Virus record (IMG/VR): IMGVR_UViG_3300043172_000799
Location: 92,944 to 156,943 of that record
DNA: 64,000 nt
Source of the DNA: a virus
Taxonomy: Duplodnaviria > Heunggongvirae > Uroviricota > Caudoviricetes
Reading direction: 5' to 3' (one strand)
Part shown: piece by piece, positions 1 through 64,000 of the stretch
Numbering within the stretch: position 1 is the stretch's first letter
How the letters are laid out: each line of letters begins with the position of its first letter
The notes under the pieces: generated by a model
Seen by the model: only the letters and a program-made list of their open reading frames with translations
Told to the model about the DNA's origin: nothing
Database searches by the model: none
Translations under genes and position numbers: made by a program

Positions 1-373
1 AACGCAGTGCTATTGAAGTAATATCTAAAACAGTTCCTCCTGAATCTCCCATGGGATCTGCTTTGAATCCATCTCTCTCAAAATATAATTCACATTGTGT
101 CCTATTATTCTTAGTGTCGAACTCTACTTTAAACTGATAGGGGTTTTCAAAGACGTATTCTAAGGCACTTGTCACAAGATTTTCAATCCTGAAGGAGAGC
201 TTCTCCTGTGTTTGTCTTCCTACAAGAGTGAGGATATCCAGTGCCATTTCTGCATCAATATAATCAATGCCTAATCTTTGATTCTGTAACGTCTCCGCTT
301 CGTACAATCGACTTATGGAACTAAGTTGTCCTTTGTACTCATGTAGCTTATTCGTGTACTGTGTGGCTGTCAT
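1..373 (-). CDS. SbcC/Rad50-family ABC ATPase, C-terminal half; gene runs off the window start
   Basis: Reverse complement of 1..373 starts with ATG at 373..371, overlapping the TGA stop of the upstream ORF (ATGA). Translation MTATQYTNKLHEYKGQLSSISRLYEAETLQNQRLGIDYIDAEMALDILTLVGRQTQEKLSFRIENLVTSALEYVFENPYQFKVEFDTKNNRTQCELYFERDGFKADPMGDSGGTVLDITSIALR. The 'DSGGTVLDITSIALR' segment looks like an ABC signature motif region of Rad50/SbcC (compare T4 gp46 C-terminal half). Not in the ORF track because the 3' end is truncated by the window edge. Confidence 0.55.
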   Translation of the reverse strand, partial: MTATQYTNKLHEYKGQLSSISRLYEAETLQNQRLGIDYIDAEMALDILTLVGRQTQEKLSFRIENLVTSALEYVFENPYQFKVEFDTKNNRTQCELYFERDGFKADPMGDSGGTVLDITSIALR

Positions 374-717
374 ACGTCATCTACCTCTTGACAGAATTCT
401 ATGTCAAGCTCATCTTCCTCAGATACAATGATAACAGCTCCTGATTCTTCATCTGTAGAAGTCCAATCTCCTGTATTTGTATCACTATAGAAAGGATAGA
501 AACCTTCAATAAACTTATAGAAAGTTTTCTTATCATGATCATACTTAGAATCTTCATGATGAAATCCCATTGTTACATGCTCACATATATCCTCTAGATC
601 ATCGAATGTATAAAAAGTATTTTTCCAATCTCCAAGAATGAAATAATCTATAACTTTTTTTTCATCAGGAAATGTAACCTGATACTTTGCTGATATATCT
701 ACATCATATTTTTTCAT
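370..717 (-). CDS. hypothetical acidic protein
   Basis: 115-aa ORF. Its stop overlaps the downstream start (ATGA). No motif recognised. Confidence 0.4.
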   Translation of the reverse strand: MKKYDVDISAKYQVTFPDEKKVIDYFILGDWKNTFYTFDDLEDICEHVTMGFHHEDSKYDHDKKTFYKFIEGFYPFYSDTNTGDWTSTDEESGAVIIVSEEDELDIEFCQEVDDV

Positions 718-1142
718 TTATTTACCTCCGGTGGTATTGTTGCAGATTCTCTGCCAGTGAACCATTGTTTATTCCTATATGTAGAGGAGCCAACATCCTC
801 CATAATCATATAACTATCTTTATGAACTCCTACTACTTTACACCATTGTCCATCGTTCAGCAGTTCATCAAACCACCATTTAGTACAAATCTCCTCATGG
901 CTCGGTATTTTTGGTTCTGGTAGTCGATAATATAATTTACCATCAAAGGATTCTCCAGATTCTTTATGTTTCCCATATTTGAGAGTATACATTACTGCTA
1001 TGAATCTGTCTTCACTTGAAAATATGTCTATTTCAGAGTTTACTTCTCTCTCTGGTGTAATCCATGCAAATTCATATTTACCTTCTTTAAACATCTCTTT
1101 ATCGGAGAGATTATCCAACTTTACTTTTTTCCACCCATCCAT
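714..1142 (-). CDS. hypothetical protein
   Basis: 142-aa ORF, 4-nt overlap with downstream gene. Start may be an internal Met, which would remove the 32-nt overlap with rnh. Confidence 0.4.
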   Translation of the reverse strand: MDGWKKVKLDNLSDKEMFKEGKYEFAWITPEREVNSEIDIFSSEDRFIAVMYTLKYGKHKESGESFDGKLYYRLPEPKIPSHEEICTKWWFDELLNDGQWCKVVGVHKDSYMIMEDVGSSTYRNKQWFTGRESATIPPEVNK

Positions 1143-1563
1143 ATTCTTTCTCCTTTCTAAATTCCTTACTCTTCTTATCCGCTATTTTTAGCATATGAGC
1201 ACTTCTGGAAAGATGCTCTGTTATAACGTCTATCTCATTCTTTTTAAAATAATCTAAAACAAATTTTAACGCAGGATGTTTGTTTAATAACTTCTTACTT
1301 GTTTTCTTATGCTTATCAAGCATGGCAACACTAATAATAGAGTCACAATATATTCTAAAACTTGTAATACTATATTTGTCATGTATTGCCTTTACTGCGT
1401 AGTATACCCCCATAATTTCTGCGGTATTATTATTTTCTGCTTCAAATACTTCTGAAGATTCTACCACCCTTCTGTTATTATCTGGAGAATGATAGACATA
1501 TCCTGCTTGAGATTTCCTGTCCGATTGAAAAGAAGAATCCACCCAAACTTTTAAATAGCCCAA
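1111..1563 (-). CDS. rnh: ribonuclease H (RNase HI-like)
   Basis: 'LKVWVDSSFQSDRKSQAGYVY' matches the RNase HI N-terminal DG(S/A)-GxGGyG motif. 'NNTAEIMGVYYAVK' matches TNNRMEL. Downstream 'YCDS' and C-terminal 'HLSRSAH' are also present. Confidence 0.7.
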   Translation of the reverse strand: MGYLKVWVDSSFQSDRKSQAGYVYHSPDNNRRVVESSEVFEAENNNTAEIMGVYYAVKAIHDKYSITSFRIYCDSIISVAMLDKHKKTSKKLLNKHPALKFVLDYFKKNEIDVITEHLSRSAHMLKIADKKSKEFRKEKEYGWVEKSKVG

Positions 1564-1790
1564 TCGTAGGCTTCATCAAGGGTTGTAGATTTTTCTTTTA
1601 TTTCTGTTTCAATCTCTGTAATCTCTTTGTCCCTTATAGATAGCTCCTTATCAATCCCTTTAATAGTCTTACAACCAAAATCAGTATCGGCAGTTTTATA
1701 CTCAGTTTCCAACTTTGTCTCAACCTGAATCTTTTTTTTCTGGTTCTCATCAATGATTTTCTTAATTGCTAGTACATCTTTCTTTTCCAA
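1551..1790 (-). CDS. hypothetical protein (coiled-coil)
   Basis: 79-aa ORF, charged. Confidence 0.35.
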   Translation of the reverse strand: MEKKDVLAIKKIIDENQKKKIQVETKLETEYKTADTDFGCKTIKGIDKELSIRDKEITEIETEIKEKSTTLDEAYDWAI

Positions 1791-1791
1791 A

Positions 1792-2019
1792 TTATTTCTC
1801 CTTTTTCATTTCTTTAGGTGTCTCTGTAGAGGGTTTATCTTTTACCCATTCTTTAGGACCATCTTTATACACAGGATCTCTATCCTCTATCACTGCAAGT
1901 ATTAATTCCATTCCATTGTACATACCATGCATGTATGGATCAAAATCCCAGTTTCCTGGTGAGCCTTGAGTTTTTAATAGCTCTTTGGCTTGTTCAATTA
2001 TTTCATCTTTTATTTCCAT
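1792..2019 (-). CDS. hypothetical protein
   Basis: 75-aa ORF in operon context. Confidence 0.35.
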   Translation of the reverse strand: MEIKDEIIEQAKELLKTQGSPGNWDFDPYMHGMYNGMELILAVIEDRDPVYKDGPKEWVKDKPSTETPKEMKKEK

Positions 2020-2310
2020 TTAACTTTCCTTATCAATTGCTTTTATTACTATATCAAGTTTATTTCGTAGTTTTTTCATCTCAAAGATAACTTGCTCTCT
2101 GATGGTTCTTTCGTAGTCGTCATTCTCATCATCCCATCCACGATCAGATTCAGCATCAGAGTACACAATAAAATCATCAAACTTTATATAATCTTCTCCG
2201 TTGTAAGTATACGAAAATCCAAGGAGATCACAATCATCATCTGTTTCCCAAATATCTTCATGAAGCTCATCTATCAAATTTATAAGTTCTATAATTCCTT
2301 TATTCATCAT
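2020..2310 (-). CDS. hypothetical acidic protein
   Basis: 96-aa ORF, Asp/Glu-rich. Confidence 0.35.
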   Translation of the reverse strand: MMNKGIIELINLIDELHEDIWETDDDCDLLGFSYTYNGEDYIKFDDFIVYSDAESDRGWDDENDDYERTIREQVIFEMKKLRNKLDIVIKAIDKES

Positions 2311-2316
2311 TTCCTC

Positions 2317-2601
2317 CTAATACTTTGTAATTTCTACAGGAGACACATGAACTATCTCTCCGTGTTCCTTAGTAACTATAATATTATATGTTGGTATTAT
2401 TTCACCTTCAGAAACTTCTCTAAAAAGCTCAGAAAATCCAATGTATTCAAATTCCATTTGGTGATATATGTGTTCCACTCTAGTAGGGATGAAACTCAAA
2501 ATCCCCAACACTGTAGCTGTTTCCATAGTCATTAACATACTTTGGGGTAAATAGAACTTACCTATTCTTCTACTCATCAGGATACCTTTCTTTCCAACCA
2601 T
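2317..2601 (-). CDS. hypothetical protein
   Basis: 94-aa ORF. Confidence 0.3.
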   Translation of the reverse strand: MVGKKGILMSRRIGKFYLPQSMLMTMETATVLGILSFIPTRVEHIYHQMEFEYIGFSELFREVSEGEIIPTYNIIVTKEHGEIVHVSPVEITKY

Positions 2602-3229
2602 GCTGATCTAAAGATTCACCATACCATTCCCAGTTATTTACTCCACCGGCTTCAAGGCAGGAAAGAAGAAAATCTCTTTTTCTAAGATATGCTAGAGTCT
2701 CATTCTTTTTAGCACCATCCAAATTATCTATAGAATCCTGCAAGTTGCTGTATTCTGAAGTTTTGTCTGTAAGCTTAATGGTGATTATGTCCATTTCATT
2801 TTGGATATCTCCTACTGATGTTTCAGATCTTTTATATAGATCTTCTAAATCAGTTATTTGTGTGGTTAGTTCCTTACTAAGTTTCTCCCCTTCTTTCATC
2901 GAGAGTTTCATATCCCCCAGAACTAAAGAAATGTCTTCAATTTCTTTCATCTTAGATTTATATTGCTTCCCCAACTTTTCCAGTGGCTCATGTTTAAATA
3001 AAGTATACACAATAGTTGGTAATCCTTCATGCTCATAATTCATACTAATCTCATGGTGAAACCCACCATCACCAGAAACTTCCATAGCTTCCCCTTCATA
3101 TAGAGGAATAACAAGATACTTTATTCTTCTATCTATTGTTTCCATCCAATCATCTAGCAACACTTCCTGCCCATTATCTAAAAAGAAAGGACCACCATCT
3201 TCTAAATTATACCCGTCTGTAGTTTTCAA
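2570..3229 (-). CDS. hypothetical protein
   Basis: 219-aa ORF, coiled-coil middle, stop overlaps downstream start. Confidence 0.4.
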   Translation of the reverse strand: MKTTDGYNLEDGGPFFLDNGQEVLLDDWMETIDRRIKYLVIPLYEGEAMEVSGDGGFHHEISMNYEHEGLPTIVYTLFKHEPLEKLGKQYKSKMKEIEDISLVLGDMKLSMKEGEKLSKELTTQITDLEDLYKRSETSVGDIQNEMDIITIKLTDKTSEYSNLQDSIDNLDGAKKNETLAYLRKRDFLLSCLEAGGVNNWEWYGESLDQHGWKERYPDE

Positions 3230-3468
3230 TTTTTCCTCCTAAGTTTCTTTCGCATATTTCTTCTTTTATTAGTATCCTTTTTTGCTTTTTCCAGATCAGC
3301 TTTAGTTTCCTCGTACATACGTATAATAGTATTCTCACGTATCTTCTTTTCCATTTTGGTTTTCATCATCATATTTCTTTGTTCAACCAGAATATCTTTC
3401 TCAAAATCAGTAGGATCATCTCCATTTATGATTTTCATTAATCTATCTGGTGGTATTATCCTATTCAA
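3226..3468 (-). CDS. hypothetical basic protein
   Basis: 80-aa Lys/Arg-rich ORF. The track start is a TTG preceded by AGGGGGA. Confidence 0.35.
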   Translation of the reverse strand: MNRIIPPDRLMKIINGDDPTDFEKDILVEQRNMMMKTKMEKKIRENTIIRMYEETKADLEKAKKDTNKRRNMRKKLRRKN

Positions 3469-3487
3469 TATTGTCCCCCTAGAATTA

Positions 3488-3525
3488 TCTGTTATTACCG
3501 ATAATTATCGTTTATTACCAATAAC
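3488..3525 (-). promoter_or_regulatory. palindromic operator-like element between gp47-like and downstream gene
   Basis: Perfect 12-bp palindrome 'CGATAATTATCG' (3499..3510) flanked by near-direct repeats 'TTATTACCGATAA' / 'TTATTACCAATAA'. Confidence 0.3.
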
Positions 3526-3569
3526 TTAATATATTTAGTGCATGATTATCTATTTTTTAATACATGAAC

Positions 3570-4514
3570 TTATTCAATATTTCCCTCCAAGGCTTTGTTT
3601 ATGAACTTCTCCATATTAGGATTAATCATAAGATCCTCTTCCTTGTTGTACTTATTTTCAGCAATGTATGCTTCCACATTCTTCTCAAAAGAATCAGTCA
3701 ATTCGTACTCCTCATCCATAGTTAGTACGAAACTATCAATTCTTTCTTCTCTTTCTTTCTCAATAACTAAGTGTTTATCAGATATTACACCATCTTCAAT
3801 AGGAAGGTATAATGGTTCAAACTCTTTTGTTTCAGTATCAATCAACCATACCCTAGGCTTGAAATCAATTTGGATAGCTGTTCTTCTCATCAAAGATCCG
3901 GTATTAATTAACGTACATCCTTCATAAGAATAGGTAAAGGGCTTGTGATGGTCTGCGGTAATAATGAAAGAGTAGTCTTTATAAAATTCATGAACAATAT
4001 CTTCTGCAACTAACCCCCCAATAAGAGTGTTCTCTCGCTCATCCACAAATCCATGATATAAACCAATATGAACATTCCCATCAGATCTCTCCTCCTCAGA
4101 AATATGAGATATCTCTTCTCCCCAATTGAAACCATGTACCATAACATTAGAGTCAGGGATTAAGTATGGTTCTTTCCATACATGTATAATATTACCATAT
4201 TTGATAGGAACACTAATTATAGATTCATCTAGGTAATCTAATGATTTATTTTTTAAACAATGGTTTCCTGCTATCGCAATCAATCCATCTATATTTTTTC
4301 TAATGAGATCAATGGTAGCAATTGCCTCAGATACACTCTGTCCAACAGCTCTGTCTACTATATCTCCTGCATCAATTCTTTTAGCATTGTATTTTTCTGT
4401 TAAATGGTTAACATACTCCAAAGCTGTAACTTGTGCTTGATAATAATTGTCTGTTCTGCAAATAGGAGTCTTTGACCCATCTAAGTGCATATCTCCACTA
4501 GCGAGTAGTTTCAT
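3570..4514 (-). CDS. Mre11/SbcD-like metallophosphoesterase nuclease (T4 gp47-like)
   Basis: Calcineurin-like phosphoesterase motifs: 'GDMHLD', 'AGDIVDR', 'AGNHC', 'YHGF', 'ITADHH'. N-terminus resembles T4 gp47 (MK..L.GD.HLG). Confidence 0.75.
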   Translation of the reverse strand: MKLLASGDMHLDGSKTPICRTDNYYQAQVTALEYVNHLTEKYNAKRIDAGDIVDRAVGQSVSEAIATIDLIRKNIDGLIAIAGNHCLKNKSLDYLDESIISVPIKYGNIIHVWKEPYLIPDSNVMVHGFNWGEEISHISEEERSDGNVHIGLYHGFVDERENTLIGGLVAEDIVHEFYKDYSFIITADHHKPFTYSYEGCTLINTGSLMRRTAIQIDFKPRVWLIDTETKEFEPLYLPIEDGVISDKHLVIEKEREERIDSFVLTMDEEYELTDSFEKNVEAYIAENKYNKEEDLMINPNMEKFINKALEGNIE

Positions 4515-5269
4515 GGTTTCTCCTCCTGATTCAGACTTGTAGGGGATTCTTTGTAATATATTTTCTCAAATTCCTGTCTAGCCTTACATGCCCCATTAAA
4601 ATCTGTAAATGAGCCTATATGATGTCGTTTTTTATTTATGCTTATTTGAGCAATCCATCTATTGTTTTTAGAACTCCAGTGAACACCTTTAATCCCAGAA
4701 GTATTATTTTTATATACTTTTGTATTTATGGCATTCTGAGATTTGTCACATATCCGCAAGTTCAATGTGCGATTATTTAAAGGATTTCTATCCCTGTGAT
4801 CCACCAAAGTACCTTCATCTGCGTCTAATATTATTCTATGCATACGCAATAATTTTCCGTCTTCTCTGGTATCTGCATATCCACCATTACAATACCAACA
4901 ATAATTTCGCACTTTAATGTAATCTTCCTTATCAATAATTGTATATCCATGAGCTTCATTGAAGAAAAATATTTTAACATAATCATCACAATCTTCTATT
5001 GGGTTTGTTTTAGAGTTAGCAGATCCTGATTCCTTCGCTGTTTCTATTCTGTAGCACCCACAACTTGTGGTATGTCCAGATACTAGATTTTGTTTTATAG
5101 CACAAATTACACTTTCAGTCGGACAAGAACATTTACAAAAATATTTCCATTGAGATGGTTTTACCCTATCGCCTTCTTTATCAATTTTACTATTTTCATC
5201 TACCCCAACGACAGTGAGCCTCCCAAACTCCATACCTTTCTTTAGATGTTTAGGGTATTTTTGTTTCAT
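4511..5269 (-). CDS. free-standing HNH-AP2 homing endonuclease
   Basis: N-terminal Cys cluster ('CKCSCP...SCGC'). HNH_3 motif 'VDHRDRNPLNNRTLNLRICDKSQN'. C-terminal AP2 domain 'SGIKGVHWSSKNNRWIAQISINKKRHHIGSF'. Overlaps both neighbours by 4 nt. Paralogous to 12781..13329, 22858..23628 and 27933..28721. Confidence 0.8.
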   Translation of the reverse strand: MKQKYPKHLKKGMEFGRLTVVGVDENSKIDKEGDRVKPSQWKYFCKCSCPTESVICAIKQNLVSGHTTSCGCYRIETAKESGSANSKTNPIEDCDDYVKIFFFNEAHGYTIIDKEDYIKVRNYCWYCNGGYADTREDGKLLRMHRIILDADEGTLVDHRDRNPLNNRTLNLRICDKSQNAINTKVYKNNTSGIKGVHWSSKNNRWIAQISINKKRHHIGSFTDFNGACKARQEFEKIYYKESPTSLNQEEKP

Positions 5270-5850
5270 CTACTCCCCTCCCCTTTTAAAAACCTCTTCG
5301 CTTGATAAATTATATTAGGAGTAATTCCCACATAAGGATCAATCCAAAAATAATTATCCTTTTGCCACAGTAGCATATCACTATCATCATCAAAGATCAC
5401 ATATTTTATTTCCCTATCAAATCCTTTAGCATAGTGCGTAAGCCAACAAGCTATTTCCATCCCTCTAGGTGGAGTGTAGTTCCAATCTGCAAGTCTAAAA
5501 GAGGGTGTTTTCCCAATAATGTTTCCTTTGAATCCTTTTAGTTTGAATGTATTTTGCAATTCCTCTATAGTTCTGCCTTGTCTCCAAGTAGAAGATATAA
5601 TAAAGTAGAGATTAGGAACATCTTCCGCTAACGTATTTAAGAATTCCACACGCTCTGAATCAATATCTGAAAGCATTATAGGTATTCCATCCCCAACTTC
5701 AGGATATAACACCTCTGAGGTGTTTCGTCTTTCATGTTGTCTCATCTCCTTATAGTATAGCTGATGATTCAATACACCGTCAATATCTAAAAATACTAAT
5801 TTTGTATCTTTAGTGAACTTAAAATTATCTATAATGAACTCACCCATCAT
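5266..5850 (-). CDS. HAD-superfamily phosphatase (nucleotidase / 3'-phosphatase-like)
   Basis: HAD motif I 'FLDIDGVLN', motif II 'ISSTW', motif IV 'FDDDSD'. Confidence 0.6.
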   Translation of the reverse strand: MMGEFIIDNFKFTKDTKLVFLDIDGVLNHQLYYKEMRQHERRNTSEVLYPEVGDGIPIMLSDIDSERVEFLNTLAEDVPNLYFIISSTWRQGRTIEELQNTFKLKGFKGNIIGKTPSFRLADWNYTPPRGMEIACWLTHYAKGFDREIKYVIFDDDSDMLLWQKDNYFWIDPYVGITPNIIYQAKRFLKGEGSR

Positions 5851-6524
5851 TTCCCCTTAAACAGCGTATCATTACGATAAACAACAACTTGATTCTGTGG
5901 ACTTAAAATCTGCACATCATGCCCACAAGTTACAATACTAATATTATTTTGTTCTAACTGCTGTGTACTTAATAATTGATGATTAGGCATACAACATGGG
6001 TTAGTATAAACATATTTCCAATTAGGGAAGGCTTTCATTACTTCCATAGTGTGTACATGTGAATGAACTAACACAATGGCAAGATGTTTCTTTTTTTGTG
6101 TTCCCATAGCATACCAACTATCCATAGCAGACATATTCTTTTCATAATCTTGCCATGTAGATTTATATGCATTAAAATCTACAACATCATACCGTTCCAT
6201 CCAATTATTCATAAATTTAAGATTGGTTTGTGGATCAATAGACACATTAACCGATTTACCCATGAAAGTAAAGAGTGCTCCGGTACGAGCTGTACTTCCA
6301 TCCCCAATATGAAGATTAAAAAAATCATCTAATTTCAATCCATCTTTATACACGGCATTTGCTACATGATGAAATGCCCCATAACTTTCTGTAATCTCTT
6401 TAATGGGATTTGCAGTATGTCCAAATAACGTACTGAGTTCTTCATAGCAATTTCTCTTTAATAAACTATTTGCATATTTCATTAACACACCTCCTTTTTC
6501 ATTTCTCCACCACATACAGGGCAA
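5847..6524 (-). CDS. hypothetical protein
   Basis: 225-aa ORF. No ABC signature, so it is not the missing SbcC C-terminal half. His-rich 'VHSHVHT' and 'TCGHD'. Confidence 0.4.
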   Translation of the reverse strand: MPCMWWRNEKGGVLMKYANSLLKRNCYEELSTLFGHTANPIKEITESYGAFHHVANAVYKDGLKLDDFFNLHIGDGSTARTGALFTFMGKSVNVSIDPQTNLKFMNNWMERYDVVDFNAYKSTWQDYEKNMSAMDSWYAMGTQKKKHLAIVLVHSHVHTMEVMKAFPNWKYVYTNPCCMPNHQLLSTQQLEQNNISIVTCGHDVQILSPQNQVVVYRNDTLFKGK

Positions 6525-7705
6525 GCTTCATCCTTGATCTTCTCAAAATCCTCTTCAATAGATTTATCATAATCTCTCAGATCATCTTCCCAATCTTCAA
6601 TACTAACAGAGATACCTTCAAGTGTTTGATACTCTTTCTTAAGAGTATCTAGCTCATCATAAAGAGTAAGGAGTTCTGCCACATTTCCTTTATACTTATC
6701 AACATCTGTATAGGTTTTGAGTTCTGCTTCATAAGCTTCAATATTTTCAATGCAATCCAGTCTCTTGTTATACTCATCTACCTTTTTTGATTTTAGATCA
6801 AACAGAGGCAGGAGTTTTTCTACTAGATCTTTATTCTTGACAGTCCTATCAATCTCTTTTAATTCTCTTTCTTTAGTGGAGATACTATCTTTAATATCAA
6901 AAAGATCAGTTCTCTGTTCAATTTTCTCATCGAGAGCATTGTGTAATTTTAGCACATTCTCTACTAAAGTGGAATTGGAAGTGATATCCTCTATTGACTT
7001 TAATTCTTTAGAAAGATTCTCCAAATTCTCCCTAATACCAACTAGATGCTCATGCCCCTCTTTATTCTCTATCAGTTCTTTTTCTAATTCCAGTAACTCA
7101 TTAACATCTTTTCCCATAGCTTCAATAAAATCGAATTTGGCAATTTCTTCACTGTACTTCTTAAGATTAATATCAGAAGCATCTTTTTCCTTTTTAATCT
7201 TTCTAATAATCTTTCCGGCATTGGAAATAGATTCATCAATGATCTCTAGATTCACCATCTTATTGAGTGTCTTAGCTACCGTAGATGAGTTGTCATTAAG
7301 CATAAAATGTGTTTCGAACTGACTCTGGGTATTGACCTCATTTATATTTAGGATGCGCTGTACGTCTTCTGGAACGCTCTGATTGAAGTTCTGAATAGGA
7401 TCATTATTATTGATGATGTACATATTCTCAGTACGGGTACGCACCCTCTTGATACTATCTCCTTCAAATGTTCTAATTTCTACAGAACACGTTTCTCCTT
7501 TCTTTATCTTTCCTTTATCATCTTGTATCCAGTGGGAAGCATAATTATTTCCTTGATAGTTTTTGAATACAAAAGCCATAGCGTGTTGTAGATTACTTTT
7601 TCCAGCATCTCCTGATGCTGTTATTGTGTTCAATCCATCTATAAAAGAAAATACTTCATGCTTGTACGGACCATAGTTTGTAAGTTCAACTTCCTTTATT
7701 TTCAT
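6482..7705 (-). CDS. SbcC/Rad50-like ATPase, N-terminal half ending at the zinc hook (T4 gp46-like)
   Basis: N-terminal Walker A 'TITASGDAGKSNLQHAMAFVF'. Then about 300 aa of Glu/Lys-rich coiled coil. Ends 'CPVCGGEMKKEVC', a Rad50-type CxxC hook. No signature, Walker B or H-loop. Confidence 0.7.
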   Translation of the reverse strand: MKIKEVELTNYGPYKHEVFSFIDGLNTITASGDAGKSNLQHAMAFVFKNYQGNNYASHWIQDDKGKIKKGETCSVEIRTFEGDSIKRVRTRTENMYIINNNDPIQNFNQSVPEDVQRILNINEVNTQSQFETHFMLNDNSSTVAKTLNKMVNLEIIDESISNAGKIIRKIKKEKDASDINLKKYSEEIAKFDFIEAMGKDVNELLELEKELIENKEGHEHLVGIRENLENLSKELKSIEDITSNSTLVENVLKLHNALDEKIEQRTDLFDIKDSISTKERELKEIDRTVKNKDLVEKLLPLFDLKSKKVDEYNKRLDCIENIEAYEAELKTYTDVDKYKGNVAELLTLYDELDTLKKEYQTLEGISVSIEDWEDDLRDYDKSIEEDFEKIKDEACPVCGGEMKKEVC

Positions 7706-8202
7706 TTGTAAGCTCCTTGTAATTCCTTGAGTATTCCCCGTAATACTTCAGTTCTCTCTTCCCATTGCTCTACTGTTTCGTGTTTAGGGATAGTCATCAA
7801 ATCTGTTTGAACATCAGCACAACCAGCACTGTAGTACTGAAAATATACATCGGCTTGTCTGTGATACACCAGATCAAGATTATACTTTTCTCTATCTATC
7901 ATAAACCTATCAACGAATCTTTCCCACTCCTCAACTGTTTCGTGTTTTGATGATTGTAACTGGTTAACTTCTTTTAATAGCCTATCAACCTGTTCCCTGT
8001 TTAAAATAAACTCATCCTTGAGATCTTTTGAAGCCAACATAAACCCGAGAGCTAAAATTACGCTCTGATCCCCTTCTCTCAATTTCTCATTCACTATTAT
8101 CCTCCAAGTCTGAGACGGTGGTGAGTTCCCACCAATTAGATTCAGATAAATAACAATCCTGCTCAGTGTCTTTGTCGTACAATTCATAAATAACATAATC
8201 AT
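7702..8202 (-). CDS. hypothetical protein with two 'KHETVE(E/Q)WE' repeats
   Basis: Internal repeats 'SKHETVEEWERF' and 'PKHETVEQWEER'. The true start is probably an internal Met, since the track ORF overlaps its upstream neighbour by 116 nt. Confidence 0.4.
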   Translation of the reverse strand: MIMLFMNCTTKTLSRIVIYLNLIGGNSPPSQTWRIIVNEKLREGDQSVILALGFMLASKDLKDEFILNREQVDRLLKEVNQLQSSKHETVEEWERFVDRFMIDREKYNLDLVYHRQADVYFQYYSAGCADVQTDLMTIPKHETVEQWEERTEVLRGILKELQGAYK

Positions 8203-8665
8203 TATCCATTACTCTTATCAATTGAGCTAAACGCCCTTTAACGGCTCCATGTTTAATTTTTACAATCGGTGACAATTTCGCGATTTCATCGGTTATTTTG
8301 ATTTCTGATATTGGTTTCCAAGACATAGGCAAATTGCCGTGTTTTTTCTGTATTAAGAACTTGTTTATATCCCATCCCCCATTATCAAGATCAGGATTAA
8401 AGCAGAATAAATCTACACCATCATCCAAAGCCACAAAAGTCTCACCACTCTTTTTAATAATTGGCTGTTCAGGTTCTGGTTTGAATTGGGGAATATCAGA
8501 CTGACAGCCTTTACAAAAAACTTTACCATTGCTTTGTCCAAAAGAATTTGTATCTGCTATAGGTTCAAAATCGTTGCACGGCTTAAACTTCCACTCAGTT
8601 GGTGAACCTTTGGCCTTGGTTCCAATCCATTCACACTTACCCATTTGAAGCCTCTTCCAACACAA
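8087..8665 (-). CDS. hypothetical Cys-containing protein
   Basis: 192-aa ORF. 'CKGCQSD' and other Cys pairs. Confidence 0.35.
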   Translation of the reverse strand: MCWKRLQMGKCEWIGTKAKGSPTEWKFKPCNDFEPIADTNSFGQSNGKVFCKGCQSDIPQFKPEPEQPIIKKSGETFVALDDGVDLFCFNPDLDNGGWDINKFLIQKKHGNLPMSWKPISEIKITDEIAKLSPIVKIKHGAVKGRLAQLIRVMDNDYVIYELYDKDTEQDCYLSESNWWELTTVSDLEDNSE

Positions 8666-9074
8666 CTGTATTATTGAAGAAGTCCTTAAAGAATTTATAA
8701 TCTTTTGAATAGATGAAATGATCTACACTAAACTTCTCCAAGTATTCATCCTTGTATTGATCCAATTCTCCGTAGGATTCTATAGTAGGTTTCCCACCCC
8801 CATATATTAAAGTATTCAAAGAGGTTATGGTTACAATGTTGTAATTCCACCATAGCATTTTCTCCACAAATATTTCATCTACACATTCATAGATGTCTTG
8901 CTTGTGATTACTCAGATTTGTATTGATCATATCGTTTGATACACATCTAAATAATTCGGTAAAACGAAACTTGTCTATGAAGAAGTCCATATTATTAAAT
9001 GGACTTCTTGACAACACCTCAAACTTTACATCAATCTCATTTATCTCATTTTCTTTTTTCTTTACAAATAGCAT
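8637..9074 (-). CDS. hypothetical protein
   Basis: 145-aa ORF. Confidence 0.35.
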   Translation of the reverse strand: MLFVKKKENEINEIDVKFEVLSRSPFNNMDFFIDKFRFTELFRCVSNDMINTNLSNHKQDIYECVDEIFVEKMLWWNYNIVTITSLNTLIYGGGKPTIESYGELDQYKDEYLEKFSVDHFIYSKDYKFFKDFFNNTVVLEEASNG

Positions 9075-9095
9075 ATTTTCTCCTAAGTTTTTAAT

Positions 9096-9851
9096 TTATT
9101 TCTTACGCAGTACACTGTTGGTGAAGTACAATTCCACATCCATTTCAGTAAGTATTTCTTCTTCCACATATCTTTCGAATAATGCCTCATAAAAAAGGAT
9201 CTCTCTTACCCATGCGAAGTTCTCTTTATTGCAGGGTGTATTGGATGCCCCATAATACCCTAGACCGAATAAAGAGGCACATCTTAAGATACCCCATGCT
9301 TCACTATTTAACTTTTCCATTCTTTTCTCTGATATAGGATCTTGAACACAACCATGATTGTCTTTATAGATATAGCCAATTTCCTGTTTGTAATTATGTT
9401 TTACAAAAGAGAGAATATCATCTAGGGTTTTCTTCTTAGAATTTCTGTTGATTTTACTTGCAACGAATCCATCTGATCTGTACCCATACATTGAGTCTGC
9501 ATCAAAATACTTTGCTGACAGTCCCGTGAAATTATCATATGCCCATCTAATAGACATTCCATGGGGTAGGCTTTCTAAAAAGTAAATCTCCCTCTTATGT
9601 TCTTTACTCTTAAAGATGCTAGAATTGAACTCATCATGTATCCACTCAACAAGATCTTCTTTTTTAAGCCAATACCCATCCATGTAATCTTGGTGTCTAG
9701 GGTTCAACCAAATTCTACCATCTTTTTCAGTGGAGAGGGCGTGAAATGTGTATGGGGAAGTGACATGCTCCCCATACATTTGTTGCCATTCAGTATCTTT
9801 CTTATGTAGCTTTTCCTTTAGAGAAGCAAAAGTACTCTTTTTAATAAACAT
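9096..9851 (-). CDS. hypothetical protein
   Basis: 251-aa ORF. Strong RBS (GGAGG 5 nt upstream of ATG at 9851). Confidence 0.45.
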   Translation of the reverse strand: MFIKKSTFASLKEKLHKKDTEWQQMYGEHVTSPYTFHALSTEKDGRIWLNPRHQDYMDGYWLKKEDLVEWIHDEFNSSIFKSKEHKREIYFLESLPHGMSIRWAYDNFTGLSAKYFDADSMYGYRSDGFVASKINRNSKKKTLDDILSFVKHNYKQEIGYIYKDNHGCVQDPISEKRMEKLNSEAWGILRCASLFGLGYYGASNTPCNKENFAWVREILFYEALFERYVEEEILTEMDVELYFTNSVLRKK

Positions 9852-9880
9852 CTATTCCTCCAAATATTCAATCTACAATA

Positions 9881-9909
9881 AACATAACACATCACGCATC
9901 ATTTGTCAA
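9881..9909 (-). promoter_or_regulatory. putative promoter (TTGACA-17-TATGTT)
   Basis: Minus strand TTGACA 9909..9904. Followed by GGAGG RBS and ATG at 9851. Confidence 0.35.
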
Positions 9910-9923
9910 TATACAAAATAAAA

Positions 9924-9973
9924 AAGTCAGAGTCCAATATGCTTATGAGACAAAGCACATCTTCTTCTGACTT
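9924..9973 (-). terminator. imperfect 9-bp stem with large loop followed by T-run (weak terminator candidate)
   Basis: 'aagtcagag' ... 'cttctgactt', then a T-run on the minus strand at 9924..9910 (outside the stem span). Confidence 0.3.
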
Positions 9974-9974
9974 A

Positions 9975-10607
9975 CTATTTACTTAACATTTTAATATAAC
10001 ACTCTTTTCTTTTAGCTTTGTTGGATATCTCTGAAGGAGTATACCCATTGTGAGAAAGCTCACGGGACTGATCCTTCACTGATTGTTTCATCTTTGCAAT
10101 AATAGCTTTATCCAATGAAGCCTCTTCCCATGACATCCCTGTACGTTCCATATGTGTAATTATCTTATGGGCATCTTTTGATATCAATCTCATATTATCA
10201 GGAGAAGTCAGTAATCTAAATAGAAATACACAAGCTTCCAGAGGAGAATTACAACTTCCTGCTGGAGAAATATGATCCACTTCTCCTTCTGTTTTTTTGG
10301 TTAATTCCCCTGTAACTTCACATATAAAGTACTTTTGTGTCTTTTGCTTCCCTGCATTCTTACCCGATTTAATCAGGACTGGATTTCCTTGCCCATCTGT
10401 CAGTGGGTGATCAAAACACTGCTTCTTTAAGTAGTCATTCTTAGGAACCCACTTTCTTGACCAGATTCCCCTTAACTGCCCTCTAAGCCATGAGAAGTAC
10501 TGTGATTGGGTCTTCCAATTAGAGGACCATTCCCATGGCTTGTGTTTATTAATTTCTACAAGAAGCTGTTCTACTAGTATAGCTTCTTCAGGATTATTCT
10601 TGGTCAC
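9975..10607 (-). CDS. putative HNH-family endonuclease
   Basis: 'CEVTG...GEVDHISPAG...NMRLIS...AHKIITH' fits the C...DH...N...H pattern of HNH nucleases. Confidence 0.4.
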   Translation of the reverse strand: MTKNNPEEAILVEQLLVEINKHKPWEWSSNWKTQSQYFSWLRGQLRGIWSRKWVPKNDYLKKQCFDHPLTDGQGNPVLIKSGKNAGKQKTQKYFICEVTGELTKKTEGEVDHISPAGSCNSPLEACVFLFRLLTSPDNMRLISKDAHKIITHMERTGMSWEEASLDKAIIAKMKQSVKDQSRELSHNGYTPSEISNKAKRKECYIKMLSK

Positions 10608-10785
10608 TATACATCATCCTCTTGAAGTATTTTATCATCATGAAGGGTAATAGCTCTACGAATAGATTCAGGATCTGTGCTTTCTCCTTCTTGCAGAGAG
10701 AGGGCACATTCACAAGCATATTTTTCAGAATACGTCTCGGGGTATATATGGAAATCCCCATTTATTACTTCTACTTTTATACTCA

Positions 10786-11049
10786 CTATGTTACCTCTTG
10801 CATAGTGAATTTCTCATGAAAATCCTCTGGAGAATAAACAATCAATTTATTATCTTCCTTTACAATGAAATCACCAAGAACACCATGCCCCAATATACCT
10901 TTTCCTTTTAGTGCAAAAGATGTTTCTTTTGTTGATACCCGAACAATTTTAGGAGAACATCCATTGGCTAAGTGCATGATATTCTCACTATCCTCTTCCA
11001 CAGTGAAATTCATTACTGCGTACTCATAACATTTTCTTTTACAAATCAT
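10786..11049 (-). CDS. hypothetical protein
   Basis: 87-aa ORF, stop overlaps next start. Confidence 0.3.
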   Translation of the reverse strand: MICKRKCYEYAVMNFTVEEDSENIMHLANGCSPKIVRVSTKETSFALKGKGILGHGVLGDFIVKEDNKLIVYSPEDFHEKFTMQEVT

Positions 11050-11246
11050 TTCACATCCTTTAATTTAGCATAATTTAACAGATATCCATCAGATGAGATG
11101 CCTGTATTCCATCTAGCTTTCTGTCTTTGTTCAACCATGAATCTATATGCCCTATCATTCTCTTTAGCAACATCACTGGCTGTATCAATGTCATCAATAA
11201 TTTGCCATAAATATTCAATGGTGTTTAATAGTAAGTTTTCATTCAT
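11046..11246 (-). CDS. hypothetical protein
   Basis: 66-aa ORF. Confidence 0.3.
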   Translation of the reverse strand: MNENLLLNTIEYLWQIIDDIDTASDVAKENDRAYRFMVEQRQKARWNTGISSDGYLLNYAKLKDVK

Positions 11247-11531
11247 CTATTCCTCCACGATATCATACGTCTTCTTAAATATATCTAACTTAATTGGGTA
11301 TATCTCACCCTCAATACCAGTTATTAGCATATCCTTTGGAGTCATCCTTTCAGTACCTTCAAGTGTATCAAAAAGATAACATTCATCATTTTCATGAGTT
11401 ATATAATGCCCATTGTAGTTAAATGACCATGGCAAACCTCCAACAATATTATCAGAGATATTTTTCCCATACTCCACGAATTCATTAAATGTAATAGCTT
11501 CTATAACGACAGATTTCTTTCTGTATTTCAT
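11247..11531 (-). CDS. hypothetical protein
   Basis: 94-aa ORF, 4-nt overlap with the recA-like gene. Confidence 0.3.
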   Translation of the reverse strand: MKYRKKSVVIEAITFNEFVEYGKNISDNIVGGLPWSFNYNGHYITHENDECYLFDTLEGTERMTPKDMLITGIEGEIYPIKLDIFKKTYDIVEE

Positions 11532-12793
11532 AATTCCACCTTCGGTCTTACCTTTCTATTCTTAGGTTTATCTTTTTGTTCAAGATAATCCCATTTCAGC
11601 TTTGCTCTTTTAGTAAGTTCTTCCTCTAAATCATTATCCTCAATGTAGGTCACTAAGTCATTAAAAGACATAACACCAAATTGTTTCACAAAGACTGCCA
11701 TGATATCAGAACGAGCAGAGATATATTTTTTAATATTAGAAACTCTGAGGCTATTAAATTCTTCTTTGATAGCATCCTCTATGTTTTGATCCTTACAGAA
11801 CCCTTTATACTCATCATTAGATACACCTTCCACTTCCTCACTATCAAAGGGGTCATAGGATCCTCCCCACTTCAATGCACCCATTCTGGCAGGGATATCC
11901 TTACCATACTCATCTAACAAATCATAGATAAAAGTTATGTTACTCCGCACATTGTCAAAGCCTGTATCAGTAATCACATCTACGTACACTTTTCTTTTTT
12001 CATATTTGGTTCTTGTTTTGTCTAAGAAAACTTTAACCCTATACCCATAAGGACGATCTTTAGGGCCTAGATCACAAACTCGTGAAATTTCAAATCGTTT
12101 ACTTGCAGTGAACTTACTTGAATGCCCTCCAGATACTATGTGCTTTTTCCCGAACGTTCCTGCGTTTAAGTTGTCTCTGATCTGAGAAATAATTAAAGCA
12201 TGAATATTATGCTCAAAGCAGGGAATAGTAACTTCCCTCCAAAGTTCACCAAGCTTCTTAGCCCTATCACCATACGTTCCAATATTAGTAGCTTCACCGC
12301 TTTTCTTAAATGCTTTCCTCTGATCATCCGTTCTACTTTTATCTGCTAAAGAGTAAAGTTGATCTTGACTGTCTGTAATATACACACCAACTTCACCTTT
12401 TGAAGCATCAACAGATTCACAAAAATCTAAAAGATCTGCCTTTACAGACTCAATAATAGGAATGTGAACTAAGTTTTTTGTGTTTAGTAGGGGGTATCCA
12501 TAACGATCTTCGGTATCAAAGGACATTGCTGCCTCTGCATCGTTATACCTATACTTAGTTTTCTTTCCACTGTATTTTAACATTGCCTGATATATTAGCT
12601 CTACGGCAAATTGGGTTTTACCACCCTTACTATCCGCAAAAATTTGTGATACACCACCAATGTCCCACCCCCCTTCCATTGCTATATCTAGAAGATCTAT
12701 TCCTGTAGGAATCTTTTTATCAAATATTAATCTTCTACTCTTTTTTTCTTTCTTATTTTCAAGGATTTTTTCTTTATCTTCTATTGTTGGCAT
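11528..12793 (-). CDS. RecA/UvsX-family recombinase
   Basis: 'IPTGIDLLDIAMEGGWDIGGVSQIFADSKGGKTQFAVELI' matches RecA 'ISTGSLSLDIALGAGGLP.GRIVEIYGPESSGKTT'. 'YRYNDAEAAMSFD' matches 'AFIDAEHALDP'. 'ALIISQIRDNLNAGTFGKKHIVSGGHSSKFTASKRFEISRV' matches RecA L2 'INQIR...GGNALKFYASVRLDIRR'. Confidence 0.85.
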   Translation of the reverse strand: MPTIEDKEKILENKKEKKSRRLIFDKKIPTGIDLLDIAMEGGWDIGGVSQIFADSKGGKTQFAVELIYQAMLKYSGKKTKYRYNDAEAAMSFDTEDRYGYPLLNTKNLVHIPIIESVKADLLDFCESVDASKGEVGVYITDSQDQLYSLADKSRTDDQRKAFKKSGEATNIGTYGDRAKKLGELWREVTIPCFEHNIHALIISQIRDNLNAGTFGKKHIVSGGHSSKFTASKRFEISRVCDLGPKDRPYGYRVKVFLDKTRTKYEKRKVYVDVITDTGFDNVRSNITFIYDLLDEYGKDIPARMGALKWGGSYDPFDSEEVEGVSNDEYKGFCKDQNIEDAIKEEFNSLRVSNIKKYISARSDIMAVFVKQFGVMSFNDLVTYIEDNDLEEELTKRAKLKWDYLEQKDKPKNRKVRPKVEL

Positions 12794-13329
12794 ATCCTAG
12801 TTTCTCCTCTGCTCTTTTTATACGAAAATTCATTATGAAGTTCTTCCTCAGCGTTTTGTCTTGCTTTTATAGCATCTTCTTTATGTGCAAATAACCCTAG
12901 CTCTTTTCTTTTATCATCTTTGTTTATATACGCTCTCCATTTCTTAGTCAATTTATGCCAAGATACACCTACATGTTTAGAAGTATTATTAGATTGAATT
13001 TCTTTATTCATTTGGTTTTGACCATTGGTTGCAGAACGTAAATTAATCTTTCTATTATTAAGCCCATCACCGTCTCTATGCTCTGGAATAAACCCTTTCT
13101 CTACAGTGTGAATTACTTGGTGCATTTTTATACGAGTTTTATTAAAGTTCCCCTTAGTACGGGCTACAGCGTAAAATAACTTCTTTGAGGTGGTGGGCAC
13201 TCTATACCAACAGTAGTCTTTTACTTTAAAATAATCTTCTTTGTCAATGATTGTAAATCCATGGTCTTTATTGAAGAAGAATATTTTAATATAGCCATCA
13301 TAGACTTCTATGTTATTTACTTTAGACAT
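12781..13329 (-). CDS. HNH-AP2 homing endonuclease paralogue (short form lacking the N-terminal Cys domain)
   Basis: 'YIKIFFFNKDHGFTIIDKEDYFKVKDYCWY', HNH 'EHRDGDGLNNRKINLRSATNGQNQMN', AP2 'VGVSWHKLTKKWRAYINKDDKRKELGLF'. Confidence 0.75.
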   Translation of the reverse strand: MSKVNNIEVYDGYIKIFFFNKDHGFTIIDKEDYFKVKDYCWYRVPTTSKKLFYAVARTKGNFNKTRIKMHQVIHTVEKGFIPEHRDGDGLNNRKINLRSATNGQNQMNKEIQSNNTSKHVGVSWHKLTKKWRAYINKDDKRKELGLFAHKEDAIKARQNAEEELHNEFSYKKSRGETRICQQ

Positions 13330-13379
13330 AATTTCTCCAAAAAATAAGGGAGAGATTTCTCCCTCCCATTAAAATCTAT

Positions 13380-14453
13380 CTAGTTATGAAGTTCCTCATA
13401 CTTTTTATCACACAATGAGTAAAACTCACAATCCTTAACACAAGTTTTGGTATCTATATCCTGTCCAAAAGTCAATTCCATTGGGCATTCAGGATCTGAA
13501 GGCTCTTCTTTAGCTCTTCTAGCTCGTCTCCGTGTGGAAGGTGTATCATCTTCAGAGTCAGTTTTCTCACTACGTCTAGAAGAACGTCCTGATGTTTCTT
13601 CCTTCTCCTCTTTTTTATCACCACGATCACGTTTAGATGTAGAAGGTTTATCCTCTTTATCGACACCATCTTTATCACTACCGTCATCATCATCATCATT
13701 ACCCCAGAAAGCATTAGATATCTCATCATAAGAAGAAATCTTAATCATAGTATCAAGTCTAGGAGAAGTATCAATATCCTCATCATTGTACTGGTTTTCC
13801 ATATCCTCAAAGTCAAAAGATTTTACTTCACCACAATACTCTTTACCATTGTATTTAGACTTAGAGAATTCAAATCCAATTGAGAATCCATCTTCAGAGA
13901 TATCACCAAGAAGATATTGTCTCTTTTTAGATTTTCTCTTAATCTGGTCTTTTAGATTACGGGTGAACCACCCATAGGAGTACTCAAAGATTTTCATCTT
14001 ATTGTTATCTTCTAAATCCACCACATTGTAGAAGGACTTTCTCTTTGGTCGAAGGGCATATAGCTTTTCATCATTCCACTCAAGGTCTTCATCTTCTTTA
14101 AGACGGTCATGTTCCTCACAGATAGGGCAGTCCTTGTCATAATTTTTCTTAGGACATACCATGTTCTTTTTAGAAGGGCCAACTTTAGTATGGACATATA
14201 GATCAAGGCGATCATCTTCCATGAAATCTGGATCTGCATCTTTCAGAGTGGCATATTTAGGATGCTTCTTTGATGTCACAACATATGGTATAATGTCAAA
14301 AAGATAATCTGTCTCTAACTCCGGCTTAACCCATGTGATATCAGGATACTCAGATGTGTCCAGCACTCTATAGCCCCCACCACTTTCTTCCTTCATGTCT
14401 CTTTCTTGTTTCTTTGCTAATCTTGCTCTTCTGTCATTACTTACGCTTGCCAT
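13380..14453 (-). CDS. putative zinc-binding ssDNA-binding protein (gp32-like?) with acidic/SR-rich C-terminus
   Basis: Sits immediately upstream of the recombinase. 'CPKKNYDKDCPICEEH' (Cx9CxxC..H) recalls the T4 gp32 zinc site. Poly-Asp stretch 'DDDDDGSDKDG'. C-terminal Cys cluster. Overall similarity to gp32 not established. Confidence 0.35.
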   Translation of the reverse strand: MASVSNDRRARLAKKQERDMKEESGGGYRVLDTSEYPDITWVKPELETDYLFDIIPYVVTSKKHPKYATLKDADPDFMEDDRLDLYVHTKVGPSKKNMVCPKKNYDKDCPICEEHDRLKEDEDLEWNDEKLYALRPKRKSFYNVVDLEDNNKMKIFEYSYGWFTRNLKDQIKRKSKKRQYLLGDISEDGFSIGFEFSKSKYNGKEYCGEVKSFDFEDMENQYNDEDIDTSPRLDTMIKISSYDEISNAFWGNDDDDDGSDKDGVDKEDKPSTSKRDRGDKKEEKEETSGRSSRRSEKTDSEDDTPSTRRRARRAKEEPSDPECPMELTFGQDIDTKTCVKDCEFYSLCDKKYEELHN

Positions 14454-14652
14454 TCTTTACTTCCTTATTCTTTTTAATTATTTTACTTACTTCATTTTGT
14501 TTAAACATTGCTTCTGGCTGATCTATGTCAGAACGATCTTCTTTGTTGTAAAAATAATACACAGCGTCCTCACATCTTACAAACTTTGATTTAACCAAAA
14601 GCGGTTTTTTCCAATTTCTTTTTACTTCGTAATAAACTTCACTATTACCCAT
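14437..14652 (-). CDS. hypothetical protein
   Basis: 71-aa ORF, stop overlaps next start. Confidence 0.3.
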   Translation of the reverse strand: MGNSEVYYEVKRNWKKPLLVKSKFVRCEDAVYYFYNKEDRSDIDQPEAMFKQNEVSKIIKKNKEVKNGKRK

Positions 14653-15172
14653 CTGTTTTCTTCCTTCTCCTTCGTTTCAACTCTGCTCGCTCATCAACCT
14701 CCTCTTCTTTTTCTTTGATTTCTGTAATCTCTTTTATGTAATTTCCACTATTTCTAGTAAAATCTACAGGGTCAGCAAAATATCCTCCTAGGTATAATCT
14801 CACTTCATCTTGTAGTGCGTATTTCTTTACATCCAAGGCTATAGTATAGTTTGTACAAATATCTACTTTCTTCTGTAGTACATTTGCTTCCTGTTCAAGT
14901 TTGTAGATCTCTTCATCAGATTCTACAGCATTAGCAATATCCGGCAGTGCCAATTTCACAGGCTTTTCATTTGTATCAAGTATACTTCTAATTCCCCTTT
15001 TATATTCTAAGGCAATATCAGATCTTCTTTTTTTGATGTATATTTTTTTGTTGCGTAGTTCATTAGCAACATCTGCTTGTTCATCCCCTGCCTCTCTTCT
15101 AAGGGATGCCTGTCTTTGCCACTCCGTATGTAGATTGTATAAATCTACCACTGTATTGTCTTCTATTTCCAT
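14645..15172 (-). CDS. hypothetical coiled-coil protein
   Basis: 175 aa, basic C-terminus 'RRRRKKTDG'. Confidence 0.4.
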   Translation of the reverse strand: MEIEDNTVVDLYNLHTEWQRQASLRREAGDEQADVANELRNKKIYIKKRRSDIALEYKRGIRSILDTNEKPVKLALPDIANAVESDEEIYKLEQEANVLQKKVDICTNYTIALDVKKYALQDEVRLYLGGYFADPVDFTRNSGNYIKEITEIKEKEEEVDERAELKRRRRKKTDG

Positions 15173-15513
15173 CTTTATTCAGTACCTTTACTCATTCTCT
15201 ACCTTCTTATCATCCACATACAAATTGTATTGCTTCCCACAAATCACATCATCCAGTTCTTTTACTGTTAAAGTAGTTATTAAAAATTCATTGTTGAATG
15301 TCACATCATTTCTACTGTAGGATTTCTTTGGATCGGTAATTATGATTTCCACCATTTCTTACTCCTCTCTGCCCTCCATGGGATTTCACTGCCATCCCCC
15401 AAAGTTCCTTTTCTAGTAGCTTGTCCAGCATGAAGTCTAATTTTTTCCTTATGAATGAAGTCCCTTCGATTCTTCCTATTCATTCTGTCTTCTATTTTAC
15501 CTTTTATTTTCAT

Positions 15514-15774
15514 CTATTCCTCCACGATATAAAAGTTACTTTCCTTTGACGCATCGTAATCCATAATTTCATTCTGAATAAAAGAAATGAACTTTGAATC
15601 TATTTCCCCAAACTCCAAAGCAGATCCTTCAAATGTTTCATCTTCACAGTTTGGATCTTGAATACATCTGTTATCCTGCATCTCTTCCCATAATTCTAGT
15701 GTGACATTAGGAAAAACCTCTTCAAAGTTCATAGCATCAAAACCATTCGTCTCCTCAATATAAATAATTTTCAT
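15514..15774 (-). CDS. hypothetical acidic protein
   Basis: 86-aa ORF. Confidence 0.35.
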   Translation of the reverse strand: MKIIYIEETNGFDAMNFEEVFPNVTLELWEEMQDNRCIQDPNCEDETFEGSALEFGEIDSKFISFIQNEIMDYDASKESNFYIVEE

Positions 15775-16079
15775 CTTGTATCTCCTATAAGAGTATTCAA
15801 AAAATTAATAGCAGAGGTATTTGCAATTTCATGTAGATCATTGTGGTCAATAACAAGATCACTACTCCCCACTTCATCTACAAAAGCCATTGCTATATTT
15901 GCTTGATATCCATAATATAATTCTTCATCTTCTTTTAAGGCTTTTCTCAATACATTAACCGATTCTTCTAAATTATCTTTAATCTCCTGATCCTTGTAAT
16001 ACACCTCGTTTTGCTCTATCTGCAAGTTTTTCAATATTCCCTGATAAAATATCAGAAAAATTAAATCCTTCATCTTCAC
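15771..16079 (-). CDS. hypothetical protein (overlaps MazG-like ORF by about 100 nt in another frame)
   Basis: 102-aa ORF. True start may be internal, or the locus carries a frameshift. Confidence 0.3.
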   Translation of the reverse strand: MKMKDLIFLIFYQGILKNLQIEQNEVYYKDQEIKDNLEESVNVLRKALKEDEELYYGYQANIAMAFVDEVGSSDLVIDHNDLHEIANTSAINFLNTLIGDTR

Positions 16080-16485
16080 ATATTTCTAATAGAAGAGTGT
16101 ACATTTTACTAAGTAATGTTTTAAGTTTTAAATGAGTTTCACTAGTTCTTATTTCCCAATCATTATCTCTAACTACTTTTTTTAATGTTTCTTGTATATG
16201 CCCTATAGTAATAAAACCATCTAGTATAATATCTCTTCTGCATTCAGCTTCATCCCAAACAAATAATTCAATTTCAACATTTAGGAAGTCAGAAAGAATT
16301 GCTAAGTACCAACTTGTATCTCCAATTTCTTTCCCTATCAAAGCATCTTCTGAATCCCATTGCAGATGGGTAATAAATTCTGACCATTCCCCCATCAATC
16401 CTGTAGTTGTGCAAAATAATAATTTCTCATGGGTGTCAAATGTGATCGTCTTCTTTGCTTCCTTTACATATTCATTCCAGTTCAA
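15979..16485 (-). CDS. MazG-like all-alpha NTP pyrophosphohydrolase
   Basis: 'LIGKEIGDTSWYLAILSDFLNV' and C-terminal 'NIEKLADRAKRG' resemble the MazG/HisE EExxE/D metal-binding helices. Confidence 0.5.
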   Translation of the reverse strand: MNWNEYVKEAKKTITFDTHEKLLFCTTTGLMGEWSEFITHLQWDSEDALIGKEIGDTSWYLAILSDFLNVEIELFVWDEAECRRDIILDGFITIGHIQETLKKVVRDNDWEIRTSETHLKLKTLLSKMYTLLLEICEDEGFNFSDILSGNIEKLADRAKRGVLQGSGD

Positions 16486-16488
16486 TAA

Positions 16489-16704
16489 TTACTCCTCTAT
16501 ATAGCACCATCTTTCCGGTGCTTCAAATACTTCCCCATCTGGGTTGAACCATTCCACCCAGTCCTCTCCATCAGCTTCACCTTCTTCATAAGAAAGCTGG
16601 AGATACCGCCATTCCTGATCTTTACCATAGTCACCCAGAATCGGAATACTTGATTTTCCCCAGTCTGTTGCAACGGTTATACTTGGGAGTTTATCTTCTG
16701 ATTT
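16489..16704 (-). CDS. small acidic hypothetical protein
   Basis: Start refined to ATG 16704..16702, preceded by AGGGGGA. The track's 16755 start is a TTG lying inside the promoter. Confidence 0.4.
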   Translation of the reverse strand, partial: KSEDKLPSITVATDWGKSSIPILGDYGKDQEWRYLQLSYEEGEADGEDWVEWFNPDGEVFEAPERWCYIEE

Positions 16705-16734
16705 ATTCCAAGTCATTATTCCCCCTATTCTAAT

Positions 16735-16763
16735 ATTATAGCATGACTTTAACAATCTGTCAA
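16735..16763 (-). promoter_or_regulatory. consensus sigma70-type promoter
   Basis: On the minus strand: TTGACA (16763..16758), 17 nt, TATAAT (16740..16735). Confidence 0.55.
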
Positions 16764-16798
16764 GTGGTTATTTTTAAATATTTTATTAAATTTGTTTT

Positions 16799-19090
16799 TT
16801 AATCACATTTTGAATAAAAGCATTCAGAACATGTAAGGCATCCTTCTTGAAATACAAGAGAAGTACTTCCACATTCAGGACATTTTTTTGAAGATAAACT
16901 CTTCTCTCCTTCCTTAATGTACTTCTTCAAAACTCTTCCTACACCTTTACTAAATGAAGTAAAGTCCTTATCCTTCAGTAGTGAGTCCACAATGAACTGG
17001 ATTGGTGTTTCTGCTCCTTGGTGTCGTAGAGATAGAGAGAGGAGGCGTGTTGCCATTCCATATTCTTTTTCAGCTCCTGCTCCTAAATCATCTATGACCA
17101 CCTCTTCTCCGTTGTTAAGAAGTTTATAGTGTCCTTTTTTGCTCTTTACAATACCACCTTCCTTATCATGGAAACCTTCTACTGGATGTGCTACAAATAA
17201 CTCATAAGGTTTGTCATCTAACATTCCTACCAACACCATAAACTTTTCACCTTTAGATTTTATATGGTGAATTTCACATCGTAGTGCATATGGTCTTTTT
17301 GGTGCAATTCTGGATTCAGAGTTTTCTGTCTTATTCTTAACAGCATTATAGTTAGCTTCCGTAATTAAGACTCCTGCCTTACTACCTTCCCTGTATACCG
17401 TAACTCCTTTCAATCCAGCCTTCCAAGTTGCCATATAAATATCTTCAACATCCGTAGATGTGGCATCTTTAGGGAGATTGTATGTAATAGATATAGATGA
17501 ATCTATATATCTCTGGAGAACAGCCATTAGTTGTATTTTTTCCATATTATTAATATTATGTGCTGTAGACCAAATAGAAGGATCAAGATTGTCTGCATTC
17601 TCCTTTGTCACTTCTAAATCATTATCTGTTAAATGCTGTACAACTAGATCATTAAATGTGAACCACTCTTTCCAATCATTTGTTGTACTCCTCTCTCTTC
17701 TCACATAATACTTAGCAAATAAAGGCTCCACTCCTCCTCCACCTGCTTCACAAATCATTTGTAGAGTCCCTGTAGGTGCATGGGCATTGTGTGTCATATG
17801 TGCTTGGAACTCTAGCATCCCATCATCTAAAACCCCATCTTCCAACATGTTTTGAATAAACATGGAGTTCTTTATTTGCTCCCTGTCATAGGATGGGTAT
17901 GATCCACAATTCTTCTGTGCAATCAAGTTTGAAGCCTTATATGAGTAATGCACCAAGTCCCTGCTTATTTCTTCTGCCAATACAAGAGATCTCTCTGACC
18001 CATATCTAACTTTGTGGTGGATAAAGAAATCTGCTAACCCAACAAATCCTAAACCTACACGGGGAGCATTCATAATTTTAAATCTTTGCTCCTCTGTAGG
18101 ACTTCTCTCATTTTCTATTTCATACAGTCGAAATGCATCAAGAACATATATCATGAAAACAATTAATTCTCTATACACATCTTTACCATACTCATTGTAT
18201 TTTGCAATATTAATAGAACTAAGCATACAAACATTGTCATCATCCAAGTTAATTTCAGAGCAACCATTGACTGACGTTATAGGGAACCCAACAGTATCTG
18301 AGTTGCTATATCTCTGTGCTGTATCCCAAAATAATAATCCAGGATCTCCAGATTTACAGGCATGTTTCGCTATCATTGTAAATAGTTTTTTAGCTTGAAT
18401 ATTCCTCTCAATTCTCTCATACTTATTCTCAAAGTATAATGTGAACATCTCATCTTTCTCTACTTTTCTCATGAAATCATCATCTATCATTATAGAGATG
18501 TTGGCATTTTCTAACGTACCTTCCTCATCTTTAACGGAGATGAACTCTAAAATATCTGGATGAGAGATCTTGAGGGACATTAGTCCAGCTCCTCTTCTTC
18601 CCTGTTGTGAGATTACCTTTAGGATATCATCATAAGTTCTCATGAAAGACACTGCTCCAGTGGATTCCTGTGAAGAATTATGAACTTGTGCTCCACGAGG
18701 GCGTAACTTAGAAAAATCTGCTCCTTCACCTTGTCCAAAGGCACTGTATTTGCTCCATTTATACCAGCCTCTTGAAATATCTTCTAGGCTATCATCTATA
18801 GCTCCTAATGTTGTACAGTTTATTACACTTACATTTTGGTTGGGGTTCATAGCCGATCTGTATAAACCTCCTGCAAACCCAACCCACTTTTTACTCCCAT
18901 ATTCAATGCATTTGCCTTCTAGTTCAGGGTAGTACTTAGTTACTACTGCATCAATTCTTTTTAGTGGATCTATCAGCTCCTTGTCTACTGGTATCATATA
19001 CTTTGATCTATAGACCTTCTCTGCCATTTCTGATTTAAATTCCAATGCTATGCTCCTCACTTCTTCCAAAGGGTTTTTCAAAACTCTCAA
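16799..19090 (-). CDS. ribonucleotide reductase, probably class II (NrdJ-like), with C-terminal zinc ribbon
   Basis: Active-site region 'NGCSEINLDDDNVCMLSSINIAKY' (N-C-E). C-terminal 'CPECGSTSLVFQEGCLTCSEC'. No NrdB-like small subunit in the window. Confidence 0.75.
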   Translation of the reverse strand: MRVLKNPLEEVRSIALEFKSEMAEKVYRSKYMIPVDKELIDPLKRIDAVVTKYYPELEGKCIEYGSKKWVGFAGGLYRSAMNPNQNVSVINCTTLGAIDDSLEDISRGWYKWSKYSAFGQGEGADFSKLRPRGAQVHNSSQESTGAVSFMRTYDDILKVISQQGRRGAGLMSLKISHPDILEFISVKDEEGTLENANISIMIDDDFMRKVEKDEMFTLYFENKYERIERNIQAKKLFTMIAKHACKSGDPGLLFWDTAQRYSNSDTVGFPITSVNGCSEINLDDDNVCMLSSINIAKYNEYGKDVYRELIVFMIYVLDAFRLYEIENERSPTEEQRFKIMNAPRVGLGFVGLADFFIHHKVRYGSERSLVLAEEISRDLVHYSYKASNLIAQKNCGSYPSYDREQIKNSMFIQNMLEDGVLDDGMLEFQAHMTHNAHAPTGTLQMICEAGGGGVEPLFAKYYVRRERSTTNDWKEWFTFNDLVVQHLTDNDLEVTKENADNLDPSIWSTAHNINNMEKIQLMAVLQRYIDSSISITYNLPKDATSTDVEDIYMATWKAGLKGVTVYREGSKAGVLITEANYNAVKNKTENSESRIAPKRPYALRCEIHHIKSKGEKFMVLVGMLDDKPYELFVAHPVEGFHDKEGGIVKSKKGHYKLLNNGEEVVIDDLGAGAEKEYGMATRLLSLSLRHQGAETPIQFIVDSLLKDKDFTSFSKGVGRVLKKYIKEGEKSLSSKKCPECGSTSLVFQEGCLTCSECFYSKCD

Positions 19091-19403
19091 TAACTAACTC
19101 TTCAAACAGACTCAGTACTTTCTCCTTATTTAGCATCCCACTAAATCGATCTAGATACTCCCCTTTATAAAAGAACATTACTGTAGGCACTACCATCAAG
19201 TCATATTCCGTTGCTATTGCATGTTCTTCTTCTGCATCCAGTTGATAAAAATCAATATGCCCATTCTCTTCTGATAGTTCCTTATAGATAGGAGAAAATA
19301 GTTTGCATGGGACACAAGACTTAGTGTACATTTTTACAATTACAGGCTTTTTAGCCTTGATCACCTTCTCTTCAAAATCTTCTGTTGTTAAATTATTTAC
19401 CAT
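19035..19403 (-). CDS. thioredoxin/glutaredoxin-like protein
   Basis: CxxC active site 'TKSCVPCKLFSP' in thioredoxin-fold context, adjacent to RNR. Confidence 0.7.
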   Translation of the reverse strand: MVNNLTTEDFEEKVIKAKKPVIVKMYTKSCVPCKLFSPIYKELSEENGHIDFYQLDAEEEHAIATEYDLMVVPTVMFFYKGEYLDRFSGMLNKEKVLSLFEELVIESFEKPFGRSEEHSIGI

Positions 19404-19409
19404 ATTCCC

Positions 19410-19604
19410 TCAATACACATCTTCCGCTAATTGCTTTAGTATATCAAAACATTCCTGTAGTTTTTCTCTATCTAGAGAATCTTCTCCCAATACTACCTCA
19501 AGCATATCTCTTGCTTCTACCACTTCCCCTTCGATATAATCAATGTACTCATTGAAAGATGATGTTACTTGATCTGTCAAATTTTCTAGTGCTTTTTTCC
19601 GCAT
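19410..19604 (-). CDS. hypothetical protein
   Basis: 64-aa ORF. Confidence 0.3.
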   Translation of the reverse strand: MRKKALENLTDQVTSSFNEYIDYIEGEVVEARDMLEVVLGEDSLDREKLQECFDILKQLAEDVY

Positions 19605-19609
19605 TACTT

Positions 19610-19930
19610 TTATCCTCCGTATTTGTCTTTCATTTCGGTAAGAAATCTGTTAAACTCTATATCAACTTGTATAAGTTTATGTTCTCGGCAATCCTCACAA
19701 GTCATTGAGGTGTTTGCATAGTATGCTTGCTTGTAGAAAGATTCCAATTTTGCTTGATCCCTACGCTCCAGTATTATAGCATTCCCTAACTCAGAGGAGG
19801 AAACAATAATATCTTCCTCCACCGAATAATACACATACTGTAGTCTTCCTAATGCATTTAGCTTCTCTGGGATTGCGTTCAATTCATTAAATAACATTAT
19901 TCCTCCTTTCTTAACTAATGTATACTTCAT
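19610..19930 (-). CDS. hypothetical protein
   Basis: 106-aa ORF. Confidence 0.35.
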   Translation of the reverse strand: MKYTLVKKGGIMLFNELNAIPEKLNALGRLQYVYYSVEEDIIVSSSELGNAIILERRDQAKLESFYKQAYYANTSMTCEDCREHKLIQVDIEFNRFLTEMKDKYGG

Positions 19931-20231
19931 TAATCCACAGCAGATCAGTCTTCTCCAGATTCGTGAATCCTATCATGTGCATCTCACTGATAAAATCAAC
20001 AATACCAAATATGGGATCAGAAGCAAACAGGCAGAAGAATGTGTTTCCAGACCATGCATTTCCACCTTGCTCAAAATCAATACACTCACTTTCTACTAAA
20101 AGTTCTTCTAAGAAGTCAAACCCAGAATCGGATTCTATAAATCTCTCCCAGAGATCTGAATCAAATTTCATAACAGTTTCTTCATTAAACTTAATGCCAA
20201 TTCCGGCACAAGCACTGTAATCTACACACAT
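19911..20231 (-). CDS. hypothetical acidic protein
   Basis: 106-aa ORF. Confidence 0.35.
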   Translation of the reverse strand: MCVDYSACAGIGIKFNEETVMKFDSDLWERFIESDSGFDFLEELLVESECIDFEQGGNAWSGNTFFCLFASDPIFGIVDFISEMHMIGFTNLEKTDLLWINEVYIS

Positions 20232-20232
20232 T

Positions 20233-20769
20233 CTATTCCTCCAATTTATCTATTTCCCTAACAATGATACGATAATCATCTACAACAGATAGTGCTACAG
20301 GGAACTTTCCATCCTCCTGATCTTTCCAAAGCTTGAAGATCCCCTTAGTTATATCTAAAGAAATTCCAAGCTTTCCACCAATGATTAGGAGCACTTCTTT
20401 CTCCATTCTGTTTTTCAAATCCTCTTTGTTGGTATTGTTTTCTACAATTTGCTTAAATACTTCCATTAAATCTTCATAGACATTTACTTCAAAATTAAAA
20501 TGTGATTTTCTTACAGATTTAATTTCAGTTACAGTCTCTATTCCAGCGTCTATTTCTAGAATTGTATTGAAATATTTTGTAACTTCTTTCTTAATCCTCT
20601 TAACTTCAAAAGGCTCAAAGGCACTTTCTTCTCCAAAGTGCCTCTCCATAAAAGCATCTTTCATATCCTTGTTATGGTCAGATAATTCTTTTTGCTCATT
20701 CATAAAAGATTTATATTTTTTATAGTAATCTTTTATATCTCCTGCTAGTTCTTTGTTAATTTCCTTCAT
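20233..20769 (-). CDS. hypothetical protein
   Basis: 178-aa ORF. Confidence 0.4.
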   Translation of the reverse strand: MKEINKELAGDIKDYYKKYKSFMNEQKELSDHNKDMKDAFMERHFGEESAFEPFEVKRIKKEVTKYFNTILEIDAGIETVTEIKSVRKSHFNFEVNVYEDLMEVFKQIVENNTNKEDLKNRMEKEVLLIIGGKLGISLDITKGIFKLWKDQEDGKFPVALSVVDDYRIIVREIDKLEE

Positions 20770-21148
20770 CTATTTTCTCCTTTTGCAATTCTATAAATTT
20801 GATCATTGCACTAAACCCAATAAGTAAAATAGTAAACATAATAATCACTATTTTGTAATATCCCATATAATATGTGGTTATCATAAGTAATACGGATAGG
20901 ATATTCGCGGTAACATAATTGTAATCCAGTTGAACCTGTGTATTGTTCTTGAGGATAAGGTCAATTTTCTCTTTATTCTCTTTATTCTTTGTAAAGAAAG
21001 AGGCTAATCCAATGGTTCCAAAGAAGAATACAAAGCCATAAAATATCCCAACAATGTTCCCTGCTAATTGCATATGCCCTGTATTATACCCAAGGTACAA
21101 TACCCCTACTATGAATACATCATACAATAAAACTTTTAATATCCTCAT
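20756..21148 (-). CDS. integral membrane protein (about 4 TM helices)
   Basis: Hydrophobic segments 'VFIVGVLYLGY', 'IVGIFYGFVFFFGTIGLASFF', 'ILSVLLMITTYYMGYY', 'IVIIMFTILLIGF'. Confidence 0.45.
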   Translation of the reverse strand: MRILKVLLYDVFIVGVLYLGYNTGHMQLAGNIVGIFYGFVFFFGTIGLASFFTKNKENKEKIDLILKNNTQVQLDYNYVTANILSVLLMITTYYMGYYKIVIIMFTILLIGFSAMIKFIELQKEKIDEGN

Positions 21149-21738
21149 TCAATTTCCCCTAATCCAAATTTCCTAATGTAATCCTTCATTATATTTTTTC
21201 GGTTTTCTATAACCAGTTTTTCCATCTCCTCATATTTATGTAGAGGAAGGATTAGGTCATATGCCTCAGTACAACCTTCAAAATCTGATACTATAAAGCC
21301 ATATCCATCTATAGGACTCTTTCCTACAAAGAGCATTTCATCAAAGTGTGGAAGTGCTTCAGTTAGGTATCCAGCCATTACAGGAGAGCCATTTTTAATA
21401 GTTTCATAAATGGCTCTGGTTGTTACTATAGGCTCATCAGTTTGGATAACATCTAAGTATACCTCCCCATCTACGTTTGCTGTAGCAGTTCTTTGTTTAG
21501 GAATATCTTCCAGCATCCACTCTTCCCACTCCCAATCATTACCTTCTGTTCGATATGTGTCTCCTATAACAGCTCTCACAATAAGCTCCATACCACAATG
21601 GTCTTTCATTCCCACTGCAAATACTGCGTTTCCTTCATCGAATTCTAATTCCCCGTCAGAATCCTTAACCACACCTACCATCCCTACCAAACCCTCATAG
21701 GATTTAACTTTAAACTTATCTCCTGTTTTGTATTCCAT
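21145..21738 (-). CDS. hypothetical protein
   Basis: 197-aa ORF. Confidence 0.4.
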   Translation of the reverse strand: MEYKTGDKFKVKSYEGLVGMVGVVKDSDGELEFDEGNAVFAVGMKDHCGMELIVRAVIGDTYRTEGNDWEWEEWMLEDIPKQRTATANVDGEVYLDVIQTDEPIVTTRAIYETIKNGSPVMAGYLTEALPHFDEMLFVGKSPIDGYGFIVSDFEGCTEAYDLILPLHKYEEMEKLVIENRKNIMKDYIRKFGLGEIE

Positions 21739-21750
21739 ATTTCCTCCTAT

Positions 21751-21942
21751 TTATGTACCTAAATATTCAACACAATATCTTTTTAATTCTGCCTTGCAAA
21801 TTTCTAACGTTGTAAAGGGACCATATAATTCACTGTAAGTTTCATTCTCAAAGTGGAATCCTTGTGCATGTTGTGCAGAGTCTTCTTCTAATAAAAAAAT
21901 GTGTGTATGTACTATTCCTTCTTCGTCTTTGTAATATGCCAT
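21751..21942 (-). CDS. hypothetical protein
   Basis: 63-aa ORF. Confidence 0.3.
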   Translation of the reverse strand: MAYYKDEEGIVHTHIFLLEEDSAQHAQGFHFENETYSELYGPFTTLEICKAELKRYCVEYLGT

Positions 21943-21950
21943 ATTCTCTC

Positions 21951-22865
21951 CTATATATTCTCATAAATTGCTAAAAGCAAACTCGGCAGTGGTGTATCAT
22001 ACATTTCCGTTTTAAAACTGTCCAGTATCAATGCACTATTTTTATCTCCGGTATTCAACAAAACTTTTGCATGGTAATTAAGAACCACTCTGCGAATACC
22101 TTCTACCTCACTAGCGGATACATTCTGTAATAGTTTGGTAATTGTGCTCCATTTTGTAGAAGAGCTATACAATGCCTTTGATAATTCATAGCCAATACCT
22201 TTCTCAGCTTCCTCTAGGCTACTTATTAGTTTAAGTTGTGTTTCACTATCATCTATCCCCACAAGTAGTTGTAGAGAGCTAATACAATCGCGTGGAATAG
22301 AATTGTTAATCTTACATATCTCAGTCAGTACTTTTCTTTCTACCGTTAAACTTTCTTCTTTACATATGTATACCAAATGATCTCGCATTGATTTCATATC
22401 AGGAGCTTTAAATTCTATCTTGGTAAATCTACTTTTAATGTTAGCAGGGATCTTCTTAAACTCTGTTGTACAAAGGATGAAAAACACATTCTCTGGTGGC
22501 TCCTCTGTAGCTTTTAATAGTGCATCAAAGAATGCCGAAGATGCTTTCTGAATTTCATCTAAGATAATAAGTTTATTTTTGTACCCTAGTGGTATCTGAT
22601 GAATATTATTAGCTATTTCTTTTGATTTAGCTACTCCGTTATCTACCGCAGAAGAGATTTCTTCAATGTAACAATCAGGGATATTAGAACCCATAACTCT
22701 AGCCATGGAAGTTTTTCCTAAACCGTGGATACCATAAAAAAGATAGGTATGATCTATGTTGCCAGATTCAATATCCTTCTTCAGTTTATTAAGATGTGCA
22801 AGATCTCCTATCGTTTCATCAAGTGATTTAAATCTATATTTATTATATAATTTAGTATTACTCAC
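21951..22865 (-). CDS. clamp-loader AAA+ ATPase (DnaX/HolB-like)
   Basis: 'YRFKSLDETIGD' matches yRP..fdd.vGQ. Walker A 'GIHGLGKTSMAR'. Walker B 'LIILDEIQ'. 'ALLKATEEPPENVFFILCTTEFKKIPANIKSRFTKIEF' matches 'ALLKTLEEPP...F.lATT....ip.TI.SRC'. Confidence 0.75.
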   Translation of the reverse strand: MSNTKLYNKYRFKSLDETIGDLAHLNKLKKDIESGNIDHTYLFYGIHGLGKTSMARVMGSNIPDCYIEEISSAVDNGVAKSKEIANNIHQIPLGYKNKLIILDEIQKASSAFFDALLKATEEPPENVFFILCTTEFKKIPANIKSRFTKIEFKAPDMKSMRDHLVYICKEESLTVERKVLTEICKINNSIPRDCISSLQLLVGIDDSETQLKLISSLEEAEKGIGYELSKALYSSSTKWSTITKLLQNVSASEVEGIRRVVLNYHAKVLLNTGDKNSALILDSFKTEMYDTPLPSLLLAIYENI

Positions 22866-23628
22866 GTACTACCCCTCTACTAGCATCTAGTGAAAAATCC
22901 TTTTGGTATCTCTGCTCTGCATCTTTACGTGCCTTTATTGCATCAGATTTATTTTTAAACAGTTTTCTCAACACTCTCTTTCCCCCAACAGATAAACAGG
23001 ACTCCCATTTATTCTGCTTAATATTCCAACTAATCCCCTTTACTCCAGAAGTATTTCTCTTGCTTACCTTTGTATTCATACTATTTTGGCTACTTGAGGC
23101 TGTCCTCATATTTAGCTTCCTATTGTTCAAACCATCGCCATCTTTATGTTCTGGGATGATTCCTTCCTTAGTAGGAAGTATTATGGAATGCATATATACA
23201 CTTGAAGAGTAGTGCTTCCCTTTTGCATTTGCTATACTGTAGAAAACCCCACCAATACCCACAGTCCTACACCAACAATAGTCTTTTACTTTGATGTAAT
23301 CTTCCTTGTCCACAAGAGTACATCCATGCTCCCTATTGAAGAAAAATATTTTAATGTACTCACCACAATCTTCTATGCTATTTACCTTGGAGTTTGTTGT
23401 GGATGCTGTTTCCTTTTGCAAACACCCACAACTTTTTGTCAATCCAGACACTAGTTTGGTTCGCTTCACTGTGGTTATAGTAGCATTGAGGCAACTACAC
23501 CTACACCAGTATTTCCACTGTGAAGGGGGTACATCTTTATCATCTTTAACTTTACTATCTTCATCAACCTCAATTATGTGTAACCTTCCAAATCTCATTT
23601 CTTTTTCTAGATATTTAGAATATCTCAT
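22858..23628 (-). CDS. free-standing HNH-AP2 homing endonuclease
   Basis: Same architecture as 4511..5269: 'CRCSCL...SCGC'. HNH 'EHKDGDGLNNRKLNMRTASSSQN'. AP2 'SGVKGISWNIKQNKWESCLSVGGKRVL'. Confidence 0.8.
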   Translation of the reverse strand: MRYSKYLEKEMRFGRLHIIEVDEDSKVKDDKDVPPSQWKYWCRCSCLNATITTVKRTKLVSGLTKSCGCLQKETASTTNSKVNSIEDCGEYIKIFFFNREHGCTLVDKEDYIKVKDYCWCRTVGIGGVFYSIANAKGKHYSSSVYMHSIILPTKEGIIPEHKDGDGLNNRKLNMRTASSSQNSMNTKVSKRNTSGVKGISWNIKQNKWESCLSVGGKRVLRKLFKNKSDAIKARKDAEQRYQKDFSLDASRGVVRE

Positions 23629-23927
23629 TGGATTTTCTCCATTAAAGTCATAACTGTACCATCCTCTAGGAAGATTAGTCCTACAATAGTTTTAGCAGTT
23701 ATGCGTTCTAGTTCTCTAATCTCTTGAATTATATCAGATTTTAATACTATACAATTTTCGGCTGACCCCGAATATCCATTTTTCCAAAAAAAATCACCAG
23801 AAACTTCAGCATTCTCTACACTTGTGTTCATGATATCGGAGGGAGCTTTAACCTCCTCTTCGATCACTTCTTCTACCGAAGGAGGTTGTCTTCCAAGTTC
23901 CTTACTCGTTTTATATTTATCAACCAT
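23625..23927 (-). CDS. hypothetical protein
   Basis: 100-aa ORF. Confidence 0.3.
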   Translation of the reverse strand: MVDKYKTSKELGRQPPSVEEVIEEEVKAPSDIMNTSVENAEVSGDFFWKNGYSGSAENCIVLKSDIIQEIRELERITAKTIVGLIFLEDGTVMTLMEKIQ

Positions 23928-25206
23928 TATCTTTTATCCAATCCTCTATTGTGATTTTCTCATATTCTTCCTTAGATATTTCCCGTTTTACAAATACTTT
24001 TTTTGCACGTGGAGCACTATCATAAAAATCAAATATCATATCGTCATATTTCACTTCCAATTCCAAAATAACAGAATTAGCGTCATTACTATGAGGAAGC
24101 ACAGAAGGTGCAATCTCACCATATATCCCAGAAGAATATCTACCATAGTACCCTCTCATGACTGCCTCTATCTCTTCTCCTACTACATACTCAAAATCAG
24201 ATTGCCAATAGGAGATTAGCTTAGAGCCTTTCTTCTTTACATTTTTATACATCTTAAAGGAATCTAATTTTTGAATAGGGTGGATAATATCTTCTTCATC
24301 ATCCTTTGCTACGTACACCATTTTCATGTAATTACTACCAGCAATAATGAATGCCATTTCTCCAATTTTGTATACCTTAGAAGGGGTAGGGCACAAATCT
24401 TTATATATTTTGATTTGATAATCTTCCTCATCTATTGCACTACTATCAACCATATTTGCACCATCATTTCTACTACTACCAAACAAAATGACATCATTCT
24501 CTGGATACCCTGCTATACACAAATACTTTCCTTCCTTAAATGGGAGTATTTTTATGGTAGAAATAAAATCCATAACGTTAACTTCATTGAACTCACTATA
24601 TCCTTTCTTTTCCCATTCTTCTTTCAAATTGATACCATACATTCCTTGGATATGGTTTTCTACATCCTCTATACATGTAAGATTTAGAAAAGATGTTTTA
24701 AGAGCAATCTTTATCATTTCTCTCCTAGAGATGTGAAACCCCTTCTCTTTGTATTTATGAATTCTAAGAAGAGATCCTATGGGGTACATATTAGTACCGG
24801 AATAAATTAACTTCCTGCCTATTATATCTCTATGAAATCTAGGATCAAATACAAACTCCTCCGTTTCAAAATCAAATCCTGCCATACAAATGGTAAAGTC
24901 AAATGATTCAAATATTTCCTCCAGAGAATTGAAGTATTTAAATAAGATAAGATTACGAGGGATGGTAAACCCTACAATTATCATAGAGCGCTTTGTGTAA
25001 GATATTACTGCTTGTCCCTCATTGCATATGTAAAAATTGAAGGCATCTCCCTTTGATCTAAAGTAAAGATCAAAATCTTTTATTTCTGTGCCGGAGAAGA
25101 GAGATAGTATTGCTCCTCCGGCTAAGAATGCTTTCATTTTTTTTAACTCGTTGTATGTTACTTCTCCCATTAAAGAGATTAGTTTTTCTTTTTCATATTT
25201 GTACAT
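23920..25206 (-). CDS. CCA-adding enzyme / poly(A) polymerase-family nucleotidyltransferase-like protein
   Basis: 'GGAILSLFSGTEIKDFDL' matches the class II CCA-enzyme head motif 'GGAVRDLLLGRPPKDIDL' residue for residue in spacing. 'DFTICMAGFD' matches 'RRDFTINA'. 'DPRFHRDIIGRKLIYSG' matches 'DPfgGl.DL..k.iR.vG'. The RR of motif B is replaced by 'ES'. Confidence 0.55.
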   Translation of the reverse strand: MYKYEKEKLISLMGEVTYNELKKMKAFLAGGAILSLFSGTEIKDFDLYFRSKGDAFNFYICNEGQAVISYTKRSMIIVGFTIPRNLILFKYFNSLEEIFESFDFTICMAGFDFETEEFVFDPRFHRDIIGRKLIYSGTNMYPIGSLLRIHKYKEKGFHISRREMIKIALKTSFLNLTCIEDVENHIQGMYGINLKEEWEKKGYSEFNEVNVMDFISTIKILPFKEGKYLCIAGYPENDVILFGSSRNDGANMVDSSAIDEEDYQIKIYKDLCPTPSKVYKIGEMAFIIAGSNYMKMVYVAKDDEEDIIHPIQKLDSFKMYKNVKKKGSKLISYWQSDFEYVVGEEIEAVMRGYYGRYSSGIYGEIAPSVLPHSNDANSVILELEVKYDDMIFDFYDSAPRAKKVFVKREISKEEYEKITIEDWIKDNG

Positions 25207-26069
25207 TACACAGACACCTCTCCTCTAATTGATGGATGATAAGAATAATCTATTAAAACAATATCCTCACTAGAATTAAAATCTCTTATATCTTTTAATT
25301 TACTAGCAATAGTCACGGACGGTAATGTGAACTCTCTACCATCCCTAGAAATCTGCTTATCAACTTGTTCCGTGAGATTGTTGTAAATGTGTGTATCCCC
25401 TAAAAATCCAGTCAATATTCCAGACTTGTACCCAAATTGATGGGCAAGAAGCTCCAATAGCAATCCATAAGATGCAATATTGAATGGTAATCCTAAAAAT
25501 ACATCTACTGATCTTTGATACCATAATAAATCAAGATATCCTCCACGAACAATTACTTGCCAAAGCAGATGACAAGGAGGAAGAGCCATTTGATCTAACT
25601 GTAATGGATTCCATGCTGAAACTATCATTCTTCTATCATTGGGATGACACTCTAAACTATGTAATACTTTCTCTAACTGGTCGTAGTTATCACCATTGAA
25701 ATTTCTCCATTGCCTTCCATAGATTGGTCCTAAGTCCAATTCCTGTACTTGAAATGCTTTCCTTTCTTCATTATTAAGAACATCAGATGGGACTTGCATT
25801 GGATTACACCATTCATCCCAGATGTGGCAGTTTCTATTCTGATACCAATCTTTACTTGTTATTCCCTTAATAAAGCCTTCTAATTCGGTAGCCATGGTCT
25901 TAAAAGCTACTTTCTTAGTAGTAAGCAATGGAAATCCCTCTGCCATGTTATGTTGAATCATAGCCCCTGAAATAGATTGTGTCCCTGTACCTGTACGATC
26001 TCCTTTGTGCATTCCATTTTGTTTTATATTTCTCAATAAATTTATGTATTGTTTATCTAAAGTGTTCAT
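25206..26069 (-). CDS. thyA: thymidylate synthase (ThyA family; dCMP hydroxymethylase not excluded)
   Basis: 'MALPPCHLLWQVIV' active-site Cys motif. N-terminal 'LLRNIKQNG...GDRTGTGT' folate/dUMP-binding region. Confidence 0.8.
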   Translation of the reverse strand: MNTLDKQYINLLRNIKQNGMHKGDRTGTGTQSISGAMIQHNMAEGFPLLTTKKVAFKTMATELEGFIKGITSKDWYQNRNCHIWDEWCNPMQVPSDVLNNEERKAFQVQELDLGPIYGRQWRNFNGDNYDQLEKVLHSLECHPNDRRMIVSAWNPLQLDQMALPPCHLLWQVIVRGGYLDLLWYQRSVDVFLGLPFNIASYGLLLELLAHQFGYKSGILTGFLGDTHIYNNLTEQVDKQISRDGREFTLPSVTIASKLKDIRDFNSSEDIVLIDYSYHPSIRGEVSV

Positions 26070-26363
26070 CTACTCTCCCATTACTTCTTTTATTATTTCT
26101 TTCATAACTTTTTGGATTTCAGAAATGTGGCTTTGATTATTTTTTAAAACTCTAAGAATCTCTTGTTCTATTGTATTTTTGATCTCCTGATCAGTTATGA
26201 TATTTTCCATAACCCAATCATTTGTATCAAATAATACTGTATCTCCCCATGATAATGTATGGTGTACCCCCGAAAAAGAATATGTCAAGAAGGGGCTTAT
26301 ATCTACTTCTTGTATTTTTTCTACAATATCATAGAATGTGTTTCTTATCTCTTTATTTGTCAT
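26070..26363 (-). CDS. hypothetical protein
   Basis: 97-aa ORF, ATGA-coupled to thyA. Confidence 0.35.
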   Translation of the reverse strand: MTNKEIRNTFYDIVEKIQEVDISPFLTYSFSGVHHTLSWGDTVLFDTNDWVMENIITDQEIKNTIEQEILRVLKNNQSHISEIQKVMKEIIKEVMGE

Positions 26364-26375
26364 TAAATATCCCTC

Positions 26376-26792
26376 CTAAAGATTATTAATAAGTTCGGAA
26401 ATGCCATCAATTTCTAACTCGGTCTGTTTATCACTTGAAAGTAGGCTATCGAGCTGTTTCTCAAGAGCTGTCATTTCTTTCACTTTCTTTTTATATTCTT
26501 CTACCGCAACTCTACTTTTTAAATCGGAGATCCAATCCCCAAGTAAATAGCCATCATATTTAAAATCATCTTGCATCTTAAGATCTTTAGCTGAAAGGAA
26601 TAGCATGTTCACAGACACAAGTAAATGTTGTAATTCCTGACCTTTTAATGTGTTAATATTATACCTTTTATCTACTATGTTAAGGGAGCAATTGGTTATG
26701 GTTGTAACTTTAACACTACCTTTGGATAATTCTTTTTTCTTTTTTAGGATCTCTTCCTTCATTCCAATAATTTTATCATCGTTTTTACTCAT
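26376..26792 (-). CDS. hypothetical protein
   Basis: 138-aa ORF. Confidence 0.35.
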   Translation of the reverse strand: MSKNDDKIIGMKEEILKKKKELSKGSVKVTTITNCSLNIVDKRYNINTLKGQELQHLLVSVNMLFLSAKDLKMQDDFKYDGYLLGDWISDLKSRVAVEEYKKKVKEMTALEKQLDSLLSSDKQTELEIDGISELINNL

Positions 26793-27927
26793 TATTTTCC
26801 TCCTCCATAATGATTTCTTTTAAACTAATATCATATGTTCTAGATGTTCTACAAATTTTACCATTACTTAGATAGTAATTCTGGTAGTTACAATCTCCGT
26901 TATTAAATAGTTCTTCTATAGTATCGTATGTAGCTACAGCTACTTCATCATAATTATTATAGTAGCTATGTGTTGTATTTTTATTTACTTTTCTATACTT
27001 CTCAAACTTCTCTTCTTTTAATATAAACCTAACATAGAATAAAATACCTTCAGAATCAAAGAAACTTTCACTGTAGTTATAGTGGTAGTCTTTATTAAAA
27101 ATACACTCTCTAGAGAGATCTGTATAGGTGTAAGGTTTAGTCTTAGTAGTTTCCTCTGAACCTACATAACTACTTTTGTGCTCTAATGCTTCCATTAGCT
27201 CAGGATACTCAGGATGAACCTCCTCACTAATACAATACACTATTTTCTGAGGAACAGAAGTAATGGTACTTGCATACAAAGAAGTAAAATCCTCATAATA
27301 ATTTTTACTCCAACTACTTCGCTCTTCTTTATCTTCACCCTCTTCTGTCTGGTTAACATTTACAAACCAATGCTTCTTAAGTTTGCCATACTCAATAAAC
27401 CTACCTAAGTATATCCAACTCTGAGCTTGCTTTGTCATATAAGTATATCCAGCAACTAAGTCCTTTGCCTTGATAGTTGTATTACTCAAAAGTATTTTAG
27501 ACGTATTAGTCCACTCAGCATACTCTGGGGCACCTACTGGAACGAGCCAAAGCTCAGTCCCTTCCCACCCATATACAAAATCTCCTTCTAAAGCCTTTCC
27601 CTTATAGGAATTCGCATTTTCCAGTATGAAAATAAGATTGGGAATTGAGATTTCAAACTCAAAGCCTCTTGGATCATAAACTCTTGTATATGTATTTCTG
27701 GTATTCCAACTACACCGTTGTCCCCCAGCTTTCTTGTTTAGGACAAAGCCTTCTGTAGGCTCATTTGTATAATCATCCGAGCCTAACTTATCATCTTTCC
27801 AACTATTCCATGATGCTTCTTTTCTTAATTTGTCTTTTTCATCATAGTAAATGATGTAGGACAGTTTACCTGTGTAACAGTCCTCTCTTTCATTATATCC
27901 TGCTTTTATCTTCTTCGGCAAAAACAT
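26785..27927 (-). CDS. hypothetical protein
   Basis: 380-aa ORF, Tyr/Asn-rich. Confidence 0.4.
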   Translation of the reverse strand: MFLPKKIKAGYNEREDCYTGKLSYIIYYDEKDKLRKEASWNSWKDDKLGSDDYTNEPTEGFVLNKKAGGQRCSWNTRNTYTRVYDPRGFEFEISIPNLIFILENANSYKGKALEGDFVYGWEGTELWLVPVGAPEYAEWTNTSKILLSNTTIKAKDLVAGYTYMTKQAQSWIYLGRFIEYGKLKKHWFVNVNQTEEGEDKEERSSWSKNYYEDFTSLYASTITSVPQKIVYCISEEVHPEYPELMEALEHKSSYVGSEETTKTKPYTYTDLSRECIFNKDYHYNYSESFFDSEGILFYVRFILKEEKFEKYRKVNKNTTHSYYNNYDEVAVATYDTIEELFNNGDCNYQNYYLSNGKICRTSRTYDISLKEIIMEEENNE

Positions 27928-27932
27928 TCTTA

Positions 27933-28721
27933 TTATTCTCCTTTTCCTCTACTGTTATCAAAAGAGTGTTTGTTGAAGTACCTCTCTTCTGCTTCTTTTC
28001 TAACTTTAATAGCATCTTTTTTATATATAAAGGAACCTAAGTGTTTCCGTCCGGCACCCATACCTATACGAGCTATCCACCTCTTTTGTTTGTCATTCCA
28101 TACAACACCGGCAATTCCAGAGGTGTTATTTGACATCAAGGCTCTGTTCATATTGTTTTGGCTTCTTGTAGTAGGTCTTAGATTCCTGTTAATATTATTT
28201 AGACCATTTCCATCTTTATGATCAGGCATGTGTCCTTTCTCTGATGGGCATAGTATTTGATGCATCATAATAGTCTTCTTACCATAAAACTTTTGTTGAT
28301 CTATTGGGATGTTAGCAACAGCATAATATGTATTTGCCTTTGCTACTCTAAACCAGCAGATGCTTTTCACTTTATCATAATTTTCTTTATCTATAATAGC
28401 GTAATCATCACAGTTGAAGAAATAAATTTTAATGTAAGCACCACAATCTTCTGCAATGTTTATTTTGTGATTCTTAATGTGAGTTTTTCGTACAGCTTCC
28501 TTTTGTAGACAGCCACAACTCTTAGTTTTATTTCCTACCAAGTCTGCTCTTCTAATAGATCTTATACTCCCACTGGGACATGAGCATTTACATGAGTACT
28601 TCCAATCAGAAGGGCAGATATTTGCCTCGCCATTAATCTTACTATCCTCATCCACCTCAATAATGGTAAGTCTCCCAAATTCCATTCCTGCTTCTAAGTA
28701 CTTAGGATACTTTGCCATCAA
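27933..28721 (-). CDS. free-standing HNH-AP2 homing endonuclease
   Basis: 'CKCSCPSGS...SCGC'. HNH 'DHKDGNGLNNINRNLRPTTRSQNNMN'. AP2 'SGIAGVVWNDKQKRWIARIGMGAGRKHLGSF'. Confidence 0.8.
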   Translation of the reverse strand: MMAKYPKYLEAGMEFGRLTIIEVDEDSKINGEANICPSDWKYSCKCSCPSGSIRSIRRADLVGNKTKSCGCLQKEAVRKTHIKNHKINIAEDCGAYIKIYFFNCDDYAIIDKENYDKVKSICWFRVAKANTYYAVANIPIDQQKFYGKKTIMMHQILCPSEKGHMPDHKDGNGLNNINRNLRPTTRSQNNMNRALMSNNTSGIAGVVWNDKQKRWIARIGMGAGRKHLGSFIYKKDAIKVRKEAEERYFNKHSFDNSRGKGE

Positions 28722-29830
28722 ATAGCCTTTATCAACTTCTCTGAGGGGAAGTCCTCATAGTATTCCGCTACAGTCCCCACACTTCCATCTAGCCATTTAA
28801 AAGCAAGATCTTTATATGGTGTACCTACAACTAAGGTAGCAAATCTTTTTCTATTTGCTAATTCCTTATCAGAAAAGCTCTTAAGATATTTCAAGAATCC
28901 TTCTGCTTCTGCCATGTACAGATCATACTTATCCTTTACAGATGCCAAAACATTTTTGTATTCAGGAAAGTAAGTAAGCACCTCAGCCATCTCATTCTTT
29001 CTTATGATATCCAAAGCTCTCTTTTCTGTAAAGATCCCCTCTCCCCTCATATGGTGCAAATGAACGTATACTTCACCTTTAATCTTAATTCGATTGAAAT
29101 ATTTATCACAAACTACAATACCTTCTTTATCAGTCCCAAAATCTTGTACCAGATCTATACAATCCTCAAGATTGGCTAGATCATATTCTTGCAGACTACT
29201 CACTATAGCACTTATGGCAAGATGGTTCTTCTCTTCCCCTGTTTTATTGTCCTTGGAAGAAAGATAGAATATCTTTGGAGAATCATATCGTACCACCACT
29301 CTGTTAGAGGGAGTACACAATTCAAAGATATGCGTTTCATCTTCAAGATCATTAAGGAAGCTGAAATTCTGTACATTGTAATTAACCATTAAGGTATTGA
29401 TGAACAGTGCTCCAAAACTGTCAATAGGAATTCCTTCATCATTGAAAGTAAGTTCCTGAAGCCCTGCATTAAATCCATTTATTGTCCCATTGGTAGCAAT
29501 GAACCATCCACCATTTATACAGTATAGTTTTATGATGCTTCCATCTTCCTTAGAAGTAGCTCGTGCAGATTTCCAATCAATTTCTGGAACGTAACTCTCA
29601 CCATAATTTCCAAACTTATGAAAGGGATGACATACTATTTCCCAAGTACCTTCCCGAAGGATAATTCCTCTACATTCTCGCACTAATGGCTTGTGAAAAT
29701 CTGATTTAATTTGGTTATACTTAAATATGACTAATCCGTTATCTTTCTTAACCTTTATAGCATAATCTCTTTCTAAAAGCTCCTCATAGTTCTCTGGATG
29801 CTCTTTACAAAACTCTTGTATTTTTAACAT
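28718..29830 (-). CDS. rnlA: RNA ligase 1 (T4 RnlA-like)
   Basis: 'VRECRGIILRE' matches T4 Rnl1 'ALECRGIMFEM'. Motif I 'TSKEDGSIIKLY' matches 'TKEDGSLVS'. Confidence 0.8.
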   Translation of the reverse strand: MLKIQEFCKEHPENYEELLERDYAIKVKKDNGLVIFKYNQIKSDFHKPLVRECRGIILREGTWEIVCHPFHKFGNYGESYVPEIDWKSARATSKEDGSIIKLYCINGGWFIATNGTINGFNAGLQELTFNDEGIPIDSFGALFINTLMVNYNVQNFSFLNDLEDETHIFELCTPSNRVVVRYDSPKIFYLSSKDNKTGEEKNHLAISAIVSSLQEYDLANLEDCIDLVQDFGTDKEGIVVCDKYFNRIKIKGEVYVHLHHMRGEGIFTEKRALDIIRKNEMAEVLTYFPEYKNVLASVKDKYDLYMAEAEGFLKYLKSFSDKELANRKRFATLVVGTPYKDLAFKWLDGSVGTVAEYYEDFPSEKLIKAI

Positions 29831-30132
29831 TTGTGCTCCTTAGTAATTAAATTTCTTTTTCCATTTATATAAAGTTTGGAAAGGCATCTCTATTGTGCTA
29901 GAAATTTCTGGAATGGTCAACCCTTTCTCTTTAAAATACTATTAAGCCTATCTACGTGCTCAGAATAAGAAAGTCTCCTTATAGTGTGTTCTATACCATC
30001 ACTGCCAGTATAAGATAAAAAATTCTCCCTCTTTTAGGGACATGTATTCTCTCATTTTTCCAGCATATTTTATGTCCATTATACGCTTTTATTTGTTCAT
30101 CTGACAAAACTCTCATAAGAATCTCCTTTTTT

Positions 30133-31014
30133 TTAAAATTCAGTGTGGTAAATTCTATCATCAATATTAAATACGGTAAGTCCCATACTTTTCCATTCTC
30201 TGACCATAATCGGACGATCATCAAATACACCACACACAACAAAGCCCTTTCTGGCAACATGCTGGTCAAATAATTCCCGTTTAATAATAGCATCTTTCCT
30301 ACTGTCACCTTTGGCTCGCATGTATAATCCCTCGTATGGGATGATATAATCATCTAACCACTTTTCAGTAAGTTCTCGGCAAGAGCTATCTCTCCCAGAC
30401 ATAATGTAGATCGTATTTCCGGTTCTATGTAGTAGTCTCAAAATTAGAGCTACATCTACCCTTAACTTATCTTCTCCTACCCGATCCCACATAAAAGGTT
30501 TTCTACCATTCATTTGAGCAAGGGAGCCATCCAAATCAAAAATATAAAGTTGATTTAAATTTCCATCTCTGGGGTCTGCCTGATGCTTTTTGTTTTCCCT
30601 AACATCAAAATGTCTCATCCAAGTATTTTGAATGATACTAGCACCAAGACTATTCTCACGCTTAAGATCGTTCTCAATACATTTTTCCAAAGGCACATCT
30701 AGAAAACTTTTAATTTCAAATTCCACAGCCGGATAGTACCCTTTAATTACTGCCTTTCTCTCTTTGATTTTTTCCATACTTAAATTCATGGAATCAATAA
30801 TTGCATTCTTCCCACTATCCAAAATAGATAGAATCATTTCCTTCTCAACCTTGGAGATGAACTTCTCATTTTTGGCATTAAAATGAATATTATCAAACAT
30901 CAGCCGGAGATCGTCCCTGCATACTCGTTTCCAATTAGGGTCTTGAGCACGTTTCTTAGCATACGTACTCTTCCCTGATCCTTGAATACCACGCATAAAT
31001 AATACTTTACTCAC
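30133..31014 (-). CDS. pnk: polynucleotide 5'-kinase / 3'-phosphatase (T4 Pnk-like)
   Basis: N-terminal P-loop 'FMRGIQGSGKSTYAKK'. C-terminal HAD phosphatase 'LYIFDLDGSLAQMNGR...IMSGRDS...KGDSRKDAIIKRELF...VFDDRP' is collinear with T4 Pnk 'VIFDVDGTLAKMNGR...VVSGRES...QGDTRKDDVVKEEIF...AIDDRT'. Confidence 0.85.
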   Translation of the reverse strand: MSKVLFMRGIQGSGKSTYAKKRAQDPNWKRVCRDDLRLMFDNIHFNAKNEKFISKVEKEMILSILDSGKNAIIDSMNLSMEKIKERKAVIKGYYPAVEFEIKSFLDVPLEKCIENDLKRENSLGASIIQNTWMRHFDVRENKKHQADPRDGNLNQLYIFDLDGSLAQMNGRKPFMWDRVGEDKLRVDVALILRLLHRTGNTIYIMSGRDSSCRELTEKWLDDYIIPYEGLYMRAKGDSRKDAIIKRELFDQHVARKGFVVCGVFDDRPIMVREWKSMGLTVFNIDDRIYHTEF

Positions 31015-31264
31015 TAGTTCCCTCCTGCACTAATAACATAGGGGTGATAGCCAGAGTATTGGCAGAGAAGACACCTACGTTGTACACGTAAAACAATTTT
31101 CCATTATTGGACACAACAATATGACTATCATTATCTATTCGATATATTGTATCTTCTGGAAAAGCTTTAAGTACAGCTTCTCTGCATTTTAGCTCATCAT
31201 ATCCATCACATCCTACAAATGTAAAAATTGATAGCGTGATAATTATCATTAATAATTTTTTCAT
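31007..31264 (-). CDS. small secreted lipoprotein
   Basis: Start refined to Met19 'MKKLLMIIITLSIFTFVGC' (signal peptide plus lipobox-like FVGC), preceded by GAAGGAGA. Confidence 0.45.
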   Translation of the reverse strand: MKKLLMIIITLSIFTFVGCDGYDELKCREAVLKAFPEDTIYRIDNDSHIVVSNNGKLFYVYNVGVFSANTLAITPMLLVQEGTSE

Positions 31265-31336
31265 ACATTCTCCTTCATTCTTTTTAATAAGTATACCATG
31301 ATAATGTTTTCTTGTCAAGTATATTTGTTAAAAAGG

Positions 31337-31352
31337 AGGAGCCGAAGCTCCT
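31337..31352 (-). terminator. GC-rich hairpin plus T-run (intrinsic terminator candidate)
   Basis: 'AGGAGCcgaaGCTCCT' stem-loop 9 nt downstream of the SPFH gene stop, followed on the minus strand by CCTTTTT. Confidence 0.5.
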
Positions 31353-31360
31353 ATACTTAT

Positions 31361-32635
31361 TTACTGGTTCTTAACTGTTTCAGAAATATTCATGAAAGAT
31401 TCAAGACCAATGGCATCAAAAGGATTCATGGGAGATCCTTCACCACCACCAAAGATCATCATATCAGGAAGATCTATATTTGACATATTCCTAGATACTA
31501 CATCAGCGATTTTGAAATTCCATTCTGCTTTCTGCTGTGGTGTAAGTCCTGCTCTTACTTTTAATGCATTGGCATCTGCTTCAGCTTTTTCTTTAACAAG
31601 TCGCTGTGTAGCTGACTCTCTGGCTTCAGCAGTTGCAAGTTTAGCAACATTAAGATCCCTTTGGGCATTCATCTCAGCAACTTCTTTTGCCTGTTCTGCT
31701 TTAAGTTTAGCAACTGCCTTCGCTTTCTCAGCCTGTGTTACGGCAGTGATCTTAGCAACTTCTTCAGTAGCTCTTGCTTTGGCAATATCGGCTTCACCCT
31801 GAGCTTCAGCAGTTAAAGCATCCTGTACGGCTTTTTCAGCATTTGTAATAGCAACAGCTTTTTCCTGTTCCGCTTTTTTCTTCTGGGAGATCAAGCTATC
31901 AATAGTTTCATCATAATCAATATCTTTTAAAGTATGGTTAACAAGCTCAAGACCATACTCTTTGAAGATACCTGGTTTGATAATAATAGGAAACCCATCA
32001 GCATCAGTTTTAATAACTACTCTTGTAGAAGATGCCATGATTACATTACCTTCTTCATCTTCTTCATTTGTTGGAGTTAGTACTTTTTCAATAATTGTTG
32101 CATACAACCCATTGGCAATCTGATCTGTTATCAGTTGTGAAAACTCTCCACGGCGTGTTGAATATGTTTCATCAGCTTTAAATGTGGAAGCAGTCTGTTT
32201 AGAAACTTCAATTATCCATTGCCGTACCTGTGCAGATAAAGAAGCAAATCCTCTATAGTTTCTATGTATCTTAATAATAGGGACATCTCCTAAAGGCATT
32301 CTCCACTGGGTGACAGAACCTATCTCTGCTGTACCACCATCACCAAACCGAACAGTGGTTGCATTAGTTTCTGCACCTTTACCACCATCAAGCGCATCAT
32401 TTGATAAGTACGTCTCTGATGTTCTGTAGTACTCTGTGATCTTACCAAACATCTGAAGGTAAAGCCCCTCTTCTGCTCTTGTGGTTAGCGTTCCAGTCAA
32501 GGTCGCCTGTTTTACATGGATCTCTCCACCATCTACTGTCTCAACAATTGACTGTGAGAAGAGTAACACTACAATAAGTGCAATAACTCCTCCCCCTATA
32601 ATTCCTATTCTATTTGGGTTCATTTTTATATTCAT
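31361..32635 (-). CDS. SPFH/band-7 (flotillin/HflK-like) membrane protein
   Basis: N-terminal TM 'IGIIGGGVIALIVVLLF'. Central beta-rich domain. Long Ala/Glu/Lys-rich heptad region 'AEAQGEADIAKARATEEVAKITAVTQAEKAKAVAKLKAEQAKEV' typical of HflK/flotillin. Confidence 0.55.
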   Translation of the reverse strand: MNIKMNPNRIGIIGGGVIALIVVLLFSQSIVETVDGGEIHVKQATLTGTLTTRAEEGLYLQMFGKITEYYRTSETYLSNDALDGGKGAETNATTVRFGDGGTAEIGSVTQWRMPLGDVPIIKIHRNYRGFASLSAQVRQWIIEVSKQTASTFKADETYSTRRGEFSQLITDQIANGLYATIIEKVLTPTNEEDEEGNVIMASSTRVVIKTDADGFPIIIKPGIFKEYGLELVNHTLKDIDYDETIDSLISQKKKAEQEKAVAITNAEKAVQDALTAEAQGEADIAKARATEEVAKITAVTQAEKAKAVAKLKAEQAKEVAEMNAQRDLNVAKLATAEARESATQRLVKEKAEADANALKVRAGLTPQQKAEWNFKIADVVSRNMSNIDLPDMMIFGGGEGSPMNPFDAIGLESFMNISETVKNQ

Positions 32636-32648
32636 ATATTATTTCTCC

Positions 32649-32882
32649 TTATTTTGTTTCTTCCATAAATTCGGAAACTTTGGCTTTTTCTTTCTGTACT
32701 TTCTTAAGGTCTACATCCTTCACATTCTTATACAATTCATTTTCAATTTCTATTTCTTCTTTTCTTTTTCTTATTTCCTCCCTCTTTTCATCTCTACCTA
32801 TTTCATTCCATTTCTTAAGTCCCCATTTATAAAATATATAGAAAGCTAATAATGGAATACCAATACTTAATATTATTGACAT
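32649..32882 (-). CDS. small single-pass membrane protein
   Basis: N-terminal TM 'SIILSIGIPLLAFYIFY', then a charged coiled coil. Confidence 0.45.
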   Translation of the reverse strand: MSIILSIGIPLLAFYIFYKWGLKKWNEIGRDEKREEIRKRKEEIEIENELYKNVKDVDLKKVQKEKAKVSEFMEETK

Positions 32883-32895
32883 TTATTTCCTCCTA

Positions 32896-33048
32896 ACTAA
32901 ACATATTAAATGCAACTCTCCATAAAATAACTAAAACAACTACAAGACATGTGTTCCTTAAACTGAATCCCAATCCCCCAAAATCATACACAGGACATCC
33001 CAATGCAGATGTTACTGCACCTATGACAAAAGCTCCTATCATATACAT
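32896..33048 (-). CDS. 50-aa hydrophobic miniprotein (not in ORF track)
   Basis: ATG 33048, preceded by AAGGAG. MYMIGAFVIGAVTSALGCPVYDFGGLGFSLRNTCLVVVLVILWRVAFNMFS. Directly downstream of promoter 33079..33107. Confidence 0.35.
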
Positions 33049-33078
33049 ACTTTATCTCCTTATCTTTAAGATGTTTTA

Positions 33079-33107
33079 AATATAACACATCTATTTAGTT
33101 TTGTCAA
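33079..33107 (-). promoter_or_regulatory. sigma70-type promoter (TTGACA-17-TATATT)
   Basis: Minus strand TTGACA 33107..33102, TATATT 33084..33079. Its 22-nt core is duplicated at 33225..33246. Confidence 0.5.
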
Positions 33108-33217
33108 TCCCTATTCGGGGATACTTTAAATAATATTCCTTTTCACTAGCTACCTTTTTGCAGTGTTCATGAGAAACATGTGATACCTCCTAACTTACTC
33201 ATTTCTAAGTTAATCTA

Positions 33218-33246
33218 AGAATAGCACATCTATTTAGTTTTGTCAA
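33218..33246 (-). promoter_or_regulatory. second copy of the promoter element (TTGACA-17-TATTCT)
   Basis: Identical 22-mer 'cacatctatttagttttgtcaa' with a weaker -10. Confidence 0.3.
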
Positions 33247-33371
33247 CTAGTTTTTTGTCACGTACAGTTCCTCCAGAAACACAACCACCATCAGCTCCTC
33301 TATATCCATATACACAATACCCAACTAAACATCGTTTAGATCTCCCAAGATACAAAGGGCATACTTTAGGT

Positions 33372-33941
33372 TTATTTTCCATAAGCCAGCCTTGGATACA
33401 GCATTCCTATCTTTGACTGTAAACCGGCTATGGTTGAATCATTGTAAATAACACTGTCAGGAACGATACTGTCTATTTCCATTTCAGAGGAATGTGTATC
33501 GATAGAGATAAGTCCCTCTCGTTCCAGTTTAATAATATGTCCTCCCATAGATTTAATGGTGTTGGCTTCATTTAAGAATCTAACATCAGATATAACTACA
33601 TTTGGCTTCTCTGTAAAAGAATCATACCAGTACTGAAATCTTTTTACCCAGATATCGGACCCTATCAATTCCTTGAATAATGGTAATATCTCTTGTAGCC
33701 TTTGCCTGAATAATTCTGTGCCCATAGCTTGTTGTGCCTGTCTGGGAGAGATATTCCATCTAGGGTCAATTGTCTCTTTATATTTTCCATTAACCCATTC
33801 ATCATCCCAAAGGAAGATTTCTGCCACTGATGTTTTAATTGGATCTGCAAATTTGTATCTGGTAAATCCAAATTGATCTATCAAATAATCTGCTACCTCA
33901 TCTTTCCCTGATCTTTTTTTTCCTACTATTCCTAGTATCAT
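33372..33941 (-). CDS. deoxynucleoside monophosphate kinase (T4 gp1-like)
   Basis: 'MILGIVGKKRSGKDEVADYL...YKFADPIKTSVAEIF' matches T4 gp1 'LIFLSGVKRSGKDTTADFI...YQLAGPIKDALAYAW'. Confidence 0.75.
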   Translation of the reverse strand: MILGIVGKKRSGKDEVADYLIDQFGFTRYKFADPIKTSVAEIFLWDDEWVNGKYKETIDPRWNISPRQAQQAMGTELFRQRLQEILPLFKELIGSDIWVKRFQYWYDSFTEKPNVVISDVRFLNEANTIKSMGGHIIKLEREGLISIDTHSSEMEIDSIVPDSVIYNDSTIAGLQSKIGMLYPRLAYGK

Positions 33942-34933
33942 TCCATAACCACCTTATCCAAATAATTCATAAACCACATTCGTGCTTTCACACTCATGGC
34001 TTTCCCTACATCTTTAGGCTCCAAACCATTCTCATTTAATACATCCATTTCTTCCATAATAATATCTCTGTTAACCCACTTAAGGAAATCACTCATCATC
34101 TGGATTCTGGGTGTTTCAGATGCAGAAGTGAAAACCTGTTCAATAGCCTGATTCAATCTGTTCTCTGTGACTGCATATTCCACAAACTCATTGACTGAAT
34201 TCATCTTTTCAATGTCCACAGGAGCTACTGTCTTAACTTTAGATGCCGAGTGCTTCTCCCCCTTAGTTTTAAAAATATGATCTCTGTGTCCATTCTCATC
34301 ATAGTGTGACCACACAATCCCTTCCCCAATACCATGTGCATCAAAATGCTTTGAGAAAGGACATTCCTCCTCCACTTCATCCACTAACTTAATCATTTCT
34401 GCCTGTGCAATCTGTGAATAGTTAAAATCAATCTCCAGTTCATATGTGAGGAAATCAAAGATATTATACACATCAAGATCCTCATTCATAAAATCAGGCT
34501 GTGTGTAGAAATGATCTGCTTCATCTTCAATTCCTGTATATTTGATTGCAAAGACCACAAATCGTTTAGAGAGATGATTTAAAGCAACTCCTGTCTGGAT
34601 ATTTCCACCACACCATTCTCCGAAGATAGTGGTGATATATCCATCTTTATGTAGATAATCAAATATTTTATACCAAAAATCTTTTCTATTGCTGGCAAAG
34701 AAAGCAAATCCTGCATTATCTTTCTCTGGAGTAATTATATTCTTTCTACTCTGATACCAAATTCCATCTGCCGGTGTATGGCATATCCCTGCATTCGTTC
34801 CGTGGAGCTTAATTGCCCCTTCAAAAGTTAGCGTAGGGTGTGTAGCTCTAACCTCTCCTTCTGGCACATGGCATACATTTCTAATGATGTGCCGGTACTG
34901 TCCTATTTTTGTAAAACTAATAAATTTTTTCAT
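33938..34933 (-). CDS. RNA ligase 2 (T4 Rnl2-like)
   Basis: Motif I 'AIKLHGTNAGI' matches Rnl2 'EKIHGTNFSL'. 'IFGEWCGGNIQ' matches 'VFGEFAGPGIQ'. Motif V 'IFKTKGEKH'. 331 aa, similar in length to T4 Rnl2. Confidence 0.8.
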   Translation of the reverse strand: MKKFISFTKIGQYRHIIRNVCHVPEGEVRATHPTLTFEGAIKLHGTNAGICHTPADGIWYQSRKNIITPEKDNAGFAFFASNRKDFWYKIFDYLHKDGYITTIFGEWCGGNIQTGVALNHLSKRFVVFAIKYTGIEDEADHFYTQPDFMNEDLDVYNIFDFLTYELEIDFNYSQIAQAEMIKLVDEVEEECPFSKHFDAHGIGEGIVWSHYDENGHRDHIFKTKGEKHSASKVKTVAPVDIEKMNSVNEFVEYAVTENRLNQAIEQVFTSASETPRIQMMSDFLKWVNRDIIMEEMDVLNENGLEPKDVGKAMSVKARMWFMNYLDKVVME

Positions 34934-35148
34934 ACATCCTCCCCATCTTGTAAAACATCTTTTAATACGGCTCTTTGTACATCACTCCAACTAGCAACCT
35001 CTTCTAGTATCTTAGGCTCCTTCATTAGCAAGCACATAATGATTTCTGTTGCTTCTTCTGTTCCATATTTCTCCACAATAGCTTCTGCCAATTCATCCCA
35101 TGACCATGCATTAGGATCTTCTAATAGTTTTTCAAGTGCTTCTACCAT
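34930..35148 (-). CDS. hypothetical protein
   Basis: 72-aa ORF. Confidence 0.3.
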   Translation of the reverse strand: MVEALEKLLEDPNAWSWDELAEAIVEKYGTEEATEIIMCLLMKEPKILEEVASWSDVQRAVLKDVLQDGEDV

Positions 35149-35149
35149 C

Positions 35150-35545
35150 TTATATATCCTTTTTATGTACAGCAGTGTACCCTTTTACATAAACATTGAA
35201 ATTAAAATATAATTCTTCTATAGAATCAGCTTCACAAGATATAGTGAGGCTGGAGCAAAAGAACATATGCTCCCATTCTACAGAAATGTTTTTAGATACC
35301 ATGTAACCGTGAAATGATCCGAGCAACTCATTCAGATAGTCACATTCGGTATTTTTATCATAAAATATAAAAGCTGTTTCCACTCCAAGCATATACTTTT
35401 TTGTTTTCTTATCATACACGATATCAATATCATTAGCTTGGTATAAACTAGCTTCACCACTACAAGAGCTTATTCCCCAGATGAATTTTAGATTTCTTTC
35501 AGCATAACTAAAATAATCCCTAATTTTGTATATTAAACTTCTCAT
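35150..35545 (-). CDS. hypothetical protein
   Basis: 131-aa ORF. Confidence 0.35.
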   Translation of the reverse strand: MRSLIYKIRDYFSYAERNLKFIWGISSCSGEASLYQANDIDIVYDKKTKKYMLGVETAFIFYDKNTECDYLNELLGSFHGYMVSKNISVEWEHMFFCSSLTISCEADSIEELYFNFNVYVKGYTAVHKKDI

Positions 35546-35874
35546 CTATTTCTCCTTTGCAATACTTTCCAATATTTCCTGGTACCCTTTCTATCAACAT
35601 ACTCCAAAATTACTTTTGCCCACATTTTCGGGCTAAGTAACTTAATTCCTGTTCTAGAGTCAAGTTCTTCCCAATAGACTTTTGGAGTGTAGTACCCACC
35701 TTCTAGAAGATAAGTTAAAGATTGTCCTGCCATCCACTCTTTTCTACCTGTAAATCTTTCCTCCAGCTTATCTAATACAGATAGGATTACACCATCTATA
35801 TTAGAATAAATGTTGGATGTAGTAACTTTGATAGCAGATCTGCATCCTTCTTTTCCAACTAGGTACACAATCAT
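35542..35874 (-). CDS. hypothetical protein
   Basis: 110-aa ORF. Confidence 0.35.
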   Translation of the reverse strand: MIVYLVGKEGCRSAIKVTTSNIYSNIDGVILSVLDKLEERFTGRKEWMAGQSLTYLLEGGYYTPKVYWEELDSRTGIKLLSPKMWAKVILEYVDRKGTRKYWKVLQRRNR

Positions 35875-36260
35875 GGCTTTCCCTCATACTTTTCTTTCAA
35901 TTCTAAGTACGTAGCCTTTTCTTTAGCTTCCTTTAGAGCCTTGGCTTTCTTATCATTTTGAACTTGTACATTCATCACTTTCTTTTTAGCTTTTAATACC
36001 TCTGCTTTTTTCTCCTCTCTATACTCCTGATTGTATAAAAAATTAATATCTAAGTAGAAACCATAATCCTCATGACCACCATAAGCCCAGCTCTCTTCAC
36101 CACTAAATGTAATTCCATTACTACCTAATTCAGTCACAAAGAGGTGTTTCAATCCATCTATTTTTTTAATATTATCATTATACCATTGTAGAGCTTCTTC
36201 TGCTTCCTCACAAACTTTATCATACTCTTCTAAGAACTCATAATATCTTTCTTCAGTCAT
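35871..36260 (-). CDS. hypothetical protein
   Basis: 129-aa ORF. Confidence 0.35.
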   Translation of the reverse strand: MTEERYYEFLEEYDKVCEEAEEALQWYNDNIKKIDGLKHLFVTELGSNGITFSGEESWAYGGHEDYGFYLDINFLYNQEYREEKKAEVLKAKKKVMNVQVQNDKKAKALKEAKEKATYLELKEKYEGKP

Positions 36261-36448
36261 AGATCCTCCTTCTCTGTTAGATCTATGTATGGTTGTAATT
36301 CTTTTAGTTTCTGCTCAGTCCTTTTTATTAATTGTTCGTACTTTTCCTTTTGCTCTGAAGCCCATGCTCCCTCTAATTTCCCTGTGGAGATGACCAGTAA
36401 ATACTCTAGTCTATTTTGTTCTTCAATTATTATATCAGCTATTATCAT
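36257..36448 (-). CDS. hypothetical protein
   Basis: 63-aa ORF. Confidence 0.3.
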   Translation of the reverse strand: MIIADIIIEEQNRLEYLLVISTGKLEGAWASEQKEKYEQLIKRTEQKLKELQPYIDLTEKEDL

Positions 36449-37174
36449 TTACTCCTCCATATCACAATTAACCAAATTATCTATAACATTTGGTTCTTTT
36501 GAAAATATAGGTGCTTCATTTAAAAACTCCCATCCATTCTCAGTCTTTACACAGAAATTTCCATTCTTCCATTTATCTTTGTAGTCTTCCCATGTAATTT
36601 GGTGCTCATCCCACAACATCTGTTTGATGTCATTAGTATTCTTTTTATGCATTTTACTATGAGAGAACACAGATTGTCCTGCAAGCTGAATGGAATTCCT
36701 TTTCCAATCCATACTTCTCCACACAAAATAATTATTCACTTCTTCACGGGGAATGTTGAATACTCTGCTATCGAAATAAGCAGTCTTTGAGGAATTATAT
36801 ATACTGCTGTAGTAATGATTAAACTCCGCAGTAGCAATAGAAGCAGAGACACTACACATCTTCTGTATACCATAATCAAACCATGCATCCGTTGTAAGTT
36901 TGTCATAATCTGTGATTAGAATGGAAATTTCATCTGATTGCATATATGCACATTTAGCTCCCTGAATTTCTTCACAAAGCTTGATGGTGGTTGCTCTCAT
37001 CATAGCATTTAAATTTTCATCGAACGGTCTATCCATACCTTTTGTAATAGAATGAAAGCACTTCCCATCTAAGCGACAGATAACTGGTGTTCTCCTAGTT
37101 AAATACGTTCTAGCTCTCTTTTCATAATTATCTTTCATTCTATCTGCAATTTGTGTTTTATCCATCGACCTCAA
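36449..37174 (-). CDS. Thg1-like protein (tRNA-His guanylyltransferase family, 3'-5' nucleotide addition)
   Basis: 'RTPVICRLDGKCFHSITKGMDRPFDENLNAMMRATTIKL...AYMQSDEISILI' is collinear with Thg1 'IVVRIDGKKFHEF...KPNDENALKLMNACA...AFGESDEYSFIL'. Confidence 0.75.
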   Translation of the reverse strand: MRSMDKTQIADRMKDNYEKRARTYLTRRTPVICRLDGKCFHSITKGMDRPFDENLNAMMRATTIKLCEEIQGAKCAYMQSDEISILITDYDKLTTDAWFDYGIQKMCSVSASIATAEFNHYYSSIYNSSKTAYFDSRVFNIPREEVNNYFVWRSMDWKRNSIQLAGQSVFSHSKMHKKNTNDIKQMLWDEHQITWEDYKDKWKNGNFCVKTENGWEFLNEAPIFSKEPNVIDNLVNCDMEE

Positions 37175-37478
37175 ACTCCTTTTTTAATTCTGAATACTCA
37201 AATCTTCTCTTTTCTTTTTCTCGATCTTCCCTTATCTGCGCATTCTTCATTCTGCTTTCATATTCTGTATCAGTTTCAAGACGTTTGCCCCACAGTTGTA
37301 AATTAGAGCTATCCCAACTATCTTCAGTATTTACGTAAATGGAGTTAATCTTTCCGGCATGTTTATTTAGGATGGTGTCACAGTATTCCTTTATCTCTTC
37401 TAATGTTTTACCATCTAATTCAGAGGTAAAATCCCCTGATAGCATTACTGCTGTCTGTAGTCTAGGCATTACATCCAC
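37158..37478 (-). CDS. hypothetical protein
   Basis: 106-aa ORF. Confidence 0.3.
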   Translation of the reverse strand: MDVMPRLQTAVMLSGDFTSELDGKTLEEIKEYCDTILNKHAGKINSIYVNTEDSWDSSNLQLWGKRLETDTEYESRMKNAQIREDREKEKRRFEYSELKKEFEVDG

Positions 37479-37637
37479 CCTAGTAGCAACGGACTTAAAA
37501 AGAAAATACTACATAGCACAGCCCAACATATAAGTAATGTTAGTATTCCTCTATCTATCCTTCTGACTTGTTTCATAACGAATTTTCCAAATTTAGAAAA
37601 ATCTATTTCAATCGTAACTTCTTTCATTGGTTCCTCC

Positions 37638-38141
37638 TTAAAATCCAAATACTTCATCAAATGTATACTCATACAGTACATTCTGGTAGATACTAACAGA
37701 GCCATGTTGAGCACTATAGTTTACATTATTATATCTCACTGTCAAGTGATTACCTATCCCACCATTCACCACAGTACGACCAGTGGTGCCATTAGATAAT
37801 ACGTAGTCTGTCGTATCTACAATAACCAAACTCATCTTAATCCCAAGTGCTTCCTTAGCAATGCACATGAAAATTAAACTAAACTCATCACAGTCACCAA
37901 AGCCTCGCATAACAGCTACTCTAGGGGAATCTATTTGCTCTCCTATATCCGACTTATAAGTTATAAGTCTTCGATTCATATCTCCTATCTGCTTGAAGTT
38001 ATGCACTTCACTTAGATCATATTCTGCAAAATCATAATATTCCACATCGTCTAAAAAACTATACATGGCCATATCAATAAAGTTGAGCATACGACAGCCA
38101 CTAAGAGATACAAGTACAACTAAAATAATAATTTTTTTCAT
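37638..38141 (-). CDS. lipoprotein with transglutaminase-like Cys-protease core
   Basis: Start refined to 'MKKIIILVVLVSLSGC' (AGGAGG 6 nt upstream; lipobox LSGC). 'GDCDEFSLIFMCIAKEALG' resembles the transglutaminase-like catalytic Cys region. Confidence 0.4.
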   Translation of the reverse strand: MKKIIILVVLVSLSGCRMLNFIDMAMYSFLDDVEYYDFAEYDLSEVHNFKQIGDMNRRLITYKSDIGEQIDSPRVAVMRGFGDCDEFSLIFMCIAKEALGIKMSLVIVDTTDYVLSNGTTGRTVVNGGIGNHLTVRYNNVNYSAQHGSVSIYQNVLYEYTFDEVFGF

Positions 38142-38160
38142 ATTATTCCTCCTAAGTACT

Positions 38161-38189
38161 ATACTACTACATATTTGGAGTTTTGTCAA
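38161..38189 (-). promoter_or_regulatory. putative promoter (TTGACA-17-TAGTAT)
   Basis: Minus strand TTGACA 38189..38184. -10 TAGTAT 38166..38161. Upstream of the lipoprotein gene. Confidence 0.3.
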
Positions 38190-38557
38190 GTGCTATTCTC
38201 CCCATGATACAAACAATCTTCGCTAACCCATTTCCAGTCTATCCCAATAAGCTCCCTATTATCCATTTTTGGACAAGTACAGCCAGATAATTTCAGCCAA
38301 TAAGTATGGTAGTTTTTGTCTCTATCAAAACCCCATGCATCTTGAAGTGTAAATTCCAAATCAGTTAATCTTTCTAATATCACTTTAGCTTTGAAAGATG
38401 TTAATAGTTTTGCTTCTGCAAGAGTTTTATCCATATCCAGCAGGATACGAATTTCAATTCTAATCTCTATAATTTTAGGAAGACTCTCCCAGACATTGTT
38501 CTTCTCTAAAAGTCTTTCATTTACATTTAATATGTGCCCTTTATATACTATTTCCAT
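38186..38557 (-). CDS. hypothetical protein
   Basis: 123-aa ORF. Confidence 0.35.
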   Translation of the reverse strand: MEIVYKGHILNVNERLLEKNNVWESLPKIIEIRIEIRILLDMDKTLAEAKLLTSFKAKVILERLTDLEFTLQDAWGFDRDKNYHTYWLKLSGCTCPKMDNRELIGIDWKWVSEDCLYHGENST

Positions 38558-39103
38558 TTATTTATCCTCTAACATATTTCTGGCATTATTTAGTTCCTCA
38601 GCAGTATGAGGTGTACCTGTTCCGTTCAAACTTAAATAAAGCTCAATAGCTTCTTTCTCGGACTTAACTTTAAGCATATGTACTCTAAAATCTACACAAC
38701 CCCTAATCTCATACTCATCTGCAAATCTCCCAAAAACTTTTATTTCATGTTTGAGAAATCTACGTACAGCCGTTGTTCTCTGTAATCCATCAATTAAATA
38801 TAGTTTAACATGGAAGTCTTTATTACTACCAAACTCATTGAAATATTGCTCTGCTATAATAACTTCTGTAGCTGAACCACCCTGTAAGGGGGCTGTAAAG
38901 CAGTACTCAATGTAGGCAATTTGCTGTTCCTCTGTCCAAACGTGACCTCTTTGCCATTCTGGTACAATATATTCTACATAAGATTTGTCTTCTTTTTCAA
39001 AAGCAAAGCTAGTAGAATCATCTTCAAACTTCCATCTAAAGGAACACCCATTCCACGTCCAATTTAAGTTGGGTTGAAGATCTCTCACATTTATCTTACC
39101 CAT
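38558..39103 (-). CDS. DUF262 / ParB-like nuclease-domain protein (GmrSD N-terminal domain family)
   Basis: 'EWQRGHVWTEEQQIAYIEYCF' and 'LIDGLQRTTAV' match the two DUF262 signature blocks (QR..vW...q...LI.S and DGQQR). Confidence 0.55.
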   Translation of the reverse strand: MGKINVRDLQPNLNWTWNGCSFRWKFEDDSTSFAFEKEDKSYVEYIVPEWQRGHVWTEEQQIAYIEYCFTAPLQGGSATEVIIAEQYFNEFGSNKDFHVKLYLIDGLQRTTAVRRFLKHEIKVFGRFADEYEIRGCVDFRVHMLKVKSEKEAIELYLSLNGTGTPHTAEELNNARNMLEDK

Positions 39104-39104
39104 T

Positions 39105-39269
39105 ATTTTATTCCCTTGATTGCTTTCTCAATCTTATTCCAAAGCTTTGCTTCCGATCTTTCATTGATATAAAGAATGGGCTTTCCATTTATCTTAATAA
39201 CGAAAAGAGGATCTTCATCATTTTTTATTTCTTTTGTATTATGTTTCTTTACAGTAATTGTTCTTGCCA
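39105..39269 (-). CDS. 54-aa hypothetical protein (not in ORF track)
   Basis: ATG 39269 with GGAGGA 5 nt upstream. Stop overlaps the DUF262 start (TAATG). Confidence 0.3.
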
Positions 39270-39370
39270 TCTATTCCTCCGTTATATCTGTCTCTTCCCA
39301 TTTATCTGCTTTCTCCAAACTATCCTTCCTTCTACCAAACTCGGTTAATTCTCTTTCCTCTCCACAAGCA

Positions 39371-40231
39371 CTACATCTCTTCACTTATCAGCCTCTCCTT
39401 GCTGTACTTCCACAACACTTTAACTGGATACTCGCCCTGAAGAGTTCCAGGTAGTGGGATCATAGCATTCTTGTTTACAACTACCTCATAACTCTTTTCC
39501 TTAGTAATGACCTTCTCATCTGTTCTTTCTATTGGATACATATCTTTAGCTTTTGGGCTATTACACAAACATGTCCACAATATTCCCAGTCCCTCATTGC
39601 AAATTTTATACGGATCAAAATCCAAAGTATTTCTGTCCAGCAATAAATGAAATCCAGATTTTGTATCTATCCAGAAATATCTGAGTTTGGTTCTTTCTAA
39701 ATATTCCTCTAACAATTCTGGAGCATTAAAATCGTCTGGCACATCAAAATCAATATCAAGCCAATGCTTTGTACCTCTATTTCTTTGGTAACAATTCATT
39801 AGCTCCACATCTAGTTTATTGAACTTATCTTTGAAGCTGATTGCATTATTACTAGACAATTCGTATTGCCAATCATTCACCTTCCGATTAAACTCTTGTA
39901 AAGACTTCAATGAATTACTGGGATTAATATTAAAGTAAATCACCATACATTTAGCAGGAATAGGTAGCGCATTCTTTGATAAATACCCTCCTTCAGCTAC
40001 TTCATACTTTCTAATTGTTCTTAGAAATCTAGTCCATTCCCGTTTTCTCACAATAGCTCTACCAAACATCTCAGCTCTAGTGATGTGAAATTTCTCTCTT
40101 TCTTCTGCATTTAAGTATTTCTTCCTACAAGAAAGTGAGAGGAAGAACACTTCAAAATCTTTCAATTCAGGAACTATTTTAGTATAAAATTTAAACAGCT
40201 CCTCTTCATCGTAAATAAAACTATAGTTCAT
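39371..40231 (-). CDS. hypothetical protein; weak archaeo-eukaryotic primase (AEP)-like motifs
   Basis: 'HWLDIDFD' (hhhDhD) followed by 'TKSGFHLLL' (sGxxHhh) and 'LDFD', in AEP order. Fold not established. Confidence 0.3.
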   Translation of the reverse strand: MNYSFIYDEEELFKFYTKIVPELKDFEVFFLSLSCRKKYLNAEEREKFHITRAEMFGRAIVRKREWTRFLRTIRKYEVAEGGYLSKNALPIPAKCMVIYFNINPSNSLKSLQEFNRKVNDWQYELSSNNAISFKDKFNKLDVELMNCYQRNRGTKHWLDIDFDVPDDFNAPELLEEYLERTKLRYFWIDTKSGFHLLLDRNTLDFDPYKICNEGLGILWTCLCNSPKAKDMYPIERTDEKVITKEKSYEVVVNKNAMIPLPGTLQGEYPVKVLWKYSKERLISEEM

Positions 40232-40240
40232 TTTCTCCCC

Positions 40241-40717
40241 CTAATCAAACCATGTGCTTTTGATATTATTGTCAACAATGAACTTAGAGAATACCTCAAA
40301 ACCTTTCCATGTATCAATATGGTAGGTATCAATAAAGAAGTCTTCGGGATTAGTTTCTAATAATTTATTTTCCCGAATTTTGCAAATTTTATCTAAATCC
40401 TTTAAGGGAGTTCCTTGCTCAAGTAATTCATCCAAGTATTTCATTATAGCTTTATTAGAGCCTCTAGTCTCAGAAGGGGAAATGTTACAGCCATGTCCAT
40501 CAGCTCTTATTTCTAGTGCTTTTTCTACACTATTAAACAGCTTCAGAGCTTTAGTCACAGGCATCTGCCCGTAGATTACCATGTAATAGTTCTGGAAATG
40601 TGCTGTAAAACCGTTTAAGGCATATACATCAATAGATGAACCTATTGGCATATAGTAGTGTTTCTTCCAACCACTAGCTTTCATTAATGTTTTAAATGTA
40701 TATGTGTCTTTTCTCAT
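40241..40717 (-). CDS. hypothetical protein
   Basis: 158-aa ORF, ATGA-coupled to the HD hydrolase gene. Confidence 0.35.
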   Translation of the reverse strand: MRKDTYTFKTLMKASGWKKHYYMPIGSSIDVYALNGFTAHFQNYYMVIYGQMPVTKALKLFNSVEKALEIRADGHGCNISPSETRGSNKAIMKYLDELLEQGTPLKDLDKICKIRENKLLETNPEDFFIDTYHIDTWKGFEVFSKFIVDNNIKSTWFD

Positions 40718-41292
40718 TTTGTCATCCTTATATCCATGTAGTCTACGTCAATCCTGTATCTCTCAGCTAGCCAATTCACATGAGAAGCAATCCGATATGC
40801 AAACAGTTTATGAATGTGATCAGGATTATGCCCAATTCTATTCTGGTATACAGAAGAAATTAAAGCTTCTGTATCTATTACATACTTTGTGATAAACTTC
40901 AAAGGGATTCCATTCATTTCTAGAAACTGTACATTATGAAGTCTATCCACTAACTTAATTGTGAGAGCATCATCAGACATTCTCATCATTTTATCATATA
41001 AATATTCCAGTTTGGTTATTCCTTTGGGAATGATGGAAGTAAGTTCATCAACTAAGTTTCCCACTTTACTTCCAAATTCTTTATGGATCATTTCAGAAGT
41101 GATGTCAGTGTCTTCCACTACATCATGGAGCAATCCTGAAGCAACCAAGACGGGATCTTTCGTGAAATCTTCTAATATTCTAGCTACGAATTTAGGATGA
41201 ATAAAGTAAGGTAATTCCACCCATTTTCTTTCCTGTCCTTCGTGTGCTTCCTGAGCAAATGTGTATGCTCTATTTACCAAATTTTTTAACAT
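40714..41292 (-). CDS. HD-domain small alarmone ((p)ppGpp) hydrolase, RelA/SpoT-type
   Basis: 'FAQEAHEGQERKWVELPYFIHPKFVARIL...VASGLLHDVVEDTDITSEMIHKEFGSKVGNLVDELT' matches the SpoT/Mesh1 HD hydrolase consensus 'A..aH.GQ.Rk.G.PYi.Hpl.VA.iL......aALLHDvvEDT..t.eei...FG..Va.lV'. Confidence 0.75.
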   Translation of the reverse strand: MLKNLVNRAYTFAQEAHEGQERKWVELPYFIHPKFVARILEDFTKDPVLVASGLLHDVVEDTDITSEMIHKEFGSKVGNLVDELTSIIPKGITKLEYLYDKMMRMSDDALTIKLVDRLHNVQFLEMNGIPLKFITKYVIDTEALISSVYQNRIGHNPDHIHKLFAYRIASHVNWLAERYRIDVDYMDIRMTK

Positions 41293-41326
41293 TAAATACC
41301 TCCTAGATAATCTCTATTCTCTTGTT

Positions 41327-41911
41327 TCAAAATTCCCTCACTATAATCTCATATATTTCTTTCCAGTTATCTACTCTCTGCATACCATTAATTACCGCAG
41401 GATAATCCTTATTATGCCCCTGATTAAATAATATCCTTCTTCCATTAAACTCTTCCATATTTAATGGTCTATCGTCTACTATAAAATCCCCAGACACCAG
41501 ACTTTTATTAGTTCCAAAGAAGAAGTTCCTACTATCCAAGAATGGAAAATGACGTTCAAGCCACTTAACTTTATATGGTGCAATATCCCAGTTCCCTGAT
41601 ATAGAGGATACTACGAATATTTCCACCATCTTTTCCAAATACCCAACAATTTCTATAGCATCATCCATTGGCAACATATTATCCCACAGAGTTGTTACTA
41701 CTCCATATCTGTTTTCTTCTGGCTTCAAATAAGTGTAGATAGTATTCCCACATTTAGGTTTGGTGAACTTAGCTATATCCCAATCTGTGATTATCTTAGT
41801 ATCCAAGTTATCATCCCAGACATTGTTGTATACTGCTATCCATGGGGTAAGTAAATCTCCCAATGTATCATCGAGATCCAAGATCAATCTTTTTCTTTTC
41901 ATCCATCCCAC
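41327..41911 (-). CDS. HAD-family 5'(3')-deoxyribonucleotidase-like phosphatase
   Basis: Motif I 'LILDLDDTL'. Motif IV-like 'FIVDDRP'. Confidence 0.45.
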   Translation of the reverse strand: MGWMKRKRLILDLDDTLGDLLTPWIAVYNNVWDDNLDTKIITDWDIAKFTKPKCGNTIYTYLKPEENRYGVVTTLWDNMLPMDDAIEIVGYLEKMVEIFVVSSISGNWDIAPYKVKWLERHFPFLDSRNFFFGTNKSLVSGDFIVDDRPLNMEEFNGRRILFNQGHNKDYPAVINGMQRVDNWKEIYEIIVREF

Positions 41912-42363
41912 TCCACTAATGTAATTTCAATATCAGGTGTTACCTCATTGATTATCTCTTTGATTTTATTCCAATTCCCACCGGCTAATCCAGCACCTAT
42001 TTTAGGTATCCCAACTACGTCTCCTCTAAAGTCATAATTAATAGTGGTAAATACTTCTCGTATAGCCATATAGTCAACTGGCTTTTCACCTCTATAGTCA
42101 TATTGTGTATAGGCATTGATTACTAGAAGATTCCCAACTGTCCCTAAATAATTAGTAAAAGCACAAGTATACGTCCCAAGTTTGTCTTTATCTCCTTTTT
42201 TTGAGTCCTTATCAATCTGGTAAGCATCTGGAAAATTTCTCTTAATTCCAAAGGCAATTCCCTTGCCCATTGTGCAAAAGCAATTACTCCCATGTACAAT
42301 GATATCAAAATTTCCCTGTTTCGCCAATTTTATTAAATCACCCTTTATTACTTTAGTTATCAC
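41899..42363 (-). CDS. macro-domain protein (ADP-ribose binding/processing)
   Basis: 'FDIIVHGSNCFCTMGKGIAFGI' matches 'VNAAN..L..GgGVa.AI'. 'GIPKIGAGLAGGNW' matches the macro 'iafPaIsTGiyG.p' block. Confidence 0.65.
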   Translation of the reverse strand: MITKVIKGDLIKLAKQGNFDIIVHGSNCFCTMGKGIAFGIKRNFPDAYQIDKDSKKGDKDKLGTYTCAFTNYLGTVGNLLVINAYTQYDYRGEKPVDYMAIREVFTTINYDFRGDVVGIPKIGAGLAGGNWNKIKEIINEVTPDIEITLVEWDG

Positions 42364-42948
42364 TTAGTACTCCTTTCTTTTCCACTCTAGCATTACAGCA
42401 CTCACTACATGTCCTCTATGCCAATTTGTAACCCTTTCTCGATAATTGTTTCTATCTCTCGTAGATTCATTTCTGCCTTTCTGTTTAAAGTCGGCTACAA
42501 AGTAATCACCAACTTCCTGTGATTCAAATATATTTTTAGTTATATAAATGTACCTAGTTAGTATTTTATCTTTTATCTTTTGAGATGGGGATGTGATAAA
42601 TAAAATAAAATCCTCACCATCAAAATGCTTCACTACACAATATTCATAGTGATCAAAAACCTGTCTGCTACGTGTAACTATATTCCCATCGGAATCTGTA
42701 GTTACATAAAACTCAGTTCTGGTTACTGATTTTGAGTCTTCAATATAACCAACATGTTCTTCATCATATAATCGTTCTTTTATTGTCCCTTCTTTTATAG
42801 GAAGCTCAAAAAACCGAACAAACAGAAATGTTACCAAACTTATAACAGCTAATATACTGCATATAATGGCTATAGTTTTCCCATAGTTTCTAAAAAATCT
42901 TTTAATATCTTCTCCTGTAATTTCAATTTCAACTTCGTTTTTACTCAT
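42364..42948 (-). CDS. membrane-anchored hypothetical protein
   Basis: TM 'TIAIICSILAVISLVTFLFV' near the N-terminus. Confidence 0.35.
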   Translation of the reverse strand: MSKNEVEIEITGEDIKRFFRNYGKTIAIICSILAVISLVTFLFVRFFELPIKEGTIKERLYDEEHVGYIEDSKSVTRTEFYVTTDSDGNIVTRSRQVFDHYEYCVVKHFDGEDFILFITSPSQKIKDKILTRYIYITKNIFESQEVGDYFVADFKQKGRNESTRDRNNYRERVTNWHRGHVVSAVMLEWKRKEY

Positions 42949-42974
42949 TTTTTTACTCCTTGTGTTTAATACTG

Positions 42975-43358
42975 CTACAGTAATTTATACTCACTAGTCA
43001 TATCCTTTACAAGAATACTTCTATAGGGACCAATGGCTATGCATGTCACAGTTGGTATTCCATGAAACTCTGTCTTGCCACAGTCAGTTATGATGGCATA
43101 TGGTATATCTAATCTCTTGGCTCTTTCTGCTAAAGAGTGGATATCAGACTCGGAATCACATCCCAATACTATTTTGGTAAAGATACCATTAATCCACTCC
43201 TTCTGCTCAGGAGTGACTGATATTATTAAGCAGTCATCTTCTAGCCAATTACCCTGATCTAAAATTACCTTCATGGAAGCATGTGCTACCTGAGATGCTA
43301 TTTTACCTTTTCTCATTTTAAGATCTTTTCTTACCACTATGGTCTGTTGTGTTAGCAT
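42975..43358 (-). CDS. peptidyl-tRNA hydrolase, PTH2 family
   Basis: 'QTIVVRKDLKMRKGKIASQVAHAS...GIFTKIVLGCDSESDIHSLAERAKRLDIPYAIITDCGKTEFHGIPTVTCIAIGP' is collinear with PTH2 '[25 protein letters not shown]...KVVLKV.dee.L..l...A...gLp..li.DAGrTqi..gs.TVLgiGP'. Confidence 0.85.
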   Translation of the reverse strand: MLTQQTIVVRKDLKMRKGKIASQVAHASMKVILDQGNWLEDDCLIISVTPEQKEWINGIFTKIVLGCDSESDIHSLAERAKRLDIPYAIITDCGKTEFHGIPTVTCIAIGPYRSILVKDMTSEYKLL

Positions 43359-43588
43359 TTATTCACTCCAATACTAAATATTTTCCCATCTTTTGGCAAG
43401 CCCAATTCCTCCCGTGAGTAACGTGTATTGAAATACGCTGTCACTTCACTAGGATTATCTGGATTACCATAAACAGGGTGATTGTATCTTGCCTCCGCAG
43501 GAAATCCTGCTTTACATAAGGAGCAGTCTATTTCTTCATTATTTATTTTTAGTTTTTTAATCCAAGGTATTTTATAATCATATTCCAT
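43352..43588 (-). CDS. hypothetical protein
   Basis: 78-aa ORF. Confidence 0.3.
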   Translation of the reverse strand: MEYDYKIPWIKKLKINNEEIDCSLCKAGFPAEARYNHPVYGNPDNPSEVTAYFNTRYSREELGLPKDGKIFSIGVNKC

Positions 43589-43596
43589 TTTGGCTC

Positions 43597-44031
43597 CTAA
43601 TCTAATATTCCATTTTTGATTTCTGTATACACTTCCAGATCGTTCTTTTTGGCTAGGCTTTCCATATATATTTTAGCCTTATCCTTATGCTCATATTGCC
43701 AGTATTTTTCAGTGGCTAGATCAAATACAGAACTTAGAAACTGTGGTCTAATTGTGATGCAAGTAAGTCTAAGTTGTCCTGCAAAATGCAGAATTACCCA
43801 ATTTCTTCTTGGCTTTAACTTGTCAATCCTATTGAAAATGTTAGAAAGTTGAGAAAAGATAAACTTGGTGAGACATTTCCCAACATCAGTATTTCCTTTC
43901 TTGATTTGGTCTTTTTTGTAAAATTCATATTGCTTCATCACTTTAGGCGTGCTCCATTCTGTTCCCATAAAAAACTCCTCATACCATACTTTATTAGAAG
44001 CATAGCACAAGGAGTATCTTTTGTCAAGCAC
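43597..44031 (-). CDS. hypothetical protein
   Basis: 144-aa ORF. Confidence 0.35.
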   Translation of the reverse strand: MLDKRYSLCYASNKVWYEEFFMGTEWSTPKVMKQYEFYKKDQIKKGNTDVGKCLTKFIFSQLSNIFNRIDKLKPRRNWVILHFAGQLRLTCITIRPQFLSSVFDLATEKYWQYEHKDKAKIYMESLAKKNDLEVYTEIKNGILD

Positions 44032-44164
44032 TTAATTAAATGTTTCAAAGAAAAGTTTCTTGAATGTAGAAAAGTTGGAGGCTTTGAATTTCAGATTAAC
44101 TACCACACTTAATTCCTCATCACCAACACACTTCTCCTATTTTTGCTAATAACATGCAAGTATA

Positions 44165-46960
44165 TTATGCACTTTCTTCATAGTCCCATTCATATCCGTA
44201 ACTCCTTATCAATTCTGCCTCTTTCTTTTCATCATCCCAATCTTTATCAGCATAAATATGATCATACCAATTCCCATTATCATAGTATTCTACATCCGCT
44301 TTCATGGTATGTATAACCCATCTGTGTTTCTTCATTAGATATGTAGTCATATAATAAACAACTTTCTCACGCAAACCCTTCCCTATCCATTCAGATAGAT
44401 CTTCTGGTGTATCAAAGTATATAGCATCATGAATCTGGGCTACTATTTTTGTCTTTAACTTGTTTTTATCTATATATTCTTGTATTTTAGTTTGTGCCTG
44501 AAGAATAAGATGAAAAGCAGGTCCTTGTATCACGTAATTGTTACACTGATTTCTATTCATAACTGTAGTTGAATAGAAGCCTGTTGCTAATTTTGTTCTC
44601 ATATTTTTTACATAATTTTTCCAGTTATCTTTTCTCCATTGTCCAAACTCTCCATAATTATCCTCCCAGTACCAATCACACACAGTTTTTATATGCTCTG
44701 TAAATTTCTTTTCTGTATCTATTTTAGACTCTTTGAAATATTGTTTGTGGTATTCCTGTAGATGTTTATTGTACACTGTTGGACCTATACTGAGATATAT
44801 ATCTCCAAATTGTAATGAAAAGGACATACCATTTTTACCTATATACCTAAGATCTTTCCACATATGAGCTTCCGTGTCATTTTTAGCATCATAATTTCCC
44901 ATTTCTTTTTTAATCTCTATCATGTCTTTAGATACTTGAGACAATTCCCCCATAAACAATTTTTCAGCTAAGCCAAGATGCATATCTAATCCTTCCTCTA
45001 ATTGTTTGAGCATGGTTTTATCATGATGTACAGAACACCCTACACCCACTTCTAAACTACTTGCATCTGCTCCTATGATTCTGTTTCCTTCTGAAGACAT
45101 TAAGAAAGACTTTGACATCTCTGCTGCAAATGGATCATGTTGACTTTGATTCTGCCAGTTTGGATTTTGAGAAGATCCTCTATAACTTTTTGGTATATTC
45201 AAAGAGAACATAGGGTATATGTGCCCTTCTACCATTTCTCTTCTAACACCTTTCAAATCTTGTGTTAATTTTATCAATTTAGCAAGCTCCAAGTACATTT
45301 TCAAAAACTCAGATAACGGAGCTATGTCTTTTAGCTCTTTAGCTTCTGTTGAATATTGATCCCCTCCTGTTTTTTTTGTTTTAGGTAATCTCAAAATATT
45401 AAAAAGAAAATCCGACAATTGTTTGCCAGAACTATAGTTGAACTCTGTATCTCTATTCTCATACCACTTATCAATTTCTGGACAATTTTTAATATTGTAT
45501 TGCAATTTGACTATTTTCTTTTCTAATATCATTTCATTTTTTATCAATCTTTCTTCATCTATTCTAAACCCATTCTCCATCATTCTACAAAAAGATAACA
45601 TACCATCATGAAATAAGTGAAAACCCTTCATCAAATGTGGATCACCTTCTATTTGTGGCCTCTGCCATTCATAAAGATGATATGTAAAATGGCTATCTTT
45701 TGCACAATATAAACACATATCCTTTAAATCCATAAGATGCATTGTATTGAAGCCATTTGCACCATATAATGCTTTCTCTTCTTTTGTAGATTTAATATAA
45801 CTATCTGCCATACTATCATATCCTAGAATTCCAAATCTCATATATGTCTGTACTTTTAAACCTGTGATATTAGATCTATTATCCAAAATGTGAGAAACTA
45901 GCATTGTGTCCCATACAAAGTTTTCAGATCTGTATCCAAATATGGAAATACTAGCTTGATACTCATATGCCATATTGTGTGATATTTTTCCAACCCTATT
46001 AGATTGAAGCAATCTCTTTAGATTATCCATAAATGGTTTGTTGTCATAGAATATAGGAAAACCATAAGATACAATACCATTACTAAAGGACACACAATAT
46101 ATTTTATGTCCTTTTTTTTGTAATTTTATACCACTTGCCTCATAGTCAAAAGATACTAAACTTTCCTTTTGCATACATTTCAGAACATGAGTAGCATCCT
46201 CCTCATGCATTACGGTACAACACTCTGACTCATATGTATCTTTTCTAAATTCTTTTTTTGATAATATATTTTTTAAATATTTTATAAAGAATTTTTCCTT
46301 TAATATAAAATCATCATACTCACATAATTTTTCATTCTTCCATAAAACAATTTTATCATCAGAACTTTTCCATTTCCCCCATTTTTTCAAGGAGTCTCTT
46401 CTTTTTTTAAGAGGCTGGAGTACAAAATTAATGTCATAATTTGGCATAACTAGCTTATGCAATTCTTGATCTGGTATTATAGTTCCATAGAACTTTTCTG
46501 TAGGTTTAAGGCTCATCCTTCCATTACATCTATCCCCTAAAAGAATCTCTAAAGGAAGTTCTCCTAGTGTTATTATTTTTTTAGGATTTAATTGCTTGAT
46601 TGTTTTATGCAATTTGTATTTGCAACTATTTATAATCTGAGTACTAGGTCCTCCCCAGTCCTCAGAAAAACATCTCACAGAAGGCACATACCAGCAATCT
46701 CTTTCTAAGTCAATATTAATTTTCTGTAAAGCATGTTTTAAATATTTCCCTTGTATATTACTTAAAAGTTTTCCAGATTGGTCTTCCCTTTCACTTGGAG
46801 GTGCTCCCACAATTAAGATGGATTTATCTCCGTTACCTACCACTCCTAGTTTTGGATTTTGGCAGTCCATATAAGCTTTACAACTTTCACAGCCTCCAAT
46901 TTTCTTTTTATTAACTTTCTTTCTAACTATTTCTTTTTCTATTTCAAAGAATCCTCGCAT
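44165..46960 (-). CDS. family A DNA polymerase with N-terminal family-4 UDG-like domain
   Basis: N-terminus 'GCESCKAYMDC...ILIVGAPPSEREDQSGKLL...SVRCF...IITLGELPLEIL' fits the UDG family 4 layout (GCxxC...GEAPGxxED..G.pF...N.vkCrPP). Motif A-like 'GADASSLEVGVGCSVHHD'. Motif B-like 'RYIGKNGMSFSLQFG'. Motif C 'VAQIHDAIYFD'. Confidence 0.8.
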   Translation of the reverse strand: MRGFFEIEKEIVRKKVNKKKIGGCESCKAYMDCQNPKLGVVGNGDKSILIVGAPPSEREDQSGKLLSNIQGKYLKHALQKINIDLERDCWYVPSVRCFSEDWGGPSTQIINSCKYKLHKTIKQLNPKKIITLGELPLEILLGDRCNGRMSLKPTEKFYGTIIPDQELHKLVMPNYDINFVLQPLKKRRDSLKKWGKWKSSDDKIVLWKNEKLCEYDDFILKEKFFIKYLKNILSKKEFRKDTYESECCTVMHEEDATHVLKCMQKESLVSFDYEASGIKLQKKGHKIYCVSFSNGIVSYGFPIFYDNKPFMDNLKRLLQSNRVGKISHNMAYEYQASISIFGYRSENFVWDTMLVSHILDNRSNITGLKVQTYMRFGILGYDSMADSYIKSTKEEKALYGANGFNTMHLMDLKDMCLYCAKDSHFTYHLYEWQRPQIEGDPHLMKGFHLFHDGMLSFCRMMENGFRIDEERLIKNEMILEKKIVKLQYNIKNCPEIDKWYENRDTEFNYSSGKQLSDFLFNILRLPKTKKTGGDQYSTEAKELKDIAPLSEFLKMYLELAKLIKLTQDLKGVRREMVEGHIYPMFSLNIPKSYRGSSQNPNWQNQSQHDPFAAEMSKSFLMSSEGNRIIGADASSLEVGVGCSVHHDKTMLKQLEEGLDMHLGLAEKLFMGELSQVSKDMIEIKKEMGNYDAKNDTEAHMWKDLRYIGKNGMSFSLQFGDIYLSIGPTVYNKHLQEYHKQYFKESKIDTEKKFTEHIKTVCDWYWEDNYGEFGQWRKDNWKNYVKNMRTKLATGFYSTTVMNRNQCNNYVIQGPAFHLILQAQTKIQEYIDKNKLKTKIVAQIHDAIYFDTPEDLSEWIGKGLREKVVYYMTTYLMKKHRWVIHTMKADVEYYDNGNWYDHIYADKDWDDEKKEAELIRSYGYEWDYEESA

Positions 46961-47118
46961 TAATACCCCACTTTATTCAGTGCCTCTGTAGCTATGTTAT
47001 ACACTTCGTCTTTTTCATGCTCAGGGATAAGCTTATTCCTTCTAATCTTTCGTATTTCCATAAGAGCCGTTCGTAAACATGTCACTTTTTCTTTTTCAAA
47101 AAGCATTTCTAATCCCAT

Positions 47119-47598
47119 TTATTCCTCCCTCATTTCATCCCAACTATCCTGTCCCTTCTTATGTCTCATATTCAAATATCTATGCATTATCTTAGTATTA
47201 ATAAACTTAAGATTCTGTGTAGTCAATGGTTCTTTCCATAAAACAGGGGCATTTTTAACAGTAGTAAGACCGTATTTATTACATGTGATCAATCCTGCAT
47301 ACTCTGGGACATCTTCTACAGAAATATCAAATCCATAACACACATAGTAAAAGTGCTTTGGCTTTATACTCATTTTATCACTGCGGTCAAGAAATAATTG
47401 ATGCCTTTTCTTTTTGAAATCTGCCTTAAAATCTGCCTTGCTACATTTTATTTCATAAAAATATGCCCTATTAGTAGATGTAAGATAAAGGGCATCAACT
47501 TCCGACCCACCATGTTCATCTGTATGTACATTTGGAATGACTGTCTTAAAATTATGATGACAATACAGCATGTACTGTATTGCACTTTCCTTATTCAT
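47119..47598 (-). CDS. putative PD-(D/E)xK nuclease
   Basis: 'GSEVDALYLTSTNRAYFYEIKCS' gives a D-x17-E-x-K arrangement. Confidence 0.4.
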   Translation of the reverse strand: MNKESAIQYMLYCHHNFKTVIPNVHTDEHGGSEVDALYLTSTNRAYFYEIKCSKADFKADFKKKRHQLFLDRSDKMSIKPKHFYYVCYGFDISVEDVPEYAGLITCNKYGLTTVKNAPVLWKEPLTTQNLKFINTKIMHRYLNMRHKKGQDSWDEMREE

Positions 47599-48875
47599 GC
47601 CATTCTTTCTCCATCATAGATGTACTTCAAAGTAGGAAATCTCAAACTGATTCCACCCTTTTCATTAGTTGTCTCCTCAAAATATTGTACAGTTATTGTC
47701 TTCCCAAGTATTTTACGAGGATCAGCATAGAATGCTTTCCTCTGATCGAGTGAGAATCCAGAGCCTACTTTTACATCAAATCCTTTATGGGTAATATGGA
47801 CTGCTGTGAGAGTTTCAATCTCTTTACGCTCACCATCTTCCACAACCTGATACATTCCCTTTTCAATTGAGTTAACTACGTATTCAGCATCAAAAAACTT
47901 CTTTACTTTGAGAAGATCGTTACTTCTTTTCCCTTTGTAGATAGTATCTCTTCGTAGAATTAATCCTTCCCATCCATTATCGGTGGCTTTCTTCTGCATC
48001 TCAGCAAAGGTATCTTCATTCATTTTTACTTGTTCTAGTACATCTAAATGTAAGTTCTGGTCAGCAAAATACTCATTTAATTTTTCTAATCGTTTTGACA
48101 ATATGCGTTTAGAAGTTTTGCTTTCAAACTCTTCAATGGTGAGCATATCAAAAATCTTATATTTGGGATTTGGGATAGTAAAATCTTTTTTCTTATACAC
48201 TTTCATGATTGCAGTGAAGTCTTCTTTTCCCTCTGCATCTACAATACACAATTCCCCATCTAATACAAAATTAGATTTATAGTTCAAGTTTAAGATAGCA
48301 TTTTTAATTTTATCTAATGTAAGGAACTCTTTTCCTTTTCTGGAATAGAATCTAACGTCATTTCCATTTTTAATACAAATACAACGTAGACCATCAAGCT
48401 TATGTGAGCCATAGTATTCTTCTTTATTAATCTTTCCTGATACCTTGTCATAGGAATTTGCCAGTGCTACATCAAATTTTGGGATGAGATTCTTAAATAC
48501 CTTATTGATATTGGAAGTTCCCATTCCAATCATTAAATCTTTGTCAATTATCTTAAGGATAATGTCTTCGTATTCTGGGTAATATGATATAAAGCCTTTT
48601 ACGGATGACACAGCCTTGTGACCTGTGATATTACCATTAGCTAAAGCATCCAATAATACAAATATATCACTGTAACTCTTGATAGCTGGTACATCTACTA
48701 ATTTACTAATTCTGGCAGAGGTTATTCCATACATCTTAAACTCATTATAGATGTAATGCAGTATTTGCTTACACTCAGGATGTTCTGCTAATGTTTTCAT
48801 TTTATCATTTGACCCATTTGTTTTGTTTAGTTCTTCAATTAATATTCTTGTTTGTTGTAATATTTCTTTACTCAC
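47595..48875 (-). CDS. ATP-dependent DNA ligase
   Basis: Motif I 'SHKLDGLRCICIK' (KxDGxR). Motif V-like 'EGLILRRDTIYKGKRSNDLLKVKKF'. Confidence 0.75.
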   Translation of the reverse strand: MSKEILQQTRILIEELNKTNGSNDKMKTLAEHPECKQILHYIYNEFKMYGITSARISKLVDVPAIKSYSDIFVLLDALANGNITGHKAVSSVKGFISYYPEYEDIILKIIDKDLMIGMGTSNINKVFKNLIPKFDVALANSYDKVSGKINKEEYYGSHKLDGLRCICIKNGNDVRFYSRKGKEFLTLDKIKNAILNLNYKSNFVLDGELCIVDAEGKEDFTAIMKVYKKKDFTIPNPKYKIFDMLTIEEFESKTSKRILSKRLEKLNEYFADQNLHLDVLEQVKMNEDTFAEMQKKATDNGWEGLILRRDTIYKGKRSNDLLKVKKFFDAEYVVNSIEKGMYQVVEDGERKEIETLTAVHITHKGFDVKVGSGFSLDQRKAFYADPRKILGKTITVQYFEETTNEKGGISLRFPTLKYIYDGERMA

Positions 48876-49204
48876 TTTTTCTCCTCTTGTAAAAACTCTA
48901 CCAGTTTTATCATATCAGATGTAGTCATCCAACTATCATTTAACACATCTTCCACTCTCTCACATAGATATTTTATTTCTTCATTGCTTTCTGTCATGCA
49001 AACTACAACTTTTGATTCCTGTCTACTTCTTCTCCCATAATACTCTCTTGTTATAAGATTTTCAAGTAAAGAAACTTTATGTTTTTTACCAGATTCTATT
49101 CTGTTTTTAAGTTCTTCCTCGGCAGATTTACAAAATAATTGTAGGTCATAGTTGCTCATGTCATTTAGTACTAGCTTACGTTTTAGCTTCTCAATTACTT
49201 TCAT
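48872..49204 (-). CDS. hypothetical protein
   Basis: 110-aa ORF. Confidence 0.3.
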   Translation of the reverse strand: MKVIEKLKRKLVLNDMSNYDLQLFCKSAEEELKNRIESGKKHKVSLLENLITREYYGRRSRQESKVVVCMTESNEEIKYLCERVEDVLNDSWMTTSDMIKLVEFLQEEKK

Positions 49205-49689
49205 TCATCCTCCCACATATCTAATCTACCAGCATAAGGACTGGAGTTTGGTTTTGGGGCTATATTCAATGGTCTAAAGCCTTTCTCCACCATTTTCTGT
49301 ATCCTGCCTTCTATTCTATTTGGTTTGTGCATTACATTATCCTCAAGAACATTGAAAACTCCTTCTTCAATGTTCTTGATGGCATCTTCAATAAGCTCAA
49401 CTACTCCCTCTCTTGGGGAATAGTAAATTCCACAAATGTCAATATCAACGTTGGCTACTACTCTTTTTAACGAGGATCTGTATCTCTTTGTACTGGAGTT
49501 GTCTCTTAGCCTTAACAGTACATGTCTTGGGTTTATATTGATTATGTGTATCTTAATTTTTCCATATTCCATTATGAAAGGATTACTGAACAAACCCTCA
49601 CCATGATACAGTTCATCCATCTCTTCTATAGTATCTCCATTAGTGTACTTGTGTAATCCTAGGAATGACAGTGTGTCATTAATAGACAT
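49201..49689 (-). CDS. hypothetical protein
   Basis: 162-aa ORF. An upstream 55-codon ORF (49857..49690) in another frame abuts it, which could reflect a frameshift or a separate miniprotein. Confidence 0.35.
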   Translation of the reverse strand: MSINDTLSFLGLHKYTNGDTIEEMDELYHGEGLFSNPFIMEYGKIKIHIININPRHVLLRLRDNSSTKRYRSSLKRVVANVDIDICGIYYSPREGVVELIEDAIKNIEEGVFNVLEDNVMHKPNRIEGRIQKMVEKGFRPLNIAPKPNSSPYAGRLDMWEDE

Positions 49690-50085
49690 ACTGAAGCCAA
49701 CTATATCAATATCATTAATGGGATTCCCTGCAATAGAGTCTCTGACAGCTCCTCCAAAATACTAAGGCATCTGTATTACCTAAAATTTCCTGAATTGTCA
49801 CCCCAGACTCTTTAAGGTATTCGTTTATTTTATCTTCTACTTTTCTTGTATAATCCATATTTTTCTCCTTTCAAAAGTAAAATTACTAAAACCATTCCAG
49901 TATGTCTTTGGTGAACAACTCTGTGTTTCCCGACTCTAAGATTGGTTTTCCATTGTATTTAAATTCTTTGTTATCTCTAATAATGGATTGCTCTAGTGTG
50001 TATGTCTCTCGCCCTATCATCTTAACTGTAAGTACACCCTATCCAAAAATTCAGATTGCATTAATTTTCTAGGCATAGATCCTCT

Positions 50086-51483
50086 TTAAAATGGTATTTC
50101 ATCAAAGGAATTACTCTCATCAAAAATATCTATATTTTCTATTTCTGCTTCTCCATCATCAAATGTTTTCATAAATTCCAAAACATAGGGATTTATTTTA
50201 ATATCGTCATGATGTATGCTTCTCTTCAACCCAACTTTATCAAAATCCCTAAATCTACTTAGTGCTACATATACTAAGTGCTCTGCAAAGACACTAACAC
50301 TTGCAAAATCCACATAACCATCATTAAATGTCAGACCTTGTGCCTTCCAAGGAGTTAAAGCATATGCAATTTTTAAAGGGTATTGTGAAAATACTCCCTT
50401 CTTCTGTTTGGTAATACTTCCTTTAATTAAAGTGTATCTATATTCCTCAAAATTATACCTAGCTACAACTACCTTATTCTCATCTATTATTACCTGGATC
50501 TCCTGATTATTTAACATCTTATCAAATATGCCAAGAGTTCCATTTTGGTAACGACCACTAGGATCATTTGTCAGAAGCATAATCTTGCACCCTTCCCGTA
50601 GACATAGTCTAGACGGTGCTGGTATGTGCTTATGATTTATATCTCCAATAATTCTTGCAGATAGTATTATCTCAGGTTTTTCTATCTTTGACAACTCCAT
50701 CTGGTTGATTTCGTCTACCAGATTGTTGAATGGTGCTAAGCAAATGCTGTTATTAAATTTAGCTTTAAATCTCCTATATGGTTGTCTATTCCCATTTATA
50801 TAGGTTAGATCCTTGTCTGTTTGATCCCCAACTCTAATTCTATTTAAAATATCCTTAAACTCAGAATCTTCCTGTCTGTATATTTTGCTGAATTTAACTT
50901 TAGAAAACTCACTACTATGCTTTTTATAACACTCACTATTAAAGAAGAATGGGTTTGCCCCATACCTATTAGTATAGAATGCTTGTTCCTCTTTTGAAGA
51001 TCCAATTATCGGAGTCAACTGATAATAGTCACCAGAGAGGATCAAAGTTATTCCCCCAAATAATTTTGTATTGCCTTTAGCTTTCTGACACAGTAGATTC
51101 ATAGCATCAAAGTGACTCCCTGTAGTCATGCTTACTTCATCCATGATTATAACCTCTACTCTTTCTAATACTCCTCTCACATTTGGATATAATCCAAAAT
51201 CTTCTGGTCTTTTTGGATGTATGCCCAAGCCAAAAGTACTGTGCATTGTTGCACCTTTTATGTTGACAGCAGCAATTCCTGTTGGGGCAATTAAAATCAC
51301 CTGAGTTTTATTCTCTTTGAATATTGCTGTTATGAGGTGGATGAACTCTGATTTACCTGATCCGGCTTCCCCCGTAATTATTACATTTCTTTTCTTTTCA
51401 TAAATACTATTGAGAGCCTTTTCCCAATCCTCATTTATATCTAAGTAGCTGAATTTCTTAGGGATCTGTATCTGCACTAACAT
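50086..51483 (-). CDS. SF1 DNA helicase, Dda/Pif1/RecD-like
   Basis: 'NVIITGEAGSGKSEFIHLITAIF...VILIAPTGIAAVNIKGATMHSTFGL' gives helicase motifs I and Ia as in T4 Dda/Pif1. Confidence 0.8.
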   Translation of the reverse strand: MLVQIQIPKKFSYLDINEDWEKALNSIYEKKRNVIITGEAGSGKSEFIHLITAIFKENKTQVILIAPTGIAAVNIKGATMHSTFGLGIHPKRPEDFGLYPNVRGVLERVEVIIMDEVSMTTGSHFDAMNLLCQKAKGNTKLFGGITLILSGDYYQLTPIIGSSKEEQAFYTNRYGANPFFFNSECYKKHSSEFSKVKFSKIYRQEDSEFKDILNRIRVGDQTDKDLTYINGNRQPYRRFKAKFNNSICLAPFNNLVDEINQMELSKIEKPEIILSARIIGDINHKHIPAPSRLCLREGCKIMLLTNDPSGRYQNGTLGIFDKMLNNQEIQVIIDENKVVVARYNFEEYRYTLIKGSITKQKKGVFSQYPLKIAYALTPWKAQGLTFNDGYVDFASVSVFAEHLVYVALSRFRDFDKVGLKRSIHHDDIKINPYVLEFMKTFDDGEAEIENIDIFDESNSFDEIPF

Positions 51484-51630
51484 CCTCCACTATCTTCTTC
51501 CATTGTCTTTTAATATGCCATTTCAGTAAGTAATGTGCCAATATTGTCAACCCAATTACTGTGAGACATAACAAGATAAACATCTGTGCCCAAATAGGAT
51601 AAATGTCCCAATCACAATCCCATGGGAGTA

Positions 51631-52023
51631 TCATGTAATACCTCTATTATAGAATAATATTAGTCCTGCAATTATAGCATTTTCTTCATTGTCCAAATCT
51701 TTATAGAAATAAGTAACATCTTCTTCATCATGATCTAGGTAGCATTGCACACAATCCCCTTCAATATTTATCCAATTAGCAGAAGATATTTTATTTAGCC
51801 CTAAAACTGCTTTGAAAAGAAGTAGGGGAAAATAAGTCTCATCTTCCAATATATCTTGATAACTCCCAAATATATACTCTTCATTATAGAATAGTCCTTC
51901 CATCTTATTTTCTATTTCTATTCTAAATTCTTCTGTTAAATTTATTGCCCACTTAAGTAAATCATCTGTCATTGTTTTTCTCCTCTGGTTTGCCATGATG
52001 GTTGGTGACGATAGGTAGGTCAA
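51631..52023 (-). CDS. hypothetical protein
   Basis: 130-aa ORF. Confidence 0.3.
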   Translation of the reverse strand: MTYLSSPTIMANQRRKTMTDDLLKWAINLTEEFRIEIENKMEGLFYNEEYIFGSYQDILEDETYFPLLLFKAVLGLNKISSANWINIEGDCVQCYLDHDEEDVTYFYKDLDNEENAIIAGLILFYNRGIT

Positions 52024-52366
52024 TCACATATATCTTATTTTTTGAATTGGTGCTTTTTACTGCATAATAACGATATAATTGATATTCTATTCTATAATTA
52101 GACCAAACAATAGTAAGCCCATCATTAGGATAAATATCCCCTGTTCGATCTTCCCATTGATCTACTGTTTCGTGTTTGGGTTGGTTTAGAGTTATCCTAT
52201 AGCAAGAGGAGAATCCTCTCCATTGGGCTGTCGTATTCCTGCATTGATATTCTAACACTGGATCTTCACCATAATACATATAGTCTTCACCATCAAAATC
52301 CAGAAAATCAGGGACTCTAAATCTTTTCTCAAACGCTTGTTTTGCTTCTCTTAATTTCTCATTCAT
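51962..52366 (-). CDS. hypothetical protein containing a 'PKHETVDQWEDR' motif
   Basis: Shares the KHETV(D/E)(Q/E)WE motif with 7702..8202. Confidence 0.35.
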   Translation of the reverse strand: MNEKLREAKQAFEKRFRVPDFLDFDGEDYMYYGEDPVLEYQCRNTTAQWRGFSSCYRITLNQPKHETVDQWEDRTGDIYPNDGLTIVWSNYRIEYQLYRYYAVKSTNSKNKIYVIDLPIVTNHHGKPEEKNNDR

Positions 52367-53431
52367 TTAGTCCCCCAAATTTTTTATCACAATAATCCTC
52401 TCTATACTATCTTCAACATTACAGCAGTATAGCATTCTATCCAGTACATTAAAGTAATCAAACTTCTCATATAATAATTTCATATAATCAACGTTTATTT
52501 CAAATTGCTCTGCTTCTCCGGCATTATACTTCTCTAAAGTAATAGAAGCTTTTGTTTCCTGTGTACCATCATTTCCCTTTGCTAGAATCAACAGTCTATG
52601 ACTACTAATAATATCTACCAATACTTTTTTATCTAGAGTTTTGTAATCTAGTAAAAAAGAGTCAATAAAATCAATGTCTTCTTCTTTATTCATATAAATA
52701 GAATAACCATAATCCATATCTTCATTAGCACTCTCCATGTAGTCTTCATATCCAAAAATATTATTTATATCATTCCTACAAATTAGTTCATAGTTGTCTT
52801 TACTAAAGGATAAGATATCTTCAGAACATCCATACTTGGTAAAAGCATTATCTAATACATGCTTCAAGATATCCCACCTAATGGCAAATCTGCCGGAGAA
52901 ATCCTCATCATTAAATTCCATCCTTGTTATATTGTATCTGTCCGATGAAACAACGTATCCATTCTCAAAGATAATATTTTTACAACTTTTGTCATTTTTA
53001 TCATACATACAATATGTTTTGAATAAGTAATCGAGATTAGCTGGAAGGATATTATTACTAGTTAGTTCTATTTCTAGTTTTTTAATATCAGACATGCGAT
53101 CAGATATGGCAAAAGTATTAGAGGATCTTCCATTTCTTACGCAAAAAGTAGTTCCAACCTGCTTTACATTAATTTCTTCTTTCTTAATCTTTTTAATAAG
53201 AGTGAATAGTTCTTTTGCAGGAATGGCAATCTCCTCATCAATAATTTCAAAGTCATCTGCAAGAGACCCAACATACTTATGTCTGTAAATAAGTGTATCT
53301 GAATATGCCCAAATTACACCTTGATGGGTGTTGAAGTAAATATAGTTGGAATCCTCAATGTAATTGTTTGACATAAAAACAAATTTGAGGTGATCCAAAA
53401 TATCTAGAAGTGTTTTTGTTTTAATTTTCAT
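52367..53431 (-). CDS. possible sliding clamp (DnaN/gp45-like)
   Basis: 354 aa. N-terminus 'MKIKTKTLLDILDHLKFVF' resembles the first strand/helix of beta clamps. Clamp-like length. Partner clamp loader is present. No strong motif support. Confidence 0.35.
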   Translation of the reverse strand: MKIKTKTLLDILDHLKFVFMSNNYIEDSNYIYFNTHQGVIWAYSDTLIYRHKYVGSLADDFEIIDEEIAIPAKELFTLIKKIKKEEINVKQVGTTFCVRNGRSSNTFAISDRMSDIKKLEIELTSNNILPANLDYLFKTYCMYDKNDKSCKNIIFENGYVVSSDRYNITRMEFNDEDFSGRFAIRWDILKHVLDNAFTKYGCSEDILSFSKDNYELICRNDINNIFGYEDYMESANEDMDYGYSIYMNKEEDIDFIDSFLLDYKTLDKKVLVDIISSHRLLILAKGNDGTQETKASITLEKYNAGEAEQFEINVDYMKLLYEKFDYFNVLDRMLYCCNVEDSIERIIVIKNLGD

Positions 53432-53696
53432 TCATTTCCTCTACATTGTTAAATGTATACGTTGTCTCTTCTACAAACTCTACAAATTTACCACCCCTTA
53501 TCTCAGAATGGTGGTTTGGTGTCACGTAGTATTCTGGGGACTTGGATCTATCTAGTTTTATATAGAAAAACCTTACCTTGTCAAAATCTCCAAAATCCTC
53601 ACAGTGGCTGTGACCATCAGAATATTGAACTCCCCAATATTTCCCATCACGAACTATCACAAATCCTTCTCTCTTATTTTTGATTATTTTATTCAT
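53421..53696 (-). CDS. hypothetical protein
   Basis: 91-aa ORF. Confidence 0.3.
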   Translation of the reverse strand: MNKIIKNKREGFVIVRDGKYWGVQYSDGHSHCEDFGDFDKVRFFYIKLDRSKSPEYYVTPNHHSEIRGGKFVEFVEETTYTFNNVEEMNEN

Positions 53697-53742
53697 TAAT
53701 ACTCCTCAAAAAATAGAGGGAAGCGAACCTCCCTCTATTACA

Positions 53743-54123
53743 CTACTTCAATTCATCCAGTTTCTTCTGTAGCTCTGCTTCAGTCATGGTTTCTAGAGCA
53801 TCATCCTGTTTCTTAGCTAGAATACCCATGATTTTTTCTCTCTCAGCTTTTCTAGAAGAAGCCTCTGCACGTGCATCTCTCTCAGCTTTCTTTGTCTCTA
53901 GTATACTCAGAACAATATCAAACCGAAGTTTGGTGGTTGCATCCTCTACACTTGTCTCTTCCAAAAAGTTTTCCTCGGAAGAGGCTTTAACTTCCTTATT
54001 CAAAGACACTGCTAGTTTGTTCAACTTTGACAGTGGCAGATCCCAAAGATCCTCCGTAACTATAACGCCTTTGTCTGTCACAAAGCTTAACTTCATTCTG
54101 CTTGCTTTTTCAAATTTACTCAT
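53743..54123 (-). CDS. hypothetical coiled-coil protein
   Basis: 126-aa ORF. Confidence 0.35.
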   Translation of the reverse strand: MSKFEKASRMKLSFVTDKGVIVTEDLWDLPLSKLNKLAVSLNKEVKASSEENFLEETSVEDATTKLRFDIVLSILETKKAERDARAEASSRKAEREKIMGILAKKQDDALETMTEAELQKKLDELK

Positions 54124-54135
54124 CTATATTTCTCC

Positions 54136-56178
54136 TTAAAAATTAATTTTAATTACTCTTGAAAAATTTCCTTCAATCTTAGTGGTTATACTATTGCGCT
54201 GTGTTGAAGAAAATCCCAAACCTGATAATTGTCTATCTGAAGATGCAACTCGCATTTTTGACCCCATAGCTTCGAAGACTCTTTTGTGCTCCATAAGCTT
54301 AGTATTTAAATGCTCATTGTAGAATCCTCTTGGGGCATTCTCATTTTTGCATTCATCCATGAAGAAGAAATAATGTTTATTCATAATCTCTTCCTGACCA
54401 TCCCAATAATTTGGTGACAGCATTGCTACAGATACTTTTGTGAACTTATTAGTATTTACTCCCCAGATCTCTTTAGAGGAAGTTGTAGAATCTAGAGATT
54501 TAATAAACTTAATGCCATTCTCTCTACTAAACTCAAGGGTAGCTACAGGAACATTCTCTTGGCTTCTAAGCTCTTTTGGGTATTCATAGGAATAAATCTC
54601 TCCCTCATATTCAATCTCGGCAGTAAATCCACTTCTGCCTCCATTATGGGAATAGTTGTGTACGAAGAATTCATATCTTCCCTCTAGCATCTTATGCTTG
54701 TCAGTCCACGTAATATTCTCTACTGCCGGACCATTTGGGCGTTCTCTCATAGGGCGCTGGATATCTACATCAAGTTTCCCACTAGTTCTGCTGGTACGAT
54801 TACCATAATAAAGATGCTCTCCACCTCTAGGTTCCCGTACATGTGCATCAAAGTCATTATCATTGTCCCGATCATCATTCCATTGTATTGAAAATCTGAG
54901 AACACCATCTACATCTCCACCGGCACTCTTAACATTCTGTTTCATACTATCTGCAACATCACCATTATATGCCCACGAAAAATTATTATTCCACTGTAAA
55001 ATACTCTTGGCATCTTTGTCAGTTGGAGCTACTAAACTCATGAAATTCCCTTTGTGTCTATTTTCCATCATAACCTCTACATTGGTAGCTGTAGGAAGAA
55101 TATTCTCTACAAAATCCTCAATAGATACTTCCTCTACCTTATTGAACTTTTTAGGATTCTCAGCCACTTCATCCTTAAGTTCATCAAAGATAGATCCACC
55201 CATTTTATTCTGGGCATCTCTATTTGTCCACAATACATTATTGATAGTGATGTCTTCAAGTACTGCGTGTTTTCTTCCAAGAGATTTCTCCAGCCCCAAT
55301 TCTATCATAGTCTTCTCTGCCTGTTCAACCATCTTCTTGGTGAAAATAGCTTTGGGTCTTTTGTAATTGGAAGGAGCCATTACTCTTTCAAACTTTTTTA
55401 CAGCCTCATCCAGATCCATCTCTTTAGATAAATCAATTAAAAGTGTCCCAACAGCCGTGTTTCGAATTTTAGCTATAGAACTTGCTCCTGAAGTTACCCA
55501 ACACCAGTTGTCCTTTTCTGAGTCGGGAACATCCATAAAAAGTGTTTTGTACTTGATGAACTCAGAAATAGCCTTTCTGTGCTCTTTTCCCCGATAAATA
55601 GATTTCTGATCAATTAGATCTAGAAAGGTATTTCCGGCTTCTAAGGTAAGCTCTACCATAGATCTCTGGAATACCTGTTTAAAGGAGAGAGCAGTTCCCT
55701 GTAAATCTCCTGCCGATTTGCTTGTAGTATTTACAAATTTAGCAGGAAGTTTGTAGTGAAAATGTTCCCATGTAAGAATGCTTTTGTCTTCCAACTGTTC
55801 CCGATTATAATCTGTACCCATGTTTGCTTCTTTAGTTACAAAGATATTTCGTATCGGAGCAGACTTTACCAACGCAGACATCTTCTCTGTTACGACAGCA
55901 AATGTAGGATCAGACACTTCCATATCCCAAATTGAAATCAGGGAGTTGTTCTTGACCACAACCATATTTCCGAAAGGTCTAATAAACTGTCTACAACAAT
56001 TACAGTCAAATTCTCTGCGTTCCCTATGGATCTCGTTTGTACCCTCTGGAAAACTATCCAGATAGGTGTGCCATAAATCATCTTTAGAAACATCTGTCAC
56101 AAAAAGCCTGTCCTGTCCAACCAACATCATGGCAATGTGCTTTTGCATCTCTTTCTTAAATACCTTAAAGTTACTCAT
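54136..56178 (-). CDS. large hypothetical protein (680 aa)
   Basis: Long uninterrupted ORF. 'DCNCCRQF' Cys cluster. No family recognised. Confidence 0.5.
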   Translation of the reverse strand: MSNFKVFKKEMQKHIAMMLVGQDRLFVTDVSKDDLWHTYLDSFPEGTNEIHRERREFDCNCCRQFIRPFGNMVVVKNNSLISIWDMEVSDPTFAVVTEKMSALVKSAPIRNIFVTKEANMGTDYNREQLEDKSILTWEHFHYKLPAKFVNTTSKSAGDLQGTALSFKQVFQRSMVELTLEAGNTFLDLIDQKSIYRGKEHRKAISEFIKYKTLFMDVPDSEKDNWCWVTSGASSIAKIRNTAVGTLLIDLSKEMDLDEAVKKFERVMAPSNYKRPKAIFTKKMVEQAEKTMIELGLEKSLGRKHAVLEDITINNVLWTNRDAQNKMGGSIFDELKDEVAENPKKFNKVEEVSIEDFVENILPTATNVEVMMENRHKGNFMSLVAPTDKDAKSILQWNNNFSWAYNGDVADSMKQNVKSAGGDVDGVLRFSIQWNDDRDNDNDFDAHVREPRGGEHLYYGNRTSRTSGKLDVDIQRPMRERPNGPAVENITWTDKHKMLEGRYEFFVHNYSHNGGRSGFTAEIEYEGEIYSYEYPKELRSQENVPVATLEFSRENGIKFIKSLDSTTSSKEIWGVNTNKFTKVSVAMLSPNYWDGQEEIMNKHYFFFMDECKNENAPRGFYNEHLNTKLMEHKRVFEAMGSKMRVASSDRQLSGLGFSSTQRNSITTKIEGNFSRVIKINF

Positions 56179-56196
56179 TCATTTCCTCCATTTTCC

Positions 56197-56403
56197 TTAA
56201 TTCATCTTTCTTCTGTGTCTTTTCTTATACGTTCTTCTAACTTGTTTCTTAATATGTGATTTCATATTACCATGACCAGAATGTCTTTTGTCCCATGGAT
56301 CACTATATTCTACAATTACTTCTCTAGGCACTCCATAATGTAATATCTTATTCGCTCCCATCAATATACCCAAAATACCAATAAGGATAACCATTTGAAA
56401 CAT
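56197..56403 (-). CDS. small membrane protein with basic tail
   Basis: TM 'MVILIGILGILMGA'. C-terminus 'KKQVRRTYKKRHRRKMN'. Confidence 0.35.
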   Translation of the reverse strand: MFQMVILIGILGILMGANKILHYGVPREVIVEYSDPWDKRHSGHGNMKSHIKKQVRRTYKKRHRRKMN

Positions 56404-56731
56404 TACAACCTTCCAGAATATGAACTAATTCCAATTTAGGGTTATTTAGTCTATCTCTTAGAAATCCCTCTACTAATTCAGGACTGCTTCTAGGGTAGTA
56501 ATCTCCTGTACGCTCAGGGAAATGCTTAGTTATTAGATTTCTTGTTAATGTATAATCCCATTGTCGTAACCTATCTGAGTAGCAACCATCTGTTGCTTTA
56601 TCTCTAGTTTGATAAATAATATAATCATCATAGGAATAAGGATATTTATCTGGAGTTTTTTCAATCGGATTTCCTTCTAAATCTAGATACCTACTATAAC
56701 TACCAAAACCGTCTGAGTTGTATACTATCAT
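56348..56731 (-). CDS. hypothetical protein
   Basis: 127-aa ORF. Confidence 0.35.
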   Translation of the reverse strand: MIVYNSDGFGSYSRYLDLEGNPIEKTPDKYPYSYDDYIIYQTRDKATDGCYSDRLRQWDYTLTRNLITKHFPERTGDYYPRSSPELVEGFLRDRLNNPKLELVHILEGCNVSNGYPYWYFGYIDGSE

Positions 56732-56732
56732 A

Positions 56733-57314
56733 TTATTTTCCTCCCCATTGAGAACGTCTTTCCAAAGAGTTCATTCGCTTTCTTTTCTTCTTCTTGGGCA
56801 TATCTATAAAATCCCCCTCTATTACAGGATCTAAATCGATAAGACTAGTGAGTGTTAATGTTGCCATTGCATCTAAGGTGCAATATCTTTTGAGGAGGTA
56901 TTCTTCGTCATCCATAACAATACCTTCTGCTTCAAACATTGCATTCTCCACAGCTTCTCTTTCTTCCATTCTCTGTATTTCTAGCATTGTGGCTACTACA
57001 ATAGGAAGATTAGTATTTGCAACAGCCAGTGCTTCACGTAGAGCTAGTCCGCCGGAAGAACCCCTAATTATAGCTATATTCATAGTTTCTTTATCAGATA
57101 CCATCTCTTTCTCCTCACACTTTTTGCAAACTACTCTTCTTTTATAACCTATAAACTCAAATTGGCAGATGGAACATACACAATAGTGGTTTCCATTTTC
57201 ATCACTGAAGTCTTCTCGAAAGCTTCTATTGGAGAGCTTCATCATCCTTAAGTTATAGTCAAAGTCGTTCACTGGACATTCCACGAAAGATATTAAAGAA
57301 CCTACTTGGATCAC
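56733..57314 (-). CDS. hypothetical Cys-cluster protein
   Basis: 'CVCSICQF...CKKCEEKE' and a C-terminal 'KKKKRKR'. Confidence 0.35.
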   Translation of the reverse strand: MIQVGSLISFVECPVNDFDYNLRMMKLSNRSFREDFSDENGNHYCVCSICQFEFIGYKRRVVCKKCEEKEMVSDKETMNIAIIRGSSGGLALREALAVANTNLPIVVATMLEIQRMEEREAVENAMFEAEGIVMDDEEYLLKRYCTLDAMATLTLTSLIDLDPVIEGDFIDMPKKKKRKRMNSLERRSQWGGK

Positions 57315-57642
57315 AGATGAGAGAGATTAAGGTATCTAGCACATTATCTTCTAAGATTGTGTGATCCATCTTAGCTATAGTTATGAATTTCTTCTTCATA
57401 AAGTCTGAAATAGATTCAATTTCTACCAGCATAAGAATAATGTCAATTGGTAATTCTTCATTTTCTGTAGCTTCTTCAAGACATTCCATTAAGAATTCAT
57501 CGAAGAAAGCATCTAGTACCTTTGAGAACTCCCTCTCTCTACTTGTTACAAATAAAAACTCAGAGATTGATGCATCTTTAATGAGAAAGCTATCCATGAA
57601 TTTTTTATCTACAAACCATTTTTTGTAATAATTTTCTGTCAC
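57259..57642 (-). CDS. hypothetical protein
   Basis: 127-aa ORF with a good RBS. Confidence 0.35.
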   Translation of the reverse strand: MTENYYKKWFVDKKFMDSFLIKDASISEFLFVTSREREFSKVLDAFFDEFLMECLEEATENEELPIDIILMLVEIESISDFMKKKFITIAKMDHTILEDNVLDTLISLICDPSRFFNIFRGMSSERL

Positions 57643-57661
57643 TTATTCCTCCACTTACAAT

Positions 57662-57690
57662 AACTATACCACATGACTCATTATTTGTCA
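57662..57690 (-). promoter_or_regulatory. putative promoter (TTGACA-17-TATAGT)
   Basis: Minus strand TTGACA 57690..57685. -10 57667..57662. Confidence 0.4.
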
Positions 57691-57694
57691 AGCA

Positions 57695-58282
57695 TTAAAT
57701 CATTCCTTCAACAGCTCCCCAAAGTATCTCCACTGATGGTGTGTAATCTGCACCATAATAAATACTAAAAGCATACTCAATAACCTGTAGGGGGATTCTC
57801 TTGTCTGATTGCATGTTGCCAATGCCCCATGCATATGCCATATATGCTCCGATCCAATCACCCTCTAATTTCTCTACTAAATATCGCATATATATTGCAC
57901 CAATTCGGATGTTCTCATATTTGTCAAGAAGATCTATTGTCTTTCCATTGTTAAATTTATTACTAAAGTATTCTAAATTAGAATCGTTTATCTGGGAGTA
58001 CCCAATACTAGTAGATCCATTCCTCTCATGCCTAATTGCATGTGGATTCATCTGGCTTTCTATTTTATGTTGTCGATATAAGAACTTCACAGGAATCATA
58101 AACCCTCTGCTGATTTCCAAAATGTATTCTCTATCCTCTACTGGGTATTGATATAGAAATCTTTGTTCTTCTGTAATTGTCATCCTTACATAGTCATCTT
58201 CCGGTAGTTCTGTCGGTTTGAATTCTCCGGCATTTGCATAGCTCATCACTGCAAACATTAGTATTAATAAACTTTTTTTCAT
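57695..58282 (-). CDS. secreted lytic transglycosylase (SLT domain)
   Basis: Signal peptide 'MKKSLLILMFAVMSYANA'. 'NGSTSIGYSQINDSNLEYF' matches SLT 'nGS.DiGLMQIN'. 'IGAIYMRYL'. Confidence 0.65.
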   Translation of the reverse strand: MKKSLLILMFAVMSYANAGEFKPTELPEDDYVRMTITEEQRFLYQYPVEDREYILEISRGFMIPVKFLYRQHKIESQMNPHAIRHERNGSTSIGYSQINDSNLEYFSNKFNNGKTIDLLDKYENIRIGAIYMRYLVEKLEGDWIGAYMAYAWGIGNMQSDKRIPLQVIEYAFSIYYGADYTPSVEILWGAVEGMI

Positions 58283-58314
58283 AAAATAAAACTCCTATGT
58301 GTTTTCTATAAATC

Positions 58315-58343
58315 AATATAGCACATAGGAGTCGTGTTGTCAA
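58315..58343 (-). promoter_or_regulatory. putative promoter (TTGACA-17-TATATT)
   Basis: Minus strand TTGACA 58343..58338. TATATT 58320..58315. Upstream of the transglycosylase gene. Confidence 0.45.
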
Positions 58344-58351
58344 GTAGTTTT

Positions 58352-58969
58352 TTAAATATCAGTATATTTCCTTATATCCTTTATTATTTCAAACTTGGTG
58401 GTCTTGAATTTCTTTTGTTTATCAGAATCAGAAGTGAAGATATGCCAAGCATAGCAAGACATCCCGCCCCATTTAATTTTGTCAGGTAGATCTTCTGTCA
58501 TAAAGAACTTGGGATAGCATTTAATTTTCCCTATGTATGCATCATCATCAAAGAACTTTTCATTCATTATAGTGTAGTTCTCCACCCCAATAGGAAGTAA
58601 TGAAAATACAAAGTTACTAATCTCCAAAGCATGTTCTATAAATGCATTCTTTTTTGTGTAGGGTGAATTGAATATGATATAATCATACCACCCATCTTCT
58701 TTTAAGAAATCCTTCTCATATGTGTAACCTGAGTATAAATCAAATTCTGTTACTTGTTCAAAATGCTTCTTTAAAACGTTTCCAATAGCCCCATTTCCAG
58801 CACAAGGATCTAGCACTCTAGCCATTCTTCCAATATTATGGGTGTACAACTTCAGATCCCTCATACCCTCTATTAATGCCATTATTAACGGTGGTGAAGT
58901 TTGATAAAAATCTTTTTTGTTCTCATCATCACTCTTTATCTTTCTATGTATTGCATCATGTACTGCCAT
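58352..58969 (-). CDS. DNA methyltransferase (amino-MTase, likely N6-adenine)
   Basis: Motif I 'LDPCAGNGAIG'. Motif IV 'IIFNSPYTKKN' ((D/N/S)PP(Y/F)-like). Confidence 0.65.
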   Translation of the reverse strand: MAVHDAIHRKIKSDDENKKDFYQTSPPLIMALIEGMRDLKLYTHNIGRMARVLDPCAGNGAIGNVLKKHFEQVTEFDLYSGYTYEKDFLKEDGWYDYIIFNSPYTKKNAFIEHALEISNFVFSLLPIGVENYTIMNEKFFDDDAYIGKIKCYPKFFMTEDLPDKIKWGGMSCYAWHIFTSDSDKQKKFKTTKFEIIKDIRKYTDI

Positions 58970-59410
58970 CTACTCTCCTACAATCTGGTGGTATTTTCCG
59001 TCAATTACTTCTAATTTTATTCTTTCCTTATGGGCAATTACCACATGCTGGCAGTCCGAGCAAAATATCTTTCCCGTTGGCATTTTGTATGTACCCATAT
59101 TATCAGATCCACATTTCGTACATACCAGTTTTATATATTTATCTTCTTTTTTTAATATATTAATATCTACATATGTCTCATCCACACCATCATTTGTAAC
59201 AGAGAGAGTGCAATTTGTTATGTCATGTACTTTTCGTGTTTTTTCCATTACCTCTAACCTTTCAGCCCATGCTGTGGCGATTAAATGTGTTGCTTCTTTG
59301 TACATATTTATAGGGCAATTGACTAAATCCTCAATTGTCTTTATATGATACATTTCTCCCTTTGGTAAACTTAATGGGTTAGCTTCCTTTCCTGTATCAA
59401 TTATATCCAT
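58970..59410 (-). CDS. hypothetical zinc-ribbon protein
   Basis: 'CTKCGSDNMGTYKMPTGKIFCSDCQ'. Confidence 0.35.
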   Translation of the reverse strand: MDIIDTGKEANPLSLPKGEMYHIKTIEDLVNCPINMYKEATHLIATAWAERLEVMEKTRKVHDITNCTLSVTNDGVDETYVDINILKKEDKYIKLVCTKCGSDNMGTYKMPTGKIFCSDCQHVVIAHKERIKLEVIDGKYHQIVGE

Positions 59411-59418
59411 CTCTTCTC

Positions 59419-60960
59419 CTATTTCATTTCAATTTGATATATTTTATTCTTATATTCTAACAATACTTTCTCGCCATAGGCATCAGTGCATAGAATCCCA
59501 TCGAGTGGTATTTTTACATCTCTTAATATTTTATACTGATCCTTTTTAACATGTGTAATAATAAGATCCTCATCAGGGTTTAATAAGATAATCATTCCAT
59601 TTTTCAGAACAGTATAATTACATTCCGCAGGGGCATCTACTTCTACAATATATGATTCATTAAAATCTCTGGAGAATCCATTGGTATTCTGTTTAAAGAT
59701 TCCCACAAAATATTTCTTATCTTTTTCCATAGAGACTACTAAAACATTATTTCTGTATGAACAGTCAGTTATTTTGTACCCATCCAATTTCCCATCTAAA
59801 TTTGTATGAACTAGTGATGTATCATTGGCGACAATAAAATGATTTTTTTTAAAAATTGGATAATAAGCTGCACCATCATACAGTTTTGTATTTAGTGGGA
59901 CATTCATATTAAACGTGGCAGCCATCACATTATATGAAAAGGTGTTTAGCTTCAACATTCCTGATGAAAGCTCCACAAAGGAATCCTCAGAGAGTATAGA
60001 TAGGTTTTTGTGCCCTATAATATCTGCCAACTCGGTGTACCCAACCTTATCTTCTTTCATCTTAAAGAACTTCTTCATTCTGATATCTTTTACTTCGGTT
60101 ATCTTGAGTTTATCAGAGCCTTTCATTGAGATCTCCTTAACTTTTGGAGGCACATTCTGAAACATATTCATAGGAGGAAGAGATCTATTTCCCTTTACAA
60201 ATGTATCCTCATACCAAGTGAGTAACCCTTTTGGGATTATACTAAAATCCTCTACCGAAGCAGGAAGGTTTGTTTTTGAATCAAATACCGAAACATTATT
60301 TTTCATTCTAAGAAGAACATCTTTCTTTGTGTAGTCAGGATGCTTACCTTTAAATGGGTGTATGTTAGTCAGTAGCTGAAAAGTAATAATAGCATAAGAA
60401 TACCAATCAGTTATTTCATTGAATATCTTTTTATCAATTGCCTTTGGATCTGTAATCATGGGGGAAAAAGCTGTAGCTTTATGTCCCTTAGTTTGGTATG
60501 AGTCAATATCAATAAAGTATGGCATATCCAACTTAGCTTTTTCAAATAAGAAATTATTTTCATTTCCATCTACAATAACACAATTGTTCTTATGAATATA
60601 CTCCGTAGTTGTGCGAAGAGTTTCAATCAATTTCAGAATTGAATCTGTTGTAATGTTATTTCTAGTTTTATAACTTTTGGTGAAAAGCTTTGTTAGACTT
60701 TCAGTATTGTGTAGATACTTCATGGAATACCCTACAAAAGTATTATTCTGATCATACAGCACATCTTTAGGACTGACTATATTTGGCTTATCTAAAGTCT
60801 GGAGAATATTTAATTTGCTAATGAAATTATGTGATCTTTCTTTCTGAAATATCTTGTATATGATTCCATCTTTTAGATATATGTCTGCTTCTCCACCGGA
60901 AGTAAGAAAATGAGAATCTGCAATTTTAACCTTATGTCCATTTCTACTAGATATTGTCAT
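59419..60960 (-). CDS. Hanks-type (eukaryotic-like) Ser/Thr protein kinase with about 260-aa C-terminal extension
   Basis: Gly loop 'TSGGEADIYL'. Beta3 Lys 'IYKIFQK'. Catalytic loop 'VIVDGNENNFLF' (D...N). 'FIDIDSY' (DFG-like). 'DWYSYAIITFQLLTNIHPF' matches subdomain IX 'DvWSlGvilyeLltG.pPF'. Confidence 0.6.
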   Translation of the reverse strand: MTISSRNGHKVKIADSHFLTSGGEADIYLKDGIIYKIFQKERSHNFISKLNILQTLDKPNIVSPKDVLYDQNNTFVGYSMKYLHNTESLTKLFTKSYKTRNNITTDSILKLIETLRTTTEYIHKNNCVIVDGNENNFLFEKAKLDMPYFIDIDSYQTKGHKATAFSPMITDPKAIDKKIFNEITDWYSYAIITFQLLTNIHPFKGKHPDYTKKDVLLRMKNNVSVFDSKTNLPASVEDFSIIPKGLLTWYEDTFVKGNRSLPPMNMFQNVPPKVKEISMKGSDKLKITEVKDIRMKKFFKMKEDKVGYTELADIIGHKNLSILSEDSFVELSSGMLKLNTFSYNVMAATFNMNVPLNTKLYDGAAYYPIFKKNHFIVANDTSLVHTNLDGKLDGYKITDCSYRNNVLVVSMEKDKKYFVGIFKQNTNGFSRDFNESYIVEVDAPAECNYTVLKNGMIILLNPDEDLIITHVKKDQYKILRDVKIPLDGILCTDAYGEKVLLEYKNKIYQIEMK

Positions 60961-61714
60961 TTTTCCATACTCCTATAGAGAAATCATCATGGGGAAATAT
61001 ATTTTCTTTAGTGAACTGTTTTATCATGAAGCTCATACGTCTACTTAGGAATTCTCCCGAACCCTTAAACCCAGTTATATGTCTAAGTACTATTTGAGGG
61101 TCAATAACTTTTCCATTTTTTCTGAAATCAAAAATTCCATCGGATGCTATTCCAACATATTCTAGATTTTCTTTTCGAAAAAACTTGTTTGGAAAATTAC
61201 ATTCCTGAAATTCCTCTACCTCTTCTCCTTCAATGTTAAACCACTTCGCAATGTATTTTTGATCCTTTGTAGATTCATCGTACAATTCCTTCCGTTTATT
61301 GTCTATCAGATAAGACGGATACATAGGAGTGTTCTCTGAGTAAGAGTATTCAATAAAGGTAGGAAACTCATCTTCTTTTTTCTTGAAGAATAATAGTCCA
61401 TCACCAATTATACTAACTCGAATATCATTCTTTTCTTCTTTTAATACTAAGCATGTAGCATCAAGATAACTTGTACCTTTTTTCTCTAATGTAGCAGAAC
61501 ATATATGAGCTAAAGCTTCCCAGTTAGGACTATCCATTCTCTTTCTCGATTGCAAATATTTATATCCTACTTCAGAGTATAATAATGCTCCTAGATGACT
61601 ATTCTTAGAGGAGCTACACCCATCTGCTAGAATTATCATATTATTGTCTATATTAGACACGTAATCTTCACAGCGTTCTTTTTGAAATGCTGTTTTCTGA
61701 TATATATCTATCAT
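60947..61714 (-). CDS. PP2C-family Ser/Thr phosphatase
   Basis: 'MIILADGCSSS' matches 'lfaVaDGhGG'. 'VSIIGDGLLFF' matches 'vanvGDSRa'. 'VGIASDGIFDF' matches 'lvlaSDGlwd'. C-terminal 'DDFSIGVW' matches 'DNiTvivv'. Confidence 0.7.
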   Translation of the reverse strand: MIDIYQKTAFQKERCEDYVSNIDNNMIILADGCSSSKNSHLGALLYSEVGYKYLQSRKRMDSPNWEALAHICSATLEKKGTSYLDATCLVLKEEKNDIRVSIIGDGLLFFKKKEDEFPTFIEYSYSENTPMYPSYLIDNKRKELYDESTKDQKYIAKWFNIEGEEVEEFQECNFPNKFFRKENLEYVGIASDGIFDFRKNGKVIDPQIVLRHITGFKGSGEFLSRRMSFMIKQFTKENIFPHDDFSIGVWKNDNI

Positions 61715-61717
61715 TAT

Positions 61718-61942
61718 TCATTTCCTTTGGATATGTTCTCTATTTTTACAGATGTCTTTAATCATGTCTATTTGAGACCATGCTTCTGAGTCTACTGCTC
61801 TTTCGTATTTACAATCTTCACAAGAGCAATAGGATGTCCAGTCCTCAGATAATCCAGTCTGCTTATATGTCTTCTTCTTTAAAGCAAGTAATCTTTTTGT
61901 AGGTAGTTTGTTTAGCAATTCGTAAGAGTAAATGTTAACCAT
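61718..61942 (-). CDS. hypothetical Cys-containing protein
   Basis: 74-aa ORF. 'CSCEDCKYE'. Confidence 0.3.
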   Translation of the reverse strand: MVNIYSYELLNKLPTKRLLALKKKTYKQTGLSEDWTSYCSCEDCKYERAVDSEAWSQIDMIKDICKNREHIQRK

Positions 61943-61949
61943 ATCATTT

Positions 61950-62111
61950 TACCTTTTTATATATTACATCAAACTCAGAACAGTTTTCTAGATTAAACTC
62001 TTTAATAATTTTATCAGCTTCTGATCTACAAGTCTTTATTCCTTTCGCTTTAAAACAGCAACCTGAACATAAACCATTAGGACTTGTTCTTTCTATTGCT
62101 ACATATTCCAT
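61950..62111 (-). CDS. 53-aa Cys-rich miniprotein (not in ORF track)
   Basis: MEYVAIERTSPNGLCSGCCFKAKGIKTCRSEADKIIKEFNLENCSEFDVIYKKVK. Stop overlaps downstream ATG (ATGATATGG). Confidence 0.3.
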
Positions 62112-62139
62112 ATTATATATTCCTTTCTGATGATCATGC

Positions 62140-62174
62140 CTAAAGTTTAATTTTTAATAATGCTTAAACTTTAG
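62140..62174 (-). repeat. perfect 11-bp inverted repeat (stem-loop), 14 nt downstream of a gene stop
   Basis: 'ctaaagtttaa' ... 13-nt loop ... 'ttaaactttag'. No T-run follows. Confidence 0.4.
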
Positions 62175-62187
62175 ACATACTATTGTT

Positions 62188-62583
62188 TTAGTTATCACTC
62201 GCTTCAATGCTAACTTCATCTGCTATAGACATAACTGGTTTATGAATCTTGACTAATTCGTAATTAACTATACTACTTATAATTTTGATCCAAGTTTCAA
62301 AAGAAAAATCACCATCTGGTAAATCACTTCCTCTTGTCCAAACTTCTCCAGCTCTAGGAGTTCTACAACTAGTTGTACAACCAAGATAGCCTTTATCATC
62401 CTCTTTTCTATTTAGGTCTGGTAAGCTAGCAGATATACTATATTTGTTTGTTTTAGTAAATAAGTATACTCGTACTCTTGTGTTTTCTTCATCAATAGTT
62501 GAACAATCTTCCATTTTATATTTAAAATGACTTCCAATACCTAACCATTCTTCTAACTGTGTTTTCATCTCATTTAGTTCCAT
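62188..62583 (-). CDS. hypothetical protein
   Basis: 131-aa ORF. Confidence 0.35.
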   Translation of the reverse strand: MELNEMKTQLEEWLGIGSHFKYKMEDCSTIDEENTRVRVYLFTKTNKYSISASLPDLNRKEDDKGYLGCTTSCRTPRAGEVWTRGSDLPDGDFSFETWIKIISSIVNYELVKIHKPVMSIADEVSIEASDN

Positions 62584-62626
62584 AACAGAACCTCCTATTT
62601 TTATTTATACTAGAATCATAACAATT

Positions 62627-63793
62627 CTAATCTTTAATTTTAAAAACCTGTTTAACGTATTTTACATAATCAGCATCTTCGCACATAAGCTTACCTTTTG
62701 AATCACTAAGTTTAGCTACAGGTCTTCCATTACATTTTACAATTTTCATAACTATTTGTAAAGGAGTAATATTTTCAAAATCATTTGTTAGATGAGTCCC
62801 AATTCCAAATGATAGTTTAGCTTGATCTTTAAATGCATAGTATAAGTCGGCACATTTCTGCATGGTCAAACTATCTGAGAATATTAATGTTTTAGTTTTT
62901 GGATCTATACCTAATTTCTTATAATGAGCTATAGCTTTATCAGCCCATACTTCAGGAGTTCCACTATCATGACGTAAGCCATCAAAGAGTTTAGCAAAGT
63001 ATAAATCAAAATCCACAAGGAATGCATCCATTCCATATGTATCACTAAGTGCTATACCTAAATCTCCTCTATATTCATCTGCCCATTTTTGTAACATATA
63101 GCTTTGAGATTTAACAAGACGTATATCATCCTGTCCAGCTCCTACCATAATATATTCATGAGCCATTGTTCCAATAGGTTTCAGATTATACAGTTTTGCA
63201 AAGTATACATTAGAAGTTCCTTGAAAATTAGGAAGCTTAGAAAATGTAGATATAACAAATTCCTGCCATTCTCTCCCATATCTTCTACGTGTACCAAAAT
63301 CAGCAAATGGAATACCATGCTCTTTTGCATACGCATATTTCTCTTCTAATCGTGTGTACCCACTATTTACTTCTTCTGTACCCATGAGACATGAATGAAA
63401 ACCAAAATAAACTTCATTTACTATTGCTAAAACAGGCACTTCAAACATCACAGTTAGATACCATGGACCTTCTACTTCTATCTGGAGTTCCCAATTGCTG
63501 TCAAGCCAAATTTTAATATGATTTCTATTAGGCTGGTATAGTCTGAGAAAGTCAATAAAATCCTGTTTAAAGAAAGAGAAGGAGGACAGGTATCCTAACT
63601 CACCTTCCTTGAATTTCAGTGTACAGTAATGATCCACTTCTTTGTTGATGTGCTCTAGCATAGCCTCAGTCCAATCTGCTTTGTTCCTGCATTTGAACTT
63701 ATACTTTACATGAGTTGTGTTAAACTGATGTAAGGCACTTTGAAACATAGTAAATTTATATAAGTCAGTATCTAGTAAGCTGTTTATTATCAT
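62627..63793 (-). CDS. pncB: nicotinate phosphoribosyltransferase (PncB)
   Basis: Collinear with E. coli PncB: 'LLDTDLYKFTM', 'GPWYLTVMFEVPVLAIVNE', 'DFGTRRRYGREWQE', 'GTSNVYFAKLYNLKPIGTMAHEY', 'LGIALSDTYGMDAFL', 'GLRHDSGTPEVWADKAIAHYKKLGIDPKTKTLIFSDSL', 'LSFGIGTHLT', 'KIVKCNGRPVAKLSDSKGK'. Confidence 0.9.
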   Translation of the reverse strand: MIINSLLDTDLYKFTMFQSALHQFNTTHVKYKFKCRNKADWTEAMLEHINKEVDHYCTLKFKEGELGYLSSFSFFKQDFIDFLRLYQPNRNHIKIWLDSNWELQIEVEGPWYLTVMFEVPVLAIVNEVYFGFHSCLMGTEEVNSGYTRLEEKYAYAKEHGIPFADFGTRRRYGREWQEFVISTFSKLPNFQGTSNVYFAKLYNLKPIGTMAHEYIMVGAGQDDIRLVKSQSYMLQKWADEYRGDLGIALSDTYGMDAFLVDFDLYFAKLFDGLRHDSGTPEVWADKAIAHYKKLGIDPKTKTLIFSDSLTMQKCADLYYAFKDQAKLSFGIGTHLTNDFENITPLQIVMKIVKCNGRPVAKLSDSKGKLMCEDADYVKYVKQVFKIKD

Positions 63794-63839
63794 ATAGTCC
63801 TCCTAATTATCTTTATAGTGCAACACTATTTATTTTTTG

Positions 63840-64000
63840 TCAAGGTAATCTTCTCTCAAATCTACTATTAATAAATTTTATATTTGCAGTAACCATGTGT
63901 TTATGTTTATTGGCAATATGCCTATTCCAGATGAAATGAAATAATGTTGCCTCATTCCCAGTGTACCATAAATCTATCCACTCAGTGCCTATGGTATCAT
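63840..64000 (-). CDS. 3' end of a minus-strand gene running off the window end
   Basis: Open frame '...DTIGTEWIDLWYTGNEATLFHFIWNRHIANKHKHMVTANIKFINSRFERRLP*'. Its stop overlaps the -35 TTGACA upstream of pncB. Confidence 0.3.
   Translation of the reverse strand, partial: DTIGTEWIDLWYTGNEATLFHFIWNRHIANKHKHMVTANIKFINSRFERRLP

Follow-up and report, generated by a model that had tools for sequence, protein, structure and literature searches.

The window, a 64,000-nt stretch of viral DNA, carries on its minus strand, within positions 1 to 7705, a module encoding an Mre11/SbcD-like nuclease and two proteins that match opposite halves of the Rad50/SbcC ATPase, here called the N-half and the C-half (Table 1). 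The C-half gene runs past the edge of the window and was completed from the source contig (Logan SRR11832402_6080); the full gene (L004:14142-14753) codes for a protein of 203 aa starting with MTATQY. Four genes had initially been placed between the two halves. All four are present, namely those for a 225-aa protein, a HAD_SAK_2 protein, an HNH-AP2 endonuclease and the Mre11-like nuclease, but they are only the first of thirteen intervening ORFs spread over 6.1 kb. The remaining nine code for proteins of 80 aa, 219 aa (gp5.9-like), 94, 96, 75 and 79 aa, an RNase H, and proteins of 142 and 115 aa.

Table 1. Features of the split ATPase module and of the genes lying within it
Feature	Coordinates	Strand	Basis or remark
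Rad50/SbcC N-half, 407 aa: ATPase lobe I, single-strand helical arm, terminal CPVC	6482..7705	-	ORF, profile matches, AF2
Walker A / P-loop ASGDAGKS, residues 30-37	7595..7618	-	G35 and K36 invariant in 62 homologues
Arm, residues 153-390: stalk helix and four tandem ~47-aa helical units	6536..7249	-	periodicity, AF2
Tandem arm units	7129..6977, 6973..6836, 6832..6713, 6691..6536	-	AF2 and unit alignments
CPVC (residues 395-398), putative zinc-hook motif; 9 residues separate it from the stop	6512..6523	-	conservation in 62 homologues
Conserved protein of unknown function, ~211 aa from ATG 6482 (225-aa ORF)	5847..6482	-	follows the N-half in the clade
HAD_SAK_2 phosphatase-like gene, accessory insert	5266..5850	-	Pfam PF18143, E 1.4e-20
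HNH-AP2 homing endonuclease, recent insert outside the enzyme	4511..5269	-	Pfam HNH_3 and AP2; phrog_99, 1.5e-41
Mre11/SbcD-like nuclease, 314 aa	3570..4514	-	profile matches, intact residues
~80-aa helix-loop-helix protein (79 aa, TTG start)	1551..1790	-	HMM match
Rad50/SbcC C-half, first 124 of 203 aa	1..373	-	ATG overlapping upstream stop (ATGA); phrog_15167
C-half signature DSGGT	46..32	-	start of lobe II

The stop codon (TAA) of the N-half gene overlaps the ATG of the next gene, whose product is 57% and 56% identical to the proteins encoded directly after the N-half in the related loci L010 and L012, and has no significant family match in Pfam, phrog or defence-model searches. A paralogue of the HNH-AP2 endonuclease (41% identity) lies directly 3' of the C-half gene (L004:14750-15730). 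A near-identity DNA search of positions 1..8000 against GenBank phages and an exact 50-mer scan of IMG/VR returned no match, and the phage PolA is about 22% identical to its best phage matches. The source is an uncultured phage, remote from those known.

A profile of seven syntenic homologues of the Mre11-like protein matches Mre11 of Pyrococcus furiosus (1ii7, E 1.5e-10) and also SbcD (7dog). The metal-binding and catalytic residues D8, H10, D51, N84, H85 and H190 are present and invariant among the homologues, with motif III reading GNHC. The C-terminal region, where Mre11 of the known complex has a helix-loop-helix binding the foot of the Rad50 coil, is likewise conserved and contains the invariant F262. 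The protein is 73% identical to its homologue in L010.

The two ATPase halves

The N-half had been described as an ORF with a Walker A motif and a helical arm but lacking the motifs of the C-lobe, which the ORF and profile matches confirm: no C-lobe motif was found in it, and its Pfam, PDB and NCBIfam matches are restricted to the N-lobe and the arm. The Q-loop glutamine Q129 is invariant in 62 homologues. The profile of the N-half matches archaeal Rad50 with an E-value of 1.7e-12 over residues 1-214, which align with residues 3-220 of 3aux, and in phrog the protein is assigned to phrog_16465. An AF2 model (pLDDT 82.7) has a head resembling the N-lobes of Rad50 and SMC proteins; when the full model was used in a fold search, the head was matched alone, with no informative match for the arm.

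The partial gene at the window edge, reported to have its own ATG, a short helix and a signature-like segment, is borne out by the ORF read, and its part within the window includes DSGGTVLDITSIALR. Beyond position 1 the gene encodes the Walker B motif PVFVLDEPF, a D-loop and the H-loop TSTHED, so that both Walker B and the H-loop, on which the preliminary description had made its reading depend, are present. D142 and E143 are invariant among C-half homologues, and the D-loop has Ser instead of Asp at its end throughout the family. Only about 60 aa of helix precede lobe II. Query positions 3-201 of the C-half profile align with residues 172-369 of 3aux and 4-177 of 3qkr_B (E ~3e-13). The C-half homologues are 181-212 aa long, save one 124-aa fragment on a 530-bp contig.

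The best match of each half is the corresponding half of archaeal Rad50 (E 1.7e-12 for the N-half, 2.9e-13 for the C-half). In NCBIfam, with scores for both halves far below the curated family cut-offs, the N-half aligns to positions 1-396 of 878 in the Rad50 model PRK03918 and to 174-436 of 872 in Rad50_Sulf, and the C-half to Rad50 positions 728-868 of 872.

Distribution of the gene module

The order N-half, Mre11, C-half on one strand is found in 75 of 80 IMG/VR loci, and the comparison with relatives suggested earlier as a way of finding an intact gene yielded a single ORF in none of them. Of the 76 viral loci whose flanks are long enough, 75 have both halves on the same strand; L025, a viral locus with 10 kb of flank, has no N-half. 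In Bacillota the chromosomal module sits between recA and rny, the order Mre11-N-C occurs in 62 of 80 loci, and the halves are separate ORFs in all 62 loci that have both. Adjacency of the halves is not absolute, and 11 Bacillota loci with full flanks (e.g. L144) contain no C-half within 6 kb. The Mre11-like gene is syntenic in all 80 viral and all 80 Bacillota loci. Pairs of the two halves are also encoded by four sequenced Bacillus phages, phBC6A51, PHBA67-T, vB_BboS-125 and 0305phi8-36. At E<=1e-30 the N-half has homologues in 7,037 clusters (50% identity), of which the 150 best all measure 303-418 aa.

The product of the ORF 1551..1790 is matched (E 2.4e-8) by an HMM of the small ORFs located directly 5' of the C-half genes in IMG/VR loci, and is 58% identical to its homologue in L010. 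Counterparts occur in 80 of 80 viral loci and, recognised by ORF size and position, in 70 of 78 Bacillota loci. This ~80-aa protein is probably a fourth subunit of the enzyme. A relation to T4 gp46.1 or gp46.2 was considered and rejected, no relation being apparent on comparison.

Proposed architecture and alternative readings

The two products carry complementary motifs of one ABC site, are homologous to Rad50 half by half, and are encoded by separate, syntenic ORFs throughout the family. The module is likely to encode a naturally split Mre11-Rad50 (SbcCD-type) DNA-end-processing complex, in which one ABC protomer is formed from two polypeptides, in agreement with the 'two-polypeptide enzyme' first suggested for this locus. 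The two halves would assemble physically, with the N-half providing Walker A, the Q-loop, the ascending arm and the CPxC hook, and the C-half providing the signature, Walker B, D-loop and H-loop together with a ~60-aa helix that would pair with the base of the arm. Two such protomers may sandwich two ATP molecules on a dimer of the Mre11-like nuclease, as in canonical Rad50. By processing DNA ends, the complex would serve the recombination-replication genes of the phage, which are RecA/UvsX-like and gp32-like.

The top autocorrelation in the hydrophobic pattern of the arm is at a lag of 47 residues. Five of the six pairwise unit alignments have z values of 2.4-5.4, and the sixth (193-243 with 292-331) has 0.86. 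In the AF2 model the helices of the arm comprise residues 153-189, 193-243, 245-290, 292-331 and 339-390; for the arm alone, a monomer prediction from a shallow alignment of 13 sequences gives an extended structure with a continuous 141-residue helix and no bundle or fold-back (pTM 0.27). The number of units varies within the family, with N-half length classes of 431, 480, 528 and 575 aa, near-identical tandem units in L158 and an overall range from about 300 aa up to 575 aa. The lengths of the C-half and of the ~80-aa protein, by contrast, are constant.

The C-terminus of the N-half reads ACPVCGGEMKKEVC and is followed by the stop codon, which had been placed eight residues past CPVCGG; it does lie close to the hook, but seven residues after CPVCGG and nine after CPVC. 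In all 62 aligned N-half homologues the stop falls 2-22 aa past CPxC, C395 and C398 are invariant, and P396 is at least 90% conserved. The CPxC motif sits at the distal end of the arm, and in the alignment to the Rad50_Sulf model CPVC falls on the hook (about position 436 of 872). Positions ~440-670 of the Rad50 models have no counterpart, a gap of about 230 aa in the descending arm. Against ~240 aa of ascending strand, the sole descending helix is the ~60-aa one located in the C-half. In Bacillota, many N-half tails carry additional His residues beyond CPxC, with which a single chain could complete a zinc site of its own, a point against zinc sharing between arms. A conserved Cys in the loop of the ~80-aa protein was considered as compensation for the zinc ligands missing after CPxC, and was dropped because the two are not strictly correlated, 13 viral and 29 Bacillota loci having neither.

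Given that no descending strand is present, and that the arm lengthens one unit at a time while the C-half and the ~80-aa protein stay constant, the most plausible partner for the arm of one N-half would be the arm of a second N-half. The arms would then pair in parallel, with two terminal CPxC motifs sharing one zinc, a model based on the logic of length variation and on the monomer AF2 prediction. We tentatively propose, as a possibility well short of a firm assignment, that the module represents a distinct architectural SMC-like class, having a two-polypeptide protomer, single-strand arms of 47-aa modules paired in parallel, a Zn(Cys)4 tip and the ~80-aa subunit, and that this machine is common to phages and to recA-linked chromosomal repair in Bacillota.

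Somewhat doubtful is a two-polypeptide enzyme whose arm is not self-pairing and either folds back or pairs with a separate descending-strand protein, which might be the ~80-aa protein or an unlinked coiled-coil protein. To our knowledge, all characterised Rad50 and SMC arms are antiparallel two-strand coils, and the conserved helical ~80-aa protein that accompanies the module has an N-terminal helix resembling the start of the C-half (ELKGQ and EQQKG, respectively). However, the arm changes by 47-aa units while this protein and the C-half keep their lengths. A coiled-coil protein, the 219-aa product of 2570..3229, is also encoded in the window, but it is not conserved in L010. A folded-back arm is at odds with the AF2 prediction, and in a zigzag of two to seven helices the hook would change position according to whether their number is odd or even.

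It is very improbable that the two genes belong to different systems, either as partial SMC-like proteins with other partners, as the preliminary description had allowed in proposing 'two different SMC-like proteins', or with the N-half as a lone non-catalytic zinc-hook tether. Some Bacillota loci do have Mre11, the N-half and the small protein with no adjoining C-half. However, neither product has a complete ATPase site, and the halves co-occur on one strand in nearly all viral loci. No second homologue of the N-half, the C-half or Mre11 was found at E<=10 in the 64-kb window and contig positions 21,514-101,737 of 102,160, and these 80 kb of contig contain no other partner. Moreover, the N-halves invariably keep the P-loop Lys and the Q-loop Gln, which would be pointless without a partner bearing Walker B.

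The preliminary description also considered that a mobile-element insertion might have created the split. The close relative L010 retains the split without either HNH-AP2 gene and without the HAD gene, and therefore mobile elements are not its cause; the split is older than these elements, and the homing endonucleases merely widened the locus. An intein was rejected, as no intein motifs occur and the short tail of the N-half past CPVC and the MTATQY start of the C-half leave no room for intein fragments, and an Rfam search for an intron in 1..9000 returned nothing at E<=1. A recent origin, in which homing-endonuclease or other insertions broke up an intact gene 46-like gene and left fragments that may be decaying, is exceedingly improbable: two HNH-AP2 genes flank parts of the module and the gap between the halves exceeds the 4.3-kb maximum among the 75 viral loci, but the whole family shares the stop after CPxC and the ~200-aa C-half, and the catalytic residues of both halves stay invariant through deep divergence.

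Comparison with known systems

Rad50, SbcC and SMC proteins are understood as single chains in which an antiparallel coiled coil, folded back on itself, connects the two ATPase lobes, and the length of the arm and the hook are thought to relay signals between the apex and the head. In Rad50 the CxxC zinc hook lies at the apex of the arm and dimerises through a shared zinc; the P. furiosus hook is CPVCG. The split enzyme shares with Rad50-SbcC and Mre11-SbcD the Walker A, Q-loop, signature, Walker B, H-loop and CPxCG motifs and an adjoining Mre11-type nuclease with an intact metal site, and the archaeal and bacterial proteins (P. furiosus, M. jannaschii, E. coli SbcCD) are the best PDB and NCBIfam matches of both halves. 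It differs in consisting of two polypeptides instead of one, in having the putative hook at the C-terminus of the N-half and not in the middle of the protein, in lacking the descending coiled coil and hence an equal two-strand antiparallel coil in one chain, in its arm of a variable number of tandem 47-aa units, and in the extra conserved ~80-aa protein.

Co-expressed N- and C-fragments of P. furiosus Rad50 form an active catalytic domain. The two-chain (A and B) entries 1F2T, 1II8 and 3QKR are among the matches of the halves, and in these engineered forms (1F2T/1F2U, 1II8, 3QKR) an N- and a C-fragment with coiled-coil stubs likewise make up one ATPase domain. The C-half and chain B of these constructs align over their full lengths. 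However, the engineered constructs are laboratory truncations without arm or hook, whereas here the split is natural and the N-half has a full-length arm and the putative hook.

T4 gp46/gp47 resemble the module in their role in phage recombination and replication and in the small ORFs between the ATPase and nuclease genes, but gp46 forms one chain of 560 aa whose hook sits in the middle of the coil. The alignment to gp46 suggested earlier (hhalign) shows only a remote relation (E 8.7e-5 for the N-lobe, 0.015 for Walker B), and gp46 was too distant to be of use as a reference. Anti-phage defence ABC ATPases (Lamassu LmuB, Gabija GajA, Septu/retron PtuA, PARIS AriA) share the ABC/SMC-like head, some with coiled-coil inserts. 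Membership in these systems is not borne out: PADLOC matches are weak and partial (LmuB 2.6e-6 for the N-half of the window; mad3 4.4e-8), and no defence-system partner genes are found at the locus. In the phage the context is RecA, SSB, RNase H and Mre11; in Bacillota it is recA-rny.

No account of a split, truncated or bipartite SbcC/Rad50 was found in the literature, and the module thus represents a known Rad50-type machine in a two-gene form for which we found no previous description; an ABC ATPase classification reportedly made by Krishnan et al. (2020) may contain an earlier mention. The family is large and natural, with thousands of sequence clusters, no return strand and a head split over two proteins, and it spans phages and recA-adjoining sites of Bacillota. 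It makes a minimal system in which to ask why an arm and a hook are required at all. The module also suggests that many Bacillota have a recA-linked end-processing complex that is still uncharacterised. The annotation of these genes, now given as a truncated 'SbcC' and an unrelated 'chromosome segregation ATPase', is corrected as well.

Fusions of Mre11 with Rad50 listed by Yoshida et al. (2011, PMC3175470) include Mimivirus R555 and gp8 of Bacillus phage 0305phi8-36; for this phage the paper noted that a segment of the P-loop NTPase 'was not observed'. The gp8 protein belongs to the present family, being Mre11 fused to an N-half that ends after CPTC, whereas in the window Mre11 is unfused. 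The 'missing' ATPase segment of this published fusion is gp5, encoded by a separate gene three downstream of gp8.

Organisation of the locus

Every gene in 1..10000 of the window lies on the minus strand, so that transcription runs toward position 1 from the gene for the N-terminal half of a Rad50/SbcC-type ATPase (N-half; lobe I, arm and a terminal CPVC with C395, P396 and C398) to that for the C-terminal half (C-half; lobe II), which is cut by the window edge. Thirteen ORFs separate the two, not the four genes counted in the preliminary description. N-half ends in ACPVCGGEMKKEVC immediately before its TAA stop, which overlaps the start codon (ATG) of the gene that follows, while the residues of C-half within the window include DSGGTVLDITSIALR. 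The protein encoded directly downstream of N-half has no significant family match; it contains an IGDGSTARTG motif and follows N-half also in L010, a close viral relative, and in locus L012 (56-57% identity).

Genes for the two ATPase halves and the intervening ORFs, in order of transcription
Feature	Position in window	Strand	Remarks
N-half	7705..6482	-	407 aa; Walker A ASGDAGKS, Q-loop Q129, helical region of ~240 aa
Conserved protein	5847..6482	-	Listed as 225 aa; no family match; first of 13 intervening ORFs
HAD_SAK_2			Second of 13
HNH-AP2 homing endonuclease	4511..5269	-	Third of 13
Mre11-like	4514..3570	-	Fourth of 13
80-aa ORF			After Mre11-like gene; fifth of 13
219-aa protein	2570..3229	-	T7 gp5.9-like RecBCD-inhibitor domain (PF25708, E 4.9e-11)
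ORFs of 94, 96 and 75 aa			After the gp5.9-like gene
79-aa ORF	1790..1551	-	After the 75-aa ORF, before RNase H
RNase H, then ORFs of 142 and 115 aa			Last intervening genes before C-half
C-half	starts 373	-	ATG overlaps upstream stop (ATGA); 124 aa, then off edge

Complementary halves of a Rad50-type ATPase

An identical Mre11-like protein is encoded on two contigs, one from Logan (SRR11832402_6080, 102 kb) and one from JGI (13.6 kb), and the Logan contig contains the complete C-half gene. The encoded 203-aa protein carries the signature DSGGT, followed by Walker B (PVFVLDEPF) and the H-loop (ITSTHED), and thus the gene, once completed beyond position 1, has the two motifs that the proposal of a two-half ATPase required. 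Only a single N-half, a single C-half and a single Mre11 homologue are encoded in the window and contig positions 21,514-101,737.

The family profile of N-half matches Methanocaldococcus jannaschii Rad50 (3aux) over residues 1-214 (E 1.7e-12), with RecF and SMC scoring much lower, while that of C-half matches 3aux 172-369 and residues 4-177 of 3qkr_B, an engineered C-fragment of Pyrococcus furiosus Rad50 (E about 3e-13). Against the NCBIfam Rad50 models, N-half aligns with positions 1-396 of 878 and 174-436 of 872, namely the head and the ascending arm as far as the hook, and C-half with positions 728-868 of 872, which leaves about 230 residues of the descending arm with no counterpart. The head in the AF2 model of N-half (pLDDT 82.7) matches the N-lobes of Rad50, SMC and RecF. 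Comparison with T4 gp46, which the preliminary description had proposed, revealed similarity, but only a remote one.

The Mre11-like protein retains D8, H10, D51, N84, H85 and H190, and its profile matches Mre11 and SbcD at about 1e-10. Its motif III reads GNHC, versus GNHD in all six other aligned homologues, with the other metal-binding and catalytic residues intact.

The earlier observation of two separately encoded ATPase halves is confirmed. Their reading as one two-polypeptide Rad50-type enzyme is well supported by the complementarity of the halves and by a split that extends across the family, and is probably correct.

Distribution and origin of the split

The split is a family trait rather than a local accident. 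A word-indexed search found 148 N-half relatives, the 120 among the matches listed being 294-492 aa long; an exhaustive profile search returned 7,037 N-half clusters (50% identity) at E<=1e-30, and in the best 150 of these all lengths fell within 303-418 aa. Alignment of 62 diverse N-halves showed C395 and C398 to be invariant and P396 nearly so, and every one of these proteins stops 2-22 residues past the CPxC motif. The C-half relatives are 181-212 aa long, one fragment excepted, and share invariant D142 and E143.

Among 80 IMG/VR loci retrieved by C-half alignment, the one-strand order N-half, Mre11, C-half was found in 75, the halves never forming one ORF; in these 75, C-half starts a median of 1.7 kb, and at most 4.3 kb, after the N-half stop. 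Among the remaining five, four are flanked upstream by less than 4 kb. The fifth, L025 (IMG/VR 3300037486_000321, 1-10600), encodes Mre11, the small protein and C-half with no N-half nearby, the expected position being taken by unrelated genes; no other viral locus whose upstream flank spans the full 10 kb lacks N-half.

Cultured Bacillus phages have the same arrangement. The 'SbcC' proteins of phBC6A51, PHBA67-T and vB_BboS-125 (471-518 aa) end after CPLC, and a 211-aa 'chromosome segregation ATPase' is encoded two or three genes further on. The vB_BboS-125 locus also contains, at 9109-10224, an ORF that matches the family HMM of the Mre11-like protein strongly (E 5.7e-82), where GenBank has no annotated gene. 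In 0305phi8-36, gp8 combines Mre11 and an N-half ending after CPTC in one fusion protein, and gp5, annotated as 'chromosome segregation ATPase', is the C-half (4978-7287 and 8304-9014 of locus L001). Yoshida et al. 2011 (PMC3175470) placed gp8 among Mre11/Rad50 fusions and reported one P-loop segment as 'not observed' in this phage; that segment is gp5. In PHROGs the halves form two families, annotated 'exonuclease' and 'ATPase'; NCBIfam and PADLOC contain no dedicated model for either, and no description of a split Rad50/SbcC was found in the searched literature.

When one genome per species was scanned, the ~480-aa form of N-half was detected in 274 Bacillota genomes. In the 80 loci kept, the order Mre11, N-half, C-half occurs in 62, recA lies at most 6 kb upstream in 59, and rny lies downstream in 53. 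The module is chromosomal in many Bacillota, in a context that is not prophage, and the arrangement is pgsA-cinA-recA-[Mre11, N-half, small protein, C-half]-rny, as on an Alkalihalophilus chromosome (L008, 7016-10368). The main misfit to the model is a group of 11 Bacillota loci with full flanks that have Mre11, N-half and the small protein but no C-half within 6 kb, e.g. Acetivibrio mesophilus (L144, 5012-7700); these may lack C-half altogether or encode it at another site.

Insertion of mobile elements, suggested earlier as the possible cause of the split, is rejected. The relative L010 is split in the same way, its proteins being 51% (N-half), 57% (225-aa protein), 73% (Mre11-like), 58% (79-aa protein), 74% (RNase H) and 59% (C-half) identical to those of the window, and it has neither the HAD gene nor either HNH-AP2 gene. 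The second of these endonuclease genes (14750-15730 of locus L004, on the Logan contig) directly follows C-half and is 41% identical to the HNH-AP2 within the module. The split predates the endonucleases and other accessory genes, which stretched the window module to 6.1 kb, longer than in any of the 75 viral loci. No intron was identified by Rfam in 1..9000, and a split intein was dismissed because the termini of N-half and C-half leave no room for intein fragments. The two HNH-AP2 paralogues, of which one abuts the Mre11 gene and the other C-half, have Cys-rich N-terminal repeats. In L010 the position of the gp5.9-like gene, which is variable, is occupied by a Gad2-like (anti-Gabija) gene (12819-13820), and this gap within the operon resembles an anti-defence hot spot.

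The arm and the small helical protein

The N-half arm has a 47-residue periodicity, lag 47 giving the top autocorrelation. Of the six pairwise alignments of its four units, five have z of 2.4-5.4 and the sixth (193-243 vs 292-331) 0.86; the 3-4 spacing of hydrophobic residues is kept through each unit, and helix breaks in the AF2 model fall at unit borders. Modelled alone, the arm is a near-continuous helix (pTM 0.27), extended and not a bundle. N-halves fall into length classes about 48 aa apart, the phage classes being ~305, ~352 and ~402 aa and the Bacillota classes 431, 480, 528 and 575 aa. The 575-aa protein of Herbivorax sp. (L158) contains three nearly identical tandem 47-aa units (LNKTDNVNRGIELVNTTNQKTLRYEK...), which points to recent unit duplication.

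Despite these classes, C-half remains at 197-225 aa (two with C-terminal tails excepted) and the small protein at ~80 aa. Since the arm grows by single units, a partner strand of fixed length could not match it, and in a zigzag of helices every additional unit would put the hook at the opposite end. If two N-half arms paired with each other, any number of units could be accommodated. As only two Cys follow the arm in most N-halves, the most economical model would be a parallel pair of arms whose terminal CPxC motifs share one zinc. In many Bacillota N-halves the zinc site could instead be completed within one chain by the His residues that follow CPxC. A single-strand, self-pairing arm is a plausible but tentative corollary of the two-polypeptide reading.

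An HMM was built from the small ORFs that immediately precede C-halves in unrelated viral contigs of IMG/VR, leaving out the window and L010. It matches the 79-aa ORF of the window (E 2.4e-8), its L010 counterpart (E 3.5e-10) and, weakly, 77-78-aa ORFs of two Bacillus phages. Counterparts occur in all 80 viral loci, and a helical ORF of 60-120 aa, matched by size and position, follows N-half in 70 of 78 Bacillota loci. This helix-loop-helix protein (phrog_18563), conserved with the module, is likely a fourth subunit.

Elsewhere in the window, 44165..46960(-) encodes a family A DNA polymerase with an N-terminal domain of the uracil-DNA-glycosylase superfamily. The same fusion occurs in related contigs (L009), and the best cultured relatives of the polymerase are only ~22% identical.

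Follow-up and report, generated by a model that had tools for sequence, protein, structure and literature searches.

Gad2 proteins are phage inhibitors of the bacterial defence system Gabija. A gad2 knockout makes phage SPbetaL7 Gabija-sensitive, a Gad2 homologue from a Brevibacillus prophage blocks Gabija, the SPbetaL7 protein is toxic upon expression, and AlphaFold2 predicted a nucleotidyltransferase domain in Gad2 (bioRxiv 10.1101/2023.05.01.538930). A Gad2-family nucleotidyltransferase from phage Emajogi is likewise cytotoxic at high induction (bioRxiv 10.64898/2026.09.15.751885). Gabija itself acts on linear DNA ends without RecBCD occupancy, and the model put forward in that work links sensitivity to Gabija with the recombination and end-binding functions that phages encode (PMC12407980). 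The mechanism of Gad2 was still given as unknown in February 2026 (PMC12904381).

A Gad2-family gene next to thyA

The window, that is the whole 64,000-nt stretch of DNA that was analysed, carries a gene whose best full-length tblastn matches are the Gad2 proteins of the Bacillus phages SPbetaL7 and L6. Against SPbetaL7 Gad2 (WIT28108.1) the match covers residues 2–417 with 30% identity and 97% coverage (E 7e-44), BLASTP gives the same identity with an E-value of 3e-53, and the C-terminal domain alone is still matched at E 7e-9. A database protein identical to the product (P0001) bears the PF26128:Gad2 label (Gabija anti-defence 2), as do all 85 of the 85 homologues that we found, these assignments being precomputed database hits. 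The open reading frame is thus a full-length member of the already described Gad2 family, and an ordinary though divergent member of what is a large known phage family, with 6434 clusters at 50% identity (E at most 1e-3). Since the family is so large and diverse, its function need not be uniform; moreover C-terminal domains are swapped within it, some members consisting of the N-terminal domain only and one being a PcfJ-like fusion. NCBIfam and PADLOC scans of the open reading frame returned no match, and a Pfam scan with a model set lacking PF26128 gave nothing useful; a literature search on PF26128 and DUF7666 also found nothing. Tae4, returned by phmmer against PDB sequences at E 1.5, was discarded as a chance match. 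The source phage is novel, large and of low GC content, and a 12-kb stretch around the gene had no megablast match among GenBank phages.

The gene had been called a CCA-adding-enzyme-like nucleotidyltransferase next to thyA in the first-pass annotation, in which the full-length homology to Gad2 was overlooked. The open reading frame proposed there is real (minus strand, ATG start, 428 aa), and the strings quoted from its translation are found at residues 30–47 (GGAILSLFSGTEIKDFDL), 100–112 (ESFDFTICMAGFD) and 121–133 (DPRFHRDIIGRKL). Its upstream neighbour is indeed thyA (Table 1), and one base, the middle A of TAATG, belongs to both the thyA stop and the start codon. Because of this overlap, the two genes are probably co-transcribed and translationally coupled. 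At the other end, the stop codon overlaps the next open reading frame (ATGGTTGA). A promoter scan found 48 candidates where 42 ± 6.6 were expected from shuffled sequences, i.e. no excess.

Table 1. Features of the Gad2-family gene and its neighbours (positions in the window; residues are those of the Gad2-family protein).
Feature	Position	Strand	Description
Gad2-family protein gene	23920..25206	minus	ATG start, 428 aa plus stop; from the list of open reading frames and homology
Shine-Dalgarno-like sequence	25217..25225	minus	GAGGAGAGG; 10 nt 5' of the ATG, within the end of thyA; read directly
Thymidylate synthase gene (thyA)	25206..26069	minus	phrog_160, E 4.7e-99; PF00303; stop overlaps start of the Gad2-family gene
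Nucleotidyltransferase domain, residues 1–220	24547..25206	minus	class II-like head and neck; pLDDT mostly >90; Foldseek, hhalign
Motif A, residues 29–48	25063..25122	minus	AGGAILS...DFDLY; predicted metal-binding D44 and D46; aligned to GGxVRD...DxD
Motif B-like segment, residues 100–112	24871..24909	minus	ESFDFTICMAGFD; aligned to RRDFTMNAIAMD of 1miv and RRDlTINA of the Cca profile
Neck segment, residues 139–157	24736..24792	minus	NMYPIGSLLRIHKYKEKGF; at the place of motif D, without the E, D and R of EDxxR
Linker, residues 222–258	24433..24543	minus	low confidence, pLDDT <50; variable and gapped in alignments
C-terminal beta-rich domain, residues 259–428	23923..24432	minus	resembles DUF7666 and rIIB proteins; shared with SPbetaL7 Gad2
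Rnl1-type RNA ligase	28718–29830		same gene run, within 5 kb of the Gad2-family gene
Pnkp	30133–31014		same gene run, within 5 kb of the Gad2-family gene

The nucleotidyltransferase domain and its motifs

The AlphaFold2 model of the protein (pLDDT 82.7) displays two domains with a disordered linker between them. When the model was searched against the PDB with Foldseek, the best 42 matches were all class II tRNA nucleotidyltransferases or E. coli poly(A) polymerase (E 1.3e-6 to 2.4e-4, 190–250 aligned columns). Sequence profiles point the same way. A profile of the 85 homologues had a single match among all PDB sequences, the CCA-adding enzyme of B. stearothermophilus (1miv), at an E-value of 1.9 that is not significant alone; it pairs AGGAIlS..DyDiY with GGAVRD..DVDI and sFDFTvCMaAfD with RRDFTMNAIAMD. 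The same colinear pairing was obtained with hhalign against a seven-sequence class II alignment, residues 23–188 being aligned to Cca residues 1–187 over 164 columns (E 0.001, probability 21%). It is the predicted structure, with its 42 best PDB matches, that settles the class II relationship, and on this model residues 1–220 make up a Pol-beta nucleotidyltransferase head and neck of class II type, in the CCA-adding/poly(A) polymerase lineage. The alignment to class II CCA-adding enzymes made in the first-pass annotation was in this way reproduced independently by the three approaches, and the N-terminal half is of the Pol-beta type as proposed there, its nearest structures being class II CCA-, A- and CC-adding enzymes and poly(A) polymerase. 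The profile search suggested with it turned out differently: PF01743 does not match the protein at E up to 10, and the best score within the family (P0009) is 13.7 bits against a cut-off of 23.

Conservation over the homologues separates what is kept of the class II motifs from what is lost. G30, G31, D46, D103, R148 and Y152 are invariant over 85 sequences, and D44 (84/85) and D112 (79/84) nearly so; judging from this alignment, the predicted metal-binding residues G30, G31, D44, D46 and D103 are kept across the Gad2 family. The GG and DxD of motif A are accordingly conserved and aligned to the class II GGxVRD...DxD of 1miv and Cca, while the R-D that follows GGxV in class II is replaced by L-S. 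Motif B had been described as altered, with E-S-F in place of RRD. Both arginines are indeed lost, but the register is different, since RRDxxxNA pairs with S101-F102-D103-F-T-I-C-M, of which the D and the T alone are retained. The class II RR is thereby replaced by S/F-F, with F102 present in 84 and C107 in 76 of the 85 sequences. Finally, the EDxxR of motif D, which in class II enzymes serves as the amino-acid template for CTP and ATP, is unmatched in the 85 sequences, where position 140 is variable, 141 is Y or F, 144 is N, M or A, and 145 is S or T.

The C-terminal domain and the genome context

The structure of the C-terminal part also departs from that of a tRNA-binding enzyme, as the last 170 residues are predicted to be beta-rich and include no helical tRNA-binding body or tail domain. 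Foldseek searches of this domain in BFVD returned DUF7666, rIIB and 'pentapeptide' phage proteins (E 4.5e-5 to about 2e-2, probability 0.97–1.0). C-terminal sub-sequences were extracted from homologues for the comparisons of this domain, and a Pfam search of 29 of these C-domain sequences for a DUF7666/rIIB-type model gave none at E up to 0.1. On the predicted structure the beta-rich domain stands in for the tRNA-binding body and tail, and it probably recognises the target of the enzyme.

The gene belongs to a run of genes for replication and nucleotide metabolism that follow one another without gaps. The run includes genes for Pnkp and an Rnl1-type RNA ligase (Table 1); the window also encodes a phage exonuclease, a UvsX-like recombinase and a Dda-like helicase, and no tRNA genes were found within it. 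We considered the linkage to thyA, Pnkp and Rnl1 as a clue to function and rejected it, as among 80 related loci these genes are found within 10 kb in only 2, 3 and 1 cases, respectively. The largest neighbour cluster occurs in 20 of the 80 loci, all from one replication-module clade, and no conserved partner gene was found in the 80 loci beyond such subclade synteny, which suggests that the protein works as a standalone enzyme.

An anti-Gabija role and its alternatives

What the analysis shows for this open reading frame is that it belongs to the family, which fold and domain architecture it has, and that its catalytic residues are conserved. On these grounds, a catalytic anti-Gabija factor is the most likely role of the protein, and we regard it as reasonably probable that it is a two-domain Gad2-family phage enzyme which counters Gabija by nucleotidyl transfer to a nucleic-acid 3' end. 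By extension from the SPbetaL7 and Brevibacillus experiments, the protein would neutralise host GajA/GajB. Judging from the fold alone, it would do so catalytically, with an NTP or dNTP donating the nucleotide that is joined to a 3'-OH. As the acceptor, which like the nucleotide we purely infer, a nucleic-acid end would be most probable, and the modified end would either not trigger Gabija or leave it unable to act. The cytotoxicity of the SPbetaL7 and Emajogi proteins agrees with enzymatic action on some substrate of the cell. We also count in favour the exonuclease, recombinase and helicase encoded in the window, by way of the model in PMC12407980. Against this role count the identity of only 30% to the sole family member that has been knocked out, and the very large size and diversity of the family. 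It also counts against it that, to our knowledge, no enzyme of the class II lineage acts on DNA or protein.

The first-pass annotation had favoured tRNA 3'-end repair, in which a CCA-adding enzyme, perhaps together with Pnkp and Rnl1, would counter CCA-trimming nucleases or MenT-like toxins. The nearest folds are those of tRNA nucleotidyltransferases, the genes for the phage Pnkp and Rnl1-type ligase belong to the same run and lie no more than 5 kb away, and OLD-family relatives of GajA, namely P2 Old and, as stated in the paper cited here, PARIS and retron-Septu, are tRNases (bioRxiv 10.64898/2026.07.10.737580), all of which would speak for such a role. We nevertheless hold it to be very improbable. 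PF01743 is unmatched, the arginines of motif B are missing together with the EDxxR template, in which CCA-adding enzymes tolerate no replacement of D or R (PMC11784652), and there is neither a helical body and tail nor a tRNA gene in the window. Besides, the adjacency of thyA and the linkage of Pnkp (3/80) and Rnl1 (1/80) are not conserved, Gabija is reported to target DNA ends and not tRNA (PMC12407980), and Erwinia phage pEa_SNUABM_47, which makes at least one jumbo phage, carries a genuine tRNA nucleotidyltransferase beside its Gad2-like gene. The protein is most probably not a CCA-adding enzyme; a different RNA-tailing activity, which the same annotation had named as its other candidate, may be its chemistry.

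Two further readings keep the enzyme and change its substrate or its target, and we take each of them to be unlikely. In one, the protein would not tail nucleic acids at all but nucleotidylylate a protein, for example by AMPylation of GajA/GajB, or make a small nucleotide product that keeps the GajA ATPase-nuclease inhibited. The conserved Pol-beta core would allow this, the traits that tie class II enzymes to RNA (arginines of motif B, motif D, body and tail) are lost, and the C-terminal domain, which is swapped within the family, could be a protein-recognition module; yet every one of the nearest structural relatives extends RNA at the 3' end, and toxicity in Gabija-free cells suggests a substrate besides GajAB. 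In the other, the protein would be a paralogue within the Gad2 family whose role in this phage has nothing to do with Gabija, such as general tailing of RNA to shut off the host or turn over transcripts, or the inhibition of another defence. This would agree with a huge family spread over many phage lineages and contexts, with the embedding of one subclade in replication modules, with the position of the gene among nucleotide-metabolism genes and not in an anti-defence island, and with the low identity to the validated Gad2. On the other hand, the two-domain architecture and all the conserved residues are common to this protein and the validated Gad2, and Gabija inhibition is the sole experimental phenotype known for the family.

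A broader proposal concerns the whole family, and we put it forward as distinctly doubtful. Gad2 proteins would have branched off the CCA-adding/poly(A) polymerase lineage and lost its motifs for ribose recognition and base templating. Guided by a DUF7666/rIIB-like C-terminal domain possibly of ADP-ribosyltransferase fold, they would modify, without a template, the 3' termini of DNA ends or of tRNAs that OLD-family TOPRIM nucleases attack. If true, a mechanism for Gad2 would be at hand for the first time, along with a new way of enzymatically masking nucleic-acid ends from Gabija. Gad2 is among the few enzymatic inhibitors of this very common bacterial defence, and the present analysis places its catalytic domain beside class II CCA-adding enzymes and poly(A) polymerase; our literature search found no paper tying Gad2 to CCA-adding enzymes. 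The comparison sets the retained motifs, which concern metal binding, against those lost, which concern ribose and base recognition and the tRNA-binding body and tail. For annotation, this gene is to be labelled as a Gad2-family nucleotidyltransferase and not as a tRNA nucleotidyltransferase.

Altogether, four known systems frame the protein. MenT/AbiEii toxins, described in PMC11541572 as adding nucleotides to tRNA acceptor ends, are comparable by functional analogy alone: these are toxic nucleotidyltransferases of phage-bacteria conflict too, but belong to a different nucleotidyltransferase family with no similarity to our protein in Pfam, PADLOC or structure searches. DUF7666/rIIB proteins share the C-terminal domain, on which their predicted BFVD structures superpose (Foldseek E 1e-5 to 1e-2, probability near 1). 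With class II tRNA nucleotidyltransferases and poly(A) polymerase I (PF01743; 1miv, 4wc2, 3aql) the protein has in common the head and neck fold (Foldseek E down to 1.3e-6), the GG...DxD of motif A, the aspartate and DFT core of motif B, and a colinear motif C/D region with a conserved LR..(K/R)(Y/F). It differs from them in having no significant PF01743 match, in the change of RR to S/F-F, in the loss of EDxxR and in a beta-rich domain in place of the helical body and tail; where a phage needs CCA addition, it encodes a genuine PF01743 enzyme on top of the Gad2-like protein. SPbetaL7 Gad2 is distant and encoded in the SPbeta anti-Gabija locus, whereas our gene sits in a thyA-coupled replication and nucleotide-metabolism operon. 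Both proteins are nevertheless phage-encoded, have the same architecture, with a nucleotidyltransferase N-terminal domain followed by the same beta-rich C-terminal domain, and share the motifs AGGAI.S, D.D.Y, FDFT.CM..FD, LR..KY..KG, GG.YG and YK...Y..G.

Assignment of the ORF to the Gad2 family

The minus-strand ORF reported by the first-pass annotation is present and encodes a 428 aa protein from an ATG start, and the strings quoted from it were all found (GGAILSLFSGTEIKDFDL, residues 30–47; ESFDFTICMAGFD, 100–112; DPRFHRDIIGRKL, 121–133). The stop of the upstream gene thyA (thymidylate synthase) overlaps the Gad2-like ATG by one base (TAATG), and the Gad2-like stop overlaps the start of the following ORF; the plus-strand ORFs beneath the gene are shadow ORFs. 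The window displays a GC content of ~34%, a uniform GC skew and every gene on the minus strand.

The query is a Gad2-family protein. Scans of the ORF against NCBIfam, PADLOC and a Pfam copy without the PF26128 model gave no meaningful match, while PHROGs returned strong matches to unknown-function families and phrog_1614 (‘nucleotidyltransferase’) at 7e-9. Of the 150 GenBank phage records matched by tblastn, those with the Gad2-annotated genes of Bacillus phages SPbetaL7 and SPbetaL6 gave the best full-length alignments (30% identity over residues 2–417, E = 7e-44). Pairwise BLASTP of the query with Gad2 gave an E value of 3e-53, and the C-terminal 174 residues by themselves matched the Gad2 C terminus at 7e-9. 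In a large protein database an identical protein, P0001, was found on a 102-kb Logan contig and a JGI contig; it bears the precomputed Pfam label PF26128:Gad2, as do 85 of 85 recovered homologues. An exhaustive HMMER search yielded 6434 cluster representatives at E ≤1e-3, of which 741 reached E ≤1e-30; Gad2 is a very large phage family.

Nucleotidyltransferase core and C-terminal domain

The AlphaFold2 model built from the 85-sequence alignment has a mean pLDDT of 82.7 and a pTM of 0.78, with residues 1–220 mostly >90. The class II fold proposed in the first-pass annotation is correct, because class II CCA-/CC-/A-adding enzymes and the poly(A) polymerase of E. coli account for all 42 of the model's best PDB matches in Foldseek (E 1.3e-6 to 2.4e-4). 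Behind them, at 1e-3 or worse, come Pol-beta nucleotidyltransferases of other kinds (e.g. FAM46, Cid1, CD-NTases). The nucleotidyltransferase core of the Gad2-like protein comprises a head and neck resembling those of class II enzymes. At the sequence level, the likeness to CCA-adding enzymes is reproducible but weak: the 85-homologue profile gave one match among all PDB sequences, the B. stearothermophilus CCA-adding enzyme (1miv, E 1.9), and hhalign gave E 0.018 (probability 2.5%) against E. coli Cca alone and E 0.001 (probability 21%, 164 colinear columns) against an alignment of Cca with six phage tRNA nucleotidyltransferases. The family member P0009 scored 13.7 bits with the head-domain model PF01743, below the cut-off of 23.

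Motif conservation was determined by column statistics over 85 sequences, read against the profile-PDB and hhalign alignments. Motif A is retained, with G30, G31 and D46 invariant and D44 in 84 of 85 sequences. Motifs A and B pair with those of 1miv as had been proposed, although the suggested correspondence of RRD to ESF is off by one, the partner being S101-F102-D103. In comparison with CCA enzymes, motif B keeps only the aspartate (D103, invariant) and the next F and T, while its two arginines are replaced by S/F/T and F. In the EDxxR template (motif D) the E position is variable, D becomes Y/F and R becomes N/M/A or S/T; CCA-adding enzymes tolerate no substitution at this D and R (PMC11784652). 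A segment reading LR..KY..KG, in which R148 and Y152 never vary, corresponds to the LR..RF that follows motif D in class II enzymes. Altogether, the metal-binding residues are intact and the ribose-recognition and base-template motifs are lost.

Class II enzymes carry an all-helical tRNA-binding body and tail, whereas the C-terminal 170 residues of the Gad2-like protein are predicted to be chiefly beta strands. Modelled by itself (pLDDT 79), this domain matched predicted viral structures of DUF7666, phage rIIB, ‘pentapeptide’ phage and giant-virus proteins in Foldseek (E 4.5e-5 to ~2e-2), while its sequence had no Pfam match. Y320, K321, Y340, G343 and D389 are conserved, and the DUF7666/rIIB-like domain is common to the query and the validated Gad2.

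The family is modular, as seen in P0009, P0018, P0047 and P0077. P0009 (368 aa, metagenomic) is a fusion of the Gad2 N-domain with a PcfJ-like one (PF14284, E 1e-15), several members have the N-domain only (215–255 aa), and jumbo-phage homologues align to residues 1–250 only.

Genomic context

Megablast of 12 kb gave no match, and the phage is novel; the likeness of its phrog_1735 protein and the 34% GC hint at a Bacillota host. Also present in the window are genes for an ATP-dependent DNA ligase, an exonuclease, a Dda-like helicase and a UvsX-like recombinase, and the 388 aa ORF that resembles nicotinamide phosphoribosyl transferase may belong to a phage NAD-salvage pathway countering NAD-depleting defences.

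Table. Features of the window and of the Gad2-like gene
Feature	Position	Strand	Details
HNH endonuclease, 256 aa	22858–23628	-	phrog_99/374/4578
Gad2-like gene	23920–25206	-	428 aa
Ribosome-binding site	10 nt 5' of Gad2-like ATG		GAGGAGAGG
Disordered linker	residues 222–258		
HNH endonuclease, 262 aa	27933–28721	-	phrog_99/374/4578
Rnl1-type RNA ligase	28718–29830	-	PF09511, phrog_562
Pnkp, polynucleotide kinase-phosphatase	30133–31014	-	AAA_33 + HAD_PNKP, phrog_505
Family A DNA polymerase	44165–46960		~22% identity at most to any GenBank phage
phrog_1735 protein, 680 aa	54136–56178		~51% identical to Bacillus cereus-group and Clostridioides phage proteins
Nicotinamide phosphoribosyl transferase-like ORF, 388 aa	62627–63793	-	phrog_448, E 3e-21

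A gap-free run comprises the Rnl1-type RNA ligase, an HNH endonuclease, three unknown ORFs, thyA, the Gad2-like gene, a 100 aa ORF, a second HNH endonuclease and the clamp loader, with Pnkp just upstream and ribonucleotide reductase downstream. Rnl1 and Pnkp form a T4-like tRNA repair pair in the same run, the classic counter to anticodon nucleases; a tRNA gene search of the window found none. The two HNH genes are paralogous, with similar N-termini, and are inserted among replication genes; both are probably homing endonucleases. A promoter scan was uninformative.

A census covered 80 related IMG/VR loci, each taken with 10 kb on either side. ThyA was near the Gad2 homologue in 2, Rnl1 in 1 and Pnkp in 3, and none of these associations is conserved; ribonucleotide reductase was found in 5. 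No further common neighbour family emerged beyond one subclade (largest cluster 20/80). There (loci L049, L051, L056 and relatives; 16–20 of 80), the N-domain homologue forms part of a replication module that is conserved. Its neighbouring genes, read from unannotated sequences, would encode a helicase, an AAA ATPase, a protein like the beta clamp and another of 167 aa; this shared gene order was probably inherited by descent. Small hypothetical genes surround the homologue in SPbetaL7, Perkons and Klebsiella phage KP13-16.

Proposed role of the Gad2-like protein

Deletion of gad2 renders SPbetaL7 fully Gabija-sensitive, a homologue from a Brevibacillus prophage does away with Gabija protection, expressed SPbetaL7 Gad2 is toxic, and AlphaFold2 suggested a nucleotidyltransferase domain in it (bioRxiv 10.1101/2023.05.01.538930). 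Cytotoxicity at high induction was likewise seen for a nucleotidyltransferase of the Gad2 family from Pseudomonas phage Emajogi (bioRxiv 10.64898/2026.09.15.751885). How Gad2 works is still given as unknown in a 2026 review (PMC12904381). Gabija is currently viewed as targeting RecBCD-unoccupied linear DNA ends and blocking genome circularisation (PMC12407980).

By homology, the Gad2-like protein would shield the phage from Gabija. Its fold suggests that it would be a catalyst, transferring a nucleotidyl group to a 3'-OH; the acceptor would most plausibly be a nucleic-acid end, which fits the action of Gabija on DNA ends, and the loss of the motif B arginines is, speculatively, compatible with dNTP or DNA use. 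Competing readings are nucleotidylylation of a protein or small molecule, and a role unrelated to Gabija. The tRNA 3'-end repair put forward in the first-pass annotation could draw on the fact that OLD-family relatives of GajA are tRNases; it is unsupported here and ranks as least likely, given the features of CCA-adding enzymes that the protein lacks. Identity as a CCA-adding enzyme was rejected on the loss of the motif B arginines and EDxxR template and the lack of a helical body and tail.

Erwinia jumbo phage pEa_SNUABM_47 (MT939487.1) encodes both a Gad2-like N-domain homologue (H9, 33808–34635) and a genuine tRNA nucleotidyltransferase (H71, 105639–106751, locus L091), and the two proteins are therefore not functionally redundant. 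H71 lies beside genes for a nudix hydrolase and a protein resembling ribosome modulation factor.

The query is a new, divergent member of the known Gad2 family, and the fold noted in the first-pass annotation describes it with somewhat more precision than does the ‘nucleotidyltransferase domain’ of the literature.

Follow-up and report, generated by a model that had tools for sequence, protein, structure and literature searches.

The window analysed here, a 64,000-nt stretch of viral DNA, contains an SPFH (stomatin/prohibitin/HflK-like) locus that lies entirely on the minus strand and is ordered as tandem promoters, orf51, a gene for a 77-aa partner protein, the SPFH gene, and a terminator. 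A preceding sequence-only reading had described a self-contained membrane operon with a promoter, two miniproteins, an SPFH/flotillin-like protein, a lipoprotein, and a terminator; a sequence check placed these elements at, or a few bases off, the positions assigned to them there. The promoter of that reading, P2 (33107..33079, minus strand), is a near-consensus sigma-70 promoter, TTGACA-17-TATATT, with 11 of 12 consensus matches and a TG-extended -10 element. An upstream copy, P1 (33218..33246, minus strand; TTGACA-17-TATTCT, also TG-extended), is separated from it by 139 nt, and the two form a tandem duplication with 22 identical nucleotides (TTGACAAAACTAAATAGATGTG) and 80% identity over 49 nt. 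A 9-codon mini-ORF, MFLMNTAKR followed by a stop codon, can be read from the sequence between P1 and P2 (33150..33179, minus strand), and is preceded by an AGGAGG ribosome-binding site. Both the promoter duplication and a third strong promoter at 31318..31290 were absent from the sequence-only reading.

Three ORFs follow on the minus strand, each preceded by an AGGAG-type ribosome-binding site: (i) orf51 (32893..33048), which encodes 51 aa with two hydrophobic segments, has a good Shine-Dalgarno sequence and is annotated as a gene in the public record, (ii) the gene for the 77-aa partner (32649..32882), whose N-terminal transmembrane (TM) segment is followed by the basic motif KWGLKKW beside the membrane and by a helical tail rich in charged residues, and (iii) the gene for the 424-aa SPFH/Band 7 protein (31361..32635). 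Thus, the 77-aa and 424-aa ORFs stand as first described, and the hydrophobic ORF has 51 aa, not 50. The unit ends at an intrinsic terminator (31328..31352, minus strand) with a 6-bp GC-rich stem, a UUCG loop, and a subsequent CCUUUUU; the proposed GC hairpin, AGGAGC-UUCG-GCUCCU at 31352..31337, folds with -11.9 kcal/mol (z = -2.2). Hence a promoter at one end and a terminator at the other are both confirmed. The leader and intergenic regions had no riboswitch or sRNA match in Rfam (E ≤ 1). Membership of the locus in a defence system was considered and rejected, as PADLOC gave no match, and no near-identical DNA was found in cultured phages.

The lipoprotein gene, previously placed within the operon, lies past the terminator and has its own promoter, P3 (31290..31318, minus strand; TTGACA-17-TATACT, TG-extended), that opens the next transcription unit. 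The true start of the lipoprotein ORF (31007..31264, minus strand) is the ATG at 31264, giving an 85-aa product (MKKLLMIIITLSIFTFVGC), and the TTG at 31318 belongs to the -35 hexamer of P3. The ORF overlaps the start of pnkp (31014) by 8 nt. Its sole homologue in 5.8 billion proteins, P0085, is 58% identical and retains the cysteine; the P0085 gene is again overlapped with pnkp, and the gene before it does not encode an SPFH protein. The 85-aa protein has a signal peptide ending in a lipobox-like motif with the invariant cysteine (FVGC; MKKLLMIIITLSIFTFVG-C), and P0085 keeps ...FTFTG-C; the protein is thus a putative lipoprotein, and the phenylalanine at position -3 departs from lipoboxes of the E. 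coli type. The lipoprotein gene is therefore the first gene of the next transcription unit and stands outside the SPFH operon, whose limits are narrower than first proposed. The pattern TTGACA-N14-TGNTANNNT occurs eight times in the window, always on the minus (coding) strand, compared with 0.06 occurrences expected from shuffled sequences; three of these sites fall within the SPFH/lipoprotein region.

Profile and structure searches uphold what had been proposed from sequence features: the 424-aa product is genuinely of the SPFH/Band 7 type, has a TM segment near its N-terminus, and carries a very long Ala/Glu/Lys-rich helix. The PF01145 search suggested in the sequence-only reading was positive: the Pfam Band_7 model matches residues 33-268 with a score of 56.1 bits (cut-off 23.6; E = 6.2e-15) and is the only Pfam match, Flot being absent. 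The protein also matches phrog_11908 (E = 2.9e-42). The NCBIfam scan (E ≤ 0.1) gave a spurious match to the TolA coiled coil and no HflK, HflC, or flotillin model. The AF2 model (pLDDT 81.9) has an SPFH fold, and all 49 Foldseek matches in the PDB (E ≤ 1e-3) are SPFH-superfamily proteins, vault proteins included. The predicted layout comprises a TM segment (residues 7-27), an SPFH (SPFH1/2) domain with a beta-hairpin insert (31-241), a 120-residue helix (243-362), a further helix (366-385), and a C-terminus with a conserved Gly/Pro-rich cap motif and a terminal helix. The long helix, of about 180 Å, contains 27% Ala, 13% Glu, and 13% Lys. In a search of PDB sequences with the family profile, HflC was the best match (E = 4e-4), and the aligned part covers the insert of the second SPFH subdomain. 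An N-terminal hydrophobic segment at approximately residues 10-28 is present in 37 of the 38 SPFH family members analysed. We are nearly certain that the protein is an SPFH scaffold, and its modelled architecture resembles that of HflK/C, prohibitin, stomatin, and flotillin, all SPFH proteins that assemble into rings or cages.

The 77-aa protein belongs to a family without consistent matches among Pfam, PHROG, and NCBIfam models. A word-indexed search with its sequence recovered only the protein itself, whereas exhaustive phmmer recovered nine relatives of 70-77 aa (P0087-P0095); in all three examined loci of these relatives, an SPFH gene lies directly downstream, even though the SPFH proteins share only 30% identity with the window protein. 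A family HMM matches only immediately upstream of SPFH genes, in the window and in 13 related loci, both phage and cellular. The partner is missing from approximately 25 other SPFH loci, among them those of the nearest cellular relatives of the window protein. The AF2 model of the partner, built on 10 aligned sequences, is all-alpha with one TM helix, and the conserved motifs of the family are located in the tail. By comparison, orf51 has no homologue in any related locus and no Pfam, PHROG, NCBIfam, or PADLOC match; because homologues are missing from related loci, orf51 is not a conserved component. Neither orf51 nor the lipoprotein is homologous to small membrane proteins or lipoproteins encoded near SPFH genes in other phages. 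The conserved core thus consists of two genes, for the 77-aa partner and the SPFH protein, and the former is very probably a true functional partner of the latter.

An NfeD-like role had been suggested for the small TM proteins. NfeD proteins have about 140-150 aa, approximately three hydrophobic or TM stretches, and a C-terminal all-beta OB domain (PMC2636767). An NfeD identity is ruled out for both the 77-aa and the 51-aa proteins, as neither matches PF01957 (E ≤ 0.1) and the 77-aa protein is all-alpha with a single TM helix. What the 77-aa protein alone shares with NfeD-type partners is adjacency to, and co-inheritance with, the SPFH gene.

The locus sits in an early nucleotide-metabolism block, with genes for dNMP kinase, Rnl1, Rnl2, PNKP, RNR, and DNA polymerase as its early-type neighbours, rather than in a late setting with structural genes only. 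Together with the promoters, this setting suggests that the operon is expressed early and read by host RNA polymerase. With an SPFH fold predicted as well, neither of the two outcomes that the sequence-only reading had named as refuting it is seen. The source is an uncultured phage of roughly 168 kb, probably with marine Spirochaetota as hosts, the host assignment being derived from MAG binning, a procedure that may put phage contigs into the wrong genome. SPFH homologues were found in 25 genome loci, the majority of which are assigned by binning to Spirochaetota; the nearest cellular copies, on Spirochaetaceae chromosomes, are 76-79% identical to the window protein. At least 15 separate viral contigs (63-313 kb) also carry homologues, as do several cultured phage lineages, and the flanking genes differ among the phages. 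In a related phage (L004), the SPFH gene is split by a 1.1-kb insert, and both halves are still alignable; a group I intron was tried as a model for this insert and gave no Rfam match. The SPFH-partner pair is also found in spirochaete chromosomes, and phage and cellular SPFH copies are intermixed in the NJ tree; the pair has thus moved between host and phage.

Cellular neighbourhoods of the SPFH genes are diverse. A true FtsH gene is located directly upstream of SPFH in two loci (L028 and L036) with different downstream genes. In L047/48, SPFH is flanked by a Peptidase_M48 gene on the upstream side and by Trypsin_2/PEGA on the downstream side, and another M48 homologue is upstream in L019; thus, HtpX-like and HtrA-like proteases flank some Spirochaetota SPFH genes. 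Protease adjacency is sporadic, with ftsH in only two and M48 in only three of approximately 40 loci. RuvABC and SmpB are encoded nearby in L044/45. The largest cellular clade has no shared functional neighbour, the adjacent genes being the unrelated DUF401, SDF symporter, and CoA-binding genes.

Charge distribution was used to predict the topology. Among the 38 SPFH family members, the mean number of Lys/Arg residues is 2.5 before the TM segment and 1.6 after it, whereas the partner has about 0 before and 3-5 after. By the positive-inside rule, SPFH family members have the N-terminus inside and the C-terminus outside, and the partner has its N-terminus outside; the SPFH domain thus probably faces the periplasm. 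If the rule holds, the conserved partner tail and the SPFH domain lie on opposite sides of the membrane, so that the two proteins could contact each other only through their TM helices.

In the mechanism that we propose, SPFH oligomers form on the cytoplasmic membrane at an early stage of infection, most of each chain lying on the periplasmic side in the manner of HflK/C. The TM helix of the partner would join the transmembrane ring, with the charged tail pointing into the cytoplasm, and the assembly would fence off a membrane patch together with its resident proteins. The likeliest clients would be membrane quality-control proteases of the FtsH/HtpX type, and the effect could be to keep the membrane, or phage membrane proteins, stable until lysis. 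For an FtsH-type protease in particular, the client assignment is tentative and on balance doubtful. The presence of a single SPFH gene, the lack of an HflK/HflC match in NCBIfam, and the sporadic protease adjacency run counter to an HflK/C-like reading. The approximately 25 SPFH loci without the partner also weigh against the proposal, as does the predicted placement of partner tail and SPFH domain on opposite membrane faces. The explanation as a whole, namely an early phage operon encoding an HflK/C-like, periplasm-facing scaffold and a non-NfeD partner shared with Spirochaetota, has in our estimate a slightly better than even chance of being correct. A bolder version, according to which the 70-80-aa protein (predicted N-out, C-in) and the periplasm-facing SPFH protein make up a two-component system new to science, native to Spirochaetota and with a partner class unrelated to NfeD, that large phages have repeatedly captured to control FtsH/HtpX-type proteolysis or membrane integrity early in infection, is unlikely.

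The predicted orientation bears directly on the possibility of a cytoplasm-facing, flotillin-like scaffold, with the SPFH domain and the partner tail meeting in the cytoplasm and forming microdomains for phage replication or assembly. The location of the conserved partner motifs would be sensible if the tail touched the SPFH domain, and the long Ala/Glu/Lys helix resembles flotillin coiled coils, with flotillin structures among the Foldseek matches; however, the positive-inside rule, applied to 38 members, predicts a cytoplasmic N-terminus with most of the protein on the outer side of the membrane, there is neither a Flot/flotillin model match nor an NfeD2-type partner, and the best sequence relationship is with the periplasmic HflC, which makes this arrangement rather improbable. 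The predicted expression timing and the neighbouring genes argue against a role in lysis timing, where the small TM proteins would be holin- or antiholin-like factors whose clustering is regulated by the SPFH scaffold: strong sigma-70-type promoters imply early expression that is hard to square with a holin, the genes nearby in the window encode RNA-repair and nucleotide enzymes instead of lysis proteins, and the partner is kept beside SPFH in non-prophage chromosomal settings (RuvABC/SmpB, ftsH). We consider this role highly improbable, even with the holin-like form of the 77-aa protein (a single TM segment and a highly charged C-terminal tail), the Peptidase_M23 gene just upstream of SPFH in L002, and the crAss001 arrangement, in which a small membrane protein gene precedes SPFH and a peptidoglycan hydrolase gene is two genes away.

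A further possibility is superinfection exclusion or an entry block, in which an early scaffold, possibly aided by the lipoprotein and the small membrane proteins nearby, would change the envelope so that later phages fail to inject their DNA; T4 Imm/Sp and the T5 Llp lipoprotein are the known parallels. Strong early-type promoters do drive small membrane proteins here, and an early-type lipoprotein with its own promoter is immediately downstream. In addition, the SPFH gene of the Vi01-like phage PhiSH19 adjoins an annotated superinfection-exclusion gene (PMC3220722), and a role of a phage SPFH lipoprotein in adsorption or DNA entry has been speculated upon in one paper (PMC13239085). Exclusion is nonetheless improbable, as the pair also occurs in ordinary chromosomal settings of Spirochaetota that suggest a broader role at the membrane, neither orf51 nor the lipoprotein is conserved alongside SPFH, and the locus shows no similarity to known exclusion proteins and no PADLOC match. 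The pair could also consist of recently captured host genes with little or no role in infection; the window protein is 76-79% identical to chromosomal Spirochaetaceae genes, and differing phage flanks are what a mobile accessory cassette would show. Evidence against such passenger status, which we find quite improbable, comes from the spread of homologues over at least 15 viral contigs and several cultured phage lineages, the intact ORF with its own tandem strong promoters and terminator, and the interrupted L004 gene, whose still alignable halves suggest maintenance.

The view that phage SPFH proteins are uncommon, expressed in the sequence-only reading, is overstated: they are annotated in T4-like phages (PMC1524935), Vi01-like phages (PMC3220722, PMC10892097), crAss001 and its relatives, and Aeromonas phages, and are represented by phrog_11908. 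The annotations date from 2006. Similar ORFs of Vibrio phages are unannotated ('hypothetical protein'). The reason for an SPFH gene in a phage genome 'remains unclear' according to a 2026 paper (PMC13239085). The case is sound, if fairly ordinary: a membrane-organising gene pair occurs in both a phage and its hosts. What it adds is a partner family and a host link, a modest gain that introduces no new principle. The pair is compact, has clear limits, and is common to phages and their probable spirochaete hosts, where some cellular copies adjoin ftsH/htpX-like genes; it makes testable the question of whether SPFH cages serve phages as a tool to manipulate the membrane quality control of their hosts.

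Comparison with known systems revealed several shared and distinct features. The annotated phage SPFH proteins (crAss001 gp91 and relatives, Aeromonas phages, the T4-like 44RR, Aeh1, and RB43, and the Vi01-like 'SPFH lipoprotein'; phrog_11908 and phrog_200) belong to the same superfamily, and crAss001 gp91 aligns over 92% of the window protein. Proteins of cultured phages share no more than 29% identity with the window protein, and the present lineage has close chromosomal relatives in Spirochaetota. Small membrane proteins encoded directly upstream of SPFH in crAss001 and in a 462-kb megaphage have no detectable homology to the partner family. The SPFH-NfeD operons (QmcA-YbbJ, FloA-NfeD1b, FloT/YqiK-NfeD2, and PH1511-PH1510) likewise combine two genes, for an SPFH protein and an adjacent small membrane partner that co-evolves with it (PMC2636767), whereas the partner described here has 70-80 aa, one TM segment, an all-alpha structure, and no NfeD match in Pfam. 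Flotillins (SPFH2: FloT, YqiK) are of similar length, have an SPFH domain that leads into a long Ala/Glu-rich helix, and are represented among the fold matches, in contrast to the lack of a flotillin-specific model match, the opposite predicted orientation, and the absence of an NfeD2 partner in the present system.

In E. coli, the FtsH protease is enclosed by a cage of HflK and HflC (SPFH3) that faces the periplasm. These two proteins differ from the window protein in that no HflK/HflC model of NCBIfam matches it, the window and every related locus have one SPFH gene instead of a K/C pair, the 120-residue helix of the window protein is much longer, and a small TM partner, which HflK/C do not have, is encoded alongside. 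The common features are an N-terminal TM segment with a basic N-terminus (predicted here as N-in, C-out) and an SPFH domain followed by long helices; moreover, no solved structure is a better match in sequence than HflC, and two cellular relatives of the window gene lie directly downstream of ftsH.

The 424-aa product of the ORF at 32635..31361 (-) matches the Pfam Band_7 model (E 6.2e-15, 56 bits against a cut-off of 23.6) and, over nearly its full length, phrog_11908 (E 2.9e-42), a family whose function is not known. Its AF2 model, obtained with 42 homologues as input (mean pLDDT 81.9), comprises (i) a TM helix at residues 7-27, (ii) an alpha/beta SPFH domain with a beta-hairpin insert (31-241), (iii) a single unbroken helix (243-362) and a second helix (366-385), and (iv) a low-confidence Gly/Pro-rich segment followed by a terminal helix (406-422). 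The unbroken helix has 120 residues, is about 180 Å long and contains 27% Ala, 13% Glu and 13% Lys; the Gly/Pro-rich segment belongs to the best-conserved sequence of the family despite its low model confidence. All 49 Foldseek matches in the PDB at E<=1e-3 are SPFH assemblies (including prohibitin, HflK/C, erlin, stomatin, QmcA-YbbJ and flotillin) or the related vault protein. Comparison of the family profile with solved proteins gave HflC as the best, weak match (E 4e-4), with prohibitins next, and none of the curated HflK, HflC and flotillin models matched the 424-aa protein. Therefore, it is a bona fide SPFH protein of a separate subfamily, and the SPFH-like character ascribed to it from sequence alone is borne out.

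The SPFH gene is directly preceded by the 77-aa ORF at 32882..32649 (-), the product of which, the small protein that matters most here, we call the partner. A 72-83-aa protein of the same design was found directly upstream of SPFH in the first three loci inspected: it has an uncharged N-terminus, one TM segment, a basic W-x-KK-x-W-K-K-A stretch, a tail with about 50% charged residues, and a K-x-V-D ... E-V ... K ... F motif. An HMM of 12 such proteins, searched against six-frame ORFs of all loci, matched the window and 13 further loci, including the cellular loci L022, L023, L028 and L043, and every match was the ORF immediately 5' of SPFH on the same strand. A word-indexed search with the partner returned the query only; exhaustive phmmer against 1.84 billion representatives added nine relatives of 70-77 aa, and in all three of their loci that were inspected an SPFH gene with 30% identity to that of the window lies directly downstream. 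Thus, the pairing survives deep divergence and is recovered from both directions. About 25 SPFH loci, the closest cellular copies among them, are without a partner.

Pfam gave no consistent family for 21 partner members, and the PHROG, NCBIfam and PADLOC models gave no match to the partner. Its AF2 model has helices at 2-55 and 59-76 (pLDDT 73). The sequence-only reading had raised the question of an NfeD-like role for the small TM proteins; since NfeD proteins have by definition about 140-150 aa, three stretches of hydrophobic residues and an all-beta domain (PMC2636767), the one-TM partner with its predicted helical structure is not NfeD, and this identity was rejected. The 51-aa ORF with two hydrophobic segments upstream of the partner (33048..32893, (-)) has a good ribosome-binding site and is a gene call in the public record. 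No homologues of it were found in related loci, and three other phages (L002, L003, L015) have unrelated small membrane proteins at the equivalent position. A phage-like 37-kb contig with the pair (L052:3001-5767) also encodes, two genes downstream, a ClpP-family protease of 216 aa that matches NfeD1b_N weakly; its role could be that of a prohead protease or be linked to SPFH.

Membrane topology was predicted from K/R counts around the TM segments. In 38 SPFH family members, the mean K/R count of the N-terminal region is 2.5 ahead of the TM segment versus 1.6 after it, and acidic residues are enriched after it, which predicts an N-in, C-out orientation, as in HflC. For the partner, the counts are about 0 K/R ahead of its TM segment and 3-5 within 15 residues after it, predicting N-out, C-in. 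If both predictions hold, the bulk of the SPFH protein would be periplasmic and the partner tail cytoplasmic, so that any contact would have to run through the TM helices.

Two tandem promoters, both TTGACA-17 on the minus strand, precede these genes: P2 (TTGACA-17-TATATT with a TG-extended -10, 33107..33079) and its twin P1 (33246..33218), 139 nt upstream. A stretch of 22 nt is identical in the two copies and one of 49 nt matches at 80%, within a duplication spanning 33059-33246. The 9-codon mini-ORF MFLMNTAKR* between them (33179..33150, (-)), with an AGGAGG ribosome-binding site, could encode a leader peptide or be a mere duplication remnant. Scanning the region for generic promoter sites showed no enrichment (39 sites vs 31.7 expected). 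The window has eight copies of the stricter pattern TTGACA-N14-TGNTANNNT, with 0.06 expected from shuffles and a maximum of 2 in shuffled sequence; all eight are on the coding strand, just 5' of a ribosome-binding site and start codon. These near-consensus TTGACA-17-TGnTAnnnT sites lie at 9881, 16735, 31290, 33079, 33218, 43999, 57663 and 58315 (-), three of them in the studied region. They are real promoters of the host sigma-70 holoenzyme type, and because that holoenzyme would read them, this phage-wide set would mark early transcription units.

Downstream of the SPFH gene, a hairpin (AGGAGC-UUCG-GCUCCU, then CCUUUUU; 31352..31328, (-); -11.9 kcal/mol, z = -2.2) is followed by promoter P3 (TTGACA-17-TATACT, 31318..31290, (-)) and an 85-aa lipoprotein-like ORF (ATG 31264 to stop 31007, (-)), which, like the other three ORFs, has an AGGAG-type ribosome-binding site. 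The lipoprotein gene thus lies 3' of the terminator behind its own strong promoter, and its stop overlaps the GTG start (31014) of the polynucleotide kinase-phosphatase gene pnkp, a translational overlap. Its one homologue in a large protein collection (58% identical, lipobox cysteine kept) also overlaps pnkp, and the C-terminus of the preceding gene's product is not SPFH. Therefore, the operon ends at the terminator: of the self-contained unit originally proposed for 31007-33107, the promoter, both small ORFs, the SPFH gene and the terminator stand, and the lipoprotein falls outside. An early lipoprotein with its own promoter may recall T5 Llp-type exclusion factors.

The 64-kb window, with all genes on the minus strand, codes for large-phage replication and nucleotide-metabolism functions (family A DNA polymerase, RNR, Dda-like helicase, DNA ligase, UvsX-like recombinase, NAPRTase); GC is ~34% throughout, and tRNA genes in the window number zero. 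An RNA-repair toolkit (28718-37174, (-)) flanks the operon on both sides, with an Rnl1-type ligase (28718-29830), PNKP (30133-31014), an Rnl2-type ligase (33938-34933) and a Thg1-like 3'-5' nucleotidyltransferase (about 36449-37174; PF04446). Within this stretch lie a dNMP kinase gene (33372-33941, (-)) and a Cys-rich 50-aa ORF (MENKPKVCPLYLGRSKRCLVGYCVYGYRGADGGCVSGG...; 33230-33382, (-)), a public gene call without a family match that overlaps the 3' end of the kinase gene and extends into P1. A 680-aa protein (54136-56178, (-); phrog_1735, E 1e-259, function not known) has ~50% identity with proteins from Bacillus cereus-group phages and from a Clostridioides phage-plasmid, far more conserved than the window DNA polymerase (<= about 25% identity to any cultured phage).

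No close cultured-phage relative of the SPFH protein was found; the best phage matches are crAss001-type SPFH proteins (~27% identity) and those of an uncultured 462-kb phage, Aeromonas phages and several Vibrio phages. A collection of 5.8 billion proteins holds 82 relatives, several named after Spirochaetales MAGs, on contigs of up to 378 kb. The related loci comprise 15 IMG/VR viral contigs (63-313 kb) and 25 genome contigs, most binned to Spirochaetota. The chromosomal nature of several of the latter is plain: queA, ruvABC, signal peptidase genes and smpB lie on L044/45, oxidoreductase genes on L047/48, and GGDEF/EAL and proline-biosynthesis genes on L028 and L036. The SPFH gene of L047/48 (77-79% identity of its product to the window protein) has an HtpX-like Peptidase_M48 gene as its direct upstream neighbor and an HtrA-like Trypsin_2/PEGA protease gene as its direct downstream neighbor (L047:7773-11385). 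In the Spirochaetales loci L028 (1575-5188) and L036 (1757-5119), a true FtsH (M41, AAA and FtsH_ext domains) is encoded directly upstream, with the small partner gene in between in L028. A ten-locus cellular clade, likewise chromosomal, shares conserved neighbors (DUF401, an SDF symporter and a CoA-binding protein), indicating vertical inheritance. The neighbor-joining tree places the window protein in a group with the cellular copies L019-21, nested in a clade with phage L002, L003 and L005 and cellular L022 and L023; such mixing implies that the gene has passed between phages and spirochaetes. The hosts are likely to be Spirochaetota, with the reservation that MAG binning can misplace phage contigs. 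In the closest phage relative (L004, IMGVR_UViG_3300033146_003955), the SPFH gene is split by a ~1.1-kb insert (L004:4637-5771) exactly between residues 240 and 241, and the halves remain alignable (71% and 48% identity). The insert, whose ORF has a LAGLIDADG-like motif (WLGFIYADGYL), probably represents an intron that encodes a homing endonuclease, but none of the Rfam group I models matched it.

In the best-supported reading, host polymerase would transcribe the operon early, and the SPFH protein with its single-pass partner would assemble on the cytoplasmic membrane into a ring or cage of the HflK/C or prohibitin kind, isolating a membrane patch together with its proteins. Membrane quality-control proteases are suggested as clients by three observations: the ftsH and M48/HtrA-type genes next to some cellular homologs, the weak affinity to HflC and the orientation predicted above. 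Since such protease genes are neighbors only sporadically, we regard this step as a tentative suggestion, with the balance against it. Four rival readings weighed were superinfection exclusion, a cytoplasm-facing flotillin-like scaffold, a passenger gene, and control of lysis timing. Under the last, the partner might act as a holin, which is unlikely because its promoters are of the early type and it is also conserved outside prophages, in chromosomal loci.

SPFH ORFs have been reported from 2006 onward in the T4-like phages 44RR, Aeh1 and RB43 (PMC1524935) and in Vi01-like phages (PMC3220722, PMC10892097), with no function assigned (PMC13239085). crAss001 also carries one, and the family of the window already has a PHROG; phage SPFH genes are thus not especially rare, contrary to the initial reading. 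While the sequence features noted there are confirmed, its interpretation holds for the SPFH assignment and the early operon, and not for lipoprotein membership, NfeD-like small proteins or rarity. In crAss001 (L053, 1703-3943), the 63-aa small membrane protein gp92 is encoded directly upstream of SPFH and a peptidoglycan hydrolase two genes downstream; in the 462-kb uncultured phage LR756500 (L055, 2668-4137), a 75-aa small membrane protein is encoded directly upstream. Homology of either small protein to the partner family was not detectable. Compared with these systems, the new features are (i) a close tie to chromosomal genes of Spirochaetota, (ii) an occasional ftsH, htpX or htrA neighborhood, and (iii) a conserved SPFH partner other than NfeD, which shares the operonic niche of NfeD but is unlike it as a protein.
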